From NCBI GenBank assembly GCA_044345405.1, contig JBIJBE010000002.1:96001-160000 (forward strand): 64,000 nucleotides of DNA, read 5' to 3'. Below the pieces are notes generated by a model. The model was not told the DNA's origin and searched no databases. It saw nothing but the letters and a program-made list of their open reading frames with translations. This DNA comes from Bdellovibrionota bacterium (lineage in GTDB: Bacteria; Bdellovibrionota_C; UBA2361; OMII01). Shown piece by piece: positions 1 to 64,000 of the stretch. The position numbers and the translations under genes are program-made. Within the stretch, counting starts at the first letter, position 1. Each line of letters starts with the position of its first letter.

Positions 1-1489
1 GAGCGATATGAGGACCCTCATCGAGTCCGAACGAGGCATGTCGCAGTTTGGCGTTCACAACCGAGACCGGAATGCCGTAGGCGAATCCGTACGAACCACT
101 AAAATGATCGTTATCGATGATGTAGTAGTAACGGTCGTTGAAGAGCGTGAAATCGTCTGAGGGCGCGCTTACCCCGATCCATTGACGAAGCGCCACGATG
201 GAAGCCATCTCTAGATTGTCGAGCTGGTCCGCGAACCAGAGCCCCTCATCCTTACGATACTCATGAAGAACTTCACGGTCGGGATTCAAGCCATGGAAGA
301 GCTTATCGAGAATAGCTCCCGACATGAACGTTCCTCGACCGGGAGGGAGATCTCCATTGTCGCACCGAATAAATCGGACATCTTCAAAACACTCCATCGC
401 GAACTCTCGAAACAACGGGAGTTTACCGGCAAGGGACCGATTCTCCATCCGCAAACGACCGAAGGAGTGGTACGCCTGGTGACGGGCTCGCATCACGATC
501 CTGAAAGACTCTTCGAAACACTCCTCCTTCGCTTTCGGTTGCCAGCTCGGAAAAGGCACAGAACCATGTTGCCCCTCATCCCATCCTTGCAGCCATTTAT
601 AGGCTTCCTGATGTCGATTGAGTTGCGCTTTTGTGAGAGCGCCAGCCAGGTAGGTGTCGACGTGCCCTTCGGCCAGGATCCGCTTCGTGCGCTCAACGAA
701 ATCCTCGCGAGAGAATGAGAGCTGCCCCTCAAGGATCGCGACTCCGAGCTTGCGAAGATGTCGATTGAACGATTGTAGCCGAAGCGCGCGAGTTGGCTGA
801 GTCTCTCCAGCGATATCCCATAGGTCTGAGATATGCTCGACGATCGGTCGTCGATACACCTTCCCGACCGCGTCCTCCGCTCGTAATACGATCCTGAAGA
901 TCTGAGCGCCGGTCTCAATTGGCTTATTGTGGATGAGAGGGATAAGGACTTCGCCAAAATCGGTCGCGCGCATGCGACCCTCGGGTACCATAATTCCTCT
1001 AAGGCTCCGCCGTCTCAAGCCATCGAACACGTCATCTATCCCTCGCTCAACCGCGAGGAGCGCCATGCCGTAACTCGTTGGGGTGTTCGGGTGGATCGGC
1101 TCGGTGTGAAATGTCCCTTTAAACGGATCGCCCTGCGACTGCGCTCGCTTAAGGCGTACGTACTCTCGCTCGAGTCGAGCCATCTCATCGTGACGGGACC
1201 TGTCGCCCGGAAAGTACGGAAAGGAACGCGCGCGAAGATCGTCCGGATACGGTTCGCTCCACTCAAAGATGTCGAGGTCGCGCACCGCCTCTCTCGCCTT
1301 CTCATCCATGAGAACAATTCGACGAGCGTTTACCATGAGCGAGATACTCACGAGCGCCTTTACGTACTCGTGACTACCTCGATCGACGCCGGCGAAAGAC
1401 ACCCGATCAACGCCGCTCAGGGAACGCCCCTTGAGTGGGTTTTCGTGGGAATGCTTCTCTGGAGAATCGTCGGGTTGAAAGTGCGGCAT
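1..1489 (-). CDS. hypothetical protein, 3' end outside the window (at least 496 codons)
   Basis: Manual translation of the minus strand from ATG at 1489 (MPHFQPDDSPEKHSHENPLKG...) stays open to the window edge (...AKLRHASFGLDEGPHIA). Absent from the ORF track because no stop is in the window. No family recognised. Confidence 0.7.
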   Translation of the reverse strand, partial: MPHFQPDDSPEKHSHENPLKGRSLSGVDRVSFAGVDRGSHEYVKALVSISLMVNARRIVLMDEKAREAVRDLDIFEWSEPYPDDLRARSFPYFPGDRSRHDEMARLEREYVRLKRAQSQGDPFKGTFHTEPIHPNTPTSYGMALLAVERGIDDVFDGLRRRSLRGIMVPEGRMRATDFGEVLIPLIHNKPIETGAQIFRIVLRAEDAVGKVYRRPIVEHISDLWDIAGETQPTRALRLQSFNRHLRKLGVAILEGQLSFSREDFVERTKRILAEGHVDTYLAGALTKAQLNRHQEAYKWLQGWDEGQHGSVPFPSWQPKAKEECFEESFRIVMRARHQAYHSFGRLRMENRSLAGKLPLFREFAMECFEDVRFIRCDNGDLPPGRGTFMSGAILDKLFHGLNPDREVLHEYRKDEGLWFADQLDNLEMASIVALRQWIGVSAPSDDFTLFNDRYYYIIDNDHFSGSYGFAYGIPVSVVNAKLRHASFGLDEGPHIA

Positions 1490-1603
1490 TGCTCTGAAGG
1501 GCTCCAACAAATCGCGGCAACTTCCTGGACTAACACCGAATTAGCTTCCTGACACCGGCAAAATGCGCACGACCCTCAATTGAGCGCTCGCGCACTATCT
1601 CTC

Positions 1604-1633
1604 TCGACCTATCTGTTTTCTATTTGGTATAAT
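1604..1633 (+). promoter_or_regulatory. putative sigma70 promoter (extended -10) for the CDF gene
   Basis: TGgTATAAT at 1625-1633 and weak -35 TCGACC at 1604-1609, about 55 bp before the CDF start. Confidence 0.4.
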
Positions 1634-1686
1634 TTAAGAGCATTACCGACCAAAACCGACAGGCGCCCGGGCGTAAAAATAGCACC

Positions 1687-2595
1687 ATGTTTCTCAACCT
1701 CTCTTCCTTTGAGCATCGATTGAAAAAAGAGAACCTCGTGCTCGTCGCCGTATTCACAACCTTCCTCTCGCTCCTTCCCACGGCATACGCCGCGCTCATC
1801 TCAAACTCAACGACCCTCTTCGCTGACCTCCTTCGATGCCTCGGCGAGTTCTTCGCGATCGTCGCATCGTGGGTAGTGCTTCTGAAGATGTCTCGCAACG
1901 ATACCACGCGTTTTAATTACGGATACGGAAAGCTCGAGCAGCTCGCGGGCATCGCCGTAGCCGCCGCGCTCTTTCTCACGTTCCTCGTATCGCTCACGTC
2001 GGGTATTCGCGGACTGATCGTCCCAACAAAACTGGAGAACGCCGAATTCGGATTTATCTTCGCGCTCCTCTCGGTTGGCGGAAACGCCTTCCTCTGGACC
2101 TCTAATTACATCGCCGATGCCCGCTCGCCCTCTCCGATCGCGGAATCTCAGTGGCGACTCTTTCGCGCGAAGACATGCGCCACGATGGTAGTTGTGACCT
2201 CGCTTGGTGTCGCGCTCGCCTTCGCCGATAGTCAAACGAGCGTCTACGTGGATCCCCTCGGGTCTATCGCCCTCTCCCTCTTTATGTTGTGGCAATCGTA
2301 CACGTTGGTTTCCGCTTCGGTTCCCGACCTCATCGACTACGCTATCGAGGAGTCGTTGCAGAAAACCCTCGACACTATCCTCGCCGATCATCGAGAGGAT
2401 TATTCACACGTTGAGAAGGTTCGATCCCGACGCACGGCGCGACGGGTCTACCTTGAGCTCTTCCTCTCCTTTCCCGCCGACCTTCCCTTTGGAGAGGTTC
2501 ACCGCCGCGTGATGCTCCTTAAGCACTCCATCGAGGAGCGCTTCCCGGGGGCCGACACAACCGTCATCCCCTCGCTATCCCAGCTAAACCCTTAA
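1687..2595 (+). CDS. cation diffusion facilitator (CDF/FieF-like) transporter
   Basis: About 6 TM segments, FNYGYGKLEQLA motif, YVDPLGSI, and a C-terminal ZT-dimer-like domain (KVRSRRTARRVYLELFL). Confidence 0.85.
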   Translation: MFLNLSSFEHRLKKENLVLVAVFTTFLSLLPTAYAALISNSTTLFADLLRCLGEFFAIVASWVVLLKMSRNDTTRFNYGYGKLEQLAGIAVAAALFLTFLVSLTSGIRGLIVPTKLENAEFGFIFALLSVGGNAFLWTSNYIADARSPSPIAESQWRLFRAKTCATMVVVTSLGVALAFADSQTSVYVDPLGSIALSLFMLWQSYTLVSASVPDLIDYAIEESLQKTLDTILADHREDYSHVEKVRSRRTARRVYLELFLSFPADLPFGEVHRRVMLLKHSIEERFPGADTTVIPSLSQLNP

Positions 2596-2711
2596 AACTA
2601 CAGAACCTATCGCGAGCCGCCCCAACTATTTCCGACCAATAGGAGCCATTTCCGACCGGTGTTGCCATAACCCTCATGAGTGATCGATAGTTCGGATCGC
2701 GCTACTACGGG

Positions 2712-2927
2712 GTGTGCATGGATACTCAAACATTTGTCCTCAAGATCTTCCTCATCTACATCTTCATCAAGGCGCTCGTGCTCTGTCCCCTTGGATGGAT
2801 AACCCTGTGCGTGTGGTGGAACGATCGACAAGAGGCGAAGCGCACAGCTCAAGCCACACAGCAACCTCTTTCAATCCCAGCTAACCGCGACACGGTGATA
2901 CTGATCCCCCAAACCGACGTGGCCTAA
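2712..2927 (+). CDS. small membrane hypothetical protein
   Basis: 71-aa ORF with one long hydrophobic stretch; stop overlaps the convergent bioA stop. Confidence 0.45.
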   Translation: MCMDTQTFVLKIFLIYIFIKALVLCPLGWITLCVWWNDRQEAKRTAQATQQPLSIPANRDTVILIPQTDVA

Positions 2928-4192
2928 CGACGCGTCGCGATATACTCACTGACCGCATCGTAGACCATCGCGAGTTCAGCGTCGCTGACGCAGTACGGCG
3001 GCATACAGTACAAGACATCACCCAGCGGTCGAAGAAGCACACCTCGATCGACAAAGAACTCGCGAGCGTGATGCGCGGTGTTGTTCAGATATCCTCCGAC
3101 CCCGTCGTTCCTAAGATTACACGCCAGGATCGTTCCCTTAACCCGAGGGTGGTCAACACCTGACATATCACGAAGACGCCCCACGAAGGCCTCATGCGAT
3201 GAAGATATCCGTGCGCGTGACGCACAGCACTCCGCTGACGTTGTAAGGTCAAGACTTGCAAGAGCGACCGCGCACGCTATCGGATTAGCGGTATAGGTGT
3301 GCCCATGGAAAAAGGTTCGAGAGTGATCGGGAGAGATAAACTCCGCAAAAAGATCCTCTCGGCACATCGTCACCGCAAGCGGAAGCGTTCCACTCGTCAA
3401 CCCTTTCGAGAGACAGATAACGTCAGGAGCTACCGTCATCTCGCTGGTGGCGAACAGGTTGCCCGTTCGTCCAAACCCCGTCATCACTTCATCCGCGATG
3501 ATCAGTCCACCATGCCGTCGTACAAGCGAGGCGTACCGATCGAGCACCGAGGCTTCATACATCCGCATGCCGCCAGCGCCCTGCACGAGGGGTTCGAAGA
3601 TAAAACCAGCGACATCGCCACCTCGACACGCGAGCTCTGCCTGCTCCATGTCGCGGTCGCTCCCTTCAAGGGAGAGAAACTCAACCGAGAAGAGCATCTC
3701 ATCGAAAGGAGCCGAGAAGATCGATCGTGCCCCCACCGCCATCGCCCCGAAGGTGTCTCCGTGATACGCCCCCTCAAGGGCCAAGAACTTCACCCTGCGC
3801 TCACCGCGGTGACGGGCACGCTGGACGGCGAGTTTTATCCCCACCTCTACCGCCGTTGAACCGTTGTCGGAATAAAAGACCCTTTCAAATCCGTGGGGGA
3901 CCACCTCACACAGTCTCTCGGCGAGCCTCACCGCGGGTTCATGGGTAACGCCCGCAAATATGACGTGGTCGAGCTGCTCGAACTGCTCCGTGGCGGCGCG
4001 AGTGAGGGCCGGATGACCATGCCCGTGGAGACAACACCACCAGGACGAGATCCCATCGAGAATCCTCTGTCCATTCTCGAGAGTAAGGAAGCCACCCTTG
4101 GCGGAAACGACAGGGAGCGGCTCTTTTGAAAAGCCAGCTTGGGTATAGGGGTGCCACACAACGCGCGCGTCACGCACGACAAGCTTGCTCAT
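2924..4192 (-). CDS. bioA: adenosylmethionine-8-amino-7-oxononanoate aminotransferase
   Basis: WHPYTQ, DGISSWW, SDNGSTAVE, YHGDTFGAM, IADEVMTGFGRTG, SKGLT, HGHTYTANP motifs; ATG at 4192 overlaps the bioD stop (ATGA). Confidence 0.95.
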   Translation of the reverse strand: MSKLVVRDARVVWHPYTQAGFSKEPLPVVSAKGGFLTLENGQRILDGISSWWCCLHGHGHPALTRAATEQFEQLDHVIFAGVTHEPAVRLAERLCEVVPHGFERVFYSDNGSTAVEVGIKLAVQRARHRGERRVKFLALEGAYHGDTFGAMAVGARSIFSAPFDEMLFSVEFLSLEGSDRDMEQAELACRGGDVAGFIFEPLVQGAGGMRMYEASVLDRYASLVRRHGGLIIADEVMTGFGRTGNLFATSEMTVAPDVICLSKGLTSGTLPLAVTMCREDLFAEFISPDHSRTFFHGHTYTANPIACAVALASLDLTTSAECCASRARISSSHEAFVGRLRDMSGVDHPRVKGTILACNLRNDGVGGYLNNTAHHAREFFVDRGVLLRPLGDVLYCMPPYCVSDAELAMVYDAVSEYIATRR

Positions 4193-4824
4193 ACGTTCCA
4201 ACCGCACTGCGCGGCGAATTCAGAGATAGAGGACTGCGAAACCTCACCGAAAGAGGGAACCCTTCCGATCACCGAAACGTCCCCCATCGTTGTAATGATC
4301 CGCTCCGTATCGGGGAGCTCCTCTCCATTAAACACGATCCCCTTTACGGGTATATCGTGGGCGCGAAGGGCGAAGAGAGTTAGGAGGGTGTGATTGATAC
4401 TGCCGAGGTAGTGACGAGAAACAACCACAACGGGAAGACCGAACCGCTTCATAAGGTCAAGGTTGGTGGCACGATCGTTAAGTGGAACCATCACACCACC
4501 AGCAAGCTCCACGACCAAAGGAGCGTCACACACCGGGAGCGTAAACTCATCGAGACTCACCTCGACCCCTTCAAGGGCCGCTGCGATATGGGGCGAGAGG
4601 CTCTTTCGAAGGAGATATCGCTCGCTAAAAATGCGCTGGGCGCCGTACTTGAGCAGTCTCGAAACCGCGACACTTTCCGCCGGTCCATCATCAGAACCGC
4701 TTGCTATCGGTTTCCAGTACCGAGCGCCCATGACCTCACAAAGAATGGCTGAGACGACTGTTTTCCCAACCTCAGTCCCTATGCCCGCGACGAAGACACC
4801 TCGGTGCCCCATAGAACGCCCCAC
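4189..4824 (-). CDS. bioD: dethiobiotin synthase
   Basis: GIGTEVGKT P-loop, YWKP, VELAGG, LGSINHTLL. Confidence 0.95.
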   Translation of the reverse strand: MGRSMGHRGVFVAGIGTEVGKTVVSAILCEVMGARYWKPIASGSDDGPAESVAVSRLLKYGAQRIFSERYLLRKSLSPHIAAALEGVEVSLDEFTLPVCDAPLVVELAGGVMVPLNDRATNLDLMKRFGLPVVVVSRHYLGSINHTLLTLFALRAHDIPVKGIVFNGEELPDTERIITTMGDVSVIGRVPSFGEVSQSSISEFAAQCGWNV

Positions 4825-5699
4825 TATTGCGCGATATATTTCATGGTTGGAATGCGAGCCGCCTCAAGCATCGACGGAAGAGACGAGGTGCCCTCGAACG
4901 CTCGCTGGAGGAATCCCTTCTTCTGATTCACGAAAATCAGGTTCGGAACCTCGTCAGGCTTAAGCTCGATCTTGGCTAGCTTCAGAGCCGCTCGCCCAGC
5001 GTCATAGACGTCGCCGAACTCATCGACGAGCCCCAACTCTTTAGCCTCCGAACCCAAGAGAACCCGCCCATCGGCGAAGCTCCGCACCTTTTCCTCGGGG
5101 ATATTCCGCCCTTCAGAGACCGCCTTAATGAATCCCGCGTGAACCTTTGCGGCGGTTTCCTCGAGGAATCGACGCTCGACCTCGGTCATCGGGCGAAACT
5201 GATTACCAGCGTCCTTCAACGCCCCACTCTTGACCGTGATCATATCAAAACCGACCTTGTTCGCGATCGTCGTGAAGTTCGGTATCTGCATCACAACACC
5301 AATAGAGCCGGTTTGCGTGCCAGGTTGACAGAAGATACTTGAGGCACCAACGGCGGAATAAAGACCACCAGAAGCCGCGAGCGACCCCATCGATACAACG
5401 ATCGGCTTCTCAGCTTTGAGGCGTTTCACCGCGCTGTATACCTCCTCAGATGGAGCAACCGCGCCGCCCGGAGAGTCAATCCGAAGGACTACCGCCTTCA
5501 CGTCCTTATCGCGAACCGCGTGATAGAGTTCCTTCAATACATCCGAGGAATCCTCGATAACACCGGTCAACTCAATCACCGAAACCGCGGGGCCAAGCTT
5601 CTTGGCGACCGAACTAAGGCCAGCGACTATAGGAATGACAATGAAGGTTAACAGAACGATGGTAACGATCTTCGCGAGCCAGAGTTTATATTCTCTCAT
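4824..5699 (-). CDS. sppA: signal peptide peptidase SppA (36K type, S49)
   Basis: N-terminal TM, LRIDSPGG, SMGSLAASGG, TGSIGV, KSGALKD, ADGRV. Confidence 0.92.
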   Translation of the reverse strand: MREYKLWLAKIVTIVLLTFIVIPIVAGLSSVAKKLGPAVSVIELTGVIEDSSDVLKELYHAVRDKDVKAVVLRIDSPGGAVAPSEEVYSAVKRLKAEKPIVVSMGSLAASGGLYSAVGASSIFCQPGTQTGSIGVVMQIPNFTTIANKVGFDMITVKSGALKDAGNQFRPMTEVERRFLEETAAKVHAGFIKAVSEGRNIPEEKVRSFADGRVLLGSEAKELGLVDEFGDVYDAGRAALKLAKIELKPDEVPNLIFVNQKKGFLQRAFEGTSSLPSMLEAARIPTMKYIAQ

Positions 5700-5885
5700 G
5701 AACGTAGAGGCCTTTTCTCAATGGGGGTGCTATCCGAAAACGTAGTCTAGTTAATCATTTGAGCCGTGGCTATAACTGTTTTTCCTCACGGCCCGGCCCC
5801 TTTCGGAGAGGCCCATCCCTTGACTTCCCCTTTCGACAGGCATGTACGATACTTGGCCAGCGACGTACGCATACTGGGCACCTCT

Positions 5886-6461
5886 ATGAACACGACCATC
5901 GCCTCACTTCTATCCGAATCGGCCACCCTCAAAGCTACGCTCGCCAAGGACTCTGCATTTGTAGCTTCTCTAAACGACTCGGCCACTCGACTCGCGAACT
6001 GCGCCAAGAGCGGAGGTACGATCTTCGCATGCGGTAACGGTGGCTCCACCTGCGACGCTATGCACCTTTGCGAGGAGCTCGTCGCTCGGTACAAGCGCAA
6101 TCGACCAGGGATCAAGGCGATGCACTTTATGGACCCGGGGGTCCTTACCTGCTGGGGCAATGATATCTCATTCGATAACGCGTTCGCTCGGTATGCAGAG
6201 ACCTTCTGCACCCCTCAGGACGTCCTCGTTGCCATCTCCACCTCAGGGAATTCTAAGAACGTGCTTGCCGCTGTCGAAGCGGCTAAGGCCAAGGGAACAT
6301 TCGTTATCGGCCTCGCCGGAAAAGATGGTGGCAAGCTTTCACAGCTCGCCGACCTCTGCGTGGTCGTTCCCTCTCAAGCGACAGAGCGCGTTCAAGAGGT
6401 ACACATCACTTGCATCCACATATGGTGCGAACTGATGGAGACTATCCACGGATTGGCGTAG
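5886..6461 (+). CDS. gmhA: phosphoheptose isomerase (SIS domain)
   Basis: CGNGGSTCDAMH, ISTSGNSKNV, TERVQEVH; start moved to ATG 5886. Confidence 0.92.
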   Translation: MNTTIASLLSESATLKATLAKDSAFVASLNDSATRLANCAKSGGTIFACGNGGSTCDAMHLCEELVARYKRNRPGIKAMHFMDPGVLTCWGNDISFDNAFARYAETFCTPQDVLVAISTSGNSKNVLAAVEAAKAKGTFVIGLAGKDGGKLSQLADLCVVVPSQATERVQEVHITCIHIWCELMETIHGLA

Positions 6462-6480
6462 TCGCGCGGTTTGTCCGCAC

Positions 6481-6517
6481 CAACGTGAACGTGCTCGTGC
6501 CCGTAAGCGTGGACGTC
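6481..6517. repeat. short nnnCGT hexamer run
   Basis: caacgt gaacgt gctcgt gcccgt aagcgt ggacgt just after the gmhA stop; same style as the repeats at 38445 and 40578. Confidence 0.5.
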
Positions 6518-6702
6518 TCCGAAACAACTGTTTGTATTCAGGTCGCTTTTCCTTGCCGTAGCCCTATTGGAAACCGGTGACGCCGCTTATCCCTCGGCGA
6601 GATGATTTTGTAATGTCACATCCACCGCGCTTCAGGCCATATCGTGACCTATGAGGGGTGTACGAAGGATCTATCCCTCAACGATACGTCCAAGGAGGTT
6701 TT

Positions 6703-7149
6703 ATGCGCATATCCGTCACCTGCATCATCGCACTCAGTATGCTTGCCTTAGGCGCCCGCTCGGCCAGAGCGGAGGATAACATAGCCTGCATCGCCGTACC
6801 CTACCAGGCGACACGTGTCGCCCTTCGATCGGATGGCGCAATCGGATACGCCGGGGCTAAGTTTTGGGGCCAAAAGGACGCAGACTATGGCATTGTCTAC
6901 AACTGGTCAGAACTTGAAGATTACAAACCGGGCGGCTTTTGCCAGCCATTCGGTGTAGAGCAAGACGTAATCAAGATGTGCCAGGAATTTCTAGCGGCCA
7001 ACGCCCCAGATGATTGTTCAAGCGAGCTTGAGGACAGTAAGAAAACGGTCATCAACCAAGCTAAACAGATCCGCCGTCTCGCGCAGGACAACAAGCGACT
7101 CAGGGATTTGTTGAAGCGCCCTAGACCGGTCGGCGAAGCGAGGAAATAA
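6703..7149 (+). CDS. secreted hypothetical protein with C-terminal coiled coil
   Basis: AAGGAGG RBS before ATG 6703, signal peptide ending ARA, 4 Cys in the mature part, heptad-like C-terminus. Confidence 0.7.
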   Translation: MRISVTCIIALSMLALGARSARAEDNIACIAVPYQATRVALRSDGAIGYAGAKFWGQKDADYGIVYNWSELEDYKPGGFCQPFGVEQDVIKMCQEFLAANAPDDCSSELEDSKKTVINQAKQIRRLAQDNKRLRDLLKRPRPVGEARK

Positions 7150-7188
7150 GCCAAGAGCCCACACAGGTCGCCACGTATGCGCGGGTCG

Positions 7189-8223
7189 CTACGACTTCGC
7201 GTGGCTCAACAGCGAAGCAACCCGCTCAGCGGTCATCGGAAACGCCACCTGAATCGCCTTGGCGCGGCGGAGGAAGAGGTGAAGGTCGTACTCCCAGGTA
7301 AATCCGATACCGCCATGCACCTGGATAGCTGCCTCGCACACGCTCGGTCCGACCTCCGCGGCGTGAGCGATAGCTGCCCTCGCCGTGAGGGGTCGCTGCT
7401 CAGGTGAGCTTACAACGCTCCACGCGGCGAACCGACAGAGCGCCCCGAGCGACTCACTTGCGGCGTAGGCGTCAGCGATCCGTTGTTGCACGGCTTGGAA
7501 AGCCCCAACGGGAACACCGAACTGCTCCCTCGTTTTGAGGTACTCAGCGGTCATCTCAACCACCCGAGCGGTCACCCCGTAGACCTCGCAGCCCTTCAGA
7601 ATAGCGATCGCGTCGAGAATGGCACTCGATTCCTGCTCAGAGAAGATGATGGTCGGCACATCCTTGAGAGAGAGAGAAGCCAACGAGGTCGTAGAGTCGA
7701 GAGATGCCTGTGGGGTCACTACAACTCCGGGCTGTGAGATCGAACAGGCGAACACACGGGCCTCCCCCTTCTGTTTCACCACCCCGAGAAGACGGCTAGC
7801 CCCTTCGACTCCCCACGCCCACGGAATTTCACCCGATAGCTTCTTTGACTTGGCCGCTACATCACCGCAACAGGACGCGGAAGCGACGGCCGTGCCCGTT
7901 CCGAGCGCTTCATACCCCTTTCTCGTTTCAGCTCCGAGGAGACCAGGCACCACACCATCGCCAAGGAGTCGCTCAATAAGCGGCTCAGGGAAGAGCGCCC
8001 GCCCCACCTCCTCAGCGACGAGGCCCAAATCAGCGAAGGTAAACATCCCTCCATCAGGGCTAAACCCCTCTTCAAGCCCAAGCCCCTTCACCGACTCAAT
8101 CAGCGCCTCATCTCGACGGAGGAGTGAGGTGATCCTCTTTCGCAGATACTCAGAGGGAACGGCCTCAGCGAAAAAACGCCTAACGAGATCCTGCAACTCG
8201 CGCTGATCTGACGTTATCTGCAT
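7189..8223 (-). CDS. acyl-CoA dehydrogenase family protein (short, partner-subunit type)
   Basis: YLKTREQFGVPVGAFQAVQ and AIQVHGGIGFTWEYDLHLFLRRA motifs. Confidence 0.88.
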   Translation of the reverse strand: MQITSDQRELQDLVRRFFAEAVPSEYLRKRITSLLRRDEALIESVKGLGLEEGFSPDGGMFTFADLGLVAEEVGRALFPEPLIERLLGDGVVPGLLGAETRKGYEALGTGTAVASASCCGDVAAKSKKLSGEIPWAWGVEGASRLLGVVKQKGEARVFACSISQPGVVVTPQASLDSTTSLASLSLKDVPTIIFSEQESSAILDAIAILKGCEVYGVTARVVEMTAEYLKTREQFGVPVGAFQAVQQRIADAYAASESLGALCRFAAWSVVSSPEQRPLTARAAIAHAAEVGPSVCEAAIQVHGGIGFTWEYDLHLFLRRAKAIQVAFPMTAERVASLLSHAKS

Positions 8224-8233
8224 ACGCTCCTCC

Positions 8234-8548
8234 TTAGAGCATGCCCAACATCCCCTTCACCTCCTCAGAGGCCTCCCACGGGGGATTGAAGGTAATCTGA
8301 ACGATCGACTCCTTAACACCAGGAATCGCGCCGACCTTGGTCTGCACCTCGTGCTTAAGCTGCGGACCGGCCGGACACATCGGAGAGGTGAAGGTCATGT
8401 CGATAATCACACGCCCTTCGTCGATGGCGATATTGTAGATCAAACCGAGGAACCAGATATCGAGAAAGAGCTCAGGATCCTCGACCGTTTTGAGGACCTC
8501 TATGACCTGTTCCTTAGTGGGTTCGGATGGTGGTGGGGTTTCGTTCAT
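8234..8548 (-). CDS. metal-sulfur cluster assembly factor (DUF59/SufT/PaaD-like)
   Basis: LKTVEDPEL, LGLIY, MTFTSPMCP, FNPPW; start at ATG 8548. Confidence 0.9.
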   Translation of the reverse strand: MNETPPPSEPTKEQVIEVLKTVEDPELFLDIWFLGLIYNIAIDEGRVIIDMTFTSPMCPAGPQLKHEVQTKVGAIPGVKESIVQITFNPPWEASEEVKGMLGML

Positions 8549-8609
8549 GGGCGGGATAGTAGCCCCTTTTTCGAACGGTGGGAAACCCTTACTGCGACCC
8601 GGCACCACC

Positions 8610-8702
8610 GGAGGGCGACCATTCCTGGTCGCCGAAATGCCAAGAACTCCAAATGGCCTTTGCTCCTTTCTACCATGTGGCGCTCAGGAATGAGCGCCCT
8701 CC
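8610..8702. repeat. REP doublet (REPIN-like), copy 1
   Basis: GGAGGGCGACCATTCCTGGTCGCC ... GGCGCTCAGGAATGAGCGCCCTCC, two inverted REPs spanning 93 bp. Confidence 0.8.
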
Positions 8703-8754
8703 GAAATCACAGGGCGCACATCTGAGAAATCGCGAGCTGTCGTATTTTTGGGCC

Positions 8755-8791
8755 AAAAAAAAAGGCGCGAAGCCTTTCGACCTCGCGCCTT
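8755..8791 (-). terminator. rho-independent terminator of the HU gene
   Basis: Minus strand reads AAGGCGCGAGGTC-GAAA-GGCTTCGCGCCTT followed by a T run, about 25 bp after the HU stop. Confidence 0.85.
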
Positions 8792-8815
8792 CACCTGAGC
8801 ACAGCTCAGAGAGAA

Positions 8816-9265
8816 TTAGAGAACTCTCTCCTTAAGTGCCTTGGCTGGGGTGAAACGAACCTTCTTCCGCTTTGGAATGTGGATCGTCTCGCCTGTAGCT
8901 GGGTTACGTCCCATGCGAGCCTTGGACTCACGAACGTAGAGCTTGCCAAGTCCCATGAGAGGGATCTTGTAACCCTTACGAAGGGACTCAGTTACGAAGA
9001 GAGCGATATCATCGATAACCTCGCGAGCCTGTGAACGCTTTGGAAGTCCGCAGAAAGCGCGAACGTTCTCAAGGAACTCTGATTGAGTGTAGCTCAAAGT
9101 TGAGGTGTTGCGTGGCTTGGTAGCTACACGAGCCTTTGCTGATCCTGCAGCAGTAGCCTTTGCGCTCTTAGCTGGAGCAGCCTTGATTGCCTTAGCGGCC
9201 TTCTTAGCTGGCTTTACTACTTTCTTGGCGCTCTTCTTTGCTGCCTTTGCTGGCTTCTTTGCCAT
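8816..9265 (-). CDS. HU/IHF-family DNA-binding protein with N-terminal Lys/Ala-rich extension
   Basis: GLGKLYVRESKARMGRNPATGETIHIPKRKKVRFTPAKALKE signature; about 50 aa of AKK/PAK-rich N-terminus. Confidence 0.93.
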   Translation of the reverse strand: MAKKPAKAAKKSAKKVVKPAKKAAKAIKAAPAKSAKATAAGSAKARVATKPRNTSTLSYTQSEFLENVRAFCGLPKRSQAREVIDDIALFVTESLRKGYKIPLMGLGKLYVRESKARMGRNPATGETIHIPKRKKVRFTPAKALKERVL

Positions 9266-9628
9266 GTTAGTTCTCCTAAAGTTAGTTGGTATTAAATACC
9301 CTAGTCACTCGTTTCTCCCTAGCAGGGGCACCTTACGATTCAGATTCACCCTTCGGGGATTCAAAACCGTCCTGCTGCCCTCGTCTAGTTCGGTGAAAGA
9401 ACTCGAACGGCCGCTGTTTGAGCATATCGACCAGTTCGATTTTTCCGACCACAACGAGCGCCGCCCCTCTATCTCATCCTTCAAAATAAGCCGTTTTTAC
9501 GGGCTAAAAAAGAAGGTTCTTAATATCGGAAGCGAACAATCTGGGATATTAGTTACACTTTCATTGATAGATCAATACAAAATGTGAATAGCCATTTCGC
9601 AAAATGAGCCGTTTTTTCAGGGAATTTT

Positions 9629-10312
9629 ATGCGGGTCACTCTCACTTACTCTCTTGCGCTTATCGTTACCTTGGTATGGCAGACCTGTTTTTCATCACAT
9701 TCCGCGAGCGCCGATGAGCCACACACCCCAACGGCGCCGTTGACGTCGGAGTGCGCCCTAGGCGTCCCGTTGCGCGTGCCCATCACTGCCGAATTTGAGC
9801 GCCTCAAGAGCGAGACACCCTCTGTTTTATGCGTTTTTCGCCATAAAACGAGCGGTTTCCCAACCCTTAACATCGTTGAGGAGGTGGGGGTGGATGGCAG
9901 CAACCCTCCCAGCCTTGAGGAGTATCAGCAGGGCGTTGCGCAGGGATACCGAGCGGTAGGCTTGTCCGACGCCACCCTCTCGGATTCCATGGTCGGTGAG
10001 AGTCACGGACTCCCGTTCTTTACCACCGAGGTTACCTTTTCAAACAAGGGAACCCCGATGGTCGCGAGGATCCTCGTCGTGCAGTACCATGACATAACGT
10101 ATACGGCGAGCGCGATCGCGGAGGCTAAGCCTCTTGAGGCTGGGCGAGCAAGCATCGCCCCCCTCATCGAAGGGATAGAGGTGGACGGAAACCTCGTACA
10201 AAATACCCGCGGCACCGTGAACCCCTGGACCCTACTCGGAGCGACCCTGGCGGCTCTCCTCTTGGTGTACGTAGGATTTCGAAGTGCTCGGCCGCGCCTA
10301 GCCAGGAAGTAG
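9629..10312 (+). CDS. exported, C-terminally membrane-anchored hypothetical protein
   Basis: Signal peptide; C-terminal TM (WTLLGATLAALLLVYVGF) followed by a basic tail. Confidence 0.65.
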   Translation: MRVTLTYSLALIVTLVWQTCFSSHSASADEPHTPTAPLTSECALGVPLRVPITAEFERLKSETPSVLCVFRHKTSGFPTLNIVEEVGVDGSNPPSLEEYQQGVAQGYRAVGLSDATLSDSMVGESHGLPFFTTEVTFSNKGTPMVARILVVQYHDITYTASAIAEAKPLEAGRASIAPLIEGIEVDGNLVQNTRGTVNPWTLLGATLAALLLVYVGFRSARPRLARK

Positions 10313-10314
10313 CT

Positions 10315-11256
10315 CTAAGCGTTCAGGGACCACGCCAGAACCGCCTTAGCCACATGGAGACGACTCTCGGCCTGGTCAAACACCACTGATTGCGGCCCAT
10401 CCATAACCTCATCCGTTACCTCCTCTCCGCGATGCGCGGGGAGACAGTGCATGAACTTCACATGAGCCGGAGCTTTCGCCATGAGTGCTCCATCGACCTG
10501 ATACCCAGCAAAGGCCGCGACGCGTTGAGCGTGCTCATGCTCCTGCCCCATCGAGACGAAGGTATCGGTGTACACGATATCGGCGTCAGCAACCGCCTCA
10601 ACGGGGCTCGTGATAAACTCAATAGACTGCCCTTTTGATACCCGCAGCGCGTTGGCGACCTTTTGCTGCTCCTCAGGAACTTCATACCCTCGGGGACTCG
10701 CCACAACCACGTGATGTCCCCGCATTGCGCATGCCTGGACCAGCGAGGTGGCCACGTTGTTACCATCCCCAACGTAAGCGACCTTAAGCTCCTTCGAGCC
10801 CCGTGGAGCCAATCGCTCCATCGTTAGCACATCAGCGATCGCCTGACACGGATGGTGCTGATCACACAAAGCGTTAAGGATCGGAACTCGAATGACCGAC
10901 CGAAGGGTTGAGATGGTGGCGTGATTGTATACACGAGCTACGATGATGTCGCAGAACCGCTCAAGGTTCCGACCGATGTCCGGGATCGACTCCCTCCCCG
11001 ACTGATTCGCCCCGCTGGCGAAGATCTGACCACTCGAAAGGAATACCGGATGACCGCCGAGCGACACCGTCGCAACCTCAAAGCTCACCTTGGTGCGCAG
11101 CGATGGCTTCTCAAACACAAGGGCAACGAAGCGACCAGTGAGGGGCTTATCTCCCGGATCGCCGTTTACCCGCTCCACGCGATACCGCTCAGCCAAGTCG
11201 ACGATAGCGTTAAGGTTATCAACTGAGAGGTCGGCGATCTTGGTTAGGCTTCTCAT
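10315..11256 (-). CDS. argF: ornithine carbamoyltransferase
   Basis: FEKPSLRT, HPCQAIAD, VGDGNNVA, DTFVSMG, FMHCLPAHRGEEV. Confidence 0.92.
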   Translation of the reverse strand: MRSLTKIADLSVDNLNAIVDLAERYRVERVNGDPGDKPLTGRFVALVFEKPSLRTKVSFEVATVSLGGHPVFLSSGQIFASGANQSGRESIPDIGRNLERFCDIIVARVYNHATISTLRSVIRVPILNALCDQHHPCQAIADVLTMERLAPRGSKELKVAYVGDGNNVATSLVQACAMRGHHVVVASPRGYEVPEEQQKVANALRVSKGQSIEFITSPVEAVADADIVYTDTFVSMGQEHEHAQRVAAFAGYQVDGALMAKAPAHVKFMHCLPAHRGEEVTDEVMDGPQSVVFDQAESRLHVAKAVLAWSLNA

Positions 11257-11359
11257 AGTCCTCCGGGAAACGGGCCAGACACCACGATACCTGTAAAAGA
11301 TTGGGTGACAATGGAATTTTTAGTGAGGATTCAGAAAGGAGACAGCGCCCCCTGCCCCC

Positions 11360-11452
11360 GGAGGGCGCTCATTCCTGAGCGCCACTTCACTGCGTTCGGC
11401 AAAGTTCGCTTGCGACCTGCGGTATTCCGGCGACCAGGAATGGTCGCCCTCC
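11360..11452. repeat. REP doublet (REPIN-like), copy 2, inverted relative to copy 1
   Basis: GGAGGGCGCTCATTCCTGAGCGCC ... GGCGACCAGGAATGGTCGCCCTCC, also 93 bp. Confidence 0.8.
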
Positions 11453-11481
11453 CGAGGCGCGAGTTTGGGGGAATGCGGCAC

Positions 11482-12183
11482 CTAAGCCGCCACCGACCTA
11501 AGAAACGGCTCTAATCCAGTAGCTCCGCCAACAAATCCGGTCAGCGTCTCAACAGCCCGCTCAGGATGCGGCATGAGGCCAACCACATTCCCCTCTTTGT
11601 TGCACACGCCAGCGATAGCGTTGCACGAGCCGTTCACGTTCGACGAGCGGTCAGCTGCGGCGACAACGCCCGCGGCATCGCTGTACCGGAACACCACCTG
11701 CCCATTCGCCTCAAGTTCAGCGAGGGTAGCCGGATCCGCGTAGTAGTTCCCCTGAAAATGAGCGATCGGGCAGGTAATCACCTTCCCCGCTTCCATCCCA
11801 CTCGTAAAGAACCCTACCGACTTTTCGGTTTTGATATGAACGAACCGTGAGAGGAACCGCTGCCCAACGTTCTCAAGGAGCGCCCCCGGAAGGAGCCCAG
11901 ACTCGCACAGGATCTGAAACCCGTTACAGATACCAAGTACCTTTCCACCACGACCAGCGAACTCCTTCACCGCCTGCATCACCGGCGAGAGCTTTGCGAG
12001 CGCTCCGGTGCGAAGGTAATCCCCGTACGAAAACCCACCGGGCAGCACCACGAGGTCAGCCTTCTGCAGATCGGTATCCCGATGCCACACCGGAAACGCC
12101 TCGGCGTTAAGAAGCTTACCGAAGACGTGCACCACGTCCTGGTCACAATTCGTACCTGGGAAGACGACGACAGCGACTCGCAC
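11482..12183 (-). CDS. purQ: phosphoribosylformylglycinamidine synthase subunit PurQ
   Basis: FPGTNCD, LPGGFSYGDYLR, GICNGFQ, GLMPHPER. Confidence 0.96.
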   Translation of the reverse strand: MRVAVVVFPGTNCDQDVVHVFGKLLNAEAFPVWHRDTDLQKADLVVLPGGFSYGDYLRTGALAKLSPVMQAVKEFAGRGGKVLGICNGFQILCESGLLPGALLENVGQRFLSRFVHIKTEKSVGFFTSGMEAGKVITCPIAHFQGNYYADPATLAELEANGQVVFRYSDAAGVVAAADRSSNVNGSCNAIAGVCNKEGNVVGLMPHPERAVETLTGFVGGATGLEPFLRSVAA

Positions 12184-12422
12184 TAGGCCTCCTTGATTTC
12201 GTACTGCTCGATAACTGGGTTAGCGAGGAGGAGCTTACATACCTCTTCAACTTGGGCGCGAGCCTCAGTCGCTGAAACCCCATCAACATCGAGCTCGATC
12301 ACACGACCGACCCGAATGTTTTTGAAGGCGTTAAATTTCTTGTCTTTGAGTCCGGTCTCTATCGCCTTCCCCTGAACATCGAGAACGCCACCTTTGAGTC
12401 GAACGAGCACCTGAAATCGCAT
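12183..12422 (-). CDS. purS: phosphoribosylformylglycinamidine synthase subunit PurS
   Basis: VLDVQGKAI and LLANPVIEQY; 79 aa, immediately upstream of purQ. Confidence 0.95.
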   Translation of the reverse strand: MRFQVLVRLKGGVLDVQGKAIETGLKDKKFNAFKNIRVGRVIELDVDGVSATEARAQVEEVCKLLLANPVIEQYEIKEA

Positions 12423-12443
12423 AGCACCATCTCCCTTCGTATC

Positions 12444-13736
12444 TTACACCAACGCCCTGTCGACGATCCTATCAACTTCCTTCAGATGTCGCGCCAAACT
12501 GAACACCTCGCCGATCTCTCCCTTGGTCATTACCTTGGACACAGCCGGATCCGCGATAACCCGCTCCTGAAGTGGAGCGCCACCATCAAAGGCCGCAAGC
12601 GCGTGTTGCTGCACGAGCTTGTAGGCGTCCTCTCGGCTCATCCCCTTATCAACGAGCGCAAGCAACAGATGCCCAGAGAACACCGTGCCCCGTGTGAGCT
12701 CAAGGTTCTCCATCATCTTCTCAGGGAACACCACGAGGTTCTTTACAACACCCGTGAATCGCCGAAGCATGAAATCAAGCGCGATCGTCGCGTCTGGAAC
12801 AGCAACACGCTCTACCGACGAGTGGCTAATATCACGCTCATGCCACAGAGCTACGTTCTCAAAGCACGCCTGCGCGTAGGAACGAACGAGACGCGCGAGA
12901 CCACACAGGTTCTCGGTCAAAATCGGATTACGCTTATGCGGCATCGCGGACGACCCCTTCTGTCCCGGAGTGAACCCCTCCATCGCCTCACGCACCTCGG
13001 TGCGTTGCAGGTGTCGAATCTCAACCGAGAAGCGCTCAATAGAGCCAGCGATACCAGCGAGGCACGCCATGTAGTTCGCGTGACGATCGCGAGAGACAAC
13101 TTGGGTTGCAACCGTCTCACCGGCAAGCTCAAGCTTCTCCATCACGAGCGCCTCAACACTCGGGTCGATCCCAGCGTAGGTACCGACCGCTCCAGAGAGC
13201 TTTCCAACCGAGATATCCTCGATTGCGAGATCAAGTCGCTTGAGGTGACGCTTCATCTCAGCGTACCACCCGGCGAGCTTAATGCCGAAGGTGGTCGGCT
13301 CAGCGTGAATACCGTGCGAGCGACCGATCGTTGGAACGTGCGCAAACTCACGGGCTCGCTCCTTGAGCGTTCCCATCAATCCCTCTACATCCTTTTTGAT
13401 GAGCAGACCTGCTCGTCGCATCTGCACCGCAAGGCAGGTATCAACGACATCACTCGAGGTCATTCCCCGATGCACGTATCGTGAGAGCGGCCCAACGTAC
13501 TCAGCCACGTTCGTCAGGAACGCGATCACGTCGTGCTTAACCTCCTTCTCGATCTCGAGCACTCGCTCGGATGAGAACTTCGCTTTCTCGTTGTATGCCT
13601 GAAGCGCCTCAGCCGGAGCCTTGCCGACCTTTACGAGACCTTCTAACGCGTAACGCTCGATATCGAGCCAGATCTGATAGCGGGCATCATCTGTCCAAAG
13701 CGCCGCCATCTCGGGGTGGGTGTAACGTTCAATCAT
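12444..13736 (-). CDS. purB: adenylosuccinate lyase
   Basis: MIERY, KHDVIAF, GMTSSDVVDT, GRSHGIHAEPTTFG, GSSAMPHKRNP, HERDISHSSVER. Confidence 0.97.
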   Translation of the reverse strand: MIERYTHPEMAALWTDDARYQIWLDIERYALEGLVKVGKAPAEALQAYNEKAKFSSERVLEIEKEVKHDVIAFLTNVAEYVGPLSRYVHRGMTSSDVVDTCLAVQMRRAGLLIKKDVEGLMGTLKERAREFAHVPTIGRSHGIHAEPTTFGIKLAGWYAEMKRHLKRLDLAIEDISVGKLSGAVGTYAGIDPSVEALVMEKLELAGETVATQVVSRDRHANYMACLAGIAGSIERFSVEIRHLQRTEVREAMEGFTPGQKGSSAMPHKRNPILTENLCGLARLVRSYAQACFENVALWHERDISHSSVERVAVPDATIALDFMLRRFTGVVKNLVVFPEKMMENLELTRGTVFSGHLLLALVDKGMSREDAYKLVQQHALAAFDGGAPLQERVIADPAVSKVMTKGEIGEVFSLARHLKEVDRIVDRALV

Positions 13737-14539
13737 GCTGCGATAATTACCCTGCCTTGGTGTGGTTCATCAAGGCAAAGGCTCGGTAAACTCTCGTAAA
13801 CATTTCCGCACAGAAGGGTTCTTAAGCCCTGGCTCCGGTCGGTACACCGTTCCAGATAGCGGCGCATGCACTCAAGCGCGAGGGTCGGGGTGTTACTGTT
13901 CTCACTTAAGTGCCCCAAAACGATGTGGAAGAGCTCGGGATGCATAATATCCTCGATGAGCTGTCCGGCGGCCTCGTTGCACAGATGCCCGTGGGTCGAG
14001 GAGATCCGCTGCTTGAGCTCCCAGGTGTAGCTACACCCTTGAAGCATCTCCTGGTCGTGATTCGATTCGATGATAATCGCGTTTGAACCGCGAACGTGCT
14101 CCTGAACGAGGGTCGTAACACGCCCGAGATCGGTAACAACCGAGAGCTTCAGCCCCTCGGCTCGCAGCCCGAACCCAACGGGATCGACAGCGTCATGCGC
14201 GATGCTAAAGGGGGTGATATCAACTCCACCAATAGAGAAATCCTCTCCGGTTGTGAACACCTCCCGCCGCTTCGGCTTGGAGATGTACTCCATCGTGCCC
14301 TCATTCGCGTACACCGTCATACCGTACCGACGGCTCAAAGTGGGCACCCCATGAATGTGGTCGGAGTGTTCGTGCGTTACCAAGATCGAAGTGATCGTGG
14401 CAGGGTCGATACCGTGCTCGACAAGGCGCTCCTCGACTTTCTTTCCGGAGAGACCGCAGTCGATAAGGATCCGCTGTCCCGCCGCTTCGACGAAGGTACT
14501 GTTTGCTTTGCTGCCTGAGGAGAGAGAGATGAACCGCAC
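13733..14539 (-). CDS. MBL-fold metallo-hydrolase (YycJ/WalJ-like)
   Basis: SGSKAN, THEHSDH, ESNHD, GHL, GHLSENSN. Confidence 0.88.
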   Translation of the reverse strand: MRFISLSSGSKANSTFVEAAGQRILIDCGLSGKKVEERLVEHGIDPATITSILVTHEHSDHIHGVPTLSRRYGMTVYANEGTMEYISKPKRREVFTTGEDFSIGGVDITPFSIAHDAVDPVGFGLRAEGLKLSVVTDLGRVTTLVQEHVRGSNAIIIESNHDQEMLQGCSYTWELKQRISSTHGHLCNEAAGQLIEDIMHPELFHIVLGHLSENSNTPTLALECMRRYLERCTDRSQGLRTLLCGNVYESLPSLCLDEPHQGRVIIAA

Positions 14540-14582
14540 CCCTGGACTAAACCAAATTCAACTCAGGTAAACAAGGTTGTAG

Positions 14583-15716
14583 TTACCAAAAACGCTCCGA
14601 TAGACTTAAGATAATCTCACCCATAATCAGAACGATAATAACCCATTCAAGGGTCTCCGAACGCCGCTGGGCTGATTGATCCGAGAGCTTCTGGTAGATG
14701 CTGTCAAGCGTGTCGAGCTTACGACGGATGCTCGAGTGCCACTCAGGAAGATGGAATCGGCTTGAGGCGAGCGAATACACCCGGGCTAGATATTGGTCAC
14801 CCAAGAGCTTGAGCGCGTTCTCAACCGCCTCGTACAGGATAGCTGAGTCGACCTGCAGCCGAGCGACCTTGCGAAGGTCCGCCTCGCCCTTTTTACCTTT
14901 CGTCAACACATCATAAGCTCGTTCAAGGTACGCATCGAGCTGTTCATCAAGGAAGCGCATCTCAAGAAGCTCAACGTTACAGAAATCGAGCACCGCGACG
15001 ACGTCCTCAACGTTTGAGCCGAAGAAGAGCGAGCTGTTCCAGTCCATCACGGCGATATCAGAGTTACCGTATGAGGTCCGGATGCCGAGTGCGTCACGGA
15101 CCTCCTCGTCTCCAAGGTCTCCGCTCTCCGCGCGAAGAAGGCGCGCGAACTCAACCGGGAACGCGTCGAGGATGTCCTTCGCCTTAAGATCTCCCTCGAA
15201 TTCCTCGAAATGGAACACCGCGAAATCCTCGAACGTATCGCCGAGGCCCGGTCTCTGAATCGCATCCCTCGCCTGATCGACGAATTGCCGCACACGCTCG
15301 CGAGCGTCGGCCAGGAGAGCGGCGTTGTCGCAGAGAACCTCGCTCAATTCGATCAGGTGGCTGACCGGGCCGGATATATCGACAGCATAGGTAACAGAGC
15401 ACGCTCCGAAATCGAACACCGTGAGTTCAGCCTGGGGCTTGGTGAAGAACTTGGCGACGTTCAACTGCTGACACCCCTGGGAGATTCGTAGAGGGGGCGG
15501 ATCGTAATCGAAATACTTAGGGGACCGACGATTACGTCGGAACCGGGTTCTCTCGACCCCACCCTCTTTAATGCTCTCCGCGGCCTTATCAAGGTTGACG
15601 GACATTCCCAATTCGAACGCGAACATGACGTAGCACGTGCCCCGCTTTAGGTGAGGCACAAGCGGTCGAATGACCGTGCGAATCGGGGGCACGTCACGAG
15701 ATTCTTTGGTACTCAC
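14583..15716 (-). CDS. conserved hypothetical protein, RMD1/DUF155-like C-terminus
   Basis: GDQYLARVY...LDSIYQKLSDQ...LEWVIIVLI with a terminal TM. Confidence 0.7.
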   Translation of the reverse strand: MSTKESRDVPPIRTVIRPLVPHLKRGTCYVMFAFELGMSVNLDKAAESIKEGGVERTRFRRNRRSPKYFDYDPPPLRISQGCQQLNVAKFFTKPQAELTVFDFGACSVTYAVDISGPVSHLIELSEVLCDNAALLADARERVRQFVDQARDAIQRPGLGDTFEDFAVFHFEEFEGDLKAKDILDAFPVEFARLLRAESGDLGDEEVRDALGIRTSYGNSDIAVMDWNSSLFFGSNVEDVVAVLDFCNVELLEMRFLDEQLDAYLERAYDVLTKGKKGEADLRKVARLQVDSAILYEAVENALKLLGDQYLARVYSLASSRFHLPEWHSSIRRKLDTLDSIYQKLSDQSAQRRSETLEWVIIVLIMGEIILSLSERFW

Positions 15717-15908
15717 AAAACTCTCCTAGTTTTCCGTATGATTTCGGCTCATTTGATAGCTTTTTACAACGCCGAACAGTCCCCCAAGTATACCCAAAAA
15801 CACCCCCTCAAGCGAACCTGAAACTAGCTAAGTGAGGGTTATCTTTTACATTGATTCTAAGTATTTAGCCGATTGACGGCCGATACGGTGTTCTCTAATC
15901 TGCTAACT

Positions 15909-17513
15909 ATGCAGATAGGCTCTCGACCCCCTGTAACCCCCTCCTTTGAGGCCAACACCAAGGCCTTCGAAGAGCATCTTCAACGGTTGATCACTGAGCG
16001 AACAAGCTCCCGCCCACTTCCGACCGATCCGGCCTATAAGAAACACTGCGACCGTGGAAAGCTCTTCGTGCGTCAACGGATCGAAGCGCTCATTGATCCG
16101 GGCACAACCTTCCTCGAGGTAGCTCAGCTCGCCGGCGCCGGCCTCTACGATGGCGTGCGACCGGGCTCAGGGATGATTACCGGTATTGGCATCGTTGAAG
16201 GCACACCCTGCATGATCATCGCCAACGACGCCACGGTGAAGGGGGGCACCTACTTCCCGATGACGGTTAAGAAACACCTCAGGGCGCAAGAGATAGCGCT
16301 CGAGAACAAACTCCCCTGTATCTACCTCGTCGACTCCGGAGGGGCCTTCCTTCCCCTCCAGGACCAGGTATTCCCCGACCGAGAGCACTTTGGCCGCCTC
16401 TTCTTCAATCAGGCACAGATGAGCGCTCGAGGGATTCCACAGATTGCGGTGGTCATGGGTTCCTGCACCGCCGGAGGTGCCTACGTCCCCGCGATGAGCG
16501 ATGAAGCGATCATCGTTCGCAACCAAGGGATGATCTTCCTCGGAGGCCCACCCCTTGTGAAGGCCGCGACCGGACAGGAGGTCACCGCCGAGGAACTTGG
16601 CGGAGGAGATGTCCACTCCCGCATCAGCGGCGTTACCGATCACCTCGCTGAGTCTGACGCTGAGGCGCTCCTCATGGCGAGAAAGAGTGTCGCGACCCTT
16701 GCGAACATCACGCCGAAGCGACTTACGAGATCCACACCACTCCCTCCGCGCTTCGACGCCAACGAGATCCCCGGCCTCATACCGGCAGATCCGAAGCAGT
16801 ACTTCCCAATCCGCGAGATCATCGCCCGCATCATCGATGATAGCGAGCTCGATGAGTTCAAGGCGAACTACGGCGAGACGATCATCTGCGGCTTCGCTCG
16901 GATCGATGGGTACACCGTTGGCGTTATCGCGAACGACGGGATCCTCTTCTCAGAGAGCGCACTCAAAGCGGCCCACTTCATCCAGCTGTGCGAGCAGCGC
17001 CGCGTTCCCCTCGTATTCTTCCAGAACATCGTCGGCTTCATGGTCGGGAAGGAGTACGAGCACAAAGGGATCGCAAAAGACGGAGCAAAGCTCGTCACCG
17101 CGGTCGCCTGCGCATCCGTTCCAAAGTACACCGTAATAGTCGGCAACTCGTACGGCGCCGGCAACTACGCCATGTGCGGACGGGCATACCAACCACGTTT
17201 CCTCTGGAGCTGGCCACAATCGCGCATCGGCGTTATGGGGCCAGACCAAGCGGCAGGCGTTCTTACACAGGTAAAACGTGACAGCGCAGCAGGTCGTGGA
17301 GAGACCGTCGATGAAGCGGCGCTCGCGGCCTATCACGAAAAGATAAAGGCGAACTACCAAGAGCAAACGACTGCGCTCTTTGCGACCGCTCGCCTCTGGG
17401 ATGACGGTATCATCACACCGAACGAGACACGCAGTGCCCTTTCGCTCGCGCTTTCCCTTGCGGATCTCGACACCCCGCAAGAGCACCGCGTATTCGGCAC
17501 CTTTAGGATGTAG
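15909..17513 (+). CDS. acyl-CoA carboxylase carboxyltransferase subunit (methylcrotonyl-CoA carboxylase beta-like)
   Basis: [64 protein letters not shown]; TTG at 15873 is an alternative start. Confidence 0.92.
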
Positions 17514-17523
17514 GTAACGCCTC

Positions 17524-19542
17524 ATGGCTGATACGCGGGCAATCACTAGGGTCCTGATCGCAAATCGCGGCGAGATCGCGCGAAGGATCGTTCGCACCTG
17601 CACTCGTCTTGGAATCGAGACCGTCGCGGTGTACACCGATGTCGACGCTCATGCGCCGCATGTTCGTGAAGCGACCTTTTCTGAAGCTCTCGGCACACCA
17701 GAGTCATACCTCTCGATTGAGAAGATCCTCGAAGCAGCGAAGCGCTCCAAGGCCGATAGCGTCCACCCCGGTTACGGCTTCCTCTCCGAGAACCCCGACT
17801 TCGCCGCCGCCGTGCGAGACACCGGACTCACCTGGATCGGCCCTACAAGCGAAACAATCCGGAAGCTCGGAAGCAAGACCGCGGCGAAAGAGTTGGCTCG
17901 CCAGGCAAACGCCCCAACATCTCCAACACTCATTCTCCCCCCTGGCTCCACCGCCGACCGCGCGAGCGCCATAGCGAAATTCGGCGAGTCCGTTGGGTTC
18001 CCACTAATCTTAAAAGCGGCAGCGGGAGGTGGAGGTCGCGGCATGCGCTTCATCAATCCCGAGAGCGACATCGCCATGGAGCTCGACAGCGCGCAGCGAG
18101 AATCGCTCAAAGCGTTCGGAAGCGATGAGGTCTTCGTTGAGAAGTGCATCACCCCCGCTCGGCACATCGAGGTGCAGATCGTAGGTGACACACACGGGAA
18201 CGTGGTGGCACTGGGGACTCGCGATTGCTCGCTGCAACGAAGTAATCAAAAGATCATCGAGGAGGCACCGGCCGTACATCTCGCACCGGGAAGCGAAGCG
18301 AAACTCCTTGAGGCGGCGACGAACCTCGCTCGCGCGGCCGGATACACAAGCCTCGGCACCGTTGAGTTCCTCTACGGGCAAGATGGGTCACCCTATTTTC
18401 TTGAGGTAAACACACGACTTCAGGTTGAGCATCCCGTCACAGAACTCGTCACTGGGCTCGACCTCGTGGAGCTTCAGCTCCGCATCGCAGCCGGCGAGAC
18501 CCTCGCGGCGTGCGGCGTCACCCACACACCGGAACCACAGGGGCACGCCATCGAGGCGCGATGGTGCGCTGAGGAGTTCACCGACCGATTCACCACAGCG
18601 ACCGGCATCGTGCTCGATATCGAGGTACCGCAGCCAGCGGCCCGCGGCACGATGGTGCGTGTCGATAGGGGCGTTGAGCCGTGCTCGGAGGTTACCCACT
18701 ACTACGATTCACTCATCGGGAAAGTTATTGTCTACGCCCCCTCACGAGATCGCGCGATTGAGGCGCTCGATGACGTGCTCTCACGTTCCCGACTCAGTGG
18801 CGTTCGAAACAATCGCAACCTCCTCTTGCATCTCCTTCGAACGCCAGAGTTTAAGGCGCTTCAGCACACCGTACAGGGAACGAAGCTCCTGCTCCCTTCA
18901 AGTGAGCAAAACTCAGCGATCGTTCGTGAGGCGCACGTTATCGCGGCGGCGGTTCGATGCGCGACACCAAACTCCGCGTGGGCGTCGCAGGGACCATGGT
19001 CCTCGACGACAGCGCCCGATGCACACATCTCCTATCCATGGACAACGAGCGAGCACGGGAACGCTCTCTCAAGCACAACGAGACAAGACGGAAATTCATT
19101 CGTCGTGTCGGTAGACGGGCATTCCGAAACCATTACTTTCACGGAAGGGCCATTCCTGAACGGACTCGGCACCACAGCGACCCTTTCTCTCAACGGAGGA
19201 GCACCAAGCTCCGTATCGCTCTACCGCGACGGAAATGACCTCTGGGTTCATTCGAACCGAGGAACGGTCGTGCTCCACCAACCAGCGATCGGCGAACGCT
19301 CAGGCGGTGCCGGTAGTAGCTCAGCAAACGAGATCCGCTCAACGATCCCCGGTAAGGTCGCCGCGGTTCTCGTCAAAGAGGGAGATACCGTCGAGCAAGG
19401 AGCTACCCTGCTCGTGCTTGACTCTATGAAGATGGAGCATCCGATTCGCGCGACGATGAATGGAAAGGTGGCAAGCTTGCCGCTGCAGGTCGGCACGATC
19501 GTACACGCGGGAGCCCTGCTCGTGTCGCTAGAACCACATTAA
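17524..19542 (+). CDS. biotin carboxylase / biotin carrier subunit (methylcrotonyl-CoA carboxylase alpha-like)
   Basis: LIANRGEIA, HPGYGFLSEN, GGGGRGMR, FLEVNTRLQVEHPVTE, C-terminal biotinyl domain with SMKME. Confidence 0.92.
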   Translation: MADTRAITRVLIANRGEIARRIVRTCTRLGIETVAVYTDVDAHAPHVREATFSEALGTPESYLSIEKILEAAKRSKADSVHPGYGFLSENPDFAAAVRDTGLTWIGPTSETIRKLGSKTAAKELARQANAPTSPTLILPPGSTADRASAIAKFGESVGFPLILKAAAGGGGRGMRFINPESDIAMELDSAQRESLKAFGSDEVFVEKCITPARHIEVQIVGDTHGNVVALGTRDCSLQRSNQKIIEEAPAVHLAPGSEAKLLEAATNLARAAGYTSLGTVEFLYGQDGSPYFLEVNTRLQVEHPVTELVTGLDLVELQLRIAAGETLAACGVTHTPEPQGHAIEARWCAEEFTDRFTTATGIVLDIEVPQPAARGTMVRVDRGVEPCSEVTHYYDSLIGKVIVYAPSRDRAIEALDDVLSRSRLSGVRNNRNLLLHLLRTPEFKALQHTVQGTKLLLPSSEQNSAIVREAHVIAAAVRCATPNSAWASQGPWSSTTAPDAHISYPWTTSEHGNALSSTTRQDGNSFVVSVDGHSETITFTEGPFLNGLGTTATLSLNGGAPSSVSLYRDGNDLWVHSNRGTVVLHQPAIGERSGGAGSSSANEIRSTIPGKVAAVLVKEGDTVEQGATLLVLDSMKMEHPIRATMNGKVASLPLQVGTIVHAGALLVSLEPH

Positions 19543-19563
19543 ACAACCTATGAATTGATAATT

Positions 19564-20209
19564 ATGAAGCTCGGAACAATCAGCATTGTACTCGTGCTCC
19601 CGGCTCTACTTGGTGCGCTTGCGTGGCATTCTTATGTTCTATTTCTCTATCGGGTTGCCTATCGGTTGGCTTGGGTTGAAGAGAATCTTATCCTCTCGGG
19701 AATCCTCGGTTGTACCTATCTCTTCCTAGGCCTCTGCGCCCTTGCACTCACGAGCTATTACGCGGTCCGCACAGCATCTAAGTGGCTAATCGTGAAGATG
19801 GGGCTGTCAGCACTACTCACACTATGCTCGGTCGCATCGTTTTTTGTAGGCGCGTACCTTGGCGAGCTCTGGGCCGTTACTGGCGCCAAATCATATTTGG
19901 ACGGCGTTGTTCGCTCCGCTAATGACTATCTGCAAAAAAAATGGGGAATATCCCGAGTCCTTAGATAAGCTCGACCTCCCTGCGATGCCGCGCTTAATAA
20001 TGGAATCAGCAGACAGCAACAAAAAGCAAGAGCACAAGTCTTTCACTGTGCCGTACCAACGAATTGATGGTCGATCAATCATAGTGGGCTTCGAATACAG
20101 GAAGGGTTTCAGCAACGACGACTGCGCAAGTTATAAATGGACCACAAATAACCCGAGGTGGGTGTGCACATGCCACGGCTGTCTTACCGACAATCCGAAT
20201 CGACGATAA
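19564..20209 (+). pseudogene. membrane hypothetical protein split by one extra base in an A8 tract
   Basis: ORF 19555-19968 (3 TMs) and ORF 19859-20209 join as ...ANDYLQKNGEYPESLDKL... if the A8 at 19934-19941 were A7. Confidence 0.65.
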
Positions 20210-20276
20210 GCTCTCTGGCAATAACCCCATCCCGGGATCTGGATTCAGGTTGCCTCGATAAACCGCGGCAAGGCGA

Positions 20277-20645
20277 TCACTGGTAGATCGTTTCCTTCAG
20301 CCGCTTCAACAACATCAACATAAAGCCAGATGAACAGAGGTGAGGAAAGAAGCTTTGATTGAGCTTTTCAGCGTTGACTGCCACGGCAACAAGCTTAGTG
20401 ACGGTCGCCGCATCTGCTGAAAGGATCTTCTCCGGAGACTGAAGAAAGGGCCTCAGCTCCTCAATCCAGCCCATCCAATCAACATCCTCGGAGCACAGAC
20501 CGCTCCCCTTAATGCACTCTTGCAGATCTCTCACCTGCGGAGAGTATTCACCGGTAGTGATATACACTGAATGTGCGTCACGTAATCCGTCAGTCTCAAG
20601 GAGTGGAATAAAATCGAATAATCGCGTCAACGCCGCCTCGTCCAT
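20277..20645 (-). CDS. DUF6508-like hypothetical protein
   Basis: Likely start MDEAALTRL at 20645; YSPQV...DWMGW...ILSAD...GFMLMLLKRL pattern recalled for DUF6508. Confidence 0.65.
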   Translation of the reverse strand: MDEAALTRLFDFIPLLETDGLRDAHSVYITTGEYSPQVRDLQECIKGSGLCSEDVDWMGWIEELRPFLQSPEKILSADAATVTKLVAVAVNAEKLNQSFFPHLCSSGFMLMLLKRLKETIYQ

Positions 20646-20739
20646 TTTCTCGGTATACCACACGAGAGCGTGTTCGACTATGACACAGAGAAGCCTTCCT
20701 TGCCCCTGAGCAGACCGCGGGCGACGTGAGAGGTGAAAA

Positions 20740-20920
20740 TCACCGAGCGTCGTTACAGAGGTCAGTAAGGAGCGATACAACGTTAGCGTTAAACTCGCGT
20801 TGATTCCGCAACGCTGGACCGAACACGGCGTTGATGACCGGTTGAAGCATCCGCTTACCGAACACGATAAACGGCCCAATGATCTTACGGTGCGAGGTCG
20901 GAGTCTGGGGCCGAACATCG
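20740..20920 (-). pseudogene. displaced 3' end (59 codons plus stop) of the gene at 30902-31315
   Basis: Translates DVRPQTPTSHRKIIGPFIVFGKRMLQPVINAVFGPALRNQREFNANVVSLLTDLCNDAR*; colinear with 30902-31082 with no indels and 3 aa differences. Confidence 0.9.
20864..20920. repeat. 57-bp perfect direct repeat, left island boundary
   Basis: acgataaacggcccaatgatcttacggtgcgaggtcggagtctggggccgaacatcg, identical to 31026-31082. Confidence 0.92.
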
Positions 20921-21173
20921 AAGGACCTCCCGCATCGCCTTTATAAGCGCACAGGAGGGAAGATCATCGAAGCGTAGAGTCGCTGATTCCAACCCCTGCC
21001 CCACAGCGCATACTCGGGATCTGCCGAGGAATTCTCAAAAGACACGCCTGCTGCGGCGGAGTCGATTTTTCGAACACTCCAAGAGGCTGGGAGGCGGTAC
21101 CCGATATACATACAGGAAGAATAAAGAAACCGCCGCCCTACTCATCCCTACCTCAGGGCTCATCCCTGGCGCA

Positions 21174-22175
21174 TCACCGCCGCGCAACGGCCCTCTCGAT
21201 TGGATAGAAGGAGAACGAGTATTCCTTTAAAACTGCAATCACCGCCCAGTCCCTAAGGACGTGCCCGAATGCCTCTTGCAGCGAATCGGTAAGCTCTCCT
21301 ATCTGCTCGGGGCTCTCCACTTCACAACGCATGATATAGTCCCAGACACCGACGAGTCGCATCATACTCACAATCGAACGCTGCTGTTGGCACCATCGCA
21401 AGATACTCTTGTGCATCTCAGCAGAGAGTGTATTGCTTGCAATCTGAATTCGGTATACTTGCATGCCAAGGCGAGCCGGCGAGACGAGATACGGAAAACC
21501 TGTTATAACCCCACTCTTAGTCAAAGCCTGTATTCGATAACCAATAGTAGACGAAGGGAGTCCGGTAGCGGAGCTTATATTTCTTAGCGATTCCGCGCCG
21601 CGACCACCTAATACTCGCAATATAGCGTGGTCGACCTCGTCGATGCTGACGATCCCAGACCCCGGCAGCGCCTCAAATCTTCGGCTATGCTTCACGCCCT
21701 CCGGGGCGAGGTATTTCCTCCCGAACCACCAGTATCCGATCGAGAGGCACGAATCTCTCGTATCGAACATGCCCGGCGCGCGAGCGTCGAGCTCCTCTAG
21801 GCGCCGAGCCACGTCAAGCGTATTCATCGCCTCAATACCGATATGATAGTCATACTTACCGGCCGTGCGATAAAACCATCTGATCCCGGGGGATTCCGTC
21901 ACAGCCTGGGTAAGTCTTGCGCTGAGACTCTTTTTATCCTTCGCTGGAGAGAAGAAAACCTCAAGCTCGGTCGCCCCGAGCCGGTAGGTGTCGACAAAGA
22001 CAGCCTGCGAGACAAGCCCCTCCTTGGCCCAACGGCTCATCTTCCCCTGGAGAGCGCTCTCTTTTATCCCTAGAGATTTTGCGAGCGAGCTCAACGGCTC
22101 GTTACCATGGAACTGAAGCGAGTACAGCAGGAACTTGTCTACATCTGAAATTTTTTGAATTTGTTGTCTTTTCAA
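21174..22175 (-). CDS. Lrp/AsnC-like transcriptional regulator with two tandem HTH+RAM units
   Basis: ISDVDKFLL...LSSLAKSLGIKES...EGLV and IDEVDHAILRVL...SLRNISSATGLPSSTIGYRIQAL...GVI; RAM-like GKYDY and GVWDY. Confidence 0.82.
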   Translation of the reverse strand: MKRQQIQKISDVDKFLLYSLQFHGNEPLSSLAKSLGIKESALQGKMSRWAKEGLVSQAVFVDTYRLGATELEVFFSPAKDKKSLSARLTQAVTESPGIRWFYRTAGKYDYHIGIEAMNTLDVARRLEELDARAPGMFDTRDSCLSIGYWWFGRKYLAPEGVKHSRRFEALPGSGIVSIDEVDHAILRVLGGRGAESLRNISSATGLPSSTIGYRIQALTKSGVITGFPYLVSPARLGMQVYRIQIASNTLSAEMHKSILRWCQQQRSIVSMMRLVGVWDYIMRCEVESPEQIGELTDSLQEAFGHVLRDWAVIAVLKEYSFSFYPIERAVARR

Positions 22176-22290
22176 TCGACTCTCTACTTACAAAAGACGT
22201 CAATAACTAGCGCTCTAAACTAAAAACCGAAGCCCGACAAGAATAAAGGATGCCAGAGGATTTGTTATAAAACCGATACGAGAGAGAAGA

Positions 22291-22320
22291 AGGGAAGTGA
22301 ACCCCATGGCTCACTTCCCT
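22291..22320 (-). terminator. hairpin after csrA (possible terminator/attenuator)
   Basis: 10-bp stem AGGGAAGTGA/TCACTTCCCT followed on the minus strand by pyrimidine-rich TCTTCTCTCTC. Confidence 0.55.
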
Positions 22321-22325
22321 GCTGG

Positions 22326-22493
22326 CTACCGTCCTGCGTCAGGGCGCGTTCTGGTCTCCTGCCTGAAAACTGGAACATTCCTTGGCGCTTCGATTCCAAG
22401 TTTAACCCTTCCGCGTTCAATTTCTAACACGGTAATTTTGATGGAATCACCAATGACTATTACCTGATCACTACGCCGCGCAAGAACCAACAT
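22326..22493 (-). CDS. csrA: carbon storage regulator CsrA/RsmA homolog
   Basis: MLVLARRSDQVIVIGDSIKITVLEIERGRVKLGIEAPRNVPVFRQE; GGGAG RBS; start at ATG 22493. Confidence 0.9.
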   Translation of the reverse strand: MLVLARRSDQVIVIGDSIKITVLEIERGRVKLGIEAPRNVPVFRQETRTRPDAGR

Positions 22494-22523
22494 TAGACTA
22501 TTCTCCCAAAAAAACTTCAAAGG

Positions 22524-22651
22524 CCCTCTGAGAAACCGTCGTCCCTCCTCTGGCATAAGAGTCAGAGCGACATACCGTTAGAGATAGAGAAAGTACAACC
22601 GTCAGTCAAACGACATGAACGGTGACCAACAATCGGCTCGAATATTGGACA
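22524..22651 (-). promoter_or_regulatory. conserved operator/promoter/leader element, copy 1
   Basis: TGACCAA-N15-TTGGACA at 22623-22651; minus-strand TTGACT-17-TATCTC; leader ACTCTTATGCCAGAGGAGGGACGACGGTTTCTCAGAGGG. Confidence 0.75.
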
Positions 22652-22717
22652 AATACAGAGGCCTCGCCAACGAATATCTCAGGAGAGTGCGTAGCGAGAA
22701 TAAACGTAAATCAGACA

Positions 22718-24958
22718 TCACTCAATTCTCTCCGCCACCCAGTTGTACTCAAACACGCCACTCCGAGAACTAGATGAGCCGGTGACAACGGTTTTTCCAG
22801 ACAGCGCAGAGCCGTCCGCGGACAGAACTGCAGAGCTACTCAGAGTGGCTCCGTTGATGGACTTCGCAAGCAAGTTTACGTCAAAGCCGTGTTCCCGAGG
22901 CGTAACCGAGACCGATTCAAAGTGAGTAAAGAGAACCTCGCCGCTCAACCCCGATATACCCGTTACGCCAACCAGAGTGATAGAAGAGCCAATGAATCCT
23001 CTTTGGCTCTCGTCGAATATGAAATAACCCTCCCCCTCGGCGGGCGCCGTAAGGGACCATTTCCAAACCCCGGCCAAGTGAGAAGGAGTTGATGCGGAAT
23101 TGGACTTGCCGGCTGATAGCGGAGGATTCTGCTGCGGACCGGCGTCGACACGCGGAGTATCTGCTTGCTCCATCAACGGCTGGAGTGGTTCTGCCACAGT
23201 ATTCTCGAGCCAGTCGACTGAGCTGTAGGTTCTTAACTGACCGTCCACTAATCGCTCAAACCCTTTCGTCGCTACCAGCGCCCCCGGTTCGGTCTTATCC
23301 GCAATGTAAAACAGGGCGGTGACTGAAACATCAGAGAGTCGCCGCACCTCGCCTTCTTGCGACACGCCATCTCTATTCGCGTCGAACCACAGGCCCAATT
23401 TGTCGAGTTCGATGCCGTCTATCTTTCCATTTCTATCAGTGTCCATGGTCGCGAGCGCTTCGTACCCATCTTTCCACGGAATGGCGGTGTGTTGGTTGTC
23501 CGAAGCGGGCTGCTTTCCGCCGAAGGTCCAACTGCCGAATAGCTGTTCGGCCGAGGTGATTGAACCGGTGTGTTCAGCGTCAAAAACAAGGACAGGGAGA
23601 GACGCTGAACCTCTCCACAACCACGTATCCTGCTTCGAGTGAGGGTTAAGCTTGAATGACACCATCGTGCTCGGAAGCAGAGAGTAGTCACCAGCCCATA
23701 CCAGGGAGATCGGCGTAGCCATTTCAGCGTAGTAAGAGATAGATCCGCACGACATTTTGTCGGGCGTGATCGTCGAGACTGGAATCAGCTTGCAATTTTG
23801 ATCAATGTAGAGAGAGCCCGCCTTACACCCCGGCTCTTTGTCCTCTTTCGAGCCTCCCCCGATCTGTGCCTCACCTGCATGACCCAGGGAGTTCGCGGCA
23901 CCGTAACCTCCGAGGCAGTTGATGTACTGTTTATTTTGCTCGTAACTGTCTCTTGTCCGCTCGTTCTTCTCGAGAAGGTGTATCCAGAGGTAGCTGGTAA
24001 AGCACGTGGCGTACTTCTCCATCATTTCCTTGCCGGCCAGATCTACGCCCTTGGCCTGGGTGTATCCGAAATCTTGGTTATGACAGGTCTCGAACGCTTT
24101 TCTAGCAACGTCTTCGAAACACTGCAATGATTGCGCGCCCTCACTTGGTGATATCTTCAGATCTCCCAACTTGTGCGTGCTTCCGTGCTTGAAATTAAGT
24201 CCGTAGTAGCTGCAACTAGGGGTTGGAGTAGCCGTGCTTGTCGCCGTCGCCGTTCGAGTGGGTGTGAGCGTCGGAGTCCGGGTAGGAGTTCTCGTAGGCG
24301 TCGCCGTTCGAGTGGGCGTAAGCGTCGGAGTCCGGGTAGGAGTTCTCGTAGGCGTCGCCGTTCGAGTGGGTGTAAGCGTCGGAGTCCGGGTAGGAGTTCT
24401 CGTAGGCGTCGCTGTTCGAGTGGGTGTAAGCGTCGGAGTCCGGGTAGGAGTTCTCGTAGGCGTCGCTGTTCTAGTTGGGGTAGGCGTCGAGGTTGGTGTT
24501 TTCGTCCCCGAGCATCCGACTCTTCGGAGGTAGTTCAAGATGACTGCAGAATCGAGGGGCGTTACACTGCCATCCCGGTTTACGTCTAAAGCTCTCGAAC
24601 TTTCACTAACGGGGCCTGGCCCCTTCTTGATGAGAAACAGGTCGATCGCTTGAGCGTCCGTTTCATTAACCACGCAATCCTGATTGACATCATAGGTTGA
24701 TAAGACTCTGTCGCCGTTACAATCCAGCGGCGCGCAAGGCTTCGCTGTCGCCGAGCGGGTAGGAGTTGGGTCGAGCCGTGAGGGCGCATCCTCTGGGCTG
24801 CGAACGACCGGCGAGGCGTTACAAACCCAAGTCACGGGGTATGATACGGCCAAAAGACACGCGATCCCTAGGGCGCACAGGCGACTGCTGCAATAAAGAA
24901 CAACATTGGCGACCGCACCGATTAAGCCTTCAGCGAAGTCGTTCAGCTTGATCACCAT
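22718..24958 (-). CDS. large exported protein: dockerin-like EF-hand pair, PT linker, Cys-rich region, DxDxDG Ca-binding domain
   Basis: [13 protein letters not shown]...[13 protein letters not shown]; ([18 protein letters not shown])n; TPISLVW...EQLFG...[17 protein letters not shown]...[15 protein letters not shown], a pattern typical of large secreted Ca-binding proteins. Confidence 0.8.
24245..24470 (-). repeat. 54-bp coding tandem repeat (about 4 units) encoding a Pro/Thr linker
   Basis: Unit cgttcgagtgggtgtRagcgtcggagtccgggtaggagttctcgtaggcgtcgc. Confidence 0.9.
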
Positions 24959-25239
24959 CCCCTATTCTCCTCTAAGGCGTATAGCAGCCAAGGATCCCTC
25001 GTGCACCTCCCTAAACATCACGGAAGAAGAATGCAAAAAACTTCCGAAAACCATCCGCGACCAGAGGGAACGGCAAATGCCGGGCGGTGGCCACGGCACC
25101 ACAAAATACGCGAGTCGGCTCGCCCTCCCGATGCTAGCCATACCATACTAACTGTTGGGGGCTGTCGTCCGTTCTCGGACGAAACTTTACGTTTACAGCC
25201 AGTTTTGAGAAAGACCAAAAAATAGGAAGATTTCGGGTG

Positions 25240-25860
25240 CAAGAATGGGTAATGCGAAGGCACCGAACACATGGTCACCTTGTTTCAGCACCATACATCC
25301 TCAGGGAACCTTGCCTGCGGACTACGTTCATACCAGTGAGAGTAGCGGGCTTCCTTACCCAGGTTTCTCAGGGCTTTGAGAACGATCCCAGTGGGCAAGG
25401 TCATGCTGGAGGGGATTCCGAACGACTTTGCCCTTTACCGCGGTCAAACTAGCGGCGGCGGTCGCTTCTTGTGAGGGAAGGTATTTAAAGAGCTGTGGAT
25501 TAAGGGCGGTGCGTTAGCACTAGGTATTTGATCAGTCCGCCTGGTGTTCATGCGCCGGAAACACGAAAGCCCTCAGTGATTGTGGAGTTCAGACCGGAGC
25601 GGTCTTGAATGGACTGCCGGTCTCTGACGTGAAAGCGCTAACTGAACTGTCAGTTAACTGTTAATGCGCGTCACTTCCTTGGCTGGTAGAGCTGGGTTCG
25701 TCAGCCGCTGCCTCGCACCAGAAAACTGACCTTGCCATCAAAAGAGCCCCTTACCAGTTTGCCCAGGGCCGGCAATGCCCCTCAAAGATCCCGGTGTCGG
25801 CGCTGATCGGGTTTGTGGCTCTCGACGGAACGCTTTCCGCCAAACTGGAGGAGGGGGTGA
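25240..25860 (-). pseudogene. highly decayed remnant of the Lrp-like regulator, copy 2
   Basis: Ordered peptide islands resembling 21174-22175: LLQFGGKRS~SLQFHGNEP, TSETGSPFKT~SSATGLPSST, SQSPEKPG~VESPEQIG, SHYPF~SFYPI; many stops and frameshifts; lies downstream of a csrA remnant. Confidence 0.4.
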
Positions 25861-26175
25861 CGGTATACTGCGATGTCCTTGAGGAACTCAGAAACCATAC
25901 TCGCCGCACTAACGCGAACCTCAGTGTCTATTCTTGTTGGACATCCAAGTGAGCGCTGCGCAACTAACGCGGTACAAAATGAATCAAACTCCGAAAGCCA
26001 TTTGGAGGCAGATACTTCCGCTAATAACAAGGGGTCGAGCACCGAAAGTTCGATTGCAACGAACGACTGCTGGCACTCCTTGACAAGACTGGCCTGCGAC
26101 AAACCCGACACTCCATCGTCTTGCGTTATCAATCACGGCGAACACTCGGATAGCTCTGCCGTCGATGTTCCGGTG

Positions 26176-26289
26176 CTATTTTTTGGGGGCAGCAGAACAG
26201 GCGCCTCCGATCTTCAACACAAACCGCTCACTTCTTATTAAATCAGCTATCAGGATTACGTCGCCAGCTTTTCGGTTCAGACCTAATAG
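26176..26289 (-). pseudogene. csrA: csrA remnant, copy 2
   Basis: LLGLNRKAGDVILIADLIR...APKK* aligns to MLVLARRSDQVIVIGDSIK...APRN; start codon lost; nearly the same distance from the conserved element as the intact csrA. Confidence 0.65.
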
Positions 26290-26320
26290 TCCTATTTTCA
26301 TCCTCACAAACACTCGAAAA

Positions 26321-26448
26321 CCCTCTGAGAACCGTAATCCCTCCTCTTGCATAAGAGTCAGACCGACACACAACTTGGAGCTAGAGAAACCCAAGATCTC
26401 TCGCAAACTACGTAAAGTGCATACAACTAATAGCCCGAACATCGGTCA
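26321..26448 (-). promoter_or_regulatory. conserved operator/promoter/leader element, copy 2 (more diverged)
   Basis: CATACAA-N15-TCGGTCA at 26420-26448; TTGCGA-17-TAGCTC; leader ACTCTTATGCAAGAGGAGGGATTACGGTTCTCAGAGGG. Confidence 0.7.
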
Positions 26449-26513
26449 AACGTGAGTCAGGACCAAACCCGAGCGGAACTCCCAGGAGCACCCCCCTCAG
26501 TTTGACAGGGGCA

Positions 26514-29500
26514 CTAAGAACACTGACTGTTAAAGCGAGGAAGCTGCGTTGATACCTCCAGAGTTCGATTATACAAGGTTGTTCCCGTGGCAGCACGGGC
26601 CGCATCGCTTGAACTAAGGCTACGGCGCCGTGCTTTCTTAAGTGTCGACGCCGCTCGCTTCGTGAGGCGGTGAAGCTGCTTCGCGCGACCGGTTATCTCA
26701 GTGATATTTGATGAAGTCTGAATGGCCGCGCATCCAACGCATGATTTAGTCACCAGCGGGAAGCTCGACCATATGCTTTTCCATTGCGCAAGGTAGAGGT
26801 CCTGGGCCTCCTCCTCGTATGAAGCAGCGAGGTCCAAAAAGGTTGACGCGTTCGATACGCGTCTGATGCGACTCGCTAAATAGCGCACGGCAGACCGCTG
26901 TCGCGAGGCGAGATTATCGAGCTGTGACAACGTATCTTTGTTGTCGGCTTCGTTACACGAGATCTCTTCAACGGTACATCGCTGAGTCTGCGCCGAGGCC
27001 TCGACGGCGGCACTACCTAATGTCCACGTGATCACACTCGACGAGCTGGTGTTGTCACTTTCCGGAGTCGCGAAAGGGACAACCATCGTGAAGACATTAC
27101 TAAACGCGCCTCGAAAGAAGGTCGTCGGTTGACCCGGATTCGCCACGCCTGGATCCACGGAATTCCGCGGGCCATAAGGAATTGCAACAGAGGATAGTTC
27201 ATCACTCCTGTAACCGAAGTGTGCTAACAGGCTCCCGTCTTGCAGGACATCCACACACTCGGCAATCGGTGTTACCTTGTATTGTGTGTCAGTTTGAGTC
27301 TCTGTTGCTGACGTTGTCGCCGTAGGCGTCGGTGTCTTTGTCAGCGCTATGACCTCGCATGTTGCCGACGGTGTCGCCGTGGGTGTCGGTGTCTTCGTCG
27401 GCATTATGACCTCGCATGTTGCTGAAGGTGTCGCCGTAGGTGTCGGTGTCTTTGTCGGCACCACCTCGTCGCACTCGACATTGTCTTTTGGTGAGGAACA
27501 TCCCGGATCCAATCCATCAATCAGACCATCTCTGTCGTCATCAACGCCGTTCTGACATTGAGAGGTGCCATCAGCCTCATTAGTATCTTGAGAACTTGAG
27601 CATCCTGGGTCAGCCAAATCGATAAGGCCGTCTCGATCATCGTCCGTACCGTTTTGGCACTGAGAGGTTCCGTCACCCTCATTATTGTCTTGAGGGCTTG
27701 AGCATCCTGGGTCAGCCAAATCGATAAGACCATCTCGATCATCGTCCGTACCGTTCTGACACTGAGCAACTGGCGATGCCTCGTCGCTATCATCAGGTCC
27801 ACTACAAGCGAAGTCCTGCAGGTCGATCGCACCGTCTCTGTCGTTGTCCACACCATCCGAGCACTGACTCGCAATTTGGAAGCGATACGCGACCTTTGCG
27901 GCCTGCCACGGACCCTTCTGGCCACCTTGCCCGATTCCTCGTACGAACCACTGGTACTGCCCTCGCGGCAAAACCGTTGTTGGCGTGTAAGAAGTTGACG
28001 TCAGGCTTGCCTGCCTAATGACCACCTGGCCGTTCGCGGGGGAGATTTGTCTAACCACGATCTCGTAAGTTTTTGCCCCGGCAGCGGCCTTCCAGCGAAA
28101 AGCTACTTCAGGAGCTGAAATTACTCCGTTCTGAGGAGGGAATACCTGCGTTGGTAAGCCGATAGGTTGCGCACGAGCCTCGTTGTTGAGGGTACGGTCG
28201 TATGTCGCACTGCTCGTGAGGTCACGCCAGCATCCGGGGTCGGACGCGTCCGTCACTCCGTCAGAATCGTTATCCGAGCCATCCTGACACTGTGAGGTGC
28301 CATCAGCCTCATTAGTATCTTGGGGACTTGAGCATCCTGGGTCAGCTATATCGACAAGGCCATCTCGATCATCGTCCGTACCGTTCTGACACTGAGCAAC
28401 TGGTGATGCCTCGTCATTATCATCAGCTCCACTACAAGAGAAGTCCTGCAGGTCGATTACACCGTCACCATCATTGTCTAATCCGTCCGAGCACTGGCTT
28501 GCAATTTGGAAGGTAAACGCGACATTTTCGGACTGCCAAGGACCTTTCTGGCCGGCTTGACGGACTGCTCGTACAAACCATTGGTACCTCCCCCGCGGCA
28601 AAGATACCAGTGGCTTGTAAAACGTCGAGGTTATGTTTGCCGTTCTTATGACCTCCTGGTTTGCTTGAGGAGAGACCTGTCTGACCGAGACCTCATAAGA
28701 TTGCGCTCTAGCAACAGCCTTCCAGCGGAAAGCTAATTCGGGCGCCGTAATCACAGCGTTCCGAGGTGGAAACACCTGGGTTGGTATCCCTAGTTCTGGT
28801 TGCGAGCGAGCTTCGTTGTTGAGGGTACGATCGTAGGTCGAGCTGTTCCCGACGTCACGCCAGCACCCAGGATCTGCCGCATCGACCACTCCGTCGAGGT
28901 CGTTATCTGAGCCATCCTGACACTGAGAGGTTAGTAGACCTTCGTCGTTTAGGTTGGGGTCATATGAGCTAGGGTTTTCAGGGTTAGCCCAGCATCCGGG
29001 GTCATATCGGTCAGACAGGCGATCCCCATCGTTATCGAGACCATCGTCGCATTCCGTCCCACCTGAGCACAGATACGAGAAGTAAGCGTTTACACATCCA
29101 TTATTAAAGCCAAGAACCGCCTGGCCGGTGGTGGGATCATACAAAGCTCCCTGGATGCTCGTGGAACTGCACTTAGAAGAGAACGTGTTAGTACCGGCGG
29201 CACACCTTCGATTTCTTCCGATAGTTTGACTTCCAGACGCTTGAGTTGATTTGAAAGAAGTTAGATGAGCGGTCGTCGCTGTTCCCGGCTGGGCGCATAT
29301 ATATCCACATTCCGAGATTCGGCCAGCTCCGCTTTGGGACGCGGTAATAACCCCATCCTCCCTGTTGTAGGAACATTCTACCGTTCCAGTACCGGCGCCG
29401 CCCTGTCTGACCTTTTGGAAATTTGCCACACTGACGACGCAAGTGAGACCAGCACCAATTGAAGTACCAGAGGAAACATATCCTGCCGTAAATTTTTGAC

Positions 29501-29825
29501 TTGCTCCTCGAGAATTATGGCACACATATACGCCCTTTCCGTCGGCGTATCGATTGCTGGCAATGGAGACACGGTTATTAGCAAGGCGTACCTGGAAGAA
29601 CGGCTCCTGATTCGCGGAGTTGTCGGATCGAACCCAAAGATAATTCCCCACAGAGGTAAAGCACTGGTCATAACCATCAGTGGACACGCTTTCTGTTGCC
29701 GAGATGTAGCCCATCTTAACGCCGCTATCCCGATATATCTCCTGGGCATTGATAACCGCCCCCCCAAGGAAGACTGACAAAAGTGAACAGAGCGTTGCGA
29801 TTCGAAGAGATAATCTTGTTTTCAT
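26514..29825 (-). CDS. 1103-aa secreted repeat protein: Cys-rich N-domain, about 9 C-x-(D/N)G-x-D-x-D-x-DG repeats, two FN3/Ig-like domains, PT linker, C-terminal domains
   Basis: Signal peptide; QCQNGTDDDRDGLIDLADPGCSS repeats; FRWKAV...SYEV...LPRGRYQWFVRA twice; TKTPTPTATPSAT repeats. Confidence 0.85.
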   Translation of the reverse strand: MKTRLSLRIATLCSLLSVFLGGAVINAQEIYRDSGVKMGYISATESVSTDGYDQCFTSVGNYLWVRSDNSANQEPFFQVRLANNRVSIASNRYADGKGVYVCHNSRGASQKFTAGYVSSGTSIGAGLTCVVSVANFQKVRQGGAGTGTVECSYNREDGVITASQSGAGRISECGYICAQPGTATTAHLTSFKSTQASGSQTIGRNRRCAAGTNTFSSKCSSTSIQGALYDPTTGQAVLGFNNGCVNAYFSYLCSGGTECDDGLDNDGDRLSDRYDPGCWANPENPSSYDPNLNDEGLLTSQCQDGSDNDLDGVVDAADPGCWRDVGNSSTYDRTLNNEARSQPELGIPTQVFPPRNAVITAPELAFRWKAVARAQSYEVSVRQVSPQANQEVIRTANITSTFYKPLVSLPRGRYQWFVRAVRQAGQKGPWQSENVAFTFQIASQCSDGLDNDGDGVIDLQDFSCSGADDNDEASPVAQCQNGTDDDRDGLVDIADPGCSSPQDTNEADGTSQCQDGSDNDSDGVTDASDPGCWRDLTSSATYDRTLNNEARAQPIGLPTQVFPPQNGVISAPEVAFRWKAAAGAKTYEIVVRQISPANGQVVIRQASLTSTSYTPTTVLPRGQYQWFVRGIGQGGQKGPWQAAKVAYRFQIASQCSDGVDNDRDGAIDLQDFACSGPDDSDEASPVAQCQNGTDDDRDGLIDLADPGCSSPQDNNEGDGTSQCQNGTDDDRDGLIDLADPGCSSSQDTNEADGTSQCQNGVDDDRDGLIDGLDPGCSSPKDNVECDEVVPTKTPTPTATPSATCEVIMPTKTPTPTATPSATCEVIALTKTPTPTATTSATETQTDTQYKVTPIAECVDVLQDGSLLAHFGYRSDELSSVAIPYGPRNSVDPGVANPGQPTTFFRGAFSNVFTMVVPFATPESDNTSSSSVITWTLGSAAVEASAQTQRCTVEEISCNEADNKDTLSQLDNLASRQRSAVRYLASRIRRVSNASTFLDLAASYEEEAQDLYLAQWKSIWSSFPLVTKSCVGCAAIQTSSNITEITGRAKQLHRLTKRAASTLKKARRRSLSSSDAARAATGTTLYNRTLEVSTQLPRFNSQCS

Positions 29826-29864
29826 GACGATATTTGGACCTTTGTAGTCATCCTTTGCCGAGTT

Positions 29865-30059
29865 TCACTGTTTAGTGGCACCAATCTTTCTTAAGAAGGT
29901 CGACAAGTCGTTAACCCGACCTTCCCACACACCTTCCGTAAAACCCGCCAATCCCTTCTCCGTTGTTCGGCACATCGACATATGAGGGGCTCCGGGCCCA
30001 GCTACACGCCGATTCCCTTGAGAGACGAAAGAACGAAGCATTCTGGAGGACCTGCTCAA
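29865..30059 (-). pseudogene. possible N-terminal remnant of the Lrp-like regulator, copy 3
   Basis: MLRSFVSQGN...EGRVN...RKIGATK resembles LLYSLQFHGN...EGLVS...YRLGATE; lies downstream of a csrA pseudogene. Confidence 0.4.
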
Positions 30060-30126
30060 ACAACCTTTTTTTGAGACTCAAAGGGAACGCACACCCGTGC
30101 CCCCCGCTGCTAGCTGACGTCCCCAG

Positions 30127-30280
30127 TCAGAAGTCCTTTTCCCCCTGCCTGACCACGGGAACATTCCCTTGGGCTCTGGATGCCCAATTACATTCTGTCG
30201 CCCTTGACGTTTAAAACCGTAACTCCGACGCTTCAACGAACAAGAATTGCCTCATCATGTTTCCGGGCTATCGCCAATCT
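30127..30280 (-). pseudogene. csrA: csrA pseudogene, copy 3
   Basis: RLAIARKHDEAILVR*SVGVTVLNVKGDRM*LGIQSPR/NVPVVRQG: colinear with the intact csrA, with two in-frame stops, one frameshift and no start codon. Confidence 0.8.
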
Positions 30281-30309
30281 GTGCGCACTCTTCTTAAAAA
30301 CGTCAAAAG

Positions 30310-30438
30310 CCCTCTGAGAAACCGTCGTCCCATCTCCGGCATAAGAGTTGAATCGACCTACAGAACGGAATTATAGAAAACAAAAATCTCTGTCAAACGA
30401 CGTAAGGTGTGACCAATTAACGGCACGGATCTTGGTCA
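30310..30438 (-). promoter_or_regulatory. conserved operator/promoter/leader element, copy 3
   Basis: Perfect TGACCAA-N15-TTGGTCA at 30410-30438; TTGACA then TATAAT (15-bp spacer) or TAATTC (17-bp spacer); leader ACTCTTATGCCGGAGATGGGACGACGGTTTCTCAGAGGG. Confidence 0.75.
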
Positions 30439-30479
30439 AAATAGTATTCCGCCCTCCCCACAGCGACTCGCGCATGAAC

Positions 30480-30901
30480 AGTTGCGATTGGCTTCACAAA
30501 CTCAGTTTTTGGGTTCTATTTCGGTTACCATCACATCGTTACTCAGCAAGCACGAAACACTACCAACCCTTTTTCCCATCCACCGTGACGGATACGACCT
30601 CGGAATGCACTCCGAGCGAGGACCGGTAATTCTTAACAAAGCGACGACCGAGGAGCTCACGGGGGACGCGCAAGCGACACAGCGAACAAGATCCGATCCA
30701 CGCTCCCCGAGAAAGTTGCGGCGATGCTCGTTAATGCTGGAGATATCGTTGAACACTGCGCGATACTGCTCGTGCTCGACTCGATGAGGATGGAGTACCC
30801 GATTTGGACGTCGGTACGTGGGAAGATCTCGACTCGTTAAGCTTACACCTGGAACGGTCGTGCAAACGGGGTTGCCTCTTGAGGCAGTTGAACAGGAATA
30901 A
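30480..30901 (+). pseudogene. decayed copy of the 3' end of the carboxylase alpha gene (biotinyl domain)
   Basis: IHRDGYDLGMHSERGPVIL / NKIRSTLPEKVAAMLVNAGDIVEHCAILLVLDSMRMEYPI / PGTVVQTGLPLEAVEQE* against LYRDGNDLWVHSNRGTVVL / NEIRSTIPGKVAAVLVKEGDTVEQGATLLVLDSMKMEHPI / VGTIVHAGALLVSLEPH*; frameshifted, biotin Lys changed to Arg. Confidence 0.85.
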
Positions 30902-31315
30902 TTACCGCGAGTCGTTACTCAGGTCGGTCAACAGCGACACCACATTAGCGTTAAACTCACGCTGATTACGGAGCGCAGGACCAAACACCGCGTTAATAAC
31001 CGGTTGAAGCATTCGCTTCCCGAGAACGATAAACGGCCCAATGATCTTACGGTGCGAGGTCGGAGTCTGGGGCCGAACATCGGCGGAATAGATCTGACAG
31101 AGCCGTCTGAGAAGCTCAACTCGCTCTGGCGTCGCGGTGAATCCATCTCGGGTCACTGAGAATGAGAGCTGTGCGATATGGCGCTCATCCGCCTCGCTGA
31201 ACTTACCAGCGGCGCGCAGGTCGGCCACCCGTCGGGCGAGCGCATCGCGAACATCGGTGTTATTCTCCCCCGCGACGGAGAGCCAGTTTGACTGTGGTGA
31301 TGTAGGAGCTGCCAT
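30902..31315 (-). CDS. conserved hypothetical protein (island target; 3' end supplied by the island)
   Basis: Likely start MAAPTSP at 31315; TSHRKIIGPFIVLGKR...NQREFN motif recalled from small proteins/domains in polysaccharide loci. Confidence 0.75.
   Translation of the reverse strand: MAAPTSPQSNWLSVAGENNTDVRDALARRVADLRAAGKFSEADERHIAQLSFSVTRDGFTATPERVELLRRLCQIYSADVRPQTPTSHRKIIGPFIVLGKRMLQPVINAVFGPALRNQREFNANVVSLLTDLSNDSR
31026..31082. repeat. 57-bp perfect direct repeat, right island boundary
   Basis: Identical to 20864-20920. Confidence 0.92.
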
Positions 31316-31328
31316 AGCGGCGAGCGTA

Positions 31329-32258
31329 TCACAAGAACCGGTGGCGATGAAGCTCCACAAAACGGAGGCGGTGGAACTCCTCCCTTTTGGTGATATATCC
31401 GGCATCTAGCCCCGCCATCGCGGATACCAACATCCCGGCCCCCTCAAGCAAACCAGCCCCCGTTTGGTAGATCCGGATACCATCAGCGAACACCACTTCC
31501 CCCCGCTTTACCGCCGGTAAGGAGTCCCATTGGGGCGCATCCTCAAGCTTTCGAAGGTACCGGACGCTCTCTTCCAGCGTCTTCCCGCGCGGGGCAACCA
31601 TAATCGCGTCAGGGGCGAATGCCGCCAGCTCCTCCCATGTGGTCGGCTTGCTGATTTCGCGCTGCTCCGAATTCATTGTGCGGCCCGACACAAGTCGAAT
31701 AATATCAGGGATCCAACATCCCGCGATCTCCAAGGGCTCAACGCTTGAGAGCACAACCGTTTTCTTGTTTCGCAACCGCTCGTAGAGGTTCCGCCCCCAA
31801 TCAAGGAGCTGCGATTTTAGGCGCTGCGCTCGATCACGTCCGGTTGGCCCCATGCCGATAAGCGTTCCCAGATCACCGTAGGCATCAAGGAGATCGTTAA
31901 GGCTCGCGATATCAACGGACTTTACCCGAACGTTCTTCATCCAGTGGTGCTGGAAATATTCCTGCGCAAACCCGCAGAAGTCGTCGGGGTTATCAGAAAC
32001 GACCGTTGTAAGAATTACGGAGGGAGCGGCCTCTGTGAGCTTGTCGATATCGACCGGGATCGCTGAGAGGCCCGCCTGAAGCTTATCGCCCTCGACGCTA
32101 CCGGAGGGCTTGGGAGCTGAGGACCTGGTAACGACCGTTGGCGTATAGTCACTCGAGGGTGGCTGAGGGCAGAGGTGAGTCACGCCGAAGACCTTCCGCC
32201 CGTCGTGGAGAGCGTACAGTATCTCGGTAAGAAATGGGTTCAGGGAAACGATCTTCAT
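31329..32258 (-). CDS. BtuF/TroA-like ABC substrate-binding family protein
   Basis: MKIVSLNPFLTEILYAL...GVTH, AGCWIPDII, WEELAAFAPD, WDSLPAVKRGEV. Confidence 0.8.
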   Translation of the reverse strand: MKIVSLNPFLTEILYALHDGRKVFGVTHLCPQPPSSDYTPTVVTRSSAPKPSGSVEGDKLQAGLSAIPVDIDKLTEAAPSVILTTVVSDNPDDFCGFAQEYFQHHWMKNVRVKSVDIASLNDLLDAYGDLGTLIGMGPTGRDRAQRLKSQLLDWGRNLYERLRNKKTVVLSSVEPLEIAGCWIPDIIRLVSGRTMNSEQREISKPTTWEELAAFAPDAIMVAPRGKTLEESVRYLRKLEDAPQWDSLPAVKRGEVVFADGIRIYQTGAGLLEGAGMLVSAMAGLDAGYITKREEFHRLRFVELHRHRFL

Positions 32259-32547
32259 CAGCGCCTCGCGGGAAGGAACCTCTTCCACCTCTACCATCGG
32301 CCTAAGAGCTCGGTACCTTAAGAGGGCCCATCACCCGACCCGCAGGCGAGCCCAACCATCAACCCGACAAACCTCTGGAGAATTGGATTTACACAGGAAA
32401 ATCCCACCCTCACCGCCACAACCACTCTACAACAGCGTTATTGCTCTTGACGGTCGGGCGACCGAGGGGACACTCTAATCACTGTAGTTTTGATTACGTA
32501 TGTGTCGCGGGAACCGTCTCGCCCCTCCTTTTACACTCGAAAGCACC

Positions 32548-33435
32548 ATGACCCCCTCGAACCGCCCCCTCCTCCGCTCCCGCCTTGCTCGAGGATTCGC
32601 CGTTGCGTTGCTCGTATGTTCGGTCACAACCCTTCTCGCCTGCGCCACCCGTAGCTCTAAGTTCTCCTCCCTTCTCAATCAAGGGATCATGCCGGTTAGT
32701 GAGGAGAACGCCTTCATGGGCGCTAACCTCTTCCTCGCTCGAGAGATGGAGCAGAGCGTATACCTTTACAACTTCATGAAGGAACGGGGCGCCCCGCAGG
32801 GAATCGAACTCAAGGGAGACAGCGAGGACGATGTAGAGGCGCATTTCTACTACACCTCAGGCCCGGAGGAGTACCTCGCCAAGCCAGCCCCTCGACCACG
32901 ATTCAATCGAAACAAAGATACACGCAGGGAGTGGATCATTATCGGACCGTTCGCGGTCGATAAGGAGCGGTATCGCGAGATTCAACAGCTAGATAAAACT
33001 AATGGCGGCTCCTTTGAGATATTCGGTCGTCGGGAGTTCCTCGGACAGCAATCGAGCCCAGGCACACAGGTGGCTCTTCGTCCCGTATTCGTCCCGACTC
33101 CAATTCCTCCAAAGAAACACGTCGCGAAGAAGAAGCCGAGCGTTGATACCTCAGCCTCATCCACGATCAACTCCAAAGAGCCTGTAAACTTCGATCAACA
33201 GGCGCTCAAAGAGGCGAAGGAGATGGCGCCACGGGATGGACAGGGTGACATCGTACACACCGTGACTTCCAAGACCGAAACCCTTCAGTCGATCTCGCAG
33301 TGGTACACCTCGAAATCCACGAGCGCCGCTGAGGTTGCCAAGAAGAACGGACTTCCTGAGGATGCAAAGCTTAGTCCTGGGGCGAAGGTTATCGTTCCGA
33401 AGAGCTTGATTACCAATCCGAAGCGGATGCAATAG
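32548..33435 (+). CDS. LysM-domain lipoprotein
   Basis: Lipobox LLAC; C-terminal HTVTSKTETLQSISQWY...NGL...LSPGAKVIVP. Confidence 0.8.
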   Translation: MTPSNRPLLRSRLARGFAVALLVCSVTTLLACATRSSKFSSLLNQGIMPVSEENAFMGANLFLAREMEQSVYLYNFMKERGAPQGIELKGDSEDDVEAHFYYTSGPEEYLAKPAPRPRFNRNKDTRREWIIIGPFAVDKERYREIQQLDKTNGGSFEIFGRREFLGQQSSPGTQVALRPVFVPTPIPPKKHVAKKKPSVDTSASSTINSKEPVNFDQQALKEAKEMAPRDGQGDIVHTVTSKTETLQSISQWYTSKSTSAAEVAKKNGLPEDAKLSPGAKVIVPKSLITNPKRMQ

Positions 33436-33485
33436 CACAGCGCAGCATTCGTTCTCTATACTGGAGAGCGCAGCCTCACAATCAA

Positions 33486-34025
33486 CTAGGTAAGCCGCCG
33501 CTCCACAAGCGGCGAAGAGAGGTCATGCCCATTACACTGCACATACAAAGTCCCATCGCTCCGAGAGATAGTCATCTCATTCCGTCTATCGAGGGTGCCA
33601 ACGAGCGATGAGATAAAGCCGTCATCGAAGGAATAGAACGCGACCTCTTCGCCTCGAAAGATCGGAGCCTGCGTGAGCTGCTGATACACAACCTCCGCCG
33701 AACGGTGACAATACACAGCGACTCGCCGGGCTGCTTTCGCCGCGCGATGAATACGCTCGGCGCTCGGGGCGCCCACATCGATCCAGGCTGTGAAGGTTCC
33801 ATCGAGCCCTTTGATAGCGATAGCGGGATCCTCAGTTGCCCCAATACCGGGAGAGAACGAGATCCCCTCCCCGTACTCAACACAGAACGCAACAACACGC
33901 GCCATCATGAACTCAAGGCTCTCTGAGGGGTGCAACGCGGTGGGGAGCTTAAAGCTCTCGTAGACACTCCGGTCGGTATCGGAGAGATCAATCGAGAAGT
34001 GGTACACGGTTGATTTAGGGGACAC
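33486..34025 (-). CDS. yaeQ: YaeQ family protein
   Basis: IDLSDTDRSVY, ALHPSESLEFMMARVVAF, WIDVGAPSAERIHRA; GTG start at 34025 assumed. Confidence 0.88.
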   Translation of the reverse strand: MSPKSTVYHFSIDLSDTDRSVYESFKLPTALHPSESLEFMMARVVAFCVEYGEGISFSPGIGATEDPAIAIKGLDGTFTAWIDVGAPSAERIHRAAKAARRVAVYCHRSAEVVYQQLTQAPIFRGEEVAFYSFDDGFISSLVGTLDRRNEMTISRSDGTLYVQCNGHDLSSPLVERRLT

Positions 34026-34267
34026 GCAGTTTCCTTGATCTATGGTCGTTGTAGGGAACTCCTCTATGACGGAGGCAGTCCCTGAGGAAAGCTTAAAACA
34101 CCAACGACACACGGCATAGACCGTACGGGCTAATCACATCGAGAGAGAGCAAGGATAAAGGTCGAATCACGTCGCCCGTTAGGCACAAAACAAAGGCCCC
34201 GCTGGGAAGCGTTTCCAACTCTATGCGTTGCTTGATCTTTGAGAGTGACTTGATAATTGAGAGTGAA

Positions 34268-34353
34268 TGGTGCCCAGGAGAGGACTTGAACCTCTACGAC
34301 ATTTCTGCCACCAGCCCCTTAAACTGGCGTGTCTACCATTCCACCACCTGGGC
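34268..34353 (-). tRNA. tRNA-Leu(AAG)
   Basis: GCCCAGGTGGTGGAATGGTAGACACG-CCAGT-TTAAGGG-GCTGG-long variable arm-GTTCAAGTC...ACCA; anticodon at 34318-34320. Confidence 0.93.
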
Positions 34354-34391
34354 GTATGATTGTCTGCGTTGTCTTAACGCGGACCGGGAAT

Positions 34392-34787
34392 TTACTTCGG
34401 AACGTTGGCGCCGTCAACTGCCGCGGGCGGCTGAACGTCACTTTTTTGCTCAGTTTTTTGTTCGGTTGCAGGAGCCGCAGGTTGTTGTTGTCCCTCAGGA
34501 ATACCGCCCATAACGGACCCAGCAACCGCGTCAACCTTCGCGGCACCTTGACCACCCTGATTGAGCGCAAGCTTCACGAGCCCTACCGAGGTGAGCATGA
34601 AGGCAATAGCGATGAAGGTTGTCATCCGAACCAGGAGGGACGATGCGCCACCGACTCCAAAGACCGTACTAGCGCCACCGCCACCCATCACGGCGCCCGC
34701 ATCAGCGCCCTTCCCTTGCTGCAACAGCACGAGAATGACGAGCACGATAGCCAAGAGGACGTGGAGGGTCAGGACTGCGGTATACAT
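34392..34787 (-). CDS. secG: preprotein translocase subunit SecG
   Basis: LVLLQQGKGADAGAVMGGG, two TMs, followed by tRNA-Leu as is typical. Confidence 0.93.
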   Translation of the reverse strand: MYTAVLTLHVLLAIVLVILVLLQQGKGADAGAVMGGGGASTVFGVGGASSLLVRMTTFIAIAFMLTSVGLVKLALNQGGQGAAKVDAVAGSVMGGIPEGQQQPAAPATEQKTEQKSDVQPPAAVDGANVPK

Positions 34788-34885
34788 GGTCTCTATCCTT
34801 GAACGAAAACTGGTGAGTAACCTAGCACTTGCTGGGGCGCAGGGCTAGTGGATCCTACCCCTGGGCGCCGAACGCCAAAACAACC

Positions 34886-35671
34886 TTAATTCACTATCTT
34901 AAGGCCCTGGCTACCCTTTTGCTTCTCATCAAGGGTCGCGATGACCTTACGAGCTACATCAAGGAAGATATCAGCGACCTTCCCCTCACCAGCGGCCACC
35001 GGGGTACCGGCGTCCCCTCCCTCTCGAATGGCCGGGTCGATCGGAAGCTTTGCTAAGAGTGGAACGCCGAATTCCTTCGCGGTGCGCTCTCCACCGCCAC
35101 TTCCGAAGATCGGCATAACAGAACCGTCTGGCATCGGGAGTCCGGACATGTTCTCAACGATACCGAGAACATCAACGTTCACCTTCTTGAGCATGTTAAT
35201 TGATTTACGCACATCCGCGAGCGCGACCTCTTGCGGTGTCGTCACAACAACGGCGCCGGCGAGCTTCACCATCTGAGAGAGCGAGAGCTGCGCGTCTCCC
35301 GTTCCTGGAGGCATGTCGATGATCATGTAATCAACAACGCCCCAGTTCACATCCTCGAACATCTGGTGGAGCGCCTTGTTGAACATCGGTCCACGCCAGA
35401 TAACGGCGTCATCGGGGTGCTTCAGGAAGAATCCGAGCGAGATGTACTTAATGCCGTACTTCGCTGGCGGAATGAGCTTCTCTTCGTGATCAGGCACAAC
35501 CTGTCCACCACCGAGCAGGGTCGGAATACTTGGACCGTAGAAATCGCTGTCGATCAATCCGACCCTTGCGCCAGTTTTCGCGAGCGCGATAGCCAGATTC
35601 ACCGCGACCGTTGACTTACCAACGCCGCCCTTACCTGAAATAACTGGAACGATCTGACCGATACTCGACAT
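34886..35671 (-). CDS. mrp: Mrp/NBP35 (ApbC) ATP-binding Fe-S carrier
   Basis: SGKGGVGKST, YGPSIP, VIWRGPM, DMPPGTGDAQL, TTPQEVALAD, GIVENMS. Confidence 0.9.
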   Translation of the reverse strand: MSSIGQIVPVISGKGGVGKSTVAVNLAIALAKTGARVGLIDSDFYGPSIPTLLGGGQVVPDHEEKLIPPAKYGIKYISLGFFLKHPDDAVIWRGPMFNKALHQMFEDVNWGVVDYMIIDMPPGTGDAQLSLSQMVKLAGAVVVTTPQEVALADVRKSINMLKKVNVDVLGIVENMSGLPMPDGSVMPIFGSGGGERTAKEFGVPLLAKLPIDPAIREGGDAGTPVAAGEGKVADIFLDVARKVIATLDEKQKGSQGLKIVN

Positions 35672-35673
35672 AG

Positions 35674-37488
35674 CTACACTCCCATCTCTTGAGAAACAAC
35701 ATCCTCTTCGACTCGCTCATACCCCGGCACGGGTGGTTGCACCCAGTCCTCGCCGTTGTGCGCTCGCATCGCCTCGCGCTCGAGCAACGTTTTCGGAATC
35801 AACGAATCAACCGACTCCCACGGAAGGAGCTCTGAGAACCCGATCCTTCGAGAGACATAAAAATCAACGGGCGGCACACCAGGAACGATCTCGCGATCCG
35901 TGCGCTTCATGAGCCACTTCCAACTCTCTCCCTGCCGCTCCGCCTCGAGGAGGAGCTTACCAACTCGCCGGTCTCCCCGCGAGAGGAGTCCTTGGAAATA
36001 GCTCTCCTTCGGTGGTTCGAACCTAAATTCGAGGTTATGAACCTTCAGCACCTGCTTACGAAGTCGATCGATCTTCTTTTCAAGGGTCTTCGGGTCGAGC
36101 ATCGGCTCCCACTGAAAAGGGGTCGAGGCTTTCGGAATGAACGGATTAACCGAGAGGGATACCCACCCCATCTTTCCGGTCGGCCGGGAGATCTCCGTGA
36201 TCGCGTCGCGAACAGCGATAGCGAGCTTCGCGATAGCGTCGATATCCTCATCTGTTTCCGTCGGAAGCCCAACGATGAAGTAGAGCTTATACCCACGAAT
36301 ACCCGCCTCAGCGAGCTCACGAGCGGCGTTAATCACCTGCTCGTTAACCACACGCTTTCCAGCGGCGCGACGGAGACGATCACTTCCCGCCTCTGGAGCA
36401 AGCGAAACGGTCTTGTACTCACTCTCAGAGATACTCGCGGCGAGCGCACGCGTTACCTTCTGCGACATAATCGAGCTAAGCGACGCGCGCCCACCCTTCT
36501 CCGCTACCGTTTGCGCTAATTTAGAAATTGCCTTGTGCGAAGATACCGAGGCACCAACGAAGCCGATCGCATCGCTCTGCTCAAGACCAACCTGTACGGT
36601 GTCCTGCAACGTTTCCTCGTTACGTTTGCGGATCGGACGATAGATGTACCCAGCCACGCAGAAGCGACACCCCATCTCGCAACCACGCCCGGTCTCGGTG
36701 AGAAACATATCCTTGAATTCGGTCTCGGGGGTAAGAATTCGGCTGTGGGTCTTGAACTTCGAGAGGTCCTTCACAAATCGACGTCGAGGACGAGCGGGCA
36801 CATCATCGGGAACCTCGTACCGCTCCATCGTGCCATCGGCGTTGTAGTGCGGTTCGTAAAAACGAGGAACGTAAACCCCCTCAATCTGCGCGAGCCCCTT
36901 GAGCAACTCCTCACGGGACCATCCCTCACTCTTCGCTTTATGGAACACATCAACGAACTCAGGTAGAAGCTCCTCCGCCTCGCCCACGACGATCGCATCT
37001 AAGAAATCGGCTATCGGCTCCGGATTCAAGGTAACGGCGGTACCACCAGCGATAAGGAGCGGAAATCTGAACTTCGCCTCGCGAGCAGCCTCTTCACGCT
37101 CCTCCCACGAATTGAAAAGAAGCCCCTGATTGTTGAGCATCTTGAGGAGGTGGGGATAGTCGGTCTCGAAGGACATCGAGAAGCCGAGCATATCGCAATC
37201 ACCAAGAATGTTATTATTCTCAAATGATCGCCACTTCGTTGAGGCAACCTTCTCAGACTCGTGCTCTTCGGGAAGGAATCCTCGTTCGATAAGCACCCGA
37301 GAGTCCCGCGCGAGGATGTCGTACACGGCTTGAAACCCAAGGTTGGACATCGCCACCCAGTAGTTGTTTGGATAGGCGAGATGGAACTTCACATCTCCGG
37401 CGCTGTTGCTGTACGGCACAACGTATCGCTCAAGCGCTTTGAGCTCTTTATTCGTCGGATTCTTTAGCTTCGCTCGTTGAGTACTCAC
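35674..37488 (-). CDS. radical SAM protein (B12-binding-like N-terminus)
   Basis: YPNNYWVAMSNLGFQ, GRGCEMGCRFC, LAPEAGSDRLR, KLYFIVGLPTE, FIPKASTPFQW. Confidence 0.88.
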   Translation of the reverse strand: MSTQRAKLKNPTNKELKALERYVVPYSNSAGDVKFHLAYPNNYWVAMSNLGFQAVYDILARDSRVLIERGFLPEEHESEKVASTKWRSFENNNILGDCDMLGFSMSFETDYPHLLKMLNNQGLLFNSWEEREEAAREAKFRFPLLIAGGTAVTLNPEPIADFLDAIVVGEAEELLPEFVDVFHKAKSEGWSREELLKGLAQIEGVYVPRFYEPHYNADGTMERYEVPDDVPARPRRRFVKDLSKFKTHSRILTPETEFKDMFLTETGRGCEMGCRFCVAGYIYRPIRKRNEETLQDTVQVGLEQSDAIGFVGASVSSHKAISKLAQTVAEKGGRASLSSIMSQKVTRALAASISESEYKTVSLAPEAGSDRLRRAAGKRVVNEQVINAARELAEAGIRGYKLYFIVGLPTETDEDIDAIAKLAIAVRDAITEISRPTGKMGWVSLSVNPFIPKASTPFQWEPMLDPKTLEKKIDRLRKQVLKVHNLEFRFEPPKESYFQGLLSRGDRRVGKLLLEAERQGESWKWLMKRTDREIVPGVPPVDFYVSRRIGFSELLPWESVDSLIPKTLLEREAMRAHNGEDWVQPPVPGYERVEEDVVSQEMGV

Positions 37489-37503
37489 AGCTGCATCCGT
37501 TTC

Positions 37504-38004
37504 TTACTTGGGTTGAGTTGGTTGAGACGCCGGGGTCGCGCGCGCCGGCGCCTTCTTTCGACGCTCGGTGAGATTGGTGTATCTGTCGAGATTCAGCTCC
37601 GCACCCTTCACGCCCGGCGCCGCAACGAGGGTCTGTTGCTTTGAAGAGTTTGGTGGAAGGGTGTAGGTAAAGACATCCCGCTTCACAACGTCCAGGTTTT
37701 CATTGAGTTGGAGAGCTTCAACGTTTACGGAATAGGTGTCAGTCTTAGAGTTATTGAACACTTTCATGTCTAAGTGCCCCTCCTTCACCTTCGAGATAGA
37801 TCCGCTCAACGGAGAGACCTCATCCCGTCGCAACTCGTCAAACCCAAACGGCTCAGGGGCAGCGCTCACGGCGCGCCCGGTGTTGAAGGTCGTCGAGAGA
37901 TTTCCCCTCTTCGGTAGATCCTTATCAGGTGTCACCTCCGCGTAAGCAACGCGAGCGAGGGTCAGCACAACACACACAGCAAGAGCGCGTATGATTCGGT
38001 CCAT
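37504..38004 (-). CDS. secreted hypothetical protein
   Basis: Signal peptide ending AYA; co-oriented with the downstream genes. Confidence 0.7.
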   Translation of the reverse strand: MDRIIRALAVCVVLTLARVAYAEVTPDKDLPKRGNLSTTFNTGRAVSAAPEPFGFDELRRDEVSPLSGSISKVKEGHLDMKVFNNSKTDTYSVNVEALQLNENLDVVKRDVFTYTLPPNSSKQQTLVAAPGVKGAELNLDRYTNLTERRKKAPARATPASQPTQPK

Positions 38005-38111
38005 GAGATCCTTTTGTGAGGTTTAAAACCCCTTGCGAGTACACGCAGTTATACGGTACGGAAACCGCAGGATTTTACCAGGTACCCGATCCCTTCACAA
38101 CGTAGGAGACC

Positions 38112-38435
38112 TTGATGAGTATAATCATCAGCTTAGTAGCATGCCCCTCTGATGAGGTGGCCTCAGCCATCGCAAAACTGTTGGTAGACCGAGAACTTGC
38201 GGCGTGTGTCCAGGTCCTCCCCATCACCCAGTCGGTGTATCGGTGGAAGGGCGAGGTATGCATCGACCAAGAGGTCCTCCTCCTCATTAAAACCACCAGC
38301 GAGCTCAAAGATGAGGTCCAGAAAGCGGTCGAGGAGAACCATCCGTACGAGGTGCCTGAGTTTGTGGTGATTGAGGCGGCGGAGGTGTCGGAGAGATATG
38401 GGGAGTGGTTGAGGGGGAGTGTGCGTATAAGGTAG
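38112..38435 (+). CDS. cutA: divalent-cation tolerance protein CutA
   Basis: LAACVQ, SVYRWKG, LLIKT, HPYEVPE. Confidence 0.93.
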   Translation: MMSIIISLVACPSDEVASAIAKLLVDRELAACVQVLPITQSVYRWKGEVCIDQEVLLLIKTTSELKDEVQKAVEENHPYEVPEFVVIEAAEVSERYGEWLRGSVRIR

Positions 38436-38444
38436 CCCCCCATT

Positions 38445-38775
38445 TACTCGCTACGTTTACGTGCACGTGCCACGTAGGACGTAGGACGTAATGCGTCTAC
38501 GTCTTACGGTTAACGTGAGGCGGGATCGGAGAGAGCGGCATGGTGAATGGCTTATGGTGTACGTTTACGTCTACGTTGACGTGAGACGTAGTACGTAAAC
38601 CGTCTACGTTTTGCGGTTAGCGTCAGACGCTATCGAAGTGCTGCACGTCCTGGTGTATTGTTTATCGTTTACGTATACGTTGACGTAGGACCTAAGCTTA
38701 AGACGTAAACCGTCTACGTTTTGCGGTTAGCGTTAGACGTGGTCGGAGGGCTGCAGGGCTTATCGCCTACGTAGA
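38445..38775. repeat. intergenic ACGT-hexamer-rich tandem repeat (3 units of about 107-110 bp)
   Basis: Runs of nnACGT; 31-mer acgtaaaccgtctacgttttgcggttagcgt identical at 38593 and 38703, with a variant at 38486. Confidence 0.8.
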
Positions 38776-38790
38776 CCTGACAACCCATCA

Positions 38791-39114
38791 CTACCGCTCC
38801 CGAAACCCACGACCATCAACGATAACAGCGGGCCCACCATACCCATCCCCACCAAGGGACTGCGGAGGTGGCTGCGTATTGACCGGCACAGGCCCCGCGC
38901 TCGACCAGACGCGCATCTTCTGTCCGGTCTGCGTCACCACCTCCTCACCTGGAAGAACGGGAGGTAGCCTGTCATCGTCTTGTCGAGTGGTAGGCTTATC
39001 GTCGGCATCAGGAGCACTATCCCCACTATCACCCTGGTCAGCGAAAACGACACCAGTACCCGCGACAAACGCGAGCGCGACAGCGGAAAAGAATAAAACC
39101 GAACGCACCTTCAT
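38791..39114 (-). CDS. secreted hypothetical protein
   Basis: Signal peptide and GAGG RBS. Confidence 0.65.
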   Translation of the reverse strand: MKVRSVLFFSAVALAFVAGTGVVFADQGDSGDSAPDADDKPTTRQDDDRLPPVLPGEEVVTQTGQKMRVWSSAGPVPVNTQPPPQSLGGDGYGGPAVIVDGRGFRER

Positions 39115-39185
39115 GAAGTCCCCTCAAAACGGACGTTAAAACGATATGGTCAGTGTAACGCCTTGTACACTAAGATGCACCTGAA

Positions 39186-39833
39186 ATGACAAACGAAGGA
39201 AAAGTTACCGTTCTTCTCTCTGGCCGAGGATCTAACCTTAAGGCCCTGATTCAACAGCAGAGAGGATATCGGATCAGCCACGTCATCTCGGACAAAGCCG
39301 ACGCTGGCGGGCTGGCGATAGCTCGAGAGGTCGGTATTCCGACGACCGTTATTACGCGAGGGGAACACCCCTCACTCGCCGCGTTCAAGGCCGCCATCCT
39401 CGCCGCGGTAGAGGAAACCGAACCTTCCCTCGTCGCTCTCGCCGGTTTTATGGTTGTTGTTCATCCCGAATTTGTCACCCGATTCCATGGAAGGCTGATC
39501 AATATTCATCCATCGCTCCTTCCTAACTTCCCCGGACTCGATACCCACACAAGAGCGATAGAGGCGAACCACCGCGAACATGGATGTACCGTCCACTTTG
39601 TAGATACTGGTGTCGATACCGGTCCCTTCATCGCTCAAGCCAAGGTGCCGGTACTGGAGGGGGATACTGCGGAAACGCTCGCGGCGCGGGTGATTACCAA
39701 AGAGCATACGCTCTACCCGTGGATAGTGCGGAGCATTATCCAGGGATCGATACACCTGAACGATCGCGCGGTGCGGTACTCCGCCGAAATCATAGCGGAG
39801 GCGCGCGCCCTCGGGTACACAACTTTTCAATAG
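39186..39833 (+). CDS. purN: phosphoribosylglycinamide formyltransferase
   Basis: SGRGSNL, LAGFM, INIHPSLLP, GCTVHFV, DTGP. Confidence 0.95.
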   Translation: MTNEGKVTVLLSGRGSNLKALIQQQRGYRISHVISDKADAGGLAIAREVGIPTTVITRGEHPSLAAFKAAILAAVEETEPSLVALAGFMVVVHPEFVTRFHGRLINIHPSLLPNFPGLDTHTRAIEANHREHGCTVHFVDTGVDTGPFIAQAKVPVLEGDTAETLAARVITKEHTLYPWIVRSIIQGSIHLNDRAVRYSAEIIAEARALGYTTFQ

Positions 39834-39842
39834 AGAGGACTT

Positions 39843-40547
39843 ATGACTGAACGGAAAATTACCTACGCGGGCCACTCGGCGGTGTTTGTGCAACTTGGCG
39901 CTAAGGTCGTCGCGATTGATCCGTGGCTTCGCGGAAATCCGCTCTGCCCTCCCGACCTTCAAGCCCCCCCTAAGATAGATCTGATCGTGTTGTCACATGG
40001 ACACTCCGATCACGCGGGGGACGCGGTGCGCGTTCAGAAGGAGACGGGGGCGCTTCTCGCCGCGACCTACGAGCTCGCGATGATCATGATCGCCGAAGGG
40101 GTACCGAGCGATAAGGTGATTCCGATGAACAAGGGAGGCGCCGTGGATGTGGACGGGATCGAGGTTCGCCTCACCAACGCCTACCACTCAAGCTCCTACG
40201 ACACCAAGAGCGGCACTATCTACGCCGGAGAGGCGTGCGGCGTCCTCCTTTCGCATGCGGGAGTGACCGTCTTTCACGCGGGAGACACCTCGCTCTTTAC
40301 AGACCTGAAACTGATCGGCGAGCAGTTTCAGCCGGATGTCGCCTTCCTTCCCATCGGCGATCGGTTCACCATGGGACCATCGGAAGCGGCGCAAGCCGCG
40401 GCGTGGACAAAATGCAAGCTCGCGATACCGATTCACTACAAAACGTTTGAGCTCTTAACTGGCACGTACGATGAATTCGCCCGCGCGTGCGAAAAACTCG
40501 GCGTGGCGTCGAAGGAGCTGGAGCCGGGGCAGTCGATAAGTCTGTAA
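39843..40547 (+). CDS. UPF0173 metal-dependent hydrolase (MBL fold)
   Basis: GHS, IDPW, SHGHSDH, HSSS, HAGDT, LPIGDRFTMGP, PIHY. Confidence 0.9.
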   Translation: MTERKITYAGHSAVFVQLGAKVVAIDPWLRGNPLCPPDLQAPPKIDLIVLSHGHSDHAGDAVRVQKETGALLAATYELAMIMIAEGVPSDKVIPMNKGGAVDVDGIEVRLTNAYHSSSYDTKSGTIYAGEACGVLLSHAGVTVFHAGDTSLFTDLKLIGEQFQPDVAFLPIGDRFTMGPSEAAQAAAWTKCKLAIPIHYKTFELLTGTYDEFARACEKLGVASKELEPGQSISL

Positions 40548-40577
40548 CGCGTTCATCACACGCTTTGAGCACCGGGC

Positions 40578-40616
40578 AACGTCGACGTAAGACGTGAGAC
40601 GAACATCGTCGACGGG
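40578..40616. repeat. short ACGT-type run between convergent genes
   Basis: aacgtcgacgtaagacgtgagacg, same style as 38445-38775. Confidence 0.45.
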
Positions 40617-40731
40617 TTTCGTTATACGCTTGCCGTCGACGGAATTCGTCACCGCCTACGAAGTGCGCGTTTCCACTCACGCACTTCCCGCTGGAGTGGG
40701 ATCACACATCCCACTCCAGCGGTTCGTCACT

Positions 40732-40935
40732 TCACTTTTGCGCCGGCACGGGCGGAACTGGCTGACCCTGCTCAACAGGGGCCCGCTCCGCTGGTCGTGG
40801 AGTAATTGGTTGTGGCTCCCGACCACGAGCGATAAAGTAAATCAACGCTATCACCGCGAGGAGCGCAAGCACCCCGACGACGTTCGAAAGGTTGGAACGC
40901 TCTACGGTCGTTCCTGCTGGTGTTACGGTTGCCAT
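40732..40935 (-). CDS. small single-TM hypothetical protein
   Basis: GGAGG RBS, one TM and a Pro-rich tail. Confidence 0.65.
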   Translation of the reverse strand: MATVTPAGTTVERSNLSNVVGVLALLAVIALIYFIARGREPQPITPRPAERAPVEQGQPVPPVPAQK

Positions 40936-41024
40936 ATAGCCTCCATCAAGCTTTTCAAGAAGCGTACGGAGGAACAGGAAGCACTCCTATGACGTGCCCC
41001 AGGGGATAACAAACGGCATCACAT

Positions 41025-41993
41025 CTACTTCTTAGCCGAGTAATCGCTTACCGCGCTCGAAATGGCGGCGACCACATCTGGGGTGAGCTTCACCGTGGCG
41101 GCCGCTAGGTTTTCCTGTAACTGATCAAGCTTACTCGCTCCAAGAATCACCGTACTTACATTTTGATTTCGCAAAATCCACGCGATGGAGAGCTGCGACA
41201 AAGAACACCCAACCTCATCCGCGACCGTTCGCAACCGAGCAACGATCTCCCGCTCACGATCGTTCCATCGCTCACGGAGCCAGGCGTATCCCGGAAGGGA
41301 GGCTCTACTATCGGAAGGTTCGCCGGAGCTGTATTTCCCAGATAGGAGCCCCGATCGAAGCGGGCCCCACGTCGTGAGACCCAAACCGATCTCATCATAG
41401 AGACCGGCATACTCCTTCTCGACCCGTTCATGGACGAGCACGTTATATTGCGGCTGCTCCATCTGAGGGCGGTGAAGATCTCTGCGGTCGGCTATCTGCC
41501 ACGCCTCCAGGATCTGCTCAGCGCTCCACTCAGAGGTTCCCCAATAGAGCGCCTTTCCCTGCGAGATGATATCACTCATCGCTCGAACGACCTCTTCCAT
41601 CGGCGTGTACGGATCGGGTCGGTGACAGAAGATGAGATCAACGTACTCAAGTTGCAACCGAGTAAGGGAGCCATCGATCGCTTGCATCAGGTACTTTCGA
41701 TTGAGGGTGTCTTTTTCGTTAGGCCCATCATGAAGCCCCCAGAAAAACTTCGTTGAGATCACGTACGAGGAGCGTCGCCAGCCCAACTTCTTGAGGGCGC
41801 GGCCCATCATAATCTCGGAATCCCCTCCCGCGTACACCTCCGCGTTATCGAAGAAGTTAACCCCACCTTCATAGGCGTGGCGCATCAGCTCGACAGCGTG
41901 CGATTCATCGAGCTGCCCCTTAAAGGTCACCCACGATCCGAACGAGAGCTCACTCACCTTCAATCCAGCCGAACCTAACCGTCGATATTCCAT
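41025..41993 (-). CDS. aldo/keto reductase (Kv-beta-like subfamily)
   Basis: [52 protein letters not shown]; start at 41993. Confidence 0.92.
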
Positions 41994-42142
41994 AGGTATC
42001 TCCCCGTGCCACCGATAGTGCAGGACCACCAGCCGGTTAGCCAGCCCAGATCCACCAGACCTTCCCCGTAGAGCACACCATCTACGTGTAACCCATAACA
42101 CTCTCGGGGAAGCTCGCACATAGTACGAACAGGGGAGGTCTC

Positions 42143-42508
42143 ATGTCGCGCACCATAGTATCTAAACATGCACATCCATCGGGAGAAGCGGACCTCTCCA
42201 AAGAGGACCTTGGCCAACGACCAAATCCTGAGCAATCAAGAAGGGCATTTTACGCCGATTACCGCGAAGCGGTGAAGGAACTCCGAGCCGGCAAACCGGG
42301 GCGATTTATCGCCTATCAATCGGACCCTCGCATCAATCCTGGTCGTGAAAAGGCAACCCCCTCGAAGGGACCGGAATCCCCGCAAACCGCCGTCGATATC
42401 ATAAACGCGGAGCGAATCAACCTCGCCACGGATACCAAAGTATCCGTCATCTCACTCATGGCATCGATTAGGTCCCTCACGATGACCCTTAGCACTTTTT
42501 TCAAGTAA
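42143..42508 (+). CDS. hypothetical protein
   Basis: GGAGG RBS before ATG; no family recognised. Confidence 0.55.
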   Translation: MSRTIVSKHAHPSGEADLSKEDLGQRPNPEQSRRAFYADYREAVKELRAGKPGRFIAYQSDPRINPGREKATPSKGPESPQTAVDIINAERINLATDTKVSVISLMASIRSLTMTLSTFFK

Positions 42509-42571
42509 TGGCTTCTGGCCTTTCCTGCGGACGTACTATACGCTTTCGTACGAAACGACCTGAGCACGGTT

Positions 42572-43687
42572 ATGCGACCGATTATCACCCTCTTCGCCAT
42601 CATCAGTACCCTACTCACTTCACTAGCGACCACCACATCAGCGTGCGCCCAACCTCTCATGCGGTTATCGCGTGATATCAAACTCACGGGCAGGTCATCA
42701 CTGCCTGGCATCTTGGCGGTAACCATCGTTCGGAATACCGACCACGAGATCCGGTATATTGATCTTGAACAGCGCCGGGTGCTCGAATTCCCTGCACCCG
42801 TTTCAGATGTTGGATTTCCCGCATTCTCTCCAGACGGAAACGCCCTCACCTTCGTTGGAAAGACCCGGAAAGGAAACGAGATATTTACCTCCACATGGAG
42901 CGGAGCGGATGTTCGTCGCGTCACGTTCAACACGGTCAACGACGGTAATCCCTCCTTTTCCGTTGAGGGAGACTCGGTGATACACTTCTCCGAAGGGCGG
43001 CGCTATAAGAGCGAGATATTTTCGACCCTTCGAGACGCTCCCTATACTCGTGAGCAACTCACCTCCGTTGGGGGTGGAAACACAACGCCGAGTGAGAGCC
43101 CTGATAATCGATACCTTCTCTACACAACCGATAGATACGCCCCGGCGTGGAACATCTGCCTTATCGATCAAGCCACCAAGCGAGAGGTGTGTCCGCTCAA
43201 GGGAGGCAACACCTCCACCTGCAGAGCTCACTGGTCACCAGATGGAGCTCGGTTCGTGTACACCCGAGAGCGGGGCAGCTCAGTCGATCTGTATATCTAC
43301 ACCGTCGCGACCGGAAACTCAGAGAAACTCACCAAACTTCCCCACAAAGAATACGACGCGGTGTGGTCACCCGACGGCAACTACATCGCGTTCGCTCACG
43401 ATCCGACGGGAACTCAGACCTACGAGGTAAAGGTGGTGCGCATGAGCGACAGAGCTATCATTCCGGTGGCAAAAGCATCATCCGCTTCTCTGAGGCACCT
43501 GTCGTGGGGGGAGACTCATCCGTACACAATCGCAAGGGACCTGTGTCCGAGCGATCCCAGCAAAACGAAACCTGGAAGCTGTGGGTGCGGTCAGATCGAT
43601 AGAGACACCGATAACGATACGGTGCCCGACTGTATCGACGGATGCCCGCTCAATCCTCGAAAACATCAAAGCCCCTCGTGTTCCTAG
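42572..43687 (+). CDS. secreted TolB-like (PD40) beta-propeller protein with C-terminal Cys/Asp-rich repeat
   Basis: Signal peptide; PAFSPDG, WSPDG repeats; tail DLCPSDPSKTKPGSCGCG...DTDNDTVPDCIDGCP. Confidence 0.8.
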   Translation: MRPIITLFAIISTLLTSLATTTSACAQPLMRLSRDIKLTGRSSLPGILAVTIVRNTDHEIRYIDLEQRRVLEFPAPVSDVGFPAFSPDGNALTFVGKTRKGNEIFTSTWSGADVRRVTFNTVNDGNPSFSVEGDSVIHFSEGRRYKSEIFSTLRDAPYTREQLTSVGGGNTTPSESPDNRYLLYTTDRYAPAWNICLIDQATKREVCPLKGGNTSTCRAHWSPDGARFVYTRERGSSVDLYIYTVATGNSEKLTKLPHKEYDAVWSPDGNYIAFAHDPTGTQTYEVKVVRMSDRAIIPVAKASSASLRHLSWGETHPYTIARDLCPSDPSKTKPGSCGCGQIDRDTDNDTVPDCIDGCPLNPRKHQSPSCS

Positions 43688-43944
43688 GGTGAGGAGCGAT
43701 TTCGTATCCGGCTCGTGCGTCGCCGAATACCCCTACCCTCATCGTTTTCGATGTTTTCGTTATGAAATTCCACAAAGACGCGGCATCGGTTCTATGAACA
43801 AAGAGAGCCCTCTCATCAAACAAACGCCATAAACTCGGCAGCTTAGAGGCTTGCACCTGTCTACCATCACCCCCCACCGCGCTAACCTAATCTACACCTT
43901 GGCTCACACACCGTTTCGGGCAATGCTAGGTCAAAGATCCCACA

Positions 43945-44451
43945 GTGAGCAGTTCAAGCCGTTCTCCCCCCACGCCCACAGAGGCAGAAAAAAGGAGCCA
44001 TATGGTTAACGCAGCCCGTACCGGATCCCTACCATCCCTCTCCCCTGGCAACTCTGACCGGGTCTCTATCCTCATAGTCGATGACAACACGTGCGGTGCC
44101 CAAACGCTGAGCATGCTCCTCGATCTAGATGGGTATGAGGTGTCGATAGCGAACAGCGGCAAGGACGCCCTAGCGCGCTTTCCCGCGATCAAGCCATCGG
44201 TCATCCTTCTCGATATCGGCCTCCCAGACATGAGCGGCTACGATGTCGCGCGGGGAATCCGGGCGATGCCTGAGGGAGAGAAGGTAACGATCATGGCGGT
44301 GACGGGCTGGGGAAGCGAACGAGACCAAGCCCTCGCGCAAAGCGCGGGGTGCGATCTTCACATGACGAAGCCCGTCAACTTCGACCGCCTTGAGCGCCTC
44401 CTCAAGGGCGAAGAGGTCTTGGATGGCGTAACCAAACTATCGAGTAAGTAG
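43945..44451 (+). CDS. single-domain response regulator (receiver)
   Basis: [28 protein letters not shown]; start may be ATG 44002. Confidence 0.88.
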
Positions 44452-44913
44452 GACCACCGCGGTCGCCACGATCCCCTCCTCCCGACCGACGAAACCGAGC
44501 TTCTCGGTCGTCGTAGCCTTTACCGCGAGTTGGGTAGGCGAGCACCGGAGAGCACCGCTTAAGCGCTCTAGCATAGAGTTCACGTGCGGTTTGAGTTTTG
44601 GAGCTTCCGCGAGAACAGAGATGTCGGCGTTCACGAGTCGCCACCCTTCCTGATGCGCGATAGCCCAGACCTTCTCTAAGAGTACGATACTGTCGGCATC
44701 CTTGAACGCTGCATCGGTATCGGGAAAGAGTGTGCCGATATCACGGCCCCCTATCGCGCCGAGAATGGCGTCCATCAAAGCATGGGTCAGCACATCGGCG
44801 TCCGAGTGACCGAGGAGACCCCTAACGTGGGGAATCTCGACTCCACCAAGCACACATCGTCGCCCCTCGGCGAAACGGTGCACATCAAAACCCTGACCAA
44901 TTCGCAGTTCCAT
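44437..44913 (-). CDS. ispF: 2-C-methyl-D-erythritol 2,4-cyclodiphosphate synthase
   Basis: [34 protein letters not shown]. Confidence 0.96.
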
Positions 44914-44918
44914 GTCGA

Positions 44919-45626
44919 TTATCCTAGTTGAGAGATACGAGTTGCTATCGTGAGGTCTCCGGGATGGGTCACCTTAATGTTGAGCCGATCCCCCTCGACC
45001 ACCCGAACATCACGAATACGAGCTACCACACTGGCGTCATCGAGCGCCACAAATCCATCGGTATGAGCGGCGAAATGGGCCCCGCGCAACTCTCCGAGAA
45101 GAAACCCTTGCGGTGTTTGAACCGCCCACACGTTCTCGCGATCTATGACGGACGAAACCGCGCCGTCCGAGACCTTACACAGCGAATCGGGGACCGGAAC
45201 AGCGGCCGTAACGGCGCCGAAACGAGCAACTCCTTCAACGACTCTTCGAACAACATCGACGGTAACACAACAGCGAGCCGCGTCATGAATGAGCACACAC
45301 TCACGCGCCTCATCACCCCCTTCAGCGCGCATCCGCTCCGCGAGCGCCTCAACGCCTAGCCGAACAGACTCCTGTCGCGTAGCCCCACCGTGCACAAGGA
45401 GCACCTTCTCCTCGCCTCCGACCTCTTGGGCGAAGTCAGCCTCCCAAGCTGGGGGAACGCACACAACGATCCGCGTACAGAGCGGGTCGTTGATGAAAAC
45501 ACAGAGCGTACGAGAGATGATAGACGAGGAAGAAGAGGAATCTGGGATCCTCAACAACACCTTCGGAACATCGGCTCCCATCCGGCTTCCACTACCGGCA
45601 GCGGGGATGATCACCGAGTACTTCAT
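44919..45626 (-). CDS. ispD: 2-C-methyl-D-erythritol 4-phosphate cytidylyltransferase
   Basis: [36 protein letters not shown]. Confidence 0.95.
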
Positions 45627-45629
45627 GAG

Positions 45630-46607
45630 TTACACAAAGAGGGACTTGAGCTCTACCGCTACCTTGTCGTGAGGTCGAGCCTTCGCGATAGCGATCTCGG
45701 ACACCAAGAGCGCCTCAGCCATATCGAGCATCTTTTTCTCACCGAACGAGAGCTCTTTGTCCGCGCTCAATACCGAGAGGTCGCGAAGAACGATCGCGAT
45801 CTCGAACACCGAACCGGTTTTGATCTTCTGTGAATACTCTCGGAACCGACGGTTCCAGGTCTGCGTATCGATCTTGAAGTTTCGATCCTTAAGGATGTCA
45901 TACACCGTGTCGATCGCTTTCTTGTCGATGATGCGACGAAGACCAACAGAGGCGGCTTGGCTCACGGGAACCATTACCTTCATCCCGCTATCGAGGATCT
46001 TGATGTTGTAAATGTGGTGCTCCTGACCACCAAGCACGTGAGTTCGAACACCCTCGATCTCACCAACGCCGTGTCCTGGGTAGACTATTTTGTCTCCCAT
46101 CTTAAAGTTAATAGCCTCAACCGGCTTCACCGTCTCAGCGAGCTTCTCAACGGGCTGCCGAACAGCAAGCACAGGCTTAGCCGCGACGGTCTTCTCAGCC
46201 ACCACGGAATCCGAACCAAAACGAGCGGTGATAACGTTACTAGACGAGGAAACACCTTCGGAACGGGTGATCTTAGAAACGGGCACCTTGCTCCCAGTCT
46301 TAGACACCAACTTCAACTTAGATCGCTGTGTTTTAAGCTTAACAACCTCAGCGCTCTTCACGAGGCTCGATTTCGAGATACGCTCAGCGAGCGACACCTT
46401 CTCAGCGGTAGCCGTTAGCTTCTCTTTCACACTTTTTTGGGATGAGGGTGAGACAACAGAAACACTCTTACGAACGGGCTTCTTTTGCAGCTTCCCGGCT
46501 TGAGAAGTCTTGGCGGCTTTTACACCGGAAGACTTGACCTTCAATGCTTGTGACTTAGGTCCAGTGTTCTTAGTTTTCAAAGTGTCTCCCCTCCCTTGGG
46601 ACGGCAT
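45630..46607 (-). CDS. carD: CarD/CdnL-family RNA polymerase-binding regulator with long basic N-terminal extension
   Basis: FKMGDKIVYPGHGVG, TWNRRFREY, LSFGEKKML; carD-ispD-ispF synteny; start uncertain. Confidence 0.88.
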   Translation of the reverse strand: MPSQGRGDTLKTKNTGPKSQALKVKSSGVKAAKTSQAGKLQKKPVRKSVSVVSPSSQKSVKEKLTATAEKVSLAERISKSSLVKSAEVVKLKTQRSKLKLVSKTGSKVPVSKITRSEGVSSSSNVITARFGSDSVVAEKTVAAKPVLAVRQPVEKLAETVKPVEAINFKMGDKIVYPGHGVGEIEGVRTHVLGGQEHHIYNIKILDSGMKVMVPVSQAASVGLRRIIDKKAIDTVYDILKDRNFKIDTQTWNRRFREYSQKIKTGSVFEIAIVLRDLSVLSADKELSFGEKKMLDMAEALLVSEIAIAKARPHDKVAVELKSLFV

Positions 46608-46934
46608 CTCGCTTCCACTCGATGCCTATTTCCAATTAACCGCTTGTGTGCGAGGTTCCAATTGGAACCGATGCGCGAAACCACAAACAGCACGTGTAGC
46701 GCTAACCCCTGTCCACTTCCTTACCACTCCACTTGTTGGGACACGTACCCTTGCGGGAGGCATCTCTAGGGGGATCTTTAAGGGAATCGAGGCGCTGTGT
46801 AAGCCGAGCTACAACAACGGGACAACCTCACCTAAAACCGCTTTCGCTTGCAGGAGTCTACCCTATGTGCCCCCTCTAGGTCAAACTTGGCCTCAGAGCC
46901 GCGACGTCATGAAAAGGTGAGTTTTTAGCGCTTT

Positions 46935-48020
46935 TTAGGCCACCTGGCGCCTCTCAAGCCACTCGGCGGCAGCTTCCTGAAGGCTTCGACACCCATGGGC
47001 ATCCATAAAGGAGATAAGCCCCTGGTTTATGGAAGTAACGATGCCCGGGCCCTCATAAACGAGCCCCGTATAGAGCTGTACCATCGAGGCCCCGGCGGCA
47101 AGCATCGCGAGCACATCATCGCTCGTACTGATACCACCCACCCCGATTAGAACCATCCGGCCGGCGATCTGCTGCCCGAGGAATCGCACTACATTAAGGC
47201 TCTTCTCTCTCAGCGGCGCACCAGAGAGCCCTCCACTCTCGTCGATACGAGACGAGAGCGAGTCACGACTAATCGTCGTGTTCGTCGCGATAATACCCGC
47301 GACCGAGCACTGAACACACACATCAACGACCTCCTCAAGGGCGCTCAACTCAAGATCGGGCGCCACCTTGACGAAGATCGGGCGGCGGTGAGTGTTCGCC
47401 GAGTTCAACGACTGAAGGAGCGCCGTCAAGCGGTCACGCTCTTGAAGCTGTCGCAACCCTTGAGTGTTGGGCGAAGATACGTTTACCGTCACATACTCGG
47501 CGAGCGGCGCCAATCGCTCGAAGGAGTAGCGATAATCGTCGATCGCTTGATCGAGCTCGACCACCTTCGATTTTCCGATATTAATTCCGATCGGGGGAAG
47601 CTCCTTAAATCTTCGCCGGACCGCTTTTAAGCGCTCTTGCGCGTGGTCCGCTCCCTCAGACGGAAAGCCCATCCGATTTATCAGCGCCTTCTCCTCCGGG
47701 ATGCGAAATATGCGTGGCTTTTGATTACCAGGCTGCGGCTGCCCCGTGATCGTACCTAACTCGAGATGACCGAAACCAAGCCCCGCGCACAAACCAACGA
47801 GCTCAACGTTTTTGTCGAGCCCCGCCGCCAGCCCAACAGGATTCGGGAAAGAGAGCCCCGCTACCGTAACGCGCAAACGCGGATCCATGACCCCGTAGCA
47901 ACGCGTTAACGCTCCACAGAGGATGGGATTGTTCGCGAATCGAGCCCCGAACCGCATGAGGTCGTGCGCTTTTTCCGGATCCATTGAAAAGAAGAGCGGT
48001 TTCAGAAGGGTCTTGTACAT
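46935..48020 (-). CDS. pyrD: quinone-dependent dihydroorotate dehydrogenase
   Basis: NPVGLAAGLDK, INRMGF, NVSSPNT, KVAPDL, ATNTT, GGLSG, QLYTG. Confidence 0.95.
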   Translation of the reverse strand: MYKTLLKPLFFSMDPEKAHDLMRFGARFANNPILCGALTRCYGVMDPRLRVTVAGLSFPNPVGLAAGLDKNVELVGLCAGLGFGHLELGTITGQPQPGNQKPRIFRIPEEKALINRMGFPSEGADHAQERLKAVRRRFKELPPIGINIGKSKVVELDQAIDDYRYSFERLAPLAEYVTVNVSSPNTQGLRQLQERDRLTALLQSLNSANTHRRPIFVKVAPDLELSALEEVVDVCVQCSVAGIIATNTTISRDSLSSRIDESGGLSGAPLREKSLNVVRFLGQQIAGRMVLIGVGGISTSDDVLAMLAAGASMVQLYTGLVYEGPGIVTSINQGLISFMDAHGCRSLQEAAAEWLERRQVA

Positions 48021-48044
48021 ACAATTCCTACTTTGCGGGGCGGC

Positions 48045-48548
48045 TCACGCGCGTTCCTCACGCTTCATCGTGAGAGCGTCCTCTCCGTTATCGGAATAGT
48101 AGTTTCTACGGAGTCCTACAACAGAAAACCCGCAGGACTCGTACAACTTTCGCGCCGGGATGTTACGAGCCCGAACATCGAGGGTAATGCTCACAACCCT
48201 CTCAACACTACATGCCCGCAGGAACTCATTCAGGAGAACCCTACCTCCACCCTTGCCCCGCCACTCAGGAGCGAGCCCAAGGGAGACGATATGAGCCTCG
48301 TCGCACACGACATGAGCGATCAGATACCCTACAAGCTCCTCGCCCGCGAAGAGCCCTCGCACGCGACTTGAGCGGCTTGAGAGCTCCTTCTCGAAGAGCT
48401 GAACCGACCACGATTTGGGATTCCAATTGGCGTCGATCTCCACCAATCGACCGAGCCACAAATGCGAAACCGGCGCCACATGGAAGTCCATGTCGGCGCC
48501 GGTTTCACCGTTAGCCTCGCCCGGTTTTTTTGATTCCGGGTTCGCCAT
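48045..48548 (-). CDS. rimI: ribosomal-protein-alanine N-acetyltransferase
   Basis: GNAT motifs WRGKGGG, LDVRARN, LYESCGF, RRNYY...EDA. Confidence 0.85.
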   Translation of the reverse strand: MANPESKKPGEANGETGADMDFHVAPVSHLWLGRLVEIDANWNPKSWSVQLFEKELSSRSSRVRGLFAGEELVGYLIAHVVCDEAHIVSLGLAPEWRGKGGGRVLLNEFLRACSVERVVSITLDVRARNIPARKLYESCGFSVVGLRRNYYSDNGEDALTMKREERA

Positions 48549-48558
48549 ACCGTTCCGA

Positions 48559-48909
48559 TTACAGAGCGGCCTTAGCCTTCTCAGCTACAACCGCGAAAGA
48601 AGCGGGGTCAGAGAAAGCGATCTCAGCGAGAACCTTACGGTCAAGCTGAATCTTCGCTTTTGCGAGTCCTTGAATGAACTTGCTGTAGGAGAGTCCGTTC
48701 AAGCGAGCTGCCGCGTTGATACGAACGATCCAGAGACCACGGAAATCACGCTTTTTAGCGCGACGATCGCGGTAGGAGAACTGAAGAGCCTTCTCTACAG
48801 CGCGCTTCGCAAGCTTGAAACATCCGTTACGACGTCCACGATATCCTTCCGCTAATTTGAGACGACGCTTGTGACGTGCACGTCCTGCGGTTCCTCGTTT
48901 AACTCTCAT
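48559..48909 (-). CDS. rplT: 50S ribosomal protein L20
   Basis: [26 protein letters not shown]. Confidence 0.97.
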
Positions 48910-48933
48910 AGGTACCTCTTATCAAAAAATCAC

Positions 48934-49131
48934 TTATGCGTATGGAAGCATCCGCTTGATGTTGCGAGCGTCCTTCTGATCAACCAGTGCGTTCTTCACC
49001 AAGTTTCTGCGACGCTTCGGGCTCTTCTTAGCTGTATTGTGGCTGTGGTACGCCTTACCGCGCTTTACCTTCCCGTTCTTGTTAACGGAGAACTTCTTAC
49101 TAGCAGTTCTGTTTGTTTTTATCTTTGGCAT
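48934..49131 (-). CDS. rpmI: 50S ribosomal protein L35
   Basis: MPKIKT...KKSPKRRRNL...MLPY. Confidence 0.96.
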   Translation of the reverse strand: MPKIKTNRTASKKFSVNKNGKVKRGKAYHSHNTAKKSPKRRRNLVKNALVDQKDARNIKRMLPYA

Positions 49132-49329
49132 AAAGACCTTAACTACACCGACCCGTAACCAATACGGGCCCCATTACCTACACTTTCCCCGTCCCGATAT
49201 CAAGAGGGGCACCCCCCTAAGCCGGCACAATAATGCGTAATGGTGGCGAATTTCTCACGCACCAACCGCCCTCCCATAACGAGGAGAGCCTCCCACTTCT
49301 TTAGTAACAAAGGGGGCTTAGGACAACTA

Positions 49330-49406
49330 TGGTAGGCGCACACAGAGTCGAACTGTGGACCTCTTGCTTGTCGAGCAAGCGCTCTAACCAACTGAGCTAT
49401 GCGCCT
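49330..49406 (-). tRNA. tRNA-Val(GAC)
   Basis: AGGCGCATAGCTCAGTTGGTTAGAGCG-CTTGC-TCGACAA-GCAAG-AGGTCCACAGTTCGACTCTGTGTGCGCCTACCA. Confidence 0.93.
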
Positions 49407-49458
49407 ATAAGCAGGTGCGGAGTATAGTCTGAAGAGCCAGCTTGATTCAAGGCCTCAA

Positions 49459-50904
49459 CTACGAAGCTTTCACCTGATCAGGCTTAAAAACCCCGAATGT
49501 TTTCAGGAGTTCGTACGCTCGCTGGAACTGATTGTCCTTCTTCCCCCACTCGCCGATATCCTCCTTCTCCGGATCTATCGAGGTAAGGTCAGGGCGAATA
49601 GCCGTGGTCTTGTTAATCTTCTGGAGCGCTCCTCCATCTTGCGCCGGAGCGTCACCGGTCGATGGATTGCGGATAGCGCCGGGAATATCTTCCTCTCGGA
49701 TCTCACCGATCGGAGAGCGAACACCTTGCAGCTGGTCGTTTCCATTCGAAATCGCCTCAACCTCCACGTCTGGCTTCACGCCACGCGCTTGAATCGAATT
49801 TCCGCTCTTTGTGTAGTAGAGCGCCGTGGTCAACGCCAACGCCCCGCCGTTCTCAAGTGGGGTAATCGTTTGCACGGAGCCCTTTCCGAAGGTCTGCGTG
49901 CCAACGATAAGAGCGCGCCCGTGATCCTTGAGTGCTCCCGCGATGATCTCCGAAGCGGAAGCCGAGCCACCGTTCACAAGCACCACGATCGGGTAATCAG
50001 GCTCGGTCCCGCGGCTATGCGCGAAGAACTTCTGCTTCTGGGCGTCAACGCGACCATCGGTGTACACAATTACCCCCTCTTTGAGGAACATGTCACCGAT
50101 ACGAACCGCTTGAGCCAACAAGCCGCCAGGATTGTTACGGAGGTCGAGAATGAGGCCACGGAGCTCCTCGCCGTTATTGTCCTTCACCATCTGATCGAGG
50201 GAGGCCTTGAGATCGTCAGCGGTGTGCTCCATGAACTGACTCACCCGAACGTACGCGAGACCATCTCCGAGGTATCGAGAGCGAACGCTCTTAACCTCGA
50301 TATTGTCTCGAATAATCGTAACATCAATGAGGTCTGGAATTCCCTTACGGCTGAGCGAGATCTGAATCGGGCTACCTTTCGGGCCACGCAAACGCTTCAC
50401 CGCGTCAACGAGCGAGAGCTCCTTGGTGAACTTACCATCAATCTTAACGATGATGTCACCTGGGCGAACTCCAACCTTCTCGGCAGGAGATCCCTCCATC
50501 GGCGCGACCACAACCAGCAGTCCATCCTTAATCGTAATCTCGATACCGAGACCACCGAACTCACCTTTGGTCTGTACTTGAAGATCTTGGTAGAAATCTG
50601 GATCGAGGTATCCGCTGTGAGGATCAAGGGTCGTAAGCATGCCTTTAATGGCGCCCTCTACGAGTTTCTTGTTTTCAACGTCGCTGACGTAGTCGCGCTT
50701 CACAACCGAGAGAACATCGGTGAAGACCTTGAGCTCTTCGAAGAGATTCGAGCCAGCGCGCTCTTTAGCGGAAACGGTTGGAAGTTGACGGCCGGTAAAG
50801 ACAAGGGCAACACCGAAGAGAACGCACACACTAGTGAGAACTTTTTCACGAGCCGAAAAACCGGAACGCACCTTCTCTCCTGATCCCTTAAAAATTCCGC
50901 GCAT
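49459..50904 (-). CDS. ctpA: carboxy-terminal processing protease (S41A, PDZ)
   Basis: LDPHS, GEFGGLGIE, LDLRNNPGGLL, SASASEI, TFGKGSVQ; start assumed at 50904. Confidence 0.92.
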   Translation of the reverse strand: MRGIFKGSGEKVRSGFSAREKVLTSVCVLFGVALVFTGRQLPTVSAKERAGSNLFEELKVFTDVLSVVKRDYVSDVENKKLVEGAIKGMLTTLDPHSGYLDPDFYQDLQVQTKGEFGGLGIEITIKDGLLVVVAPMEGSPAEKVGVRPGDIIVKIDGKFTKELSLVDAVKRLRGPKGSPIQISLSRKGIPDLIDVTIIRDNIEVKSVRSRYLGDGLAYVRVSQFMEHTADDLKASLDQMVKDNNGEELRGLILDLRNNPGGLLAQAVRIGDMFLKEGVIVYTDGRVDAQKQKFFAHSRGTEPDYPIVVLVNGGSASASEIIAGALKDHGRALIVGTQTFGKGSVQTITPLENGGALALTTALYYTKSGNSIQARGVKPDVEVEAISNGNDQLQGVRSPIGEIREEDIPGAIRNPSTGDAPAQDGGALQKINKTTAIRPDLTSIDPEKEDIGEWGKKDNQFQRAYELLKTFGVFKPDQVKAS

Positions 50905-51297
50905 CGTTATCGCTTTCCACCCCAACAAACACTGCACACGCAAAAAAACACCTAAGTCCGTAAAGGTACGATGCGCGTAAAGAGCATCGCGAACCACCTC
51001 ATGACGCGACGTGCGTAAAAATGTTTCAACGACGAAAAGCTACAAAGAAGGCTCCCGAAGAACTTCCTTCGATGACTTCCTCTACAGTACTCGAAAGATC
51101 AGCCCCCCACAAGGAGACTCTGCTAAATTATCGTGAAAATACAGTAAGGTAAGGGGCATGTTGGAGCGACGTCGGTGCACCGGACAGAGACTGTGACGCC
51201 GAGTGGTTGTCACACACCACCCGAGCGCTCCAACTTTTCTTCTTGCCTCACTGCTAATCTCGGCTACGCTCCTCCCCGAAAGATTGGAGGAACCATC

Positions 51298-52785
51298 ATG
51301 TCAGACACCCTTCTTGGCCTCGATATCGGAAGCTCGTCGGTCAAAGCCTCACTCATCGACAGCGCATCCGGACGGGTTATCGCGCACGCCTCCTCGCCAG
51401 CGACCGAGATGGCGATCGACTCCCCCCAGCCGGGATGGGCCGAGCAACATCCCGACCTGTGGTGGGAGCACGTCTGCAACTGTCTGTCAGCACTCAAGAA
51501 TAAATGCCCTAGCGACCTAAGCCGCGTAAAGGCGATCGGCATCGCCTACCAGATGCACGGTCTCGTCCTGCTCGACCGCGACGGCAAACCGGTTCGACCA
51601 GCCATCATCTGGTGCGATAGTCGAGCGGTGCAGGTCGGAGAGACCGCCTTCCGAGCGATCGGCGAAGACACATGTCTCTCGAAGCTCGGGAACTCACCCG
51701 GCAACTTTACCGCCTCTAAGCTTGCCTGGGTGAAGGCGAACGAACCCGAGACCTTCGCCAAGGCCGCCTACTTCATGCTCCCAGGAGACTACATAGCCTT
51801 TAAGCTCACCGGTCGCTTTGGCACCACCCCTTCCGGTCTCTCGGAGGGGATACTGTGGGACTTCCAGAGCAACGAACCGGGGGTCTTCCTCCTCAAACAC
51901 TTCGGCATCTCCCCGTCCCTACTCCCACCCATCACCGGCAACTGCGCCGTGTTCGATCATGTCCGTTCAGAGGTAGCGGCTGAGCTCGGACTCCCCAAGG
52001 GCGCTGTAGTGTCGTACCGAGCGGGGGATCAACCAAATAACGCGCTTGCGTTGAACGTCCTCAACCCTGGGGAGATCGCCGCGAACGCGGGAACTTCAGG
52101 GGTCATTTACGGCGTAACGGAGAAACTCGGCGTCGATCGGCAATCGCGCGTGAATAACTTCCTTCACGTCAACAGCACTCAAGAGCGCACACGTGTCGGC
52201 GTACTCATGTGCGTTAACGGAACGGGAAGTTTCTATCGGTGGCTCAAAGGGACCCTCGCACCAGATCGCACCTATCAAGAGATCAACGCGCTCGCCGAGA
52301 GCGCTCCGATCGGAGCGCACGGGATCTCCGCGCTTCCCTACGGGAACGGCGCTGAGCGAACGCTGGGCAACAAGGTCGTTGGAGCGTCCTTAGAAAACCT
52401 CGACCTCAATCGCCACTCGCAAGCGGATATCTTCCGAGCGGGCCAAGAAGGAATCGTGTTCGCGCTCGCCTACGGACTTGAGATTATGCGGTCGATGGGG
52501 CTCTCACCGAAGCTCGTACGAGCTGGCCTCGCGAACATGTTTCAGAGCGCTCTCTTTCAGAGGACCTTCGCGACGACGACAGGGGTTCCCGTGGAATTGC
52601 TGACGACGGACGGCTCCGAAGGAGCGGCGAGGGCCGCGGGAATCGGCGTGGGATTGTACACCTTCTCAAGCGCGTTCGTTGGACTAACGCGCCACGCGGT
52701 GATCGAAACTGATTCCGCGTCATCCGCGGCGACGCACGAGGCGTATGGCCGTTGGAAGGAAGCTTTGGGGAGGCATGGGGTGTAG
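51298..52785 (+). CDS. xylB: xylulokinase (FGGY family)
   Basis: LGLDIGSSSVK, GWAEQHP, YQMHG, WCDSR, GDQPNNA, GTSGV; adjacent to xylA. Confidence 0.85.
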   Translation: MSDTLLGLDIGSSSVKASLIDSASGRVIAHASSPATEMAIDSPQPGWAEQHPDLWWEHVCNCLSALKNKCPSDLSRVKAIGIAYQMHGLVLLDRDGKPVRPAIIWCDSRAVQVGETAFRAIGEDTCLSKLGNSPGNFTASKLAWVKANEPETFAKAAYFMLPGDYIAFKLTGRFGTTPSGLSEGILWDFQSNEPGVFLLKHFGISPSLLPPITGNCAVFDHVRSEVAAELGLPKGAVVSYRAGDQPNNALALNVLNPGEIAANAGTSGVIYGVTEKLGVDRQSRVNNFLHVNSTQERTRVGVLMCVNGTGSFYRWLKGTLAPDRTYQEINALAESAPIGAHGISALPYGNGAERTLGNKVVGASLENLDLNRHSQADIFRAGQEGIVFALAYGLEIMRSMGLSPKLVRAGLANMFQSALFQRTFATTTGVPVELLTTDGSEGAARAAGIGVGLYTFSSAFVGLTRHAVIETDSASSAATHEAYGRWKEALGRHGV

Positions 52786-52821
52786 GGGCTGCGGAACGCC
52801 AATAGAAATCCCCTAATGTAA

Positions 52822-52887
52822 CGCGGCGACCAGGAATAGTCGCCCTCCCCCTTCGCCAAGGCTTCGGGGGACATGCCGGTCGCCGCG
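52822..52887. repeat. REP copy nested in a larger hairpin between convergent xylB and xylA
   Basis: GGCGACCAGGAATAGTCGCCCTCC (one mismatch to the 8610/11428 REP) plus outer inverted repeat CGCGGCGACC/GGTCGCCGCG and inner CCCCC..GGGGG stem. Confidence 0.65.
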
Positions 52888-52912
52888 ATGTTTAGGAAAC
52901 TACTAGCCCGGG

Positions 52913-54226
52913 TTACCCAATATACCGATTAAACACCGCCTCGAAGAGTTCTTGGCGACCCGATACGTTCGGAGCTACCTCACCCTTCTCGAGCATGTAC
53001 TTCTCAAGGGTGTCAAAGGAGGCGGCGCCTTCAGAGATCTGAAGACCGATACCACTCTCCCATGAGGCGTAGCGCTTGTCGGTCATCTCCTTAAGCACTC
53101 CATCCTTACGGATATCCGCCGCAATCTTCAAACCGTGCGCGAAAGCGTCCATCGCTCCGATGTGCGCGTAGAAGAGATCGACCGGCTCGAAACTGTCGCG
53201 ACGAACCTTCGCGTCGAAGTTAAGACCTCCGCGACCGAGACCACCTTGACCGAGGATCGCGAGCATCACCTGAGCGGTGGTGTAAATGTTCGTTGGGAAC
53301 TGATCGGTGTCCCAGCCGAGCAACTCATCGCCACGGTTCGCGTCAACAGAGCCGAGCATACCGTAGCTGCTCGCGTAGGCGAGCTCATGCCCCATCGAGT
53401 GTCCAGCGAGGGTCGCGTGGTTCGTCTCGATGTTGAACTTGAACTCCTTCTCAAGGCCGTAGGTCTTGAGGAACGCCATGCACGCGGCGCAGTCACTGTC
53501 GTATTGATGGGTGGTCGGCTCCTTCGGCTTCGGCTCGATCAGGAACTGCGCGTCGAGGCCGATCTTGTTGCGGTAGTCGACCGCCATAGAGAGGAATCTA
53601 CCGAGATTGTCGAGCTCACGGCGAAGTTGCGTGTTGAGAAGGCTCATGTACCCCTCCCGTCCACCCCAGAATACGTAGTTCACACCGCCGAGCTCCTTCG
53701 TTACCTCCATCGCTTTCTTGACCTGCGCGGCGGCATACGCGAAGACGTCCGCGTTACAGCTCGTTGAGGCGCCGTGAACGAACCGCTTATTACTGAAAAG
53801 ATTTGCGGTTCCCCAGAGGAGCTTGATACCGGTGCGCGATTGAGCGTCTTTAAGCTTCGCGACCACGGCATCGAGGTTCTTGTTCGACTCGCGGAGGTCC
53901 TTACCCTCTGGAGCGACATCCCTATCGTGGAAGCAGTAGAACGGTACGCCGAGCTTCTCCATAAACTCAAACGCGACATCGACCTTCTTGAGCGCCATGT
54001 CGAGCGAATTAGAACCATCGTCCCATGGACGCACCGCGCATCCCGGACCAAACGGATCGCTGCCGGTTCCGCAGAAGGTATGCCACCACGCGACCGCGAA
54101 GCGAAGGTGTTCCTTCATCGTTTTGCCTTCGATCACCTCATCAGCGTCGTAGTGACGGAACGCGAGGGGATTTTTCGATTGTGGGCCCTCGTACTTAATC
54201 TTTGGAACATCGAAATACTGAGTCAT
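52913..54226 (-). CDS. xylA: xylose isomerase (class II)
   Basis: [59 protein letters not shown]; start at 54226. Confidence 0.96.
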
Positions 54227-54548
54227 GATCTCTCCCGAACATGTAGACGAAGCGCTCTTCGCGACCGTGGGTGACTCCATAGGAGTGAGTACCACACGAA
54301 TCGAACGACAAAAGCGACTGAAAGTTTATCCACGCTTGGAAAAAATATCCCCGGCGAGGAAGCGGTACAGCCGAGCGTTCAACAACAACGCCCTTTGAAA
54401 GAACTTCAAAAAGTGCAGTTTGGTATAGCAAGTTTACCGTTGCGGGGACATGTAAATTTTTGGGGCTATCCACTTGAAAGGACGCCAAGAGGTAGGACTC
54501 AGAATTCGGAGCGGAACCAAACTGTGATCAGGAAGAGCGCGTCGCGCA

Positions 54549-55412
54549 TCAGGATACCAACGTTATGACCGCGACGCCCGCAAGCATCAGAATAGCCCCA
54601 GGAAGACGTTCAGCGAGAAACCGTTCATCAAAGATTAATCGTCCAAGAATCACGGAAAAGAGGATGCTCACTCGTTTCAAACACACAACGTGATGAACCG
54701 GCGCAAGTTGGAGCGCGAAAAGGTATGCGCCGAGGGAAATCGCGTTACTTCCACCGATCGAGAGGAGCGAAAGGTACGATCCTTTTTGCAGCGGTCGTTT
54801 GAATCCCCCCTTCTTGAGAACGACCGGGAACATGGCGAGGGCGATACAACAAAGCTGGGCGCTCCCCCAGAAGGTCCGATTCACGCTCTGGACAACCACT
54901 CGATCGACACAGGCGGTGACGGTCCAAAGGAACGAGAGACCGAGCATAATGCGGGGACCAGACTCGCTGAGAAGCGCGCGAAACGGAGCGAGCGCCCCTG
55001 CTTTCGCTTTATCGAGGTGCAACACGTACGAGCCGAACGTAACAAGGGTCGCCCCCAACACTCCAGAGGCGGTCGGAAGATCTCCAGTCAACATCGGGGC
55101 GAGAACGAGAAGAAACACGGGGGTGAAGGCGGTCATGGGAACGCAGATCGAAAGATCTGAGAGTTGGAGCGCCTTGACGAGCATGAGCCCACCGACGACG
55201 TGACAACAGGTCACAAACGCGAGCAGGCCCCACACGTACCCCGGGACCGACTCCGGGATATTAGCGACGAGCGAGGGGATGAAGAATGGTAACGCGCACA
55301 ACGCGTATGACCACGAAATGAGGGGGCGAGGAATGGAGGAGCTCGCCCGTTTAGAGAGCGCGTCTCGCAACGCGTCTCCAACACCGGCCAACAATGCTAG
55401 AACGATCCACAT
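54549..55412 (-). CDS. EamA/DMT family transporter
   Basis: About 10 TMs in two repeats, ALQLSDLSICVPMTAFTPVF; start MWIVLA at 55412. Confidence 0.85.
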   Translation of the reverse strand: MWIVLALLAGVGDALRDALSKRASSSIPRPLISWSYALCALPFFIPSLVANIPESVPGYVWGLLAFVTCCHVVGGLMLVKALQLSDLSICVPMTAFTPVFLLVLAPMLTGDLPTASGVLGATLVTFGSYVLHLDKAKAGALAPFRALLSESGPRIMLGLSFLWTVTACVDRVVVQSVNRTFWGSAQLCCIALAMFPVVLKKGGFKRPLQKGSYLSLLSIGGSNAISLGAYLFALQLAPVHHVVCLKRVSILFSVILGRLIFDERFLAERLPGAILMLAGVAVITLVS

Positions 55413-55502
55413 AGGCTGGCACACTATAGCGAATACCCAACCACAGGGAAATGAAGGGAGGGATCTACATCCAGGAGCATGCTCCCACAATCACTCAGAG
55501 CG

Positions 55503-56501
55503 CTAGGACGGCCGAGGCGCATCCATGACCAACAGGGAATTTCGAAGTGCCCATTGACGCACATCCGATGCATCTAACGTGGAGAGCCTTTCCGCCATAT
55601 CAACCGCCGTGGCGACCTGATCTTGAGAGGAGACCGGCATATCGGGGTGCCAGAGGTAGCTTCTAAGGATAGCGTCTATGTGGCGCAGAGGACGCTCCTC
55701 AGACCTAAGGATCTCGTAGCACCAGGAGAGACCGGGAAAATAGGAGTCGTTGTAGAATTCCACCAGTGAGCGATGAGTATCCCACTCATGTTGGTGTGAG
55801 AAATGCTGAAGCAAGACCAATTTGGAGGGCGAGTGGCCCAAGTAAGCCGCTTTACAGAAATACTCTCGCGCCGTATCGGGAGACACTAACCGTCGACCAT
55901 CAGTCATGAAGATCTCACCGATCACATGATAGGAGTGCGGATTCTGTTCCCGGTCCGCAACGTCAATGAGCCTCTGAATGCCGCGGTCAAACTGACTTCG
56001 CGTCAATCCGCTCCTCACATAGAGCTGAAACCACCGAGCCTCGGCTCTCGAATCCTCAAGGCTGGCGGCGAAAAGGTTGGACTTGAGATCCACCTCGTTA
56101 ATATCGACGAAGCGCCCACGCAGCGATGCTTCGCACAACATCCACAATCCCTCAGCGTCGCGCACCGGAGAATCAGCCAAACACCTCGACACAGCCCCAT
56201 CTCTGCCGACCCTTTGAAACTTTTCGGCGAGTGATTTACGAGCCACATAACTCATCCGATTCACGGCGGAGAGCAACGTGTCGGCGACCGAGTAGAACCT
56301 TACGGAGCGAGCGGCCTCCTCAAAAAAGTCACCAGTGAGCTCCTCGGGGCGAGACTGGATCAGATCTCGAACAGCTTCGCGGGCGCGACGATCCTCGCCA
56401 TTCGCGGCTTCGAGCAACAGAGAGGTCCTTGCCCGTCCCATGCCAAGAGAACGGCGCGAGTCGCCCTGAGGGGTAAATCCGGGGGATAGATTGCCTGACA
56501 T
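55503..56501 (-). CDS. hypothetical protein with a Sel1-like repeat
   Basis: SYHVIGEIF..DG...AREYFCKAAYLGH. Confidence 0.6.
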   Translation of the reverse strand: MSGNLSPGFTPQGDSRRSLGMGRARTSLLLEAANGEDRRAREAVRDLIQSRPEELTGDFFEEAARSVRFYSVADTLLSAVNRMSYVARKSLAEKFQRVGRDGAVSRCLADSPVRDAEGLWMLCEASLRGRFVDINEVDLKSNLFAASLEDSRAEARWFQLYVRSGLTRSQFDRGIQRLIDVADREQNPHSYHVIGEIFMTDGRRLVSPDTAREYFCKAAYLGHSPSKLVLLQHFSHQHEWDTHRSLVEFYNDSYFPGLSWCYEILRSEERPLRHIDAILRSYLWHPDMPVSSQDQVATAVDMAERLSTLDASDVRQWALRNSLLVMDAPRPS

Positions 56502-56593
56502 ACGAGCAGTCTAGGGGGTGTTCGGCCATTATGCAAAGGATCGACGAGCCCCTTCAAGCAACAGCAATGAAGAGAGCAACTTGGAACTCGCAA

Positions 56594-57796
56594 CTAATCA
56601 TCCAGTCCATCAGAGATACCGAGCATCCCTCCTAGATACTTAAGCTTCCCCTTCAAGGTTCGATGCTTCGCCAGGATAGCCACTATAAGGGCAAGAGGTA
56701 AGACCACGTAGAAAACCAGGGTTCCCGGAAGAAACTTATCCTGCAAGAACCAGAGATATGCCCAAACACTCCAGGTAGCCGTCACGAAGGCGTAAAACAC
56801 CAACGCGGGTCCAGCGGGTAAGGTAAAAAAGACCCCACTCACAACGAGGAGCACAGCTGAAAGAAGCTGTAGCTCAATCGGCAGCGGGGTTCTATGAATC
56901 CAGCTTCCGGTACGCAGATTGCCCAGAACGGTGGCGTGAATCTCAACTCCAGCCATAGGGCGAGAGCTCGTCGGTGTCACAAACGAGTCCTTGAGGGAAT
57001 ACGAGAGACCGGTCGCCAACGTATTTCCCACCGCCACCATTTTTCCTTTGAGGAGCGCCTCATTGGTCGCTCGATCGTTTCGGAGGATCTTATAGATTGA
57101 TACCGTAGGTATCGTGCCAGGCGGTCCGTAGAAATTAATGAGATCTTGATAGGCTGGCGCGCTCCGAAGCTTGGCCCACCGCGCATAGGAGTATGGCAAC
57201 GGCAAAACATCACGCTCACTCTCTTTCGGTTGCGTGAAATAACGTACGCCCTCAACGTCGATCACATTCACCTTCACGGATCGTGTCGCTGCCGTCATGA
57301 ACTCCTCACGAGGAAACACCTCAACGAGTTTCGCGGTATTAGCGATATTATCGCGCTCGACGTAGTCGAACGCCCCGATAAACGTGGGGAGCGCTCGAAG
57401 TGACGCGGCGAGCTTTTGATTGTCCTCTTGACTTGTGCCGGGGTCTCGAAAGATCAGATCCAGAAAACAGCTCTCTGCTCCGGAGGCCGCAATGGTTGTA
57501 ACTAGATCACCAACCATTCCTCGCGAAAGCGGTTGAATGTGCGAGAGGCCGAGCTCACGGTACGTGGCCTCATCAAGGGCAGCGATAATAATATCAGACG
57601 GAGGAGGGCGAACTCCCCGAACACGAAACCACACATCAGTTTGAGAAACCTCGATCCGTTGACCGACTGGAGAGAGAAAGAGAGAGGCATGAAGGATGAG
57701 AGCCCCGAGCATCATCGAGGCCATAAAGAGCACCGGCAGTACGCGCCGAAGAACCCTTTGCAATCGCCTCTTGAATTGTCGAGAAAATAGCGCCAT
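56594..57796 (-). CDS. CHASE2-domain membrane protein lacking a cytoplasmic output domain
   Basis: DIIIAALDEAT, LDLIF, LINFYGP, LKGKMVAVG, KDSFVTP, MAGVEIHA, then 3 TMs and a short tail. Confidence 0.82.
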   Translation of the reverse strand: MALFSRQFKRRLQRVLRRVLPVLFMASMMLGALILHASLFLSPVGQRIEVSQTDVWFRVRGVRPPPSDIIIAALDEATYRELGLSHIQPLSRGMVGDLVTTIAASGAESCFLDLIFRDPGTSQEDNQKLAASLRALPTFIGAFDYVERDNIANTAKLVEVFPREEFMTAATRSVKVNVIDVEGVRYFTQPKESERDVLPLPYSYARWAKLRSAPAYQDLINFYGPPGTIPTVSIYKILRNDRATNEALLKGKMVAVGNTLATGLSYSLKDSFVTPTSSRPMAGVEIHATVLGNLRTGSWIHRTPLPIELQLLSAVLLVVSGVFFTLPAGPALVFYAFVTATWSVWAYLWFLQDKFLPGTLVFYVVLPLALIVAILAKHRTLKGKLKYLGGMLGISDGLDD

Positions 57797-58023
57797 GACC
57801 CCTTCCCCTAACTCTGAGGTGCCCTCAAGCCTACTATCTCTTACCGACTCCTGATAGCGGCTAGATGCTTACCCCGGTGAGCCTCTAACTTCCGGGCTGC
57901 CCTCCCTACTTCAATCGGTCCAACGGGGGAAAAATAGACGAATCACGCCGAAAATATGCGTCACCCGGTCCAACCAACCCAATAACCGAAGAGAGTACCT
58001 AACACTATATACGAGATCCTCTT

Positions 58024-59073
58024 ATGGTAGCCTTAGTATCCCCAGGGCGTACGCAAGATGGAACCGCGGCCTCGACAGCTCCCGCTGCCGCGCCATCGGT
58101 TGCCAATGAAGCCATCACTCAAACAGCTGTAGATCCTCGCTCTTTTCGTCAAAGCCTCGGCCAGCAGGCGATGATCGCGACTATCAAGAACCAAGACCTC
58201 GTAAACTACGCCTACCTCGTCCTCATGAAGGAAAAGGGGCATTCCGCTCCCAACGCCTATGAGCACGCATCGGCGAAGCTTGAGAAGCTTTTCGGTGTGA
58301 ATCTTAGCGAGGTAGAGCGTTTAGACGCCCGACAAGCGTCATCGCAAATCAGGATAACCGACGGCAACCGGGAGATCCTCTCAACACGTTTCGGTGTGGG
58401 AACACATAAGCAGGAGGCGCCAACCCCAGCGGCCGAGACAATAACAGGCCAAAAGATCATTAACGATCTCTATGCGAGAGCGAAGGAGCTCCAGCGAGAG
58501 TACGGAGCGAACGCTGGACGCCTCGTTGGCTCTCGAAGCAATGACCAGGACGCGATCGTGAATCGGCTCGCCGAGATCGCCGGGATCAAAGATACCACCG
58601 GGCATACGATTTGGGAGATCGCCAACTCTCACCGCACCGAAGCCTTTACCCTCAAGAGCTACGACAAGGAGAAACTCGGAAAGGAGGTCGCAGATGTCAT
58701 CGCGAGCAACCATGCGACCTTAAGCCGATTGCGTGAGGAGGAGCGCTTGAAGCCACAAACCACGGAGCGTCGCGCCCATCATCGAGAATCGACGACCACG
58801 CGTCCCGAGCGCTCACTCGAAGGAAAGGAATTAATCGCCACTACCGTGATCGAACCGGGCGGCCGGCTCTTGAAGCATGTGCGAGATACCATCACGGACG
58901 CGCAGGGCAACCCGGTCGTATCCGTGGAGCGAACCCGAATGAACCTGGGTCCACTCTCCTTCAATCTTCCTGGCAAGGAGTACAAGGTCAGTGAGGGGGT
59001 GCCGGAGGCGCAGGCTAAAGAGATCGCCCGCGAGTACATCAGGAACAGCTACCGACGCAATCGATCGGAATAG
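58024..59073 (+). CDS. hypothetical protein
   Basis: 349-aa ORF with codon style like its neighbours; no family recognised. Confidence 0.65.
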   Translation: MVALVSPGRTQDGTAASTAPAAAPSVANEAITQTAVDPRSFRQSLGQQAMIATIKNQDLVNYAYLVLMKEKGHSAPNAYEHASAKLEKLFGVNLSEVERLDARQASSQIRITDGNREILSTRFGVGTHKQEAPTPAAETITGQKIINDLYARAKELQREYGANAGRLVGSRSNDQDAIVNRLAEIAGIKDTTGHTIWEIANSHRTEAFTLKSYDKEKLGKEVADVIASNHATLSRLREEERLKPQTTERRAHHRESTTTRPERSLEGKELIATTVIEPGGRLLKHVRDTITDAQGNPVVSVERTRMNLGPLSFNLPGKEYKVSEGVPEAQAKEIAREYIRNSYRRNRSE

Positions 59074-59325
59074 CCACGGCAACGAGCCGCGAGCTCGTCA
59101 CACAAGAATTCGATGCCAACAAAAATTGGTATCTTAATAACGGAGCAACGCTCACCATGGGTGTAGCCTCCTTCATACGGGTAGAAGAAGATCGACGAAC
59201 GGTTTTACATTGGTCATTGGCTCTGTGTTGTGTGGCTCACTTGATCCTCCCGAAGGAAGATCAGGTGAGCCACACGCTCTACCTCGGACATTCCGTCCCG
59301 GGTGAACTCACATAAACCAAAGACC

Positions 59326-59796
59326 ATGAAACTAAACCTGATGAACATCCTCGCCGCTGGCGTCCTTCCGCTGGCCCTCTGCAACTGCACCACCACCGTG
59401 GCTCACCATGTCCCCGCCGCTCGCGGGACGGCTACTGGTGATATCAAGGTGGATGCGTTGACAAGCGTCGCAACGCAATCGAGAATCGTTCCGGGCTGCG
59501 TCACGCCTACGTGCGCGCCCGGTCGGACCTCCCTTGCGTCGGCAGCTCCTTGGACCACGTCCAATGAGGGGATCACGGTGACGACCAACCGCCTCTCCAA
59601 GGTGGAGGGATTCAACCAAGTCGCTTCTGGCGTGGGCAACCTCGCTCAGGGCGCTGGAGTCCTTACCCTTGGAATCGGCGCGGTCAACGGAAAGCTGGGT
59701 ACTCGAGTGAACAACAGTTCTTACTCGTCCAGCCGTTCCGGTGTCCACCTCGGAGGATGCGCCAACCCAGACAGCCCCTACATCTACGGCTACTAA
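59326..59796 (+). CDS. putative lipoprotein/secreted hypothetical protein
   Basis: Signal-like N-terminus ending LCNC; Gly-rich hydrophobic C-terminal segment. Confidence 0.55.
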   Translation: MKLNLMNILAAGVLPLALCNCTTTVAHHVPAARGTATGDIKVDALTSVATQSRIVPGCVTPTCAPGRTSLASAAPWTTSNEGITVTTNRLSKVEGFNQVASGVGNLAQGAGVLTLGIGAVNGKLGTRVNNSSYSSSRSGVHLGGCANPDSPYIYGY

Positions 59797-59964
59797 CCGT
59801 GCCTTGATGTAGGTTGGGAATCTCCGGTGAAACCTCTATTCATATCGAATATGTTTCGCCGGAGGTTCCTGTGGTTTTTTTTATACGGTTACGTCGATCT
59901 TCTTTCTCCCTTCCTTTTCTTGGCAGCACAAGACAACCGCGCGGCGAAGAGAGTCGAGCTCAAA

Positions 59965-61386
59965 CTAGCTCCCATGAAGCTCATGCATAAGGCGCGCTAC
60001 GGTACCCAACACCGAGGAGGGCTCCCCGCCGAAGCGCTCGAGCGCGTCGTTAATAATCCGCCCATCATGCTGAGCCACATCATCCGCAAGCTTCAATCCA
60101 TACGAGAGGGCATCGCCCATACGTCGCTTTTCAAGGGGCTGAAGTACCGTAAGCGCTGTGTCGATACGACGCCAATTTTCGTACCCAGGGGTATCAGTTC
60201 GAGTCGCGTGGCGTGGATGCACAAAGGTGTGCGCCAGATCGCGAAGGGAACGCCCATCCCGAACGCGAAGGAGTTCATCCATCGTAGCGGGAGAAGGATA
60301 TTCCGTTATCGCCCTCCATATAGGAGGATCGAGGGGGGCCTTAAACTTCCCAGTACGTGAATGGCGTCCTTCATCCCGAGCGATCTCAGGCGCGAAGATC
60401 TGAGCCCGCATCGCGGGCGATGCGGCGAGCCATAGGAAACGACCAGTCTCTACCTTCCCTCGATCGGTGTGATGGTGCGCGGCACGGCCGACGTTCGGAA
60501 ATAGATTTCGCATGTAAAATTCGATGTGATGAAAGAGGTGCGTATCATGCGCGGACCCGGGAAGAGGCAACGTGTGACACCTTTCGGACATCACGGCGCT
60601 CCGGAGCCGCAAACCATGAAATCCTGTATCAAAGGCGAGGGATCGATGCAGCATCTCGTATCCGACGAGCTGCTCCCGATCAGCGCGTTGAACAGCTTGC
60701 GCGATGAAACTCGCGCGAGAATCACCACACTGATGGTCAAGCACGGCGTTGAGGATCTCATTTCGGAGATTCGCGAGTGCGAGACTAACGTCAGACCTAC
60801 CGCTCTCCGTCGCGAGATCCTCCCCGAGGAGGTGCCGCGTTACCGAAAATCCCAGCGCCGCGTGGTCGACCCCAAGAGCCCCACTCTGAGGTCTCGCAAA
60901 AAGCGCTGGCTCATAGAGCCTCCCCACGTCATGCAAAAGGGAGGGAAGAATGAAAAGCTCGTGATATGGAGAGAGATCCTCCTCCAACGCCAGCCGCAAT
61001 CCAGCGATCGGATCCTTGTAGAGAACGTGCCGCTTGTCATGTCCAGGATGTCCGTAACCGATCGAGGCATGAACAAACGATATGACCCGCTCAGCGATCC
61101 CCTGAATCCGCTCCCTACCCTCCGGACCTTGAAGCCACTCACTGACGGCACGCTCCTGTTCTGGGGTATTGAGCATCTCGGGACGAGGCTCCCGCCCCAA
61201 CGCGTCCTTATAAAAGGAACGAAACTGCCCCGCCGCCTCCAGCGAGAGTTGATGAAAGGCGCGAATATCCTCTGGGTGGGAACCTGGCGTAGGAAAACCG
61301 AACTCGCCGACAACGGTGCGAGCAACGGAGAGAGACGGGGCAACATTACTCGTGAAGAGTGTCATACAGCGTATACGAGAGGCCAC
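59965..61386 (-). CDS. HD-domain protein
   Basis: GHDKRH...LLHDVGR...DHA...LDH...ADREQ gives the H-HD-H-H-D spacing of HD phosphohydrolases. Confidence 0.7.
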   Translation of the reverse strand: MASRIRCMTLFTSNVAPSLSVARTVVGEFGFPTPGSHPEDIRAFHQLSLEAAGQFRSFYKDALGREPRPEMLNTPEQERAVSEWLQGPEGRERIQGIAERVISFVHASIGYGHPGHDKRHVLYKDPIAGLRLALEEDLSPYHELFILPSLLHDVGRLYEPALFARPQSGALGVDHAALGFSVTRHLLGEDLATESGRSDVSLALANLRNEILNAVLDHQCGDSRASFIAQAVQRADREQLVGYEMLHRSLAFDTGFHGLRLRSAVMSERCHTLPLPGSAHDTHLFHHIEFYMRNLFPNVGRAAHHHTDRGKVETGRFLWLAASPAMRAQIFAPEIARDEGRHSRTGKFKAPLDPPIWRAITEYPSPATMDELLRVRDGRSLRDLAHTFVHPRHATRTDTPGYENWRRIDTALTVLQPLEKRRMGDALSYGLKLADDVAQHDGRIINDALERFGGEPSSVLGTVARLMHELHGS

Positions 61387-61912
61387 CGAGCGTGCCTCTA
61401 CGTTGTTGATATGAGCCTAACATGAAACCTCGACGCACAACTCGAGGGGCCGTAACCGTCGATAATGAGAGGGCGCGGCCTCCGCGAGGCCAAGAGGTCA
61501 AGTTACGAAAAAACCCTACGACGATCTCGCGGTGAAGCGCTCCATGCGCTCCAAGAAAGGTCTCTATCCAGGATACCGCAAACTTCGGTGCCAATCCTCG
61601 TGACCGTGCGCGGTATCGAAGGTAAGGTCTTCACCCTCACAAGGCACAAACTGACGGAGGGTCTCTCCAAACTGAGCCGCTTCAGTTGTTACAGGGATTA
61701 CCGGCGCGGACTGCGCGCTGCAATCTTCGGGACGTTTAGACTGTTGCTGGGGATCTACTGCCATACACACACCTCGTGTACATGAAAATTACAACGCGCC
61801 ACATTCGCCCTCAATCGGCGAATCGGCGGACTACGCAGAATAGCGCCTATGACCATCGATTGAAAAGAGGGGGAAGAAAAATCTTCAGATTGCGCGGCAA
61901 CCCATCTCCGCT

Positions 61913-62770
61913 TCACCGGTATCCAAGGTGCGTAGGGAGTCGCAAACTAAACACTACCCCAACCACCATGGAGAGCTCATTCGCTAGCTCCCGGGCGATC
62001 ACTGGATCGGGCTCCCCCTCAACGACCGCCCTGCCTATCTGTCCCAAGGTATTAATGATCCCAACCCGAGAGGAGATACTCCGCAAGGACTCCGGGCGCC
62101 GGTCGGATACGTCGGGGAAGAACTTCGCCCGTAAAGAACTATTCTGATACGCCGCTACAGAAACCGAGTACTGAAAGCTATGCATAAGATATCCAATCGC
62201 GTCCCCGCGCTGGAAATCAAAGGGCGGCATCGCCAATCCGGACTCCAAACAGCGCCTGAGGAAGGTACGATCCTCACGCCCTGCCTTCAGGCGTTCAAAA
62301 AGCCCCTGCTCCCTGAAATAGGTCGCAAGGGGGCCCCGAAGTGAGGAATCAGGGTTTTGCATGATCGCCTGAATCACCATCAAACCGCCGAGCCGGGCGC
62401 TCGTAAGGGATCTCTCACTATCAAACTGCTCGGGGCACGCAAGTCGAGGATCTCGGCTTTTAAAATAGAGCTTCGGCTCACTCACTGACGCGGTTAGCCA
62501 TGCGATAACCGGAACAAGCCCCCCCTCTTGAAATCTAGACTCCAGCACTCGAGCGATCTGAGAGGCCGCAACCAGCCTGACGCAAGAGTCTGGGTCTGTG
62601 AGCCCTAACTGCAAGGCGGGCATGCGACGACTAAGCTGAGGTGAGAACAACGCGCGACACCGCACGTTCGACGGAGACTCCTCTGACGAACTGACGGAGG
62701 CGATAATGGCTTTTGCCGGAACCATCGAGATGGACATGCGCCTTATTCTATCCGACCTCTCCAACCTCAC
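61913..62770 (-). CDS. hypothetical protein with a HEAT-like motif
   Basis: LQLGLTDPDSCVRLVAASQI; start uncertain. Confidence 0.55.
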   Translation of the reverse strand: MRLERSDRIRRMSISMVPAKAIIASVSSSEESPSNVRCRALFSPQLSRRMPALQLGLTDPDSCVRLVAASQIARVLESRFQEGGLVPVIAWLTASVSEPKLYFKSRDPRLACPEQFDSERSLTSARLGGLMVIQAIMQNPDSSLRGPLATYFREQGLFERLKAGREDRTFLRRCLESGLAMPPFDFQRGDAIGYLMHSFQYSVSVAAYQNSSLRAKFFPDVSDRRPESLRSISSRVGIINTLGQIGRAVVEGEPDPVIARELANELSMVVGVVFSLRLPTHLGYR

Positions 62771-62845
62771 TCAAAGATTACGTCGCACATCCCGCGGAAC
62801 CGTGCCATTTTGGACAGGAAACGCCTCTAACGCCCAATCGGTGCA

Positions 62846-63625
62846 CTACCCTTGAGCCCTCGTTCGCAGGCATACCTCAACATCCGCGGTAGCATCCCAG
62901 AGAAGCGGGGTCGGATCGGGGAAACGAACCTTGAAAATATCGACTTGAGACGCGGGAAAATATCCATCAAGGGTCTTGTTGATATCGTTCTCACAACACC
63001 ACTCGTAGTAGTCACGCGAGATAGATTGCAGATGAAGATGGCTCCACCATCCTCCGTTATCCGGAGGGGCGCCAATATCCGCAACCACATCTCCTTTTCG
63101 CACCTCATCCCCAATCTCGACGAGGGATTTTCCAAGATGACCAAAGAGAACGTATTCCGTATCGCCGGCATCTTTTCGTGTCCGAACAACGACATAAGGC
63201 CCCCACCCGCCATCTGGATTCTTGTCGTCATCGACCCACACCACCGTACCGTCGCGCATGCAGCGCACGGGAGTGCCGGCTGGAAGACTTACGTCGATAC
63301 CGCCGTGAATAACAGGCTCTTTAAGGTATCCACCACGCCACAGGTCGGTTCTATCCTCAAGGTATCCGCCGTGACTCCAGGTAATCTCTTCCGCCGCGTG
63401 ATACCGATCTACAAGCTCTTGCATAAGCAGAGGCTCTAAGAAAGGACTCCTCCCATTCACATTTCGTCCAACCGCCCAGGCGCTCGCGAGAAATCTCCGA
63501 TCGAAGGCCGCTGCCTCTCCGTTAAAATTCATCTCAAACCTGACGAGATCTGATGACAGCCGGGGAAGAGTCGCTTGTTCCAGCGCGATCCCCTGACGAG
63601 CGTGTACGATTGTGGAGGGCAACAT
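62846..63625 (-). CDS. M23 family metallopeptidase
   Basis: HGGIDV (HxxxD), LFGHL, HLHLQ (HxH). Confidence 0.85.
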   Translation of the reverse strand: MLPSTIVHARQGIALEQATLPRLSSDLVRFEMNFNGEAAAFDRRFLASAWAVGRNVNGRSPFLEPLLMQELVDRYHAAEEITWSHGGYLEDRTDLWRGGYLKEPVIHGGIDVSLPAGTPVRCMRDGTVVWVDDDKNPDGGWGPYVVVRTRKDAGDTEYVLFGHLGKSLVEIGDEVRKGDVVADIGAPPDNGGWWSHLHLQSISRDYYEWCCENDINKTLDGYFPASQVDIFKVRFPDPTPLLWDATADVEVCLRTRAQG

Positions 63626-63907
63626 ATCGATAAAATCTCCAATCGAGCGGCGCCCGTTCCGTGCGCGGGCTACCTCGGCGTGGCCTTACTGTGTACCGAG
63701 TCACGGGCGCTAGGCAAATGAACCAGGACCCACTTCAGAGCAGAAAGCGAGTAAAAAACACGGTCTTAAAAAGATATAATGCAATCAAGTTGGCAACTTA
63801 GACGGCTCCATGACCCTGCCCCCGATTTTTAGGAAGAAATGTAGGGTATACTTCAGTCGGCTTTCGGCAAGAAACACTAATACTGAATTCATCCCCCCGG
63901 ATACGTT

Positions 63908-64000
63908 ATGATAAAAGGACGCAATCTTCAGTTACGCGCGCTCGAAAAGGCGGATCTCCTCTTCCTTCACCAGCTGCACAACAACTACAAGACGATGAAC
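63908..64000 (+). CDS. GNAT acetyltransferase, SpeG-like (5' fragment)
   Basis: MIKGRNLQLRALEKADLLFLHQLHNNYKTM resembles the SpeG N-terminus (LRPLEREDLRYVHQLDNN); runs off the window. Confidence 0.65.
   Translation, partial: MIKGRNLQLRALEKADLLFLHQLHNNYKTMN

What the first reader, a model, noticed from the sequence alone, without database searches (positions are those of the whole stretch)
20740..31082. Integrase-less 10.2-kb island inside a CDS that restores its target with a recoded 3' end
Seen: an exact 57-bp direct repeat (20864-20920 and 31026-31082) lies within the coding sequence of the gene at 30902-31315. Beyond it the two 3' ends stay colinear for 124 bp, with about 26 mismatches by hand count, mostly at third codon positions, and only 3 aa changes. 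Established: elements that integrate into coding genes (e.g. e14 and phage 21 in icd) carry a replacement 3' end. Inference: this small hypothetical gene is an att target under purifying selection. The displaced end is still stop-free, so the insertion is probably recent. No recombinase gene is visible, so the island was mobilised in trans, entered by homologous single crossover, or lost its integrase.
Basis: partly seen in the sequence, partly recalled or inferred. Interest (0 to 1): 0.75.

Follow-up and report, generated by a model that had tools for sequence, protein, structure and literature searches.

The report
Recombinase-less island that re-caps its target gene
A 10-kb piece of foreign DNA sits inside the end of a small conserved gene of an uncultured lake bacterium and supplies a substitute gene end, a known style of insertion that here comes without any enzyme of its own to move it.

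Summary
An exact 57-bp direct repeat (20864-20920 = 31026-31082) is followed by 124 colinear bp with 26 differences (codon positions 5/1/20, 3 aa changes, stops in register). Its chance probability is about 1.5e-6.

A congener (G044) has the empty site: biotin-carboxylase gene, DUF6508 gene, intact target gene. The left copy is therefore the displaced native 3' end. The right copy is island-borne and is as diverged from the left (dS 1.4, dN/dS 0.04) as orthologues of different species.

New here: a decayed, frameshifted remnant of the neighbouring carboxylase gene (30470-30900) lies beside the island-borne end. The island therefore carries a captured chromosomal junction that is older than this insertion.

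Cargo is a double Lrp/AsnC regulator, two secreted repeat proteins and three csrA units (one intact). No recombinase lies in the island. The genome holds only an integron integrase, a Xer-like enzyme and a genus-conserved tyrosine recombinase.

The 57-bp block looks like a gene-conversion tract rather than a minimal att core. It shares a lineage-specific Thr codon, and one other lake population carries a block of about 105 bp.

Best reading: a non-autonomous, CIME-like island. The enzyme of the first crossover is unknown. It is a new member of a known kind, of moderate interest.

The parts
17524..19542 (+). Intact biotin carboxylase plus biotinyl-domain gene (672 aa). It is the convergent neighbour of the target gene in relatives.
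   Evidence: NCBIfam matches to biotin carboxylase and carrier domains. It abuts the target gene tail-to-tail in 8 of 12 relatives' loci examined.
19543..20272 (.). 730 bp that are extra relative to G044. It holds ORFs with no family match and a 59-bp repeat (19832-19890) with a 95% copy on contig C82.
20277..20645 (-). DUF6508 gene, native neighbour of the target gene in this lineage.
   Evidence: Pfam PF20118, E 3.3e-11. G044 has it in the same place at 83% aa identity.
20740..20863 (-). Displaced native 3' end of the target gene (41 codons and stop), still open in frame.
   Evidence: 108/124 identical to G044 against 101/124 for the right tail. Homology with G044 runs on through the intergenic region into DUF6508. 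dS to G044 is 0.58, the lowest of all pairs.
20864..20920 (-). Left copy of the exact 57-bp block. This is the left island junction and homology ends at 20920/20921.
21174..22175 (-). Cargo: fused double Lrp/AsnC-type regulator (333 aa).
   Evidence: Pfam AsnC_trans_reg and HTH_AsnC-type; NCBIfam.
22329..22493 (-). Cargo: intact csrA-like gene (csrA-a), followed by a 13-bp-stem hairpin at 22320-22291.
   Evidence: Pfam CsrA, E 1.2e-20. Genome scan 73.8 bits. Hairpin.
22510..22653 (-). Repeat D5a, the conserved 5' region of the csrA units. Its copies are D5b (26306-26389) and D5c (30296-30440). The repeat occurs only in the island.
22718..24958 (-). Cargo: secreted 746-aa protein with a dockerin and EF-hand-like domain and Thr/Pro repeats.
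   Evidence: Pfam Dockerin_1, E 4e-11. A homologue with 69% aa identity lies at another locus in G002.
26175..26289 (-). csrA-b relic, recognised by eye only.
   Evidence: Translation. The CsrA model did not detect it at E<=1.
26514..29825 (-). Cargo: secreted 1103-aa protein with acidic double-disulfide repeats.
   Evidence: NCBIfam NF033662, 179.9 bits, 9 stretches. A paralogue lies on C44 and homologues in G002 and G010.
30161..30277 (-). csrA-c pseudogene (1 TGA, 1 TAA inside).
   Evidence: 31.9 bits.
30470..30900 (+). Decayed remnant of the carboxylase gene's 3' end, with frameshifts, stops and MKM changed to MRM. It lies tail-to-tail against the island-borne gene end.
   Evidence: tblastn gives 34/58 identical for aa 594-651 and a weak match from aa 532. 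Frames. It is 53-58% identical in nt to the nearest orthologues (46% to G014), 59-66% (54% to G014) over the last 250 columns, where those orthologues are 60-76% identical to each other apart from the near-identical pair G011/G015.
30902..31025 (-). Island-borne replacement 3' end, now the working end of the target gene.
   Evidence: It is 79-81% identical to the left tail, G044, G020 and G010 alike. dN/dS is 0.01-0.08 against all of them.
31026..31082 (-). Right copy of the exact 57-bp block (right island junction).
30902..31315 (-). Target gene: a conserved 137-aa protein of unknown function and last gene of a two-gene unit with 31329-32297.
   Evidence: No Pfam or NCBIfam family. It is present in 38 of 41 genomes of the order sample. 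All named homologues are called hypothetical.

Best explanation
This is a horizontally acquired, non-autonomous genomic island of 10,162 bp, CIME-like in layout.

How it entered. It came in as a circle through one crossover at the 5' edge of a captured copy of the target gene's 3' end. The intact gene is now native 5' part + joint + island-borne tail. The native tail (20740-20863) was pushed 10 kb downstream, next to its old neighbour DUF6508.

What the island's homology arm is. It is a fossil chromosomal junction taken from a lineage in which the target gene abuts the carboxylase gene. The carboxylase piece is useless and has decayed. The gene tail has stayed under purifying selection because it serves as the working gene end whenever the island is integrated.

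The joint. After integration, gene conversion between the two copies homogenised the joint to 57 bp in this strain and about 105 bp in another population. The long exact repeat is therefore not the minimal att core.

Mobility. The island encodes no recombinase. The first crossover most likely needed a site-specific recombinase supplied by a helper element or since lost, because outside the block the tails share no exact run longer than 14 nt. Today the island can be lost only by RecA-type recombination between the 183-bp repeats, or moved by a helper.

Shown: the insertion, the empty site, the foreign tail, the remnant, the lack of a recombinase gene and the variable block. Inferred: the circle, the helper and the direction of conversion.
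For: Empty site and synteny. G044 has carboxylase, DUF6508, target gene. In 8 of 12 relatives' loci the carboxylase gene lies next to the target gene, 9 to about 1400 bp apart.

Native versus foreign tail. Left tail to G044 is 108/124, and the homology continues into DUF6508. The right tail is 99-101/124 to G044, G020 and G010. Left to right is 98/124, with dS 1.42 and dN/dS 0.04.

Different ages of the two dead pieces. The carboxylase remnant has frameshifts, stops and a lost biotinyl-lysine motif, and is the most divergent sequence in the comparison. The left tail has no disruption, and every one of its residues occurs in working orthologues.

No recombinase in the island. Pfam/NCBIfam on the large ORFs. 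76 stop-to-stop pieces covering the island's gaps and 19543-20276 gave 1 match, CsrA. PF00589 gave 3 genomic matches, none in the island, and PF00239 gave 0. The three are an integron integrase, a Xer-like enzyme, and one present in 32 of 35 genus genomes at 71-93% identity.

Conversion. Both block copies encode Thr in PQTPTSH, where all 15 other homologues read have Ala, as do the congeners. In 1 of 4 runs laid (X19, one contig, depth 5.8) the left copy carries the right-tail letters at all 8 differing positions from 20821 to 20863 and left-type letters at 20806, 20811 and 20815.

Foreign composition. Island GC is 0.533 against 0.576 and 0.557 in the flanks.

ICE ancestry hint. Extra csrA paralogues are typical of ICEs in Legionella (PMC4471563, passage read).
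Against: No helper element and no integrase remnant was found. No other genome searched has anything inserted at this position of the gene: 40 other genomes and 34 other genus genomes. A dedicated site-specific element family might be expected to recur.

Carrying 430 bp of the neighbouring gene is not typical of a classical attP.

The variable block shows that homologous recombination acts here, so a purely RecA-driven history is not excluded.

The linkage across the 57-bp block rests on the MAG assembly. The public contigs laid (k=31) break at the block and cannot confirm it.

The hybrid left copy rests on one low-depth contig in one run.
Confidence: 0.5

Rival explanations
1. Recombinase-free history. 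A circular DNA carrying the captured junction integrated by RecA-type (Campbell) single crossover within the gene tail. The same machinery accounts for the conversion tracts and any future loss. No site-specific enzyme was ever involved.
For: There is no recombinase or remnant of one in the island. The exchange boundary differs between populations. The homology arm is a plain piece of chromosome of at least 613 bp rather than a compact attP. The insertion is unique among 41 and 35 genomes searched.
Against: Outside the block the tails are 79% identical and their longest exact run is 14 nt. From general knowledge, not tested here, this is well below the length of perfect identity RecA normally needs. 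The block sits exactly at the edge of homology, where a site-specific crossover would lie. The block's identity includes a lineage-specific Thr codon, so it was made after the two sequences met and cannot have provided the initial homology.
Confidence: 0.25
2. Mirror model. The island integrated into the 3' end of the carboxylase gene and brought a replacement carboxylase end, DUF6508 and a passenger fragment of the small gene. The right-hand remnant and right tail are the native ones.
For: The topology is symmetrical: one intact and one truncated copy of each of the two convergent genes. The compact right-hand junction resembles G010, G011, G015 and G014.
Against: Both dead pieces would then be of equal age. 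The remnant is heavily decayed, whereas the left tail is undisrupted with dN/dS 0.04-0.06 against all orthologues. The left tail and DUF6508 are syntenic with G044. The exact block at the far end of the duplicated segment would be unexplained.
Confidence: 0.05
3. Old in-situ tandem duplication of the junction, with cargo later inserted between the copies and no horizontal transfer of the tail.
For: A tandem duplication of the segment from carboxylase aa ~532 to the block gives exactly this order of parts.
Against: The two tails are more different from each other (98/124) than the left tail is from G044 (108/124). Their divergence is almost purely synonymous. Relatives lack the duplication.
Confidence: 0.05
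4. Assembly artefact. The true state is an empty chromosomal site plus a separate 10.2-kb circle, or DNA of another strain joined wrongly at the 57-bp repeat.
For: The source is a metagenome-assembled genome of 85 contigs. No data seen here bridge the block.
Against: The segment has no replication gene. Contigs identical to the window have similar word depths on island and flanks in X8 (55-67 against 65-74) and X13 (4-5.8 against 5.8-6.9). The tool warns these depths are not copy numbers, so this is weak. Even as a circle it would still be an element carrying the gene tail and the remnant.
Confidence: 0.05

Closest known systems
e14 prophage in icd of E. coli K-12 (with the icdC pseudogene)
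   Same: The element sits in the 3' end of a protein gene and carries a substitute end with mostly silent changes. The displaced native end survives as a fragment at the far side. Loss of the element produces a chimeric gene. Source: PMC13626634, passages read, which cites Hill et al. 1989 (not read).
   Different: e14 encodes its own integrase and excises on SOS induction. Here no recombinase is present, the cargo is not phage-like, and the substitute end is accompanied by a decayed piece of the next gene.
CIME (cis-mobilizable element): a decayed ICE/IME that keeps attL and attR but has lost integration and transfer genes
   Same: [quoted passage not shown] Definition read in PMC5704250.
   Different: No cognate ICE or IME with this target was found in 40 plus 34 other genomes. 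There is no decayed integrase or transfer gene. The only hint of ICE ancestry is the set of three csrA units.
ICE-borne csrA paralogues of Legionella
   Same: Extra csrA-like genes ride on horizontally transferred islands (PMC4471563, passage read). This island has one intact and two decayed copies.
   Different: There are no type IV secretion or conjugation genes here, and the function of the csrA units is untested.
Campbell-type single-crossover integration of a circle bearing a chromosomal fragment (recalled from general genetics; no paper read)
   Same: It gives the same product: the homologous segment duplicated on both sides of the insert, with one working copy of each truncated gene.
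   Different: Such integration needs good identity. Here the arms are 79% identical with exact runs of 14 nt or less outside the block.

Membership tests
Site-specific integrative element with target-restoring 3' end (e14-like prophage, ICE, IME) | Direct repeats at both ends that include part of the target gene | tested here: met
   57-bp exact block within a 183-188-bp repeat.
Site-specific integrative element with target-restoring 3' end (e14-like prophage, ICE, IME) | Element-borne substitute end keeps the target gene intact | tested here: met
   Open 137-aa gene, right tail with dN/dS 0.01-0.08 against orthologues.
Site-specific integrative element with target-restoring 3' end (e14-like prophage, ICE, IME) | Own tyrosine or serine recombinase gene | tested here: not met
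   No match in the island.
Site-specific integrative element with target-restoring 3' end (e14-like prophage, ICE, IME) | Empty site in relatives | tested here: met
   G044, and the compact loci of G010, G011, G015 and G014.
Site-specific integrative element with target-restoring 3' end (e14-like prophage, ICE, IME) | Excised circle or attB junction detectable | not testable with these tools
   Only k=31 contigs were available and they break at the block.
Site-specific integrative element with target-restoring 3' end (e14-like prophage, ICE, IME) | Related elements at the same target in other genomes | tested here: not met
   Only G000 has a second high-identity tail copy among 41 genomes and 35 genus genomes. 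The exact 32-mer of the block is absent from three collections.
CIME | attL and attR retained, integration and transfer genes absent | tested here: met
   Repeats present. No recombinase, relaxase or secretion family among all ORFs scanned.
CIME | Derived by decay from an ICE/IME of the same att specificity | tested here: inconclusive
   No remnant genes and no cognate element were found. The three csrA units are only a hint.
Integron cassette | Cassette bounded by attC and located beside intI/attI | tested here: not met
   The integron integrase is on another contig, C49. The block folds no better than shuffles, z -0.1 to -0.2.
In-situ tandem duplication | The two copies are each other's closest relatives and the dead parts are of equal age | tested here: not met
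   The left tail is closer to G044 than to the right tail. The remnant is decayed while the left tail is intact.

The most novel reading that the evidence does not exclude
The island is a recombinase-free, 'homology-armed' mobile unit. It travels between species carrying a captured chromosomal junction. Selection keeps the target-gene tail of that junction intact because every integration depends on it to re-cap the gene, and host recombination alone both inserts and removes it. The decayed carboxylase piece would then be a direct fossil of the imprecise excision that created a target-restoring attachment arm.
Probability: 0.2. Interest if true: 0.6.

Novelty: new member of a known kind. Interest (0 to 1): 0.35.

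Why it matters
Insertions that repair the gene they interrupt are textbook for phages and ICEs, but how the repairing arm arises is rarely visible. Here the arm still carries a rotted piece of the gene next door. That points to capture of a chromosomal junction from another species.

The case also shows that a long exact 'att' repeat can be a secondary product of gene conversion, which warns against reading core sites from repeat length. For freshwater microbial ecology it documents an island with two large secreted proteins and regulators. The island region was covered in all four lake runs laid.

Tried and rejected
Bridging the block with public data. Four runs were laid. All are k=31 contigs that stop 30 nt into the block or start 30 nt before its end, so they show neither the integrated joints nor an empty site or circle. 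No joint 20920->31083 was listed, which means nothing. The listed joints (sides of 22-49 nt, in the carboxylase gene and the repeat protein) were ignored as the tool advises. Depth differences between island and flanks were not interpreted as shares of cells.

Collection scans with a 32-nt piece of the block gave 0 matches in metagenome contigs, viral contigs and genome contigs.

Relatives of the Lrp-like cargo gene in metagenome contigs: 5 loci at about 50% identity, with none of the other query genes beside it.

Other negative or uninformative results:
- Rfam on 17000-34000 gave no match at E<=1.
- No tRNA lies at the island; the nearest is at 34268.
- Folding of D5a (z -0.6) and of the block was unremarkable.
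- The promoter/terminator scan gave no more than shuffles.
- The protein atlas returned only 'hypothetical' clusters for the target gene.
- A test for hidden homology upstream of the left block was negative.
- A sliding identity scan of both flanks against G044 for a mosaic boundary found none.
- A search for decayed paralogues of cargo genes in the 1.5-kb gap 24959-26513 found none.

G020's contig ends after the target gene because of a ~190-bp dispersed repeat, not an island.

I therefore could not look for an allele with this gene's 5' part joined to the left tail. No supplementary files were opened.


Full report
**Observation**

The repeat finder on 19000-33000 reports one two-copy family at 20738-20925 and 30900-31087 (188 nt, 85%, spacing 10162). 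Position by position, 20864-20920 equals 31026-31082 exactly (57 nt). The next 124 nt toward the gene's stop have 98 identities and 26 differences. No exact run outside the block is longer than 14 nt.

- In the frame of the minus-strand gene 30902-31315 the differences fall 5/1/20 on codon positions and change three residues.
- Both copies stop at the same codon.
- At the tail's identity, 57 straight matches have a probability of 1.5e-6.
- The block is only 39-47/57 identical to six congeners, so it is not a generally frozen stretch.
- Homology ends sharply at 20920/20921.

**Context**

The window is contig C85:96001-160000 of a 3.59-Mb, 85-contig genome (completeness 99.4%, contamination 3.5%). 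Public runs holding this DNA are lake-water metagenomes, with 20 runs from 20 studies holding at least half of the sampled words.

The target gene encodes a 137-aa protein with no Pfam or NCBIfam family. It is found in 38 of 41 genomes sampled from the genus and order, and its named homologues are all called hypothetical. It follows a periplasmic-binding-protein-like gene (31329-32297). In relatives it is convergent with a 672-aa biotin carboxylase/biotinyl-domain gene (window 17524-19542). In 8 of 12 relatives' loci fetched the two genes lie tail to tail, 9 to about 1400 bp apart. In the other 4 the fetched piece held no carboxylase gene.

**Empty site**

A DNA search of all 35 genomes of the genus with 19543-30901 found one contiguous 83% match in G044 to window 20273-20919, which covers DUF6508 plus the left tail and block. 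The G044 locus reads carboxylase, DUF6508, target gene, binding-protein gene, 311-aa gene, yaeQ. It aligns to window 11481-19533, then 20273-20919, then 30897-34025. Relative to G044 the window has two extras: 730 bp at 19543-20272, and the 10,162 bp between the repeat copies.

In G020 the contig ends 210 bp past the gene because of a ~190-bp dispersed repeat that also occurs on C12 and C33 of this genome, not because of an island. In one search only G000 has a second high-identity tail copy (90% aa). The extra matches in six other genomes are amino-terminal pieces or weak matches inside roughly 505-aa frames.

**Which tail is native**

The left tail is 108/124 identical to G044 and the homology continues into DUF6508. 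The right tail is 99-101/124 to G044, G020 and G010 alike. The gene's 5' part is 83% identical to G044.

| Pair | dN | dS | dN/dS |
|---|---|---|---|
| left tail - right tail | 0.058 | 1.42 | 0.04 |
| left tail - G044 | 0.034 | 0.58 | 0.06 |
| right tail - G044 | 0.070 | 0.91 | 0.08 |

True orthologue pairs give dN/dS of 0.01-0.08. The two tails therefore diverged as working gene ends in separate lineages. The left one belongs with this genome's flanks and the right one is foreign.

**A fossil next to the foreign tail**

Relatives' carboxylase genes align past the target gene's stop into window 30579-30900. tblastn of the window's own carboxylase finds aa 594-651 at 30661-30834 (34/58 identical) and a weak match from aa 532 at 30470. 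The remaining residues up to a stop directly abutting the target gene's stop appear in another frame. The piece has frameshifts and in-frame stops, and the biotinyl-lysine motif MKM reads MRM. Over 440 nt it is 53-58% identical to the nearest orthologues (46% to G014). Over the last 250 columns it is 59-66% (54% to G014). Those orthologues are 60-76% identical to each other, apart from the near-identical pair G011/G015.

The island-borne tail therefore comes with a decayed copy of the compact tail-to-tail junction seen in G010, G011, G015 and G014. This dead piece is clearly older than the dead left tail, which has no disruption and whose residues all occur in working orthologues. That asymmetry rejects two alternatives. 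One is a one-step in-situ duplication. The other is the mirror model, in which the island restored the carboxylase gene.

**Island content**

From the foreign tail, reading on the minus strand:
- the carboxylase remnant;
- a csrA pseudogene (30161-30277);
- a 1103-aa secreted protein with acidic double-disulfide repeats;
- a csrA relic seen only by eye (~26175-26289);
- 1.5 kb without recognisable genes;
- a 746-aa secreted dockerin/EF-hand-like protein;
- an intact csrA (22329-22493);
- a fused double Lrp/AsnC regulator;
- 250 bp of unmatched sequence.

The 145-170-nt repeat seen three times (22510, 26306, 30296) is the 5' region of the three csrA units and occurs nowhere else in the genome. 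Homologues of the two large proteins lie at other loci in G002 and G010. Island GC is 0.533 against 0.576 and 0.557 in the flanks.

**Recombinases**

None lies in the island.
- The large ORFs gave no recombinase match.
- 76 stop-to-stop pieces covering the island's gaps and 19543-20276 gave only CsrA.
- PF00589 gave three genomic matches, none in the island.
- PF00239 gave none.

The three tyrosine recombinases are an integron integrase on C49 (TIGR02249, 437.8 bits, cut-off 265), a Xer-like enzyme on C7, and a 369-aa enzyme 31 kb left of the island. The last is present in 32 of 35 genus genomes at 71-93% identity and lies among housekeeping genes. A helper on an unbinned element cannot be excluded.

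**The block is a homogenised tract**

Both copies encode Thr in PQTPTSH, where the 15 other homologues read have Ala, as do G044, G020 and G010. A foreign arm 21% diverged next door would not share a lineage-specific change by descent.

Among four runs laid, three (X8, X13, X20) show the window's letters in the left tail. In X19 one contig (20233-20920, depth 5.8, with seven other SNPs) carries the right-tail letters at all eight differing positions from 20821 to 20863, and left-type letters at 20806, 20811 and 20815. There the identical block is therefore about 105 bp.

Exchange between the copies is thus ongoing and its boundary varies. That is the signature of homologous recombination or gene conversion. 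The tract appears to grow from the edge of homology into the tail.

**Mechanism**

The order of parts is exactly what one crossover between a circle (block - foreign tail - remnant - cargo) and the native gene gives. Which enzyme made that crossover is open.

For a site-specific enzyme from a helper or a lost gene:
- the crossover lies at the very edge of homology;
- the arms are too diverged for ordinary RecA exchange (general knowledge, not tested);
- the long-term purifying selection on the foreign tail suits an element that lives integrated in this gene;
- csrA paralogues are typical ICE cargo in Legionella (PMC4471563, passage read).

Against it: no helper, no integrase remnant, no second occurrence in 40 plus 34 other genomes, and an arm that is a plain chromosomal piece.

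I put the helper/lost-integrase (CIME-like) reading at 0.5 and a purely RecA-driven history at 0.25. The mirror model, old duplication and assembly artefact get 0.05 each.

**Limits**

Linkage across the block rests on the original assembly. The public contigs (k=31) break at the block as expected and cannot test it. Similar word depths on island and flanks in X8 and X13 are only a weak argument for one molecule, since the tool says depths are not copy numbers. The hybrid left copy is one low-depth contig. Exact-match scans of three collections with a piece of the block found nothing.

**Comparison and novelty**

The layout matches e14 in icd, with a substitute end and a displaced icdC fragment (PMC13626634, passages read). 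It also matches the definition of a CIME (PMC5704250, passage read). It fails the test 'own recombinase' for an autonomous integrative element, and the test 'derived from a cognate ICE/IME' is inconclusive.

It is a new member of a known kind. Its particular points are the fossil of the neighbouring gene in the restoring arm and the strain-variable conversion tract. I searched no literature for prior reports of these two points specifically.

Noticed in passing
22329-22653, 26175-26389, 30161-30440: Three csrA units share a conserved ~145-170-nt 5' region. One is intact, one is a pseudogene with two stops, and one is a relic. Each lies upstream (minus strand) of a cargo gene. The repeat is found nowhere else in the genome or in the genus DNA search.
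   Followed up: partly
G000 contig C49:17634-18662 (locus L056:5634-6662): An integron integrase (TIGR02249, 437.8 bits, cut-off 265). Direct repeats of 129 nt (86%) and 421 nt (93%) lie nearby on C49. A cassette array was not examined.
   Followed up: no
G000 C85:84311-85420 (L055:8311-9420), 11 kb before the window: A 369-aa tyrosine recombinase among housekeeping genes. It is conserved in 32 of 35 genus genomes at 71-93% identity and lies on the same contig as the target gene in G010, G020 and G009. It falls below the cut-offs of XerC/XerD models and its role is unknown.
   Followed up: partly
19543-20272: 730 bp that G044 lacks lie between the carboxylase stop and DUF6508. The stretch has ORFs without family matches and a 59-bp repeat (19832-19890) that is 95% identical to C82:14661-14719. 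Public contigs show strain variants and breaks here. The convergent intergenic site varies widely in the genus, from 9 bp to 1.4 kb.
   Followed up: partly
G000 C12:6736-6902 and C33:20978-21167; G020 ends of C22 and C88: A ~190-bp dispersed repeat with a poly-A tract. In G020 it sits between the target gene and the carboxylase gene and breaks the assembly.
   Followed up: no
24219-24488 and 27303-28931: Long in-frame tandem repeats lie inside the two secreted cargo proteins. One has an 18-aa Thr/Pro unit of 54 nt, about 5 copies. The other has 57-nt units and ~630-nt domain repeats with acidic double-disulfide motifs.
   Followed up: no
G000 C78:26749-29888, C21:53860-56986, C71:26054-30432, C22:5758-9692: Other direct repeats of 175-522 bp (88-99% identical) lie 2.8-4.1 kb apart. 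In some, one copy is the end of a long ORF and the other a short fragment. These may be further gene-end duplications.
   Followed up: no
31026-31082: The ends of the 57-bp block form an imperfect inverted repeat (5 + 6 pairs). The fold is no more stable than shuffles (z about -0.1 to -0.2), and the arms are not conserved in G044 by eye.
   Followed up: yes
G025:C46:12414-12617, G026:C101:17265-17759, G038:C10:949-1161: Weak matches (26-41% aa) to the target protein's carboxy-terminal half lie inside open frames of about 503-522 aa. This suggests a related domain in a larger protein.
   Followed up: no

Follow-up and report, generated by a model that had tools for sequence, protein, structure and literature searches.

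Between positions 20816 and 30977 of the window (the whole 64,000-nt stretch of DNA that was analysed) lies a strain-variable island of 10,162 bp (no strand assigned). It encloses the whole array of one intact csrA and its decayed copies, a gene for a tandem Lrp/AsnC-family regulator and two large cargo genes, with all csrA units and cargo genes on one strand. The host is an uncultured lake-water bacterium, and the island is present in some strains. A metagenome contig (run X20) carries the empty site, joining 20815 to 30978 with 10162 nt skipped, and in 5 relatives the gene order carboxylase-(DUF6508)-p167-p322 is kept with no island between (p167 is a 167-aa core gene). Since the island comes and goes at a site that is otherwise conserved in the chromosome, the locus counts as mobile or variable DNA, which agrees with the analogy to mobile csrA homologs drawn in the earlier note. 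Independent metagenome contigs reproduce the full arrangement with 0 differences, and since the island is nearly invariant among them, population data provide no test of constraint.

The island is flanked by direct repeats. The left copy (20738..20920, minus strand) is a piece of the core gene for p167, from its 3' end, and is 86% identical to the right copy (30900..31082, minus strand), which lies within the intact gene (30902-31405). By tblastn, residues 98-167 of the 167-aa protein match the left repeat at 90% identity, and 1 stop interrupts the match. A remnant of the 3' end of a biotin carboxylase gene (30579..30804, plus strand) is found at the right end of the island, and is 70% identical to 19220-19446 (tblastx E 2e-16). 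No integrase, transposase, recombinase, transfer or secretion-system families were detected among the island ORFs scanned (10 proteins with Pfam, 7 with NCBIfam).

The intact accessory csrA (22326..22493, minus strand) encodes 55 aa and had been recognised earlier; it matches Pfam CsrA (PF02599) with an E of 1e-20 and 73.9 bits (gathering cut-off 27), over residues 22-68 of a 76-aa ORF. Scores against the equivalog models are below their cut-offs (64.1 vs 73 bits for NF002469, 63.2 vs 70.1 for TIGR00202), so the island CsrA is, judged by its scores, a family member not scored as a canonical ortholog. The residues that we take to be critical in E. coli CsrA (L2, L4, R6, R7, V40, V42 and R44) are present by eye. 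There are three csrA loci in the genome (fliW-linked, mazG-linked and island), and the island gene is 47–57% identical to the mazG-linked csrA of the genus. It is followed by a terminator-like hairpin with a 13-bp stem (22291..22320, minus strand), detected by the terminator scan, with a folding energy of -24 kcal/mol (z -3.65, 0/200 shuffles as good).

Ahead of the intact csrA is E1 (22510..22653, minus strand), one of three copies of a non-coding element of ~145 nt, all on the minus strand between 22510 and 30440. This three-copy element had been described in the earlier note, and is confirmed by blastn and by a repeat search. E1 consists of an inverted repeat (arms at 22645-22652 and 22622-22629), promoter-like hexamers identified by eye (TTGACT at 22604-22609, TATCTC at 22581-22586), a core hairpin (22538-22571) and the box GGTTTCTCAGAGGG (22524-22537), with an SD at 22501-22507. 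E3 (30296..30440, minus strand) has the same parts (arms 30432-30439 and 30409-30416, core hairpin 30324-30357, box 30310-30323), and its hexamers, again by eye, equal the consensus (TTGACA at 30391-30396, TATAAT at 30370-30375, 15-nt spacer). In E2 (26314..26450, minus strand) the core hairpin (26334-26367) and box (26321-26333) are kept, while the -35/-10-like hexamers and the right arm of the inverted repeat are degraded. No sigma-70-type promoter was called by a consensus scan of the minus strand over 20900-31500, including at the hexamers of E1-E3. Identities by blastn are 74.5% over 145 bp for E1-E3, 84% over 70 bp for E1-E2 and 71% over 140 bp for E2-E3. The element is not a genome-wide repeat unlinked to csrA: blastn finds no further copy in the rest of the 3.59-Mb, 85-contig genome, and DNA searches find none in 40 relatives (1/41 genomes matched, the source genome itself). 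Rfam gives no match at E<=1 in 19000-33000, and none of the three leaders folds more stably than its shuffles do (z -0.21, +0.61 and +0.90).

Downstream of E3 is a csrA pseudogene (30127..30277, minus strand). The earlier description of two stops and a frameshift is correct: tblastn with CsrA gives 40% identity over 37 aa (E 1e-6), a csrA HMM of the genus matches residues 2-39 through two in-frame stops (E 2.6e-9), the stops lie within 30230-30238 and 30184-30193, and a 1-nt insertion is seen by eye. The terminator hairpin has a decayed counterpart here (30062..30118, minus strand; -14.1 kcal/mol, z +0.21, 116/200 shuffles as good). The degenerate csrA proposed for copy 2 is less secure. A vestige of 17 codons lies at the syntenic site (26236..26286, minus strand; HMM residues 2-18), but its place and strand are what speak for it, as the HMM gives a score of -1.6 (E 0.8) and tblastn with the intact CsrA gives no match; identity to copy 1 in the CDS region is 43%, where random pairs give 29 +/- 6%.

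The island's Lrp/AsnC-family regulator (21174..22175, minus strand; 333 aa, TTG start) has two modules. Pfam places AsnC_trans_reg at residues 86-139 and an AsnC-type HTH at 178-218, NCBIfam matches a LysM model at 11-139 in 2 stretches and Lrp/AsnC models at 176-292, and full-length Lrp/AsnC chains in the PDB align to residues 168-299. The N-terminal HTH is weak (MarR, E 0.003). Overall, the arrangement of AsnC-type HTH plus RAM/AsnC_trans_reg, twice per chain, is that of a tandem FFRP, a family with up to 22 matches per genome in relatives. The earlier note had included this gene in the triplicated module, with Lrp-like remnants behind both pseudogenes. Neither tblastn nor a profile HMM built from 4 orthologs and run at its most sensitive setting (best E 1.7) recovers such sequence after either csrA remnant, and the homology between copies 1 and 3 ends near 22226, ~50 nt short of the lrp start, so that lrp is outside the repeated unit. 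Nor are the two regulators a conserved pair, as had been supposed: csrA is upstream of lrp at 0/4 loci with full-length lrp orthologs (about 50% identity), and a relative of lrp is near csrA at 0/52 metagenome csrA loci, within the contig DNA examined. The repeated unit is a csrA minigene of ~430 nt, with a promoter-like region, leader, CDS and terminator hairpin, that stops before lrp. The earlier picture of a duplicated cassette with decaying ORFs stands in so far as the csrA unit was multiplied, two csrA copies were lost and the element was kept better, but it does not extend to lrp.

The two large ORFs each lie downstream of a decayed copy on the same strand, as the earlier note had stated; their export signals were judged by eye only. 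The first (26514..29825, minus strand) encodes 1103 aa with an N-terminal signal-like segment, acidic double-disulfide repeats (NF033662 in 9 stretches, E 4e-54) and Ig-like domains (Pfam Ig_J). It belongs to a paralog family, the closest relative (G010:C24) being 66–69% identical. The second (22718..24958, minus strand) encodes 746 aa with a dockerin, Pro/Thr repeats, EF-hand-like matches and a family C-terminal domain (Pfam), the EF-hand matches being sub-threshold. Its closest relative, within a large paralog family, is G002:C206 (70% identity over aa 217-745). The start of the 1103-aa gene lies 300 nt downstream of E3 and the csrA pseudogene, and ~500 nt from the E3 hairpin. E2 and the vestige are about 1.2–1.3 kb upstream of the 746-aa gene (E2 itself ~1.4 kb), across a spacer of about 1.2–1.3 kb (24959..26235, minus strand). 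The spacer has no genome paralog by tblastx or blastn and no Lrp signal, and its 116-aa ORF has no Pfam or NCBIfam match. No terminator-like sites were called between the stop of the 1103-aa gene and E2, nor between that of the 746-aa gene and E1. Nothing like the element is seen upstream of the closest orthologs and paralogs of either cargo gene, indicating that the element-cargo junctions are specific to the island.

The leader core of the element is better kept than the coding remnants, as had been claimed, in all three pairs of copies (core vs csrA CDS; random pairs 29 +/- 6%): 40/56 vs 72/168 identical positions between copies 1 and 2 (Fisher p 3e-4), 45/56 vs 99/169 between 1 and 3 (p 0.004), and 33/56 vs 65/169 between 2 and 3 (p 0.008). 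By sequence comparison, this core of ~55 nt is a paralog of the leader ahead of the genus-wide, mazG-linked csrA. When a profile built on the leader cores of 11 loci in other genomes was run against the 3.59-Mb genome, E3 ranked first (E 0.012), the genome's own mazG-csrA leader third (0.057) and E1 fourth (0.21). The leader pattern has 45 matches in 35 genomes of the genus, compared with 22 for a reversed-pattern control, and 13/45 are followed within <=130 nt by a csrA or a remnant of one. Its hairpin forms in 74% of cells vs 52–59% for slid controls, and 4/8 pairs are changed on both sides. This genus of uncultured lake bacteria has, ahead of its mazG-linked csrA, a leader motif that Rfam does not contain.

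The favoured explanation, to which we give a probability of roughly 45%, is that the decayed copies live on as cis-regulatory leaders or promoters of both secreted-protein genes. In the island a self-contained unit for csrA expression, ~430 nt long, occurs three times in tandem, laid out as inverted repeat, promoter-like -35/-10, 5' leader with a GA-rich/CU-rich hairpin, csrA CDS and terminator hairpin. The last unit alone would still make CsrA; it ends in a strong hairpin before the Lrp/AsnC gene, which was never in the repeat. In the two upstream units csrA has decayed (in unit 3 also the terminator), the ~55-nt leader core would be under constraint, and the retained cores would act in cis on island mRNA. 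For the 1103-aa gene, unit 3 would provide promoter and 5' leader; for the 746-aa gene, unit 2 would be an upstream leader or an intercistronic RNA element. The cargo would in this way respond to whatever signals control csrA itself, and binding of CsrA to the hairpin with its GGA is plausibly one of them. The geometry is that of promoter capture, with a duplicated, putatively promoter-bearing segment upstream on the same strand for both E3/1103-aa gene and E2/746-aa gene. The sequence itself shows the anatomy, the island status, the homology to the genus leader and the unequal conservation of core and CDS, and we infer promoter activity, read-through and CsrA binding at the elements. Given the distances of the two hairpins from their genes (~500 nt and ~1.4 kb), direct occlusion of the RBS is out of reach. 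Co-option is weaker for copy 2 than for copy 3, because 1.2 kb separates copy 2 from the 746-aa gene and the promoter hexamers of this copy are degraded. Against the favoured explanation, the consensus scan calls no promoter on this strand, the E3 hexamers are spaced by 15 nt, the leaders fold no better than shuffles, a good SD stands directly before the 746-aa gene, and the spacer could hold a promoter for that gene; there are also only three copies, and limited gene conversion of the core is possible. A further step, somewhat unlikely, would be that the csrA minigene is a portable cassette copied ahead of newly gained surface or secreted-protein genes, with CDS and terminator decaying and the core kept, whereby the cargo joins the host's CsrA autoregulation. 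If so, the island would practise regulatory mimicry, and pseudogenes would have been turned into long leaders.

In E. coli, csrA is autoregulated through GGA sites in its leader. The island csrA likewise follows a GGA-bearing leader, and its SD contains GGA (E1: GGGAGAA), although the two leaders have no sequence relationship, GGA lies in a stem arm here, and CsrA binding is putative.

It is unlikely that the remnants are neutral relics, left by serial duplication of the csrA unit and insertions of cargo, with copies 2 and 3 dying and the core kept by old, short gene-conversion tracts from E1. Three copies are all there are, conversion is allowed between direct repeats 3.8–7.8 kb apart, the promoter-like hexamers and inverted repeat of E2 have decayed, the leader folds give no thermodynamic signal, and cargo relatives occur elsewhere without the element. 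However, 16–29% of the core differs between copies, and the changes are scattered and leave no long stretch identical, so that any conversion would be old. The same ~55-nt core would also need independent conversion in E2 and in E3, where flanks 10–30 nt off are down to 40–60% identity.

Distinctly unlikely is a role of the core as a 3'-end or intercistronic element of the gene upstream (an attenuator, a leaky terminator, or a hairpin for processing or stabilisation). In the genus locus that gene would be mazG, in the island the 1103-aa or the 746-aa gene. E2 begins 64 nt past the stop of the 1103-aa gene and E1 65 nt past that of the 746-aa gene, the genus motif lies a few tens of nt past the mazG stop, and the hairpin is followed by GGTTT(T)C, and in G002 UUUUCGCUU comes directly after a longer stem. 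This U-tract is nevertheless short and does not abut the stem in most copies, and no copy of the element was called by the terminator scan. The nearest same-strand gene upstream of E3 is 460 nt away and a gene remnant lies in the gap, and in unit 3 leader, csrA and terminator were clearly copied together.

CsrB/CsrC and RsmY/RsmZ are RNAs that titrate CsrA, and decoys within mRNA leaders are also known. A CsrA-type leader without a translated gene could similarly bind CsrA, and the orphan leaders E2 and E3 might be decoys, as short RNAs or parts of mRNAs, that buffer island or host CsrA. The GGA motifs of the hairpin 3' arm are kept in 3/3 copies, E2 has two more downstream, and a csrA-specific leader is kept despite a dead csrA. 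Such a role is still very unlikely: the 2–4 GGA motifs per copy are far fewer than in those RNAs and lie mostly in the stem arm of the predicted fold, not the loop, and the element has neither the curated-family (Rfam) match nor the many loop GGA of a CsrB/RsmZ-type sponge, while units 2 and 3 are without a terminator to define a short transcript. Hardly probable, too, is a DNA operator whose three copies would put all island genes under the tandem Lrp/AsnC protein, since, although an inverted repeat (TTGACCAA, 15 nt, TTGGTCA) stands upstream of the -35 (1 mismatch in E1, perfect in E3) and the regulator gene sits within the island, the repeat is degraded in E2, the transcribed core and not the repeat is best conserved, the pattern occurs at 4 other genome sites vs ~2.6 expected (estimated from base frequencies), and lrp orthologs elsewhere are without such an element upstream.

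The locus combines two themes that are already known, csrA paralogs on mobile DNA and the capture of promoters by duplication, the latter from laboratory evolution; a triplicated csrA unit with two dead copies was not found described in the literature. Extra CsrA copies on mobile DNA rewire host behaviour. The Cit+ rnk-citT case in E. coli is said to be one of promoter capture by duplication. Horizontally acquired genes are reported to be activated when a tandem duplication captures a promoter (PMC11111574, PMC6614815), and in these laboratory cases, as here, a duplicated promoter segment stands ahead of a foreign or silent gene. The laboratory duplicates are reported to be intact, whereas the island is natural and old, with csrA and terminator decayed and the core kept, and any captured activity is predicted only. 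If the favoured reading is true, a natural locus at these later stages would be new, and would illustrate how horizontally acquired genes get wired into a post-transcriptional regulon. As for mobile csrA, two further sources describe csrA-like genes inside integrative conjugative elements of Legionella (PMC4471563) and RsmQ, a plasmid-borne gene of the CsrA/RsmA family on pQBR103 (PMC9928087). The island resembles both in having an extra CsrA-family gene on variable DNA beside host core copies. It is unlike them in being without transfer, integration or replication genes among the scanned ORFs, and in being flanked by duplicated host sequence.

A non-coding element of ~145 nt, here called E, occurs three times on the minus strand of the window: E1 (22510–22653), E2 (26314–26450) and E3 (30296–30440). 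All three copies were recovered by both find_repeats and blastn, in agreement with the earlier note. Blastn identities are 74.5% over 145 bp for E1–E3, 84% over 70 bp for E1–E2 and 71% over 140 bp for E2–E3. When each copy was searched by blastn against the whole assembly (3.59 Mb, 85 contigs) no further copy was found, and 571 bp of copy 1, used in a DNA search of 41 genomes, matched only the window's own; E is therefore not a dispersed repeat. The arrangement is reproduced by independent public lake-water metagenome assemblies, and contigs of run X9 covering 21841–24296, 24531–27624 and 29859–31055 show no differences from the window. At least 64% of sampled words are present in 20 runs from 20 lake-water metagenome studies.

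The csrA copies behind the three elements are in very different states. The first, ~17–30 nt downstream of E1 (22326–22493, minus strand), is intact as previously described (Pfam CsrA, 73.9 bits). Copy 3 is a clear csrA pseudogene: tblastn aligns 37 aa at 40% identity (E 1e-6), and an HMM trained on 15 genus csrA sequences covers residues 2–39 (E 2.6e-9) with two in-frame stops, followed by a 1-nt insertion seen by eye, so that the two stops and frameshift first reported both hold. The degenerate csrA reported in copy 2 is a mere vestige; 17 codons are found by the same HMM at the expected place and strand (26236–26286), at a score of −1.6 and E 0.8, and tblastn found nothing. The repeated unit is ~430 nt long and consists of element, csrA and the hairpin after csrA. 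The lrp gene (21174–22175) lies outside it, because homology between copies 1 and 3 fades near 22226, ~50 nt before the lrp start (22175), and no Lrp remnants occur. Such remnants had been claimed behind both pseudogenes, a claim we abandon: tblastn found none there, and a profile HMM of four orthologs, with all filters off, gave a best E of 1.7.

The 333-aa lrp product is a tandem (two-module) Lrp/AsnC protein, of a family greatly expanded in the genus and order: of 41 genomes 35 have matches, this one nine and the richest 22, and the members share a mutual identity of only ~20–28%. Full-length orthologs (~50% identity) number four, two in the relative G014, one in G002 and one in a further MAG; a profile scan over genome contigs with the lrp alignment gave only four loci. 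None of the four has csrA or E-like sequence upstream (two have only ~450 nt of upstream sequence on the contig), so the csrA-lrp adjacency is not seen at those loci, and among the genomes searched it is confined to this island. Scanning metagenomes with the island CsrA gave 52 loci (identity ≤65%), none with an lrp relative or similarity to E. Beside the closest lrp ortholog (G014, contig C288, 445–1422; locus L014) a partial second copy lies 2 kb downstream (3510–3881, the C-terminal 124 aa), so partial duplications around lrp occur in a relative too. In G008, another relative, the gene order is opposite to that in the island: on contig C5 (53962–56086) a tandem-Lrp paralog precedes a same-strand csrA paralog by ~1.3 kb.

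It is common for CsrA to have paralogs, as many as 15 in one genome. The island CsrA has matches in 34 of 35 genus genomes, the better ones (48–57% identity) being the csrA just downstream of mazG. In this genome a mazG-csrA-ahcY locus is on contig C45, and a third csrA, paired with fliW, is on contig C22 (1482–1943 and 967–1485, minus strand). The fliW-linked CsrA has 153 aa, including a ~100-aa C-terminal extension past the CsrA domain, and the open frames around the weaker matches (32–40% identity) in other genus genomes are mostly of 119–182 aa. Three features are common to the regions upstream of 13 mazG-linked csrA genes: −35/−10-like hexamers, read by eye and in most cases separated by 17 nt; a hairpin whose 5′ arm is CU-rich, whose loop lies around AUGGCG and whose 3′ arm is GA-rich (GGAG..GGA); and a GGTTTT box. 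The same core is present in E1–E3, as CTCTTATGCC/A-R-GAG..GGGA....GGTTTCTC. RNAalifold, run on a MAFFT alignment of the 13 genus leaders, returned only a 6-pair downstream helix, and the 5′ hairpin was then tested on an ungapped alignment of 15 core sequences; in its register 74% of cells are paired, against 52–59% with a slid partner, and both partners vary in four of the eight pairs. When this whole genome was searched with a profile of 11 cores taken from other genomes, the best match was E3 (E 0.012), with the C45 leader in third place (E 0.057) and E1 in fourth (E 0.21); the second match looks like a chance match in a probable coding region, and E2 is absent from the top 30. Across 35 genomes a degenerate 17-nt pattern has 45 matches, against 22 for the reversed control, and 13 of the 45 lie ≤130 nt upstream of csrA or a csrA remnant. 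From the hairpin register, the profile ranking and this enrichment we conclude that E is a copy of the genus csrA promoter/leader region, shortened by ~50 nt and with an upstream inverted repeat added. Rfam has no match in 19000–33000 (E ≤1), the E core pattern has none in the metagenome scan, and the relaxed leader motif occurs at none of 46 metagenome csrA loci with ≥150 nt upstream. A wider use of the motif ahead of non-csrA genes in the genus was rejected, most matches being either coding sequences that begin 'MAEE...' or a tRNA 3′ end in reverse complement. One relative (G007, contig C179, locus L078) has an E3-core-like site, CTTATGCCAGAGATGGG then GTTCTCC, ~80 nt upstream of a pntA-like (transhydrogenase-alpha-like) gene, with a TTGACG hexamer ahead and no csrA; an E3-like site is absent from this genome's own pntA.

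The ~55-nt leader core (hairpin and box) is better kept than the coding sequence in every pair of copies, which bears out the earlier note on this point. In a three-way alignment, core identities are 40/56 (copies 1 and 2), 45/56 (1 and 3) and 33/56 (2 and 3), against 72/168, 99/169 and 65/169 in the csrA coding sequence (Fisher p = 3e-4, 0.004 and 0.008); unrelated 170-nt pairs aligned by the same procedure give 29 ± 6%, and the alignment understates E1–E2 relative to blastn. Unit 1 has a strong hairpin behind csrA (−24 kcal/mol, z −3.65; none of 200 shuffles folds as well), whose counterpart in unit 3 is no better than shuffles (z +0.21). Thus, in the dead units the coding sequence, and in unit 3 the terminator, has decayed while the core has not. 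The retained cores may act in cis on island transcripts, a tentative reading with a probability of roughly 0.45. Most plausibly, p1103 (26514–29825) would have its promoter and 5′ leader in E3, and p746 (22718–24958) would be preceded by E2 as a leader or intercistronic element; both genes encode large secreted-type proteins, and this cargo would then share the controls of csrA. The ribosome-binding sites of the cargo genes lie 0.5–1.4 kb from the E hairpins, so their direct occlusion by these hairpins is unlikely. That copies 2 and 3 are neutral relics, their cores kept alike by old gene conversion limited to that part, is doubtful, as the same small tract must then have been converted twice.

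The promoter hexamers of E were read by eye; a consensus scan called no sigma-70-like promoter on the minus strand, and in E3 a spacer of only 15 nt separates TTGACA from TATAAT. Folding energies of the E leaders do not differ significantly from shuffles (z −0.21, +0.61 and +0.90). The minimum-energy fold of E1 pairs the conserved box UUUCUCAGAGGG with the csrA Shine-Dalgarno, which hints at a possible translational switch. Slightly less probable than neutral decay is that E is a 3′-end or attenuator element of the gene upstream; the spacing of 64–65 nt after the p1103 and p746 stops supports this, and the position of E3 and the absence of terminator calls speak against it. It is improbable that E2 and E3 are CsrA decoys, given how few GGA sites they have. 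Equally improbable is an operator for the tandem Lrp: the inverted repeat in the upstream part of E (TTGACCAA, 15 nt, TTGGTCA) is perfect in E3, has one mismatch in E1 and is decayed in E2; it is not the conserved part, nor is it enriched as a genome-wide operator would be (four other sites, against ~2.6 expected by our estimate).

A small ORF in the leader was also considered, since in each of the three copies a reading frame starts at an ATG within the hairpin loop, and in E1 and E2 this frame is that of csrA. It was rejected as coding: E1 and E3 differ by one synonymous and four non-synonymous codon changes (by eye), and the genus leaders have ACG or CTG at the ATG site, or an early stop. 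The ribosome-binding regions of p746 (24956–24972; GAGGAGAATAGGGGATG) and of the intact csrA (22494–22507; GGGAGAATAGTCTAATG) share the 9-mer GGAGAATAG, which may be chance.

The whole locus is a strain-variable island, flanked by two pairs of direct repeats: 20738–20920 with 30900–31082 (86%), the 3′ end of the core gene p167 (167 aa), and 19220–19446 with 30579–30804 (70%), the 3′ end of a biotin carboxylase gene. Five relatives lack the island and have the core genes side by side; the order in G044 is carboxylase, DUF6508, p167 and the neighbouring core gene p322, and in G010, G011, G015 and G014 the carboxylase directly adjoins p167. The empty site is seen in a 2074-nt contig of metagenome run X20, which is ~2.7% different and so comes from another strain: position 20815 is followed directly by 30978, with the 10,162 bp between them missing. 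The right end of the island has an intact p167 and a carboxylase remnant, the left end a p167 tail fragment, a pattern that would be expected if a circular DNA with its own copy of the p167/carboxylase junction had joined the chromosome through a single crossover. No recombinase gene was seen in the island, and an integron-like cassette array was dropped as an explanation, an integrase-sized ORF with a family match being absent. The carboxylase remnant does not point to a donor, its identity being 66–75% with every relative compared. The GC content of the island (~0.49–0.56) is only slightly lower than that of the flanks (0.55–0.60).

A search of the open-access literature yielded no account of a csrA minigene present in triplicate with its leaders retained. 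The closest known cases of mobile CsrA are the csrA-like genes carried by Legionella integrative conjugative elements (PMC4471563) and the plasmid-borne CsrA-type regulator RsmQ (PMC9928087), and laboratory examples of promoter capture by tandem duplication are on record (PMC11111574, PMC6614815). The locus is real and well ordered, and is a variation on known themes; the function proposed for it is tentative.

The cargo proteins belong to large modular paralog families with matches in 35 of 35 genus genomes. p1103 carries an Ig-like domain, nine repeats of the acidic double-disulfide type (NCBIfam NF033662, E 4e-54) and, by eye, a signal-like N-terminus; p746 combines a dockerin domain with Pro/Thr repeats and with EF-hand matches that stay below threshold. 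The closest relatives of p1103 are in G010 (contig C24) and G002 (contig C151), at 65–76% identity, and that of p746 is in G002 (contig C206; 70% over residues 217–745); upstream of these, no likeness to E or the spacers was found. Within the cargo genes, p746 has internal tandem repeats of 54-nt Pro/Thr-coding units, and p1103 has 57-nt units as well as an internal duplication with 630-bp spacing (24219–24488; 27303–27473; 27535–27664 with 28267–28396). Between carboxylase and p167 lie a membrane-like 137-aa ORF (19555–19968) and a DUF6508 gene (together 19555–20709); DUF6508 is also present in G044, and both are absent from G010, G011, G015 and G014, so the carboxylase-p167 site is a recurrent place of gene gain and loss. 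Loose contig ends at 19832 and 19890, in runs X9 and X19, indicate another strain-level replacement in or beside the 137-aa ORF.
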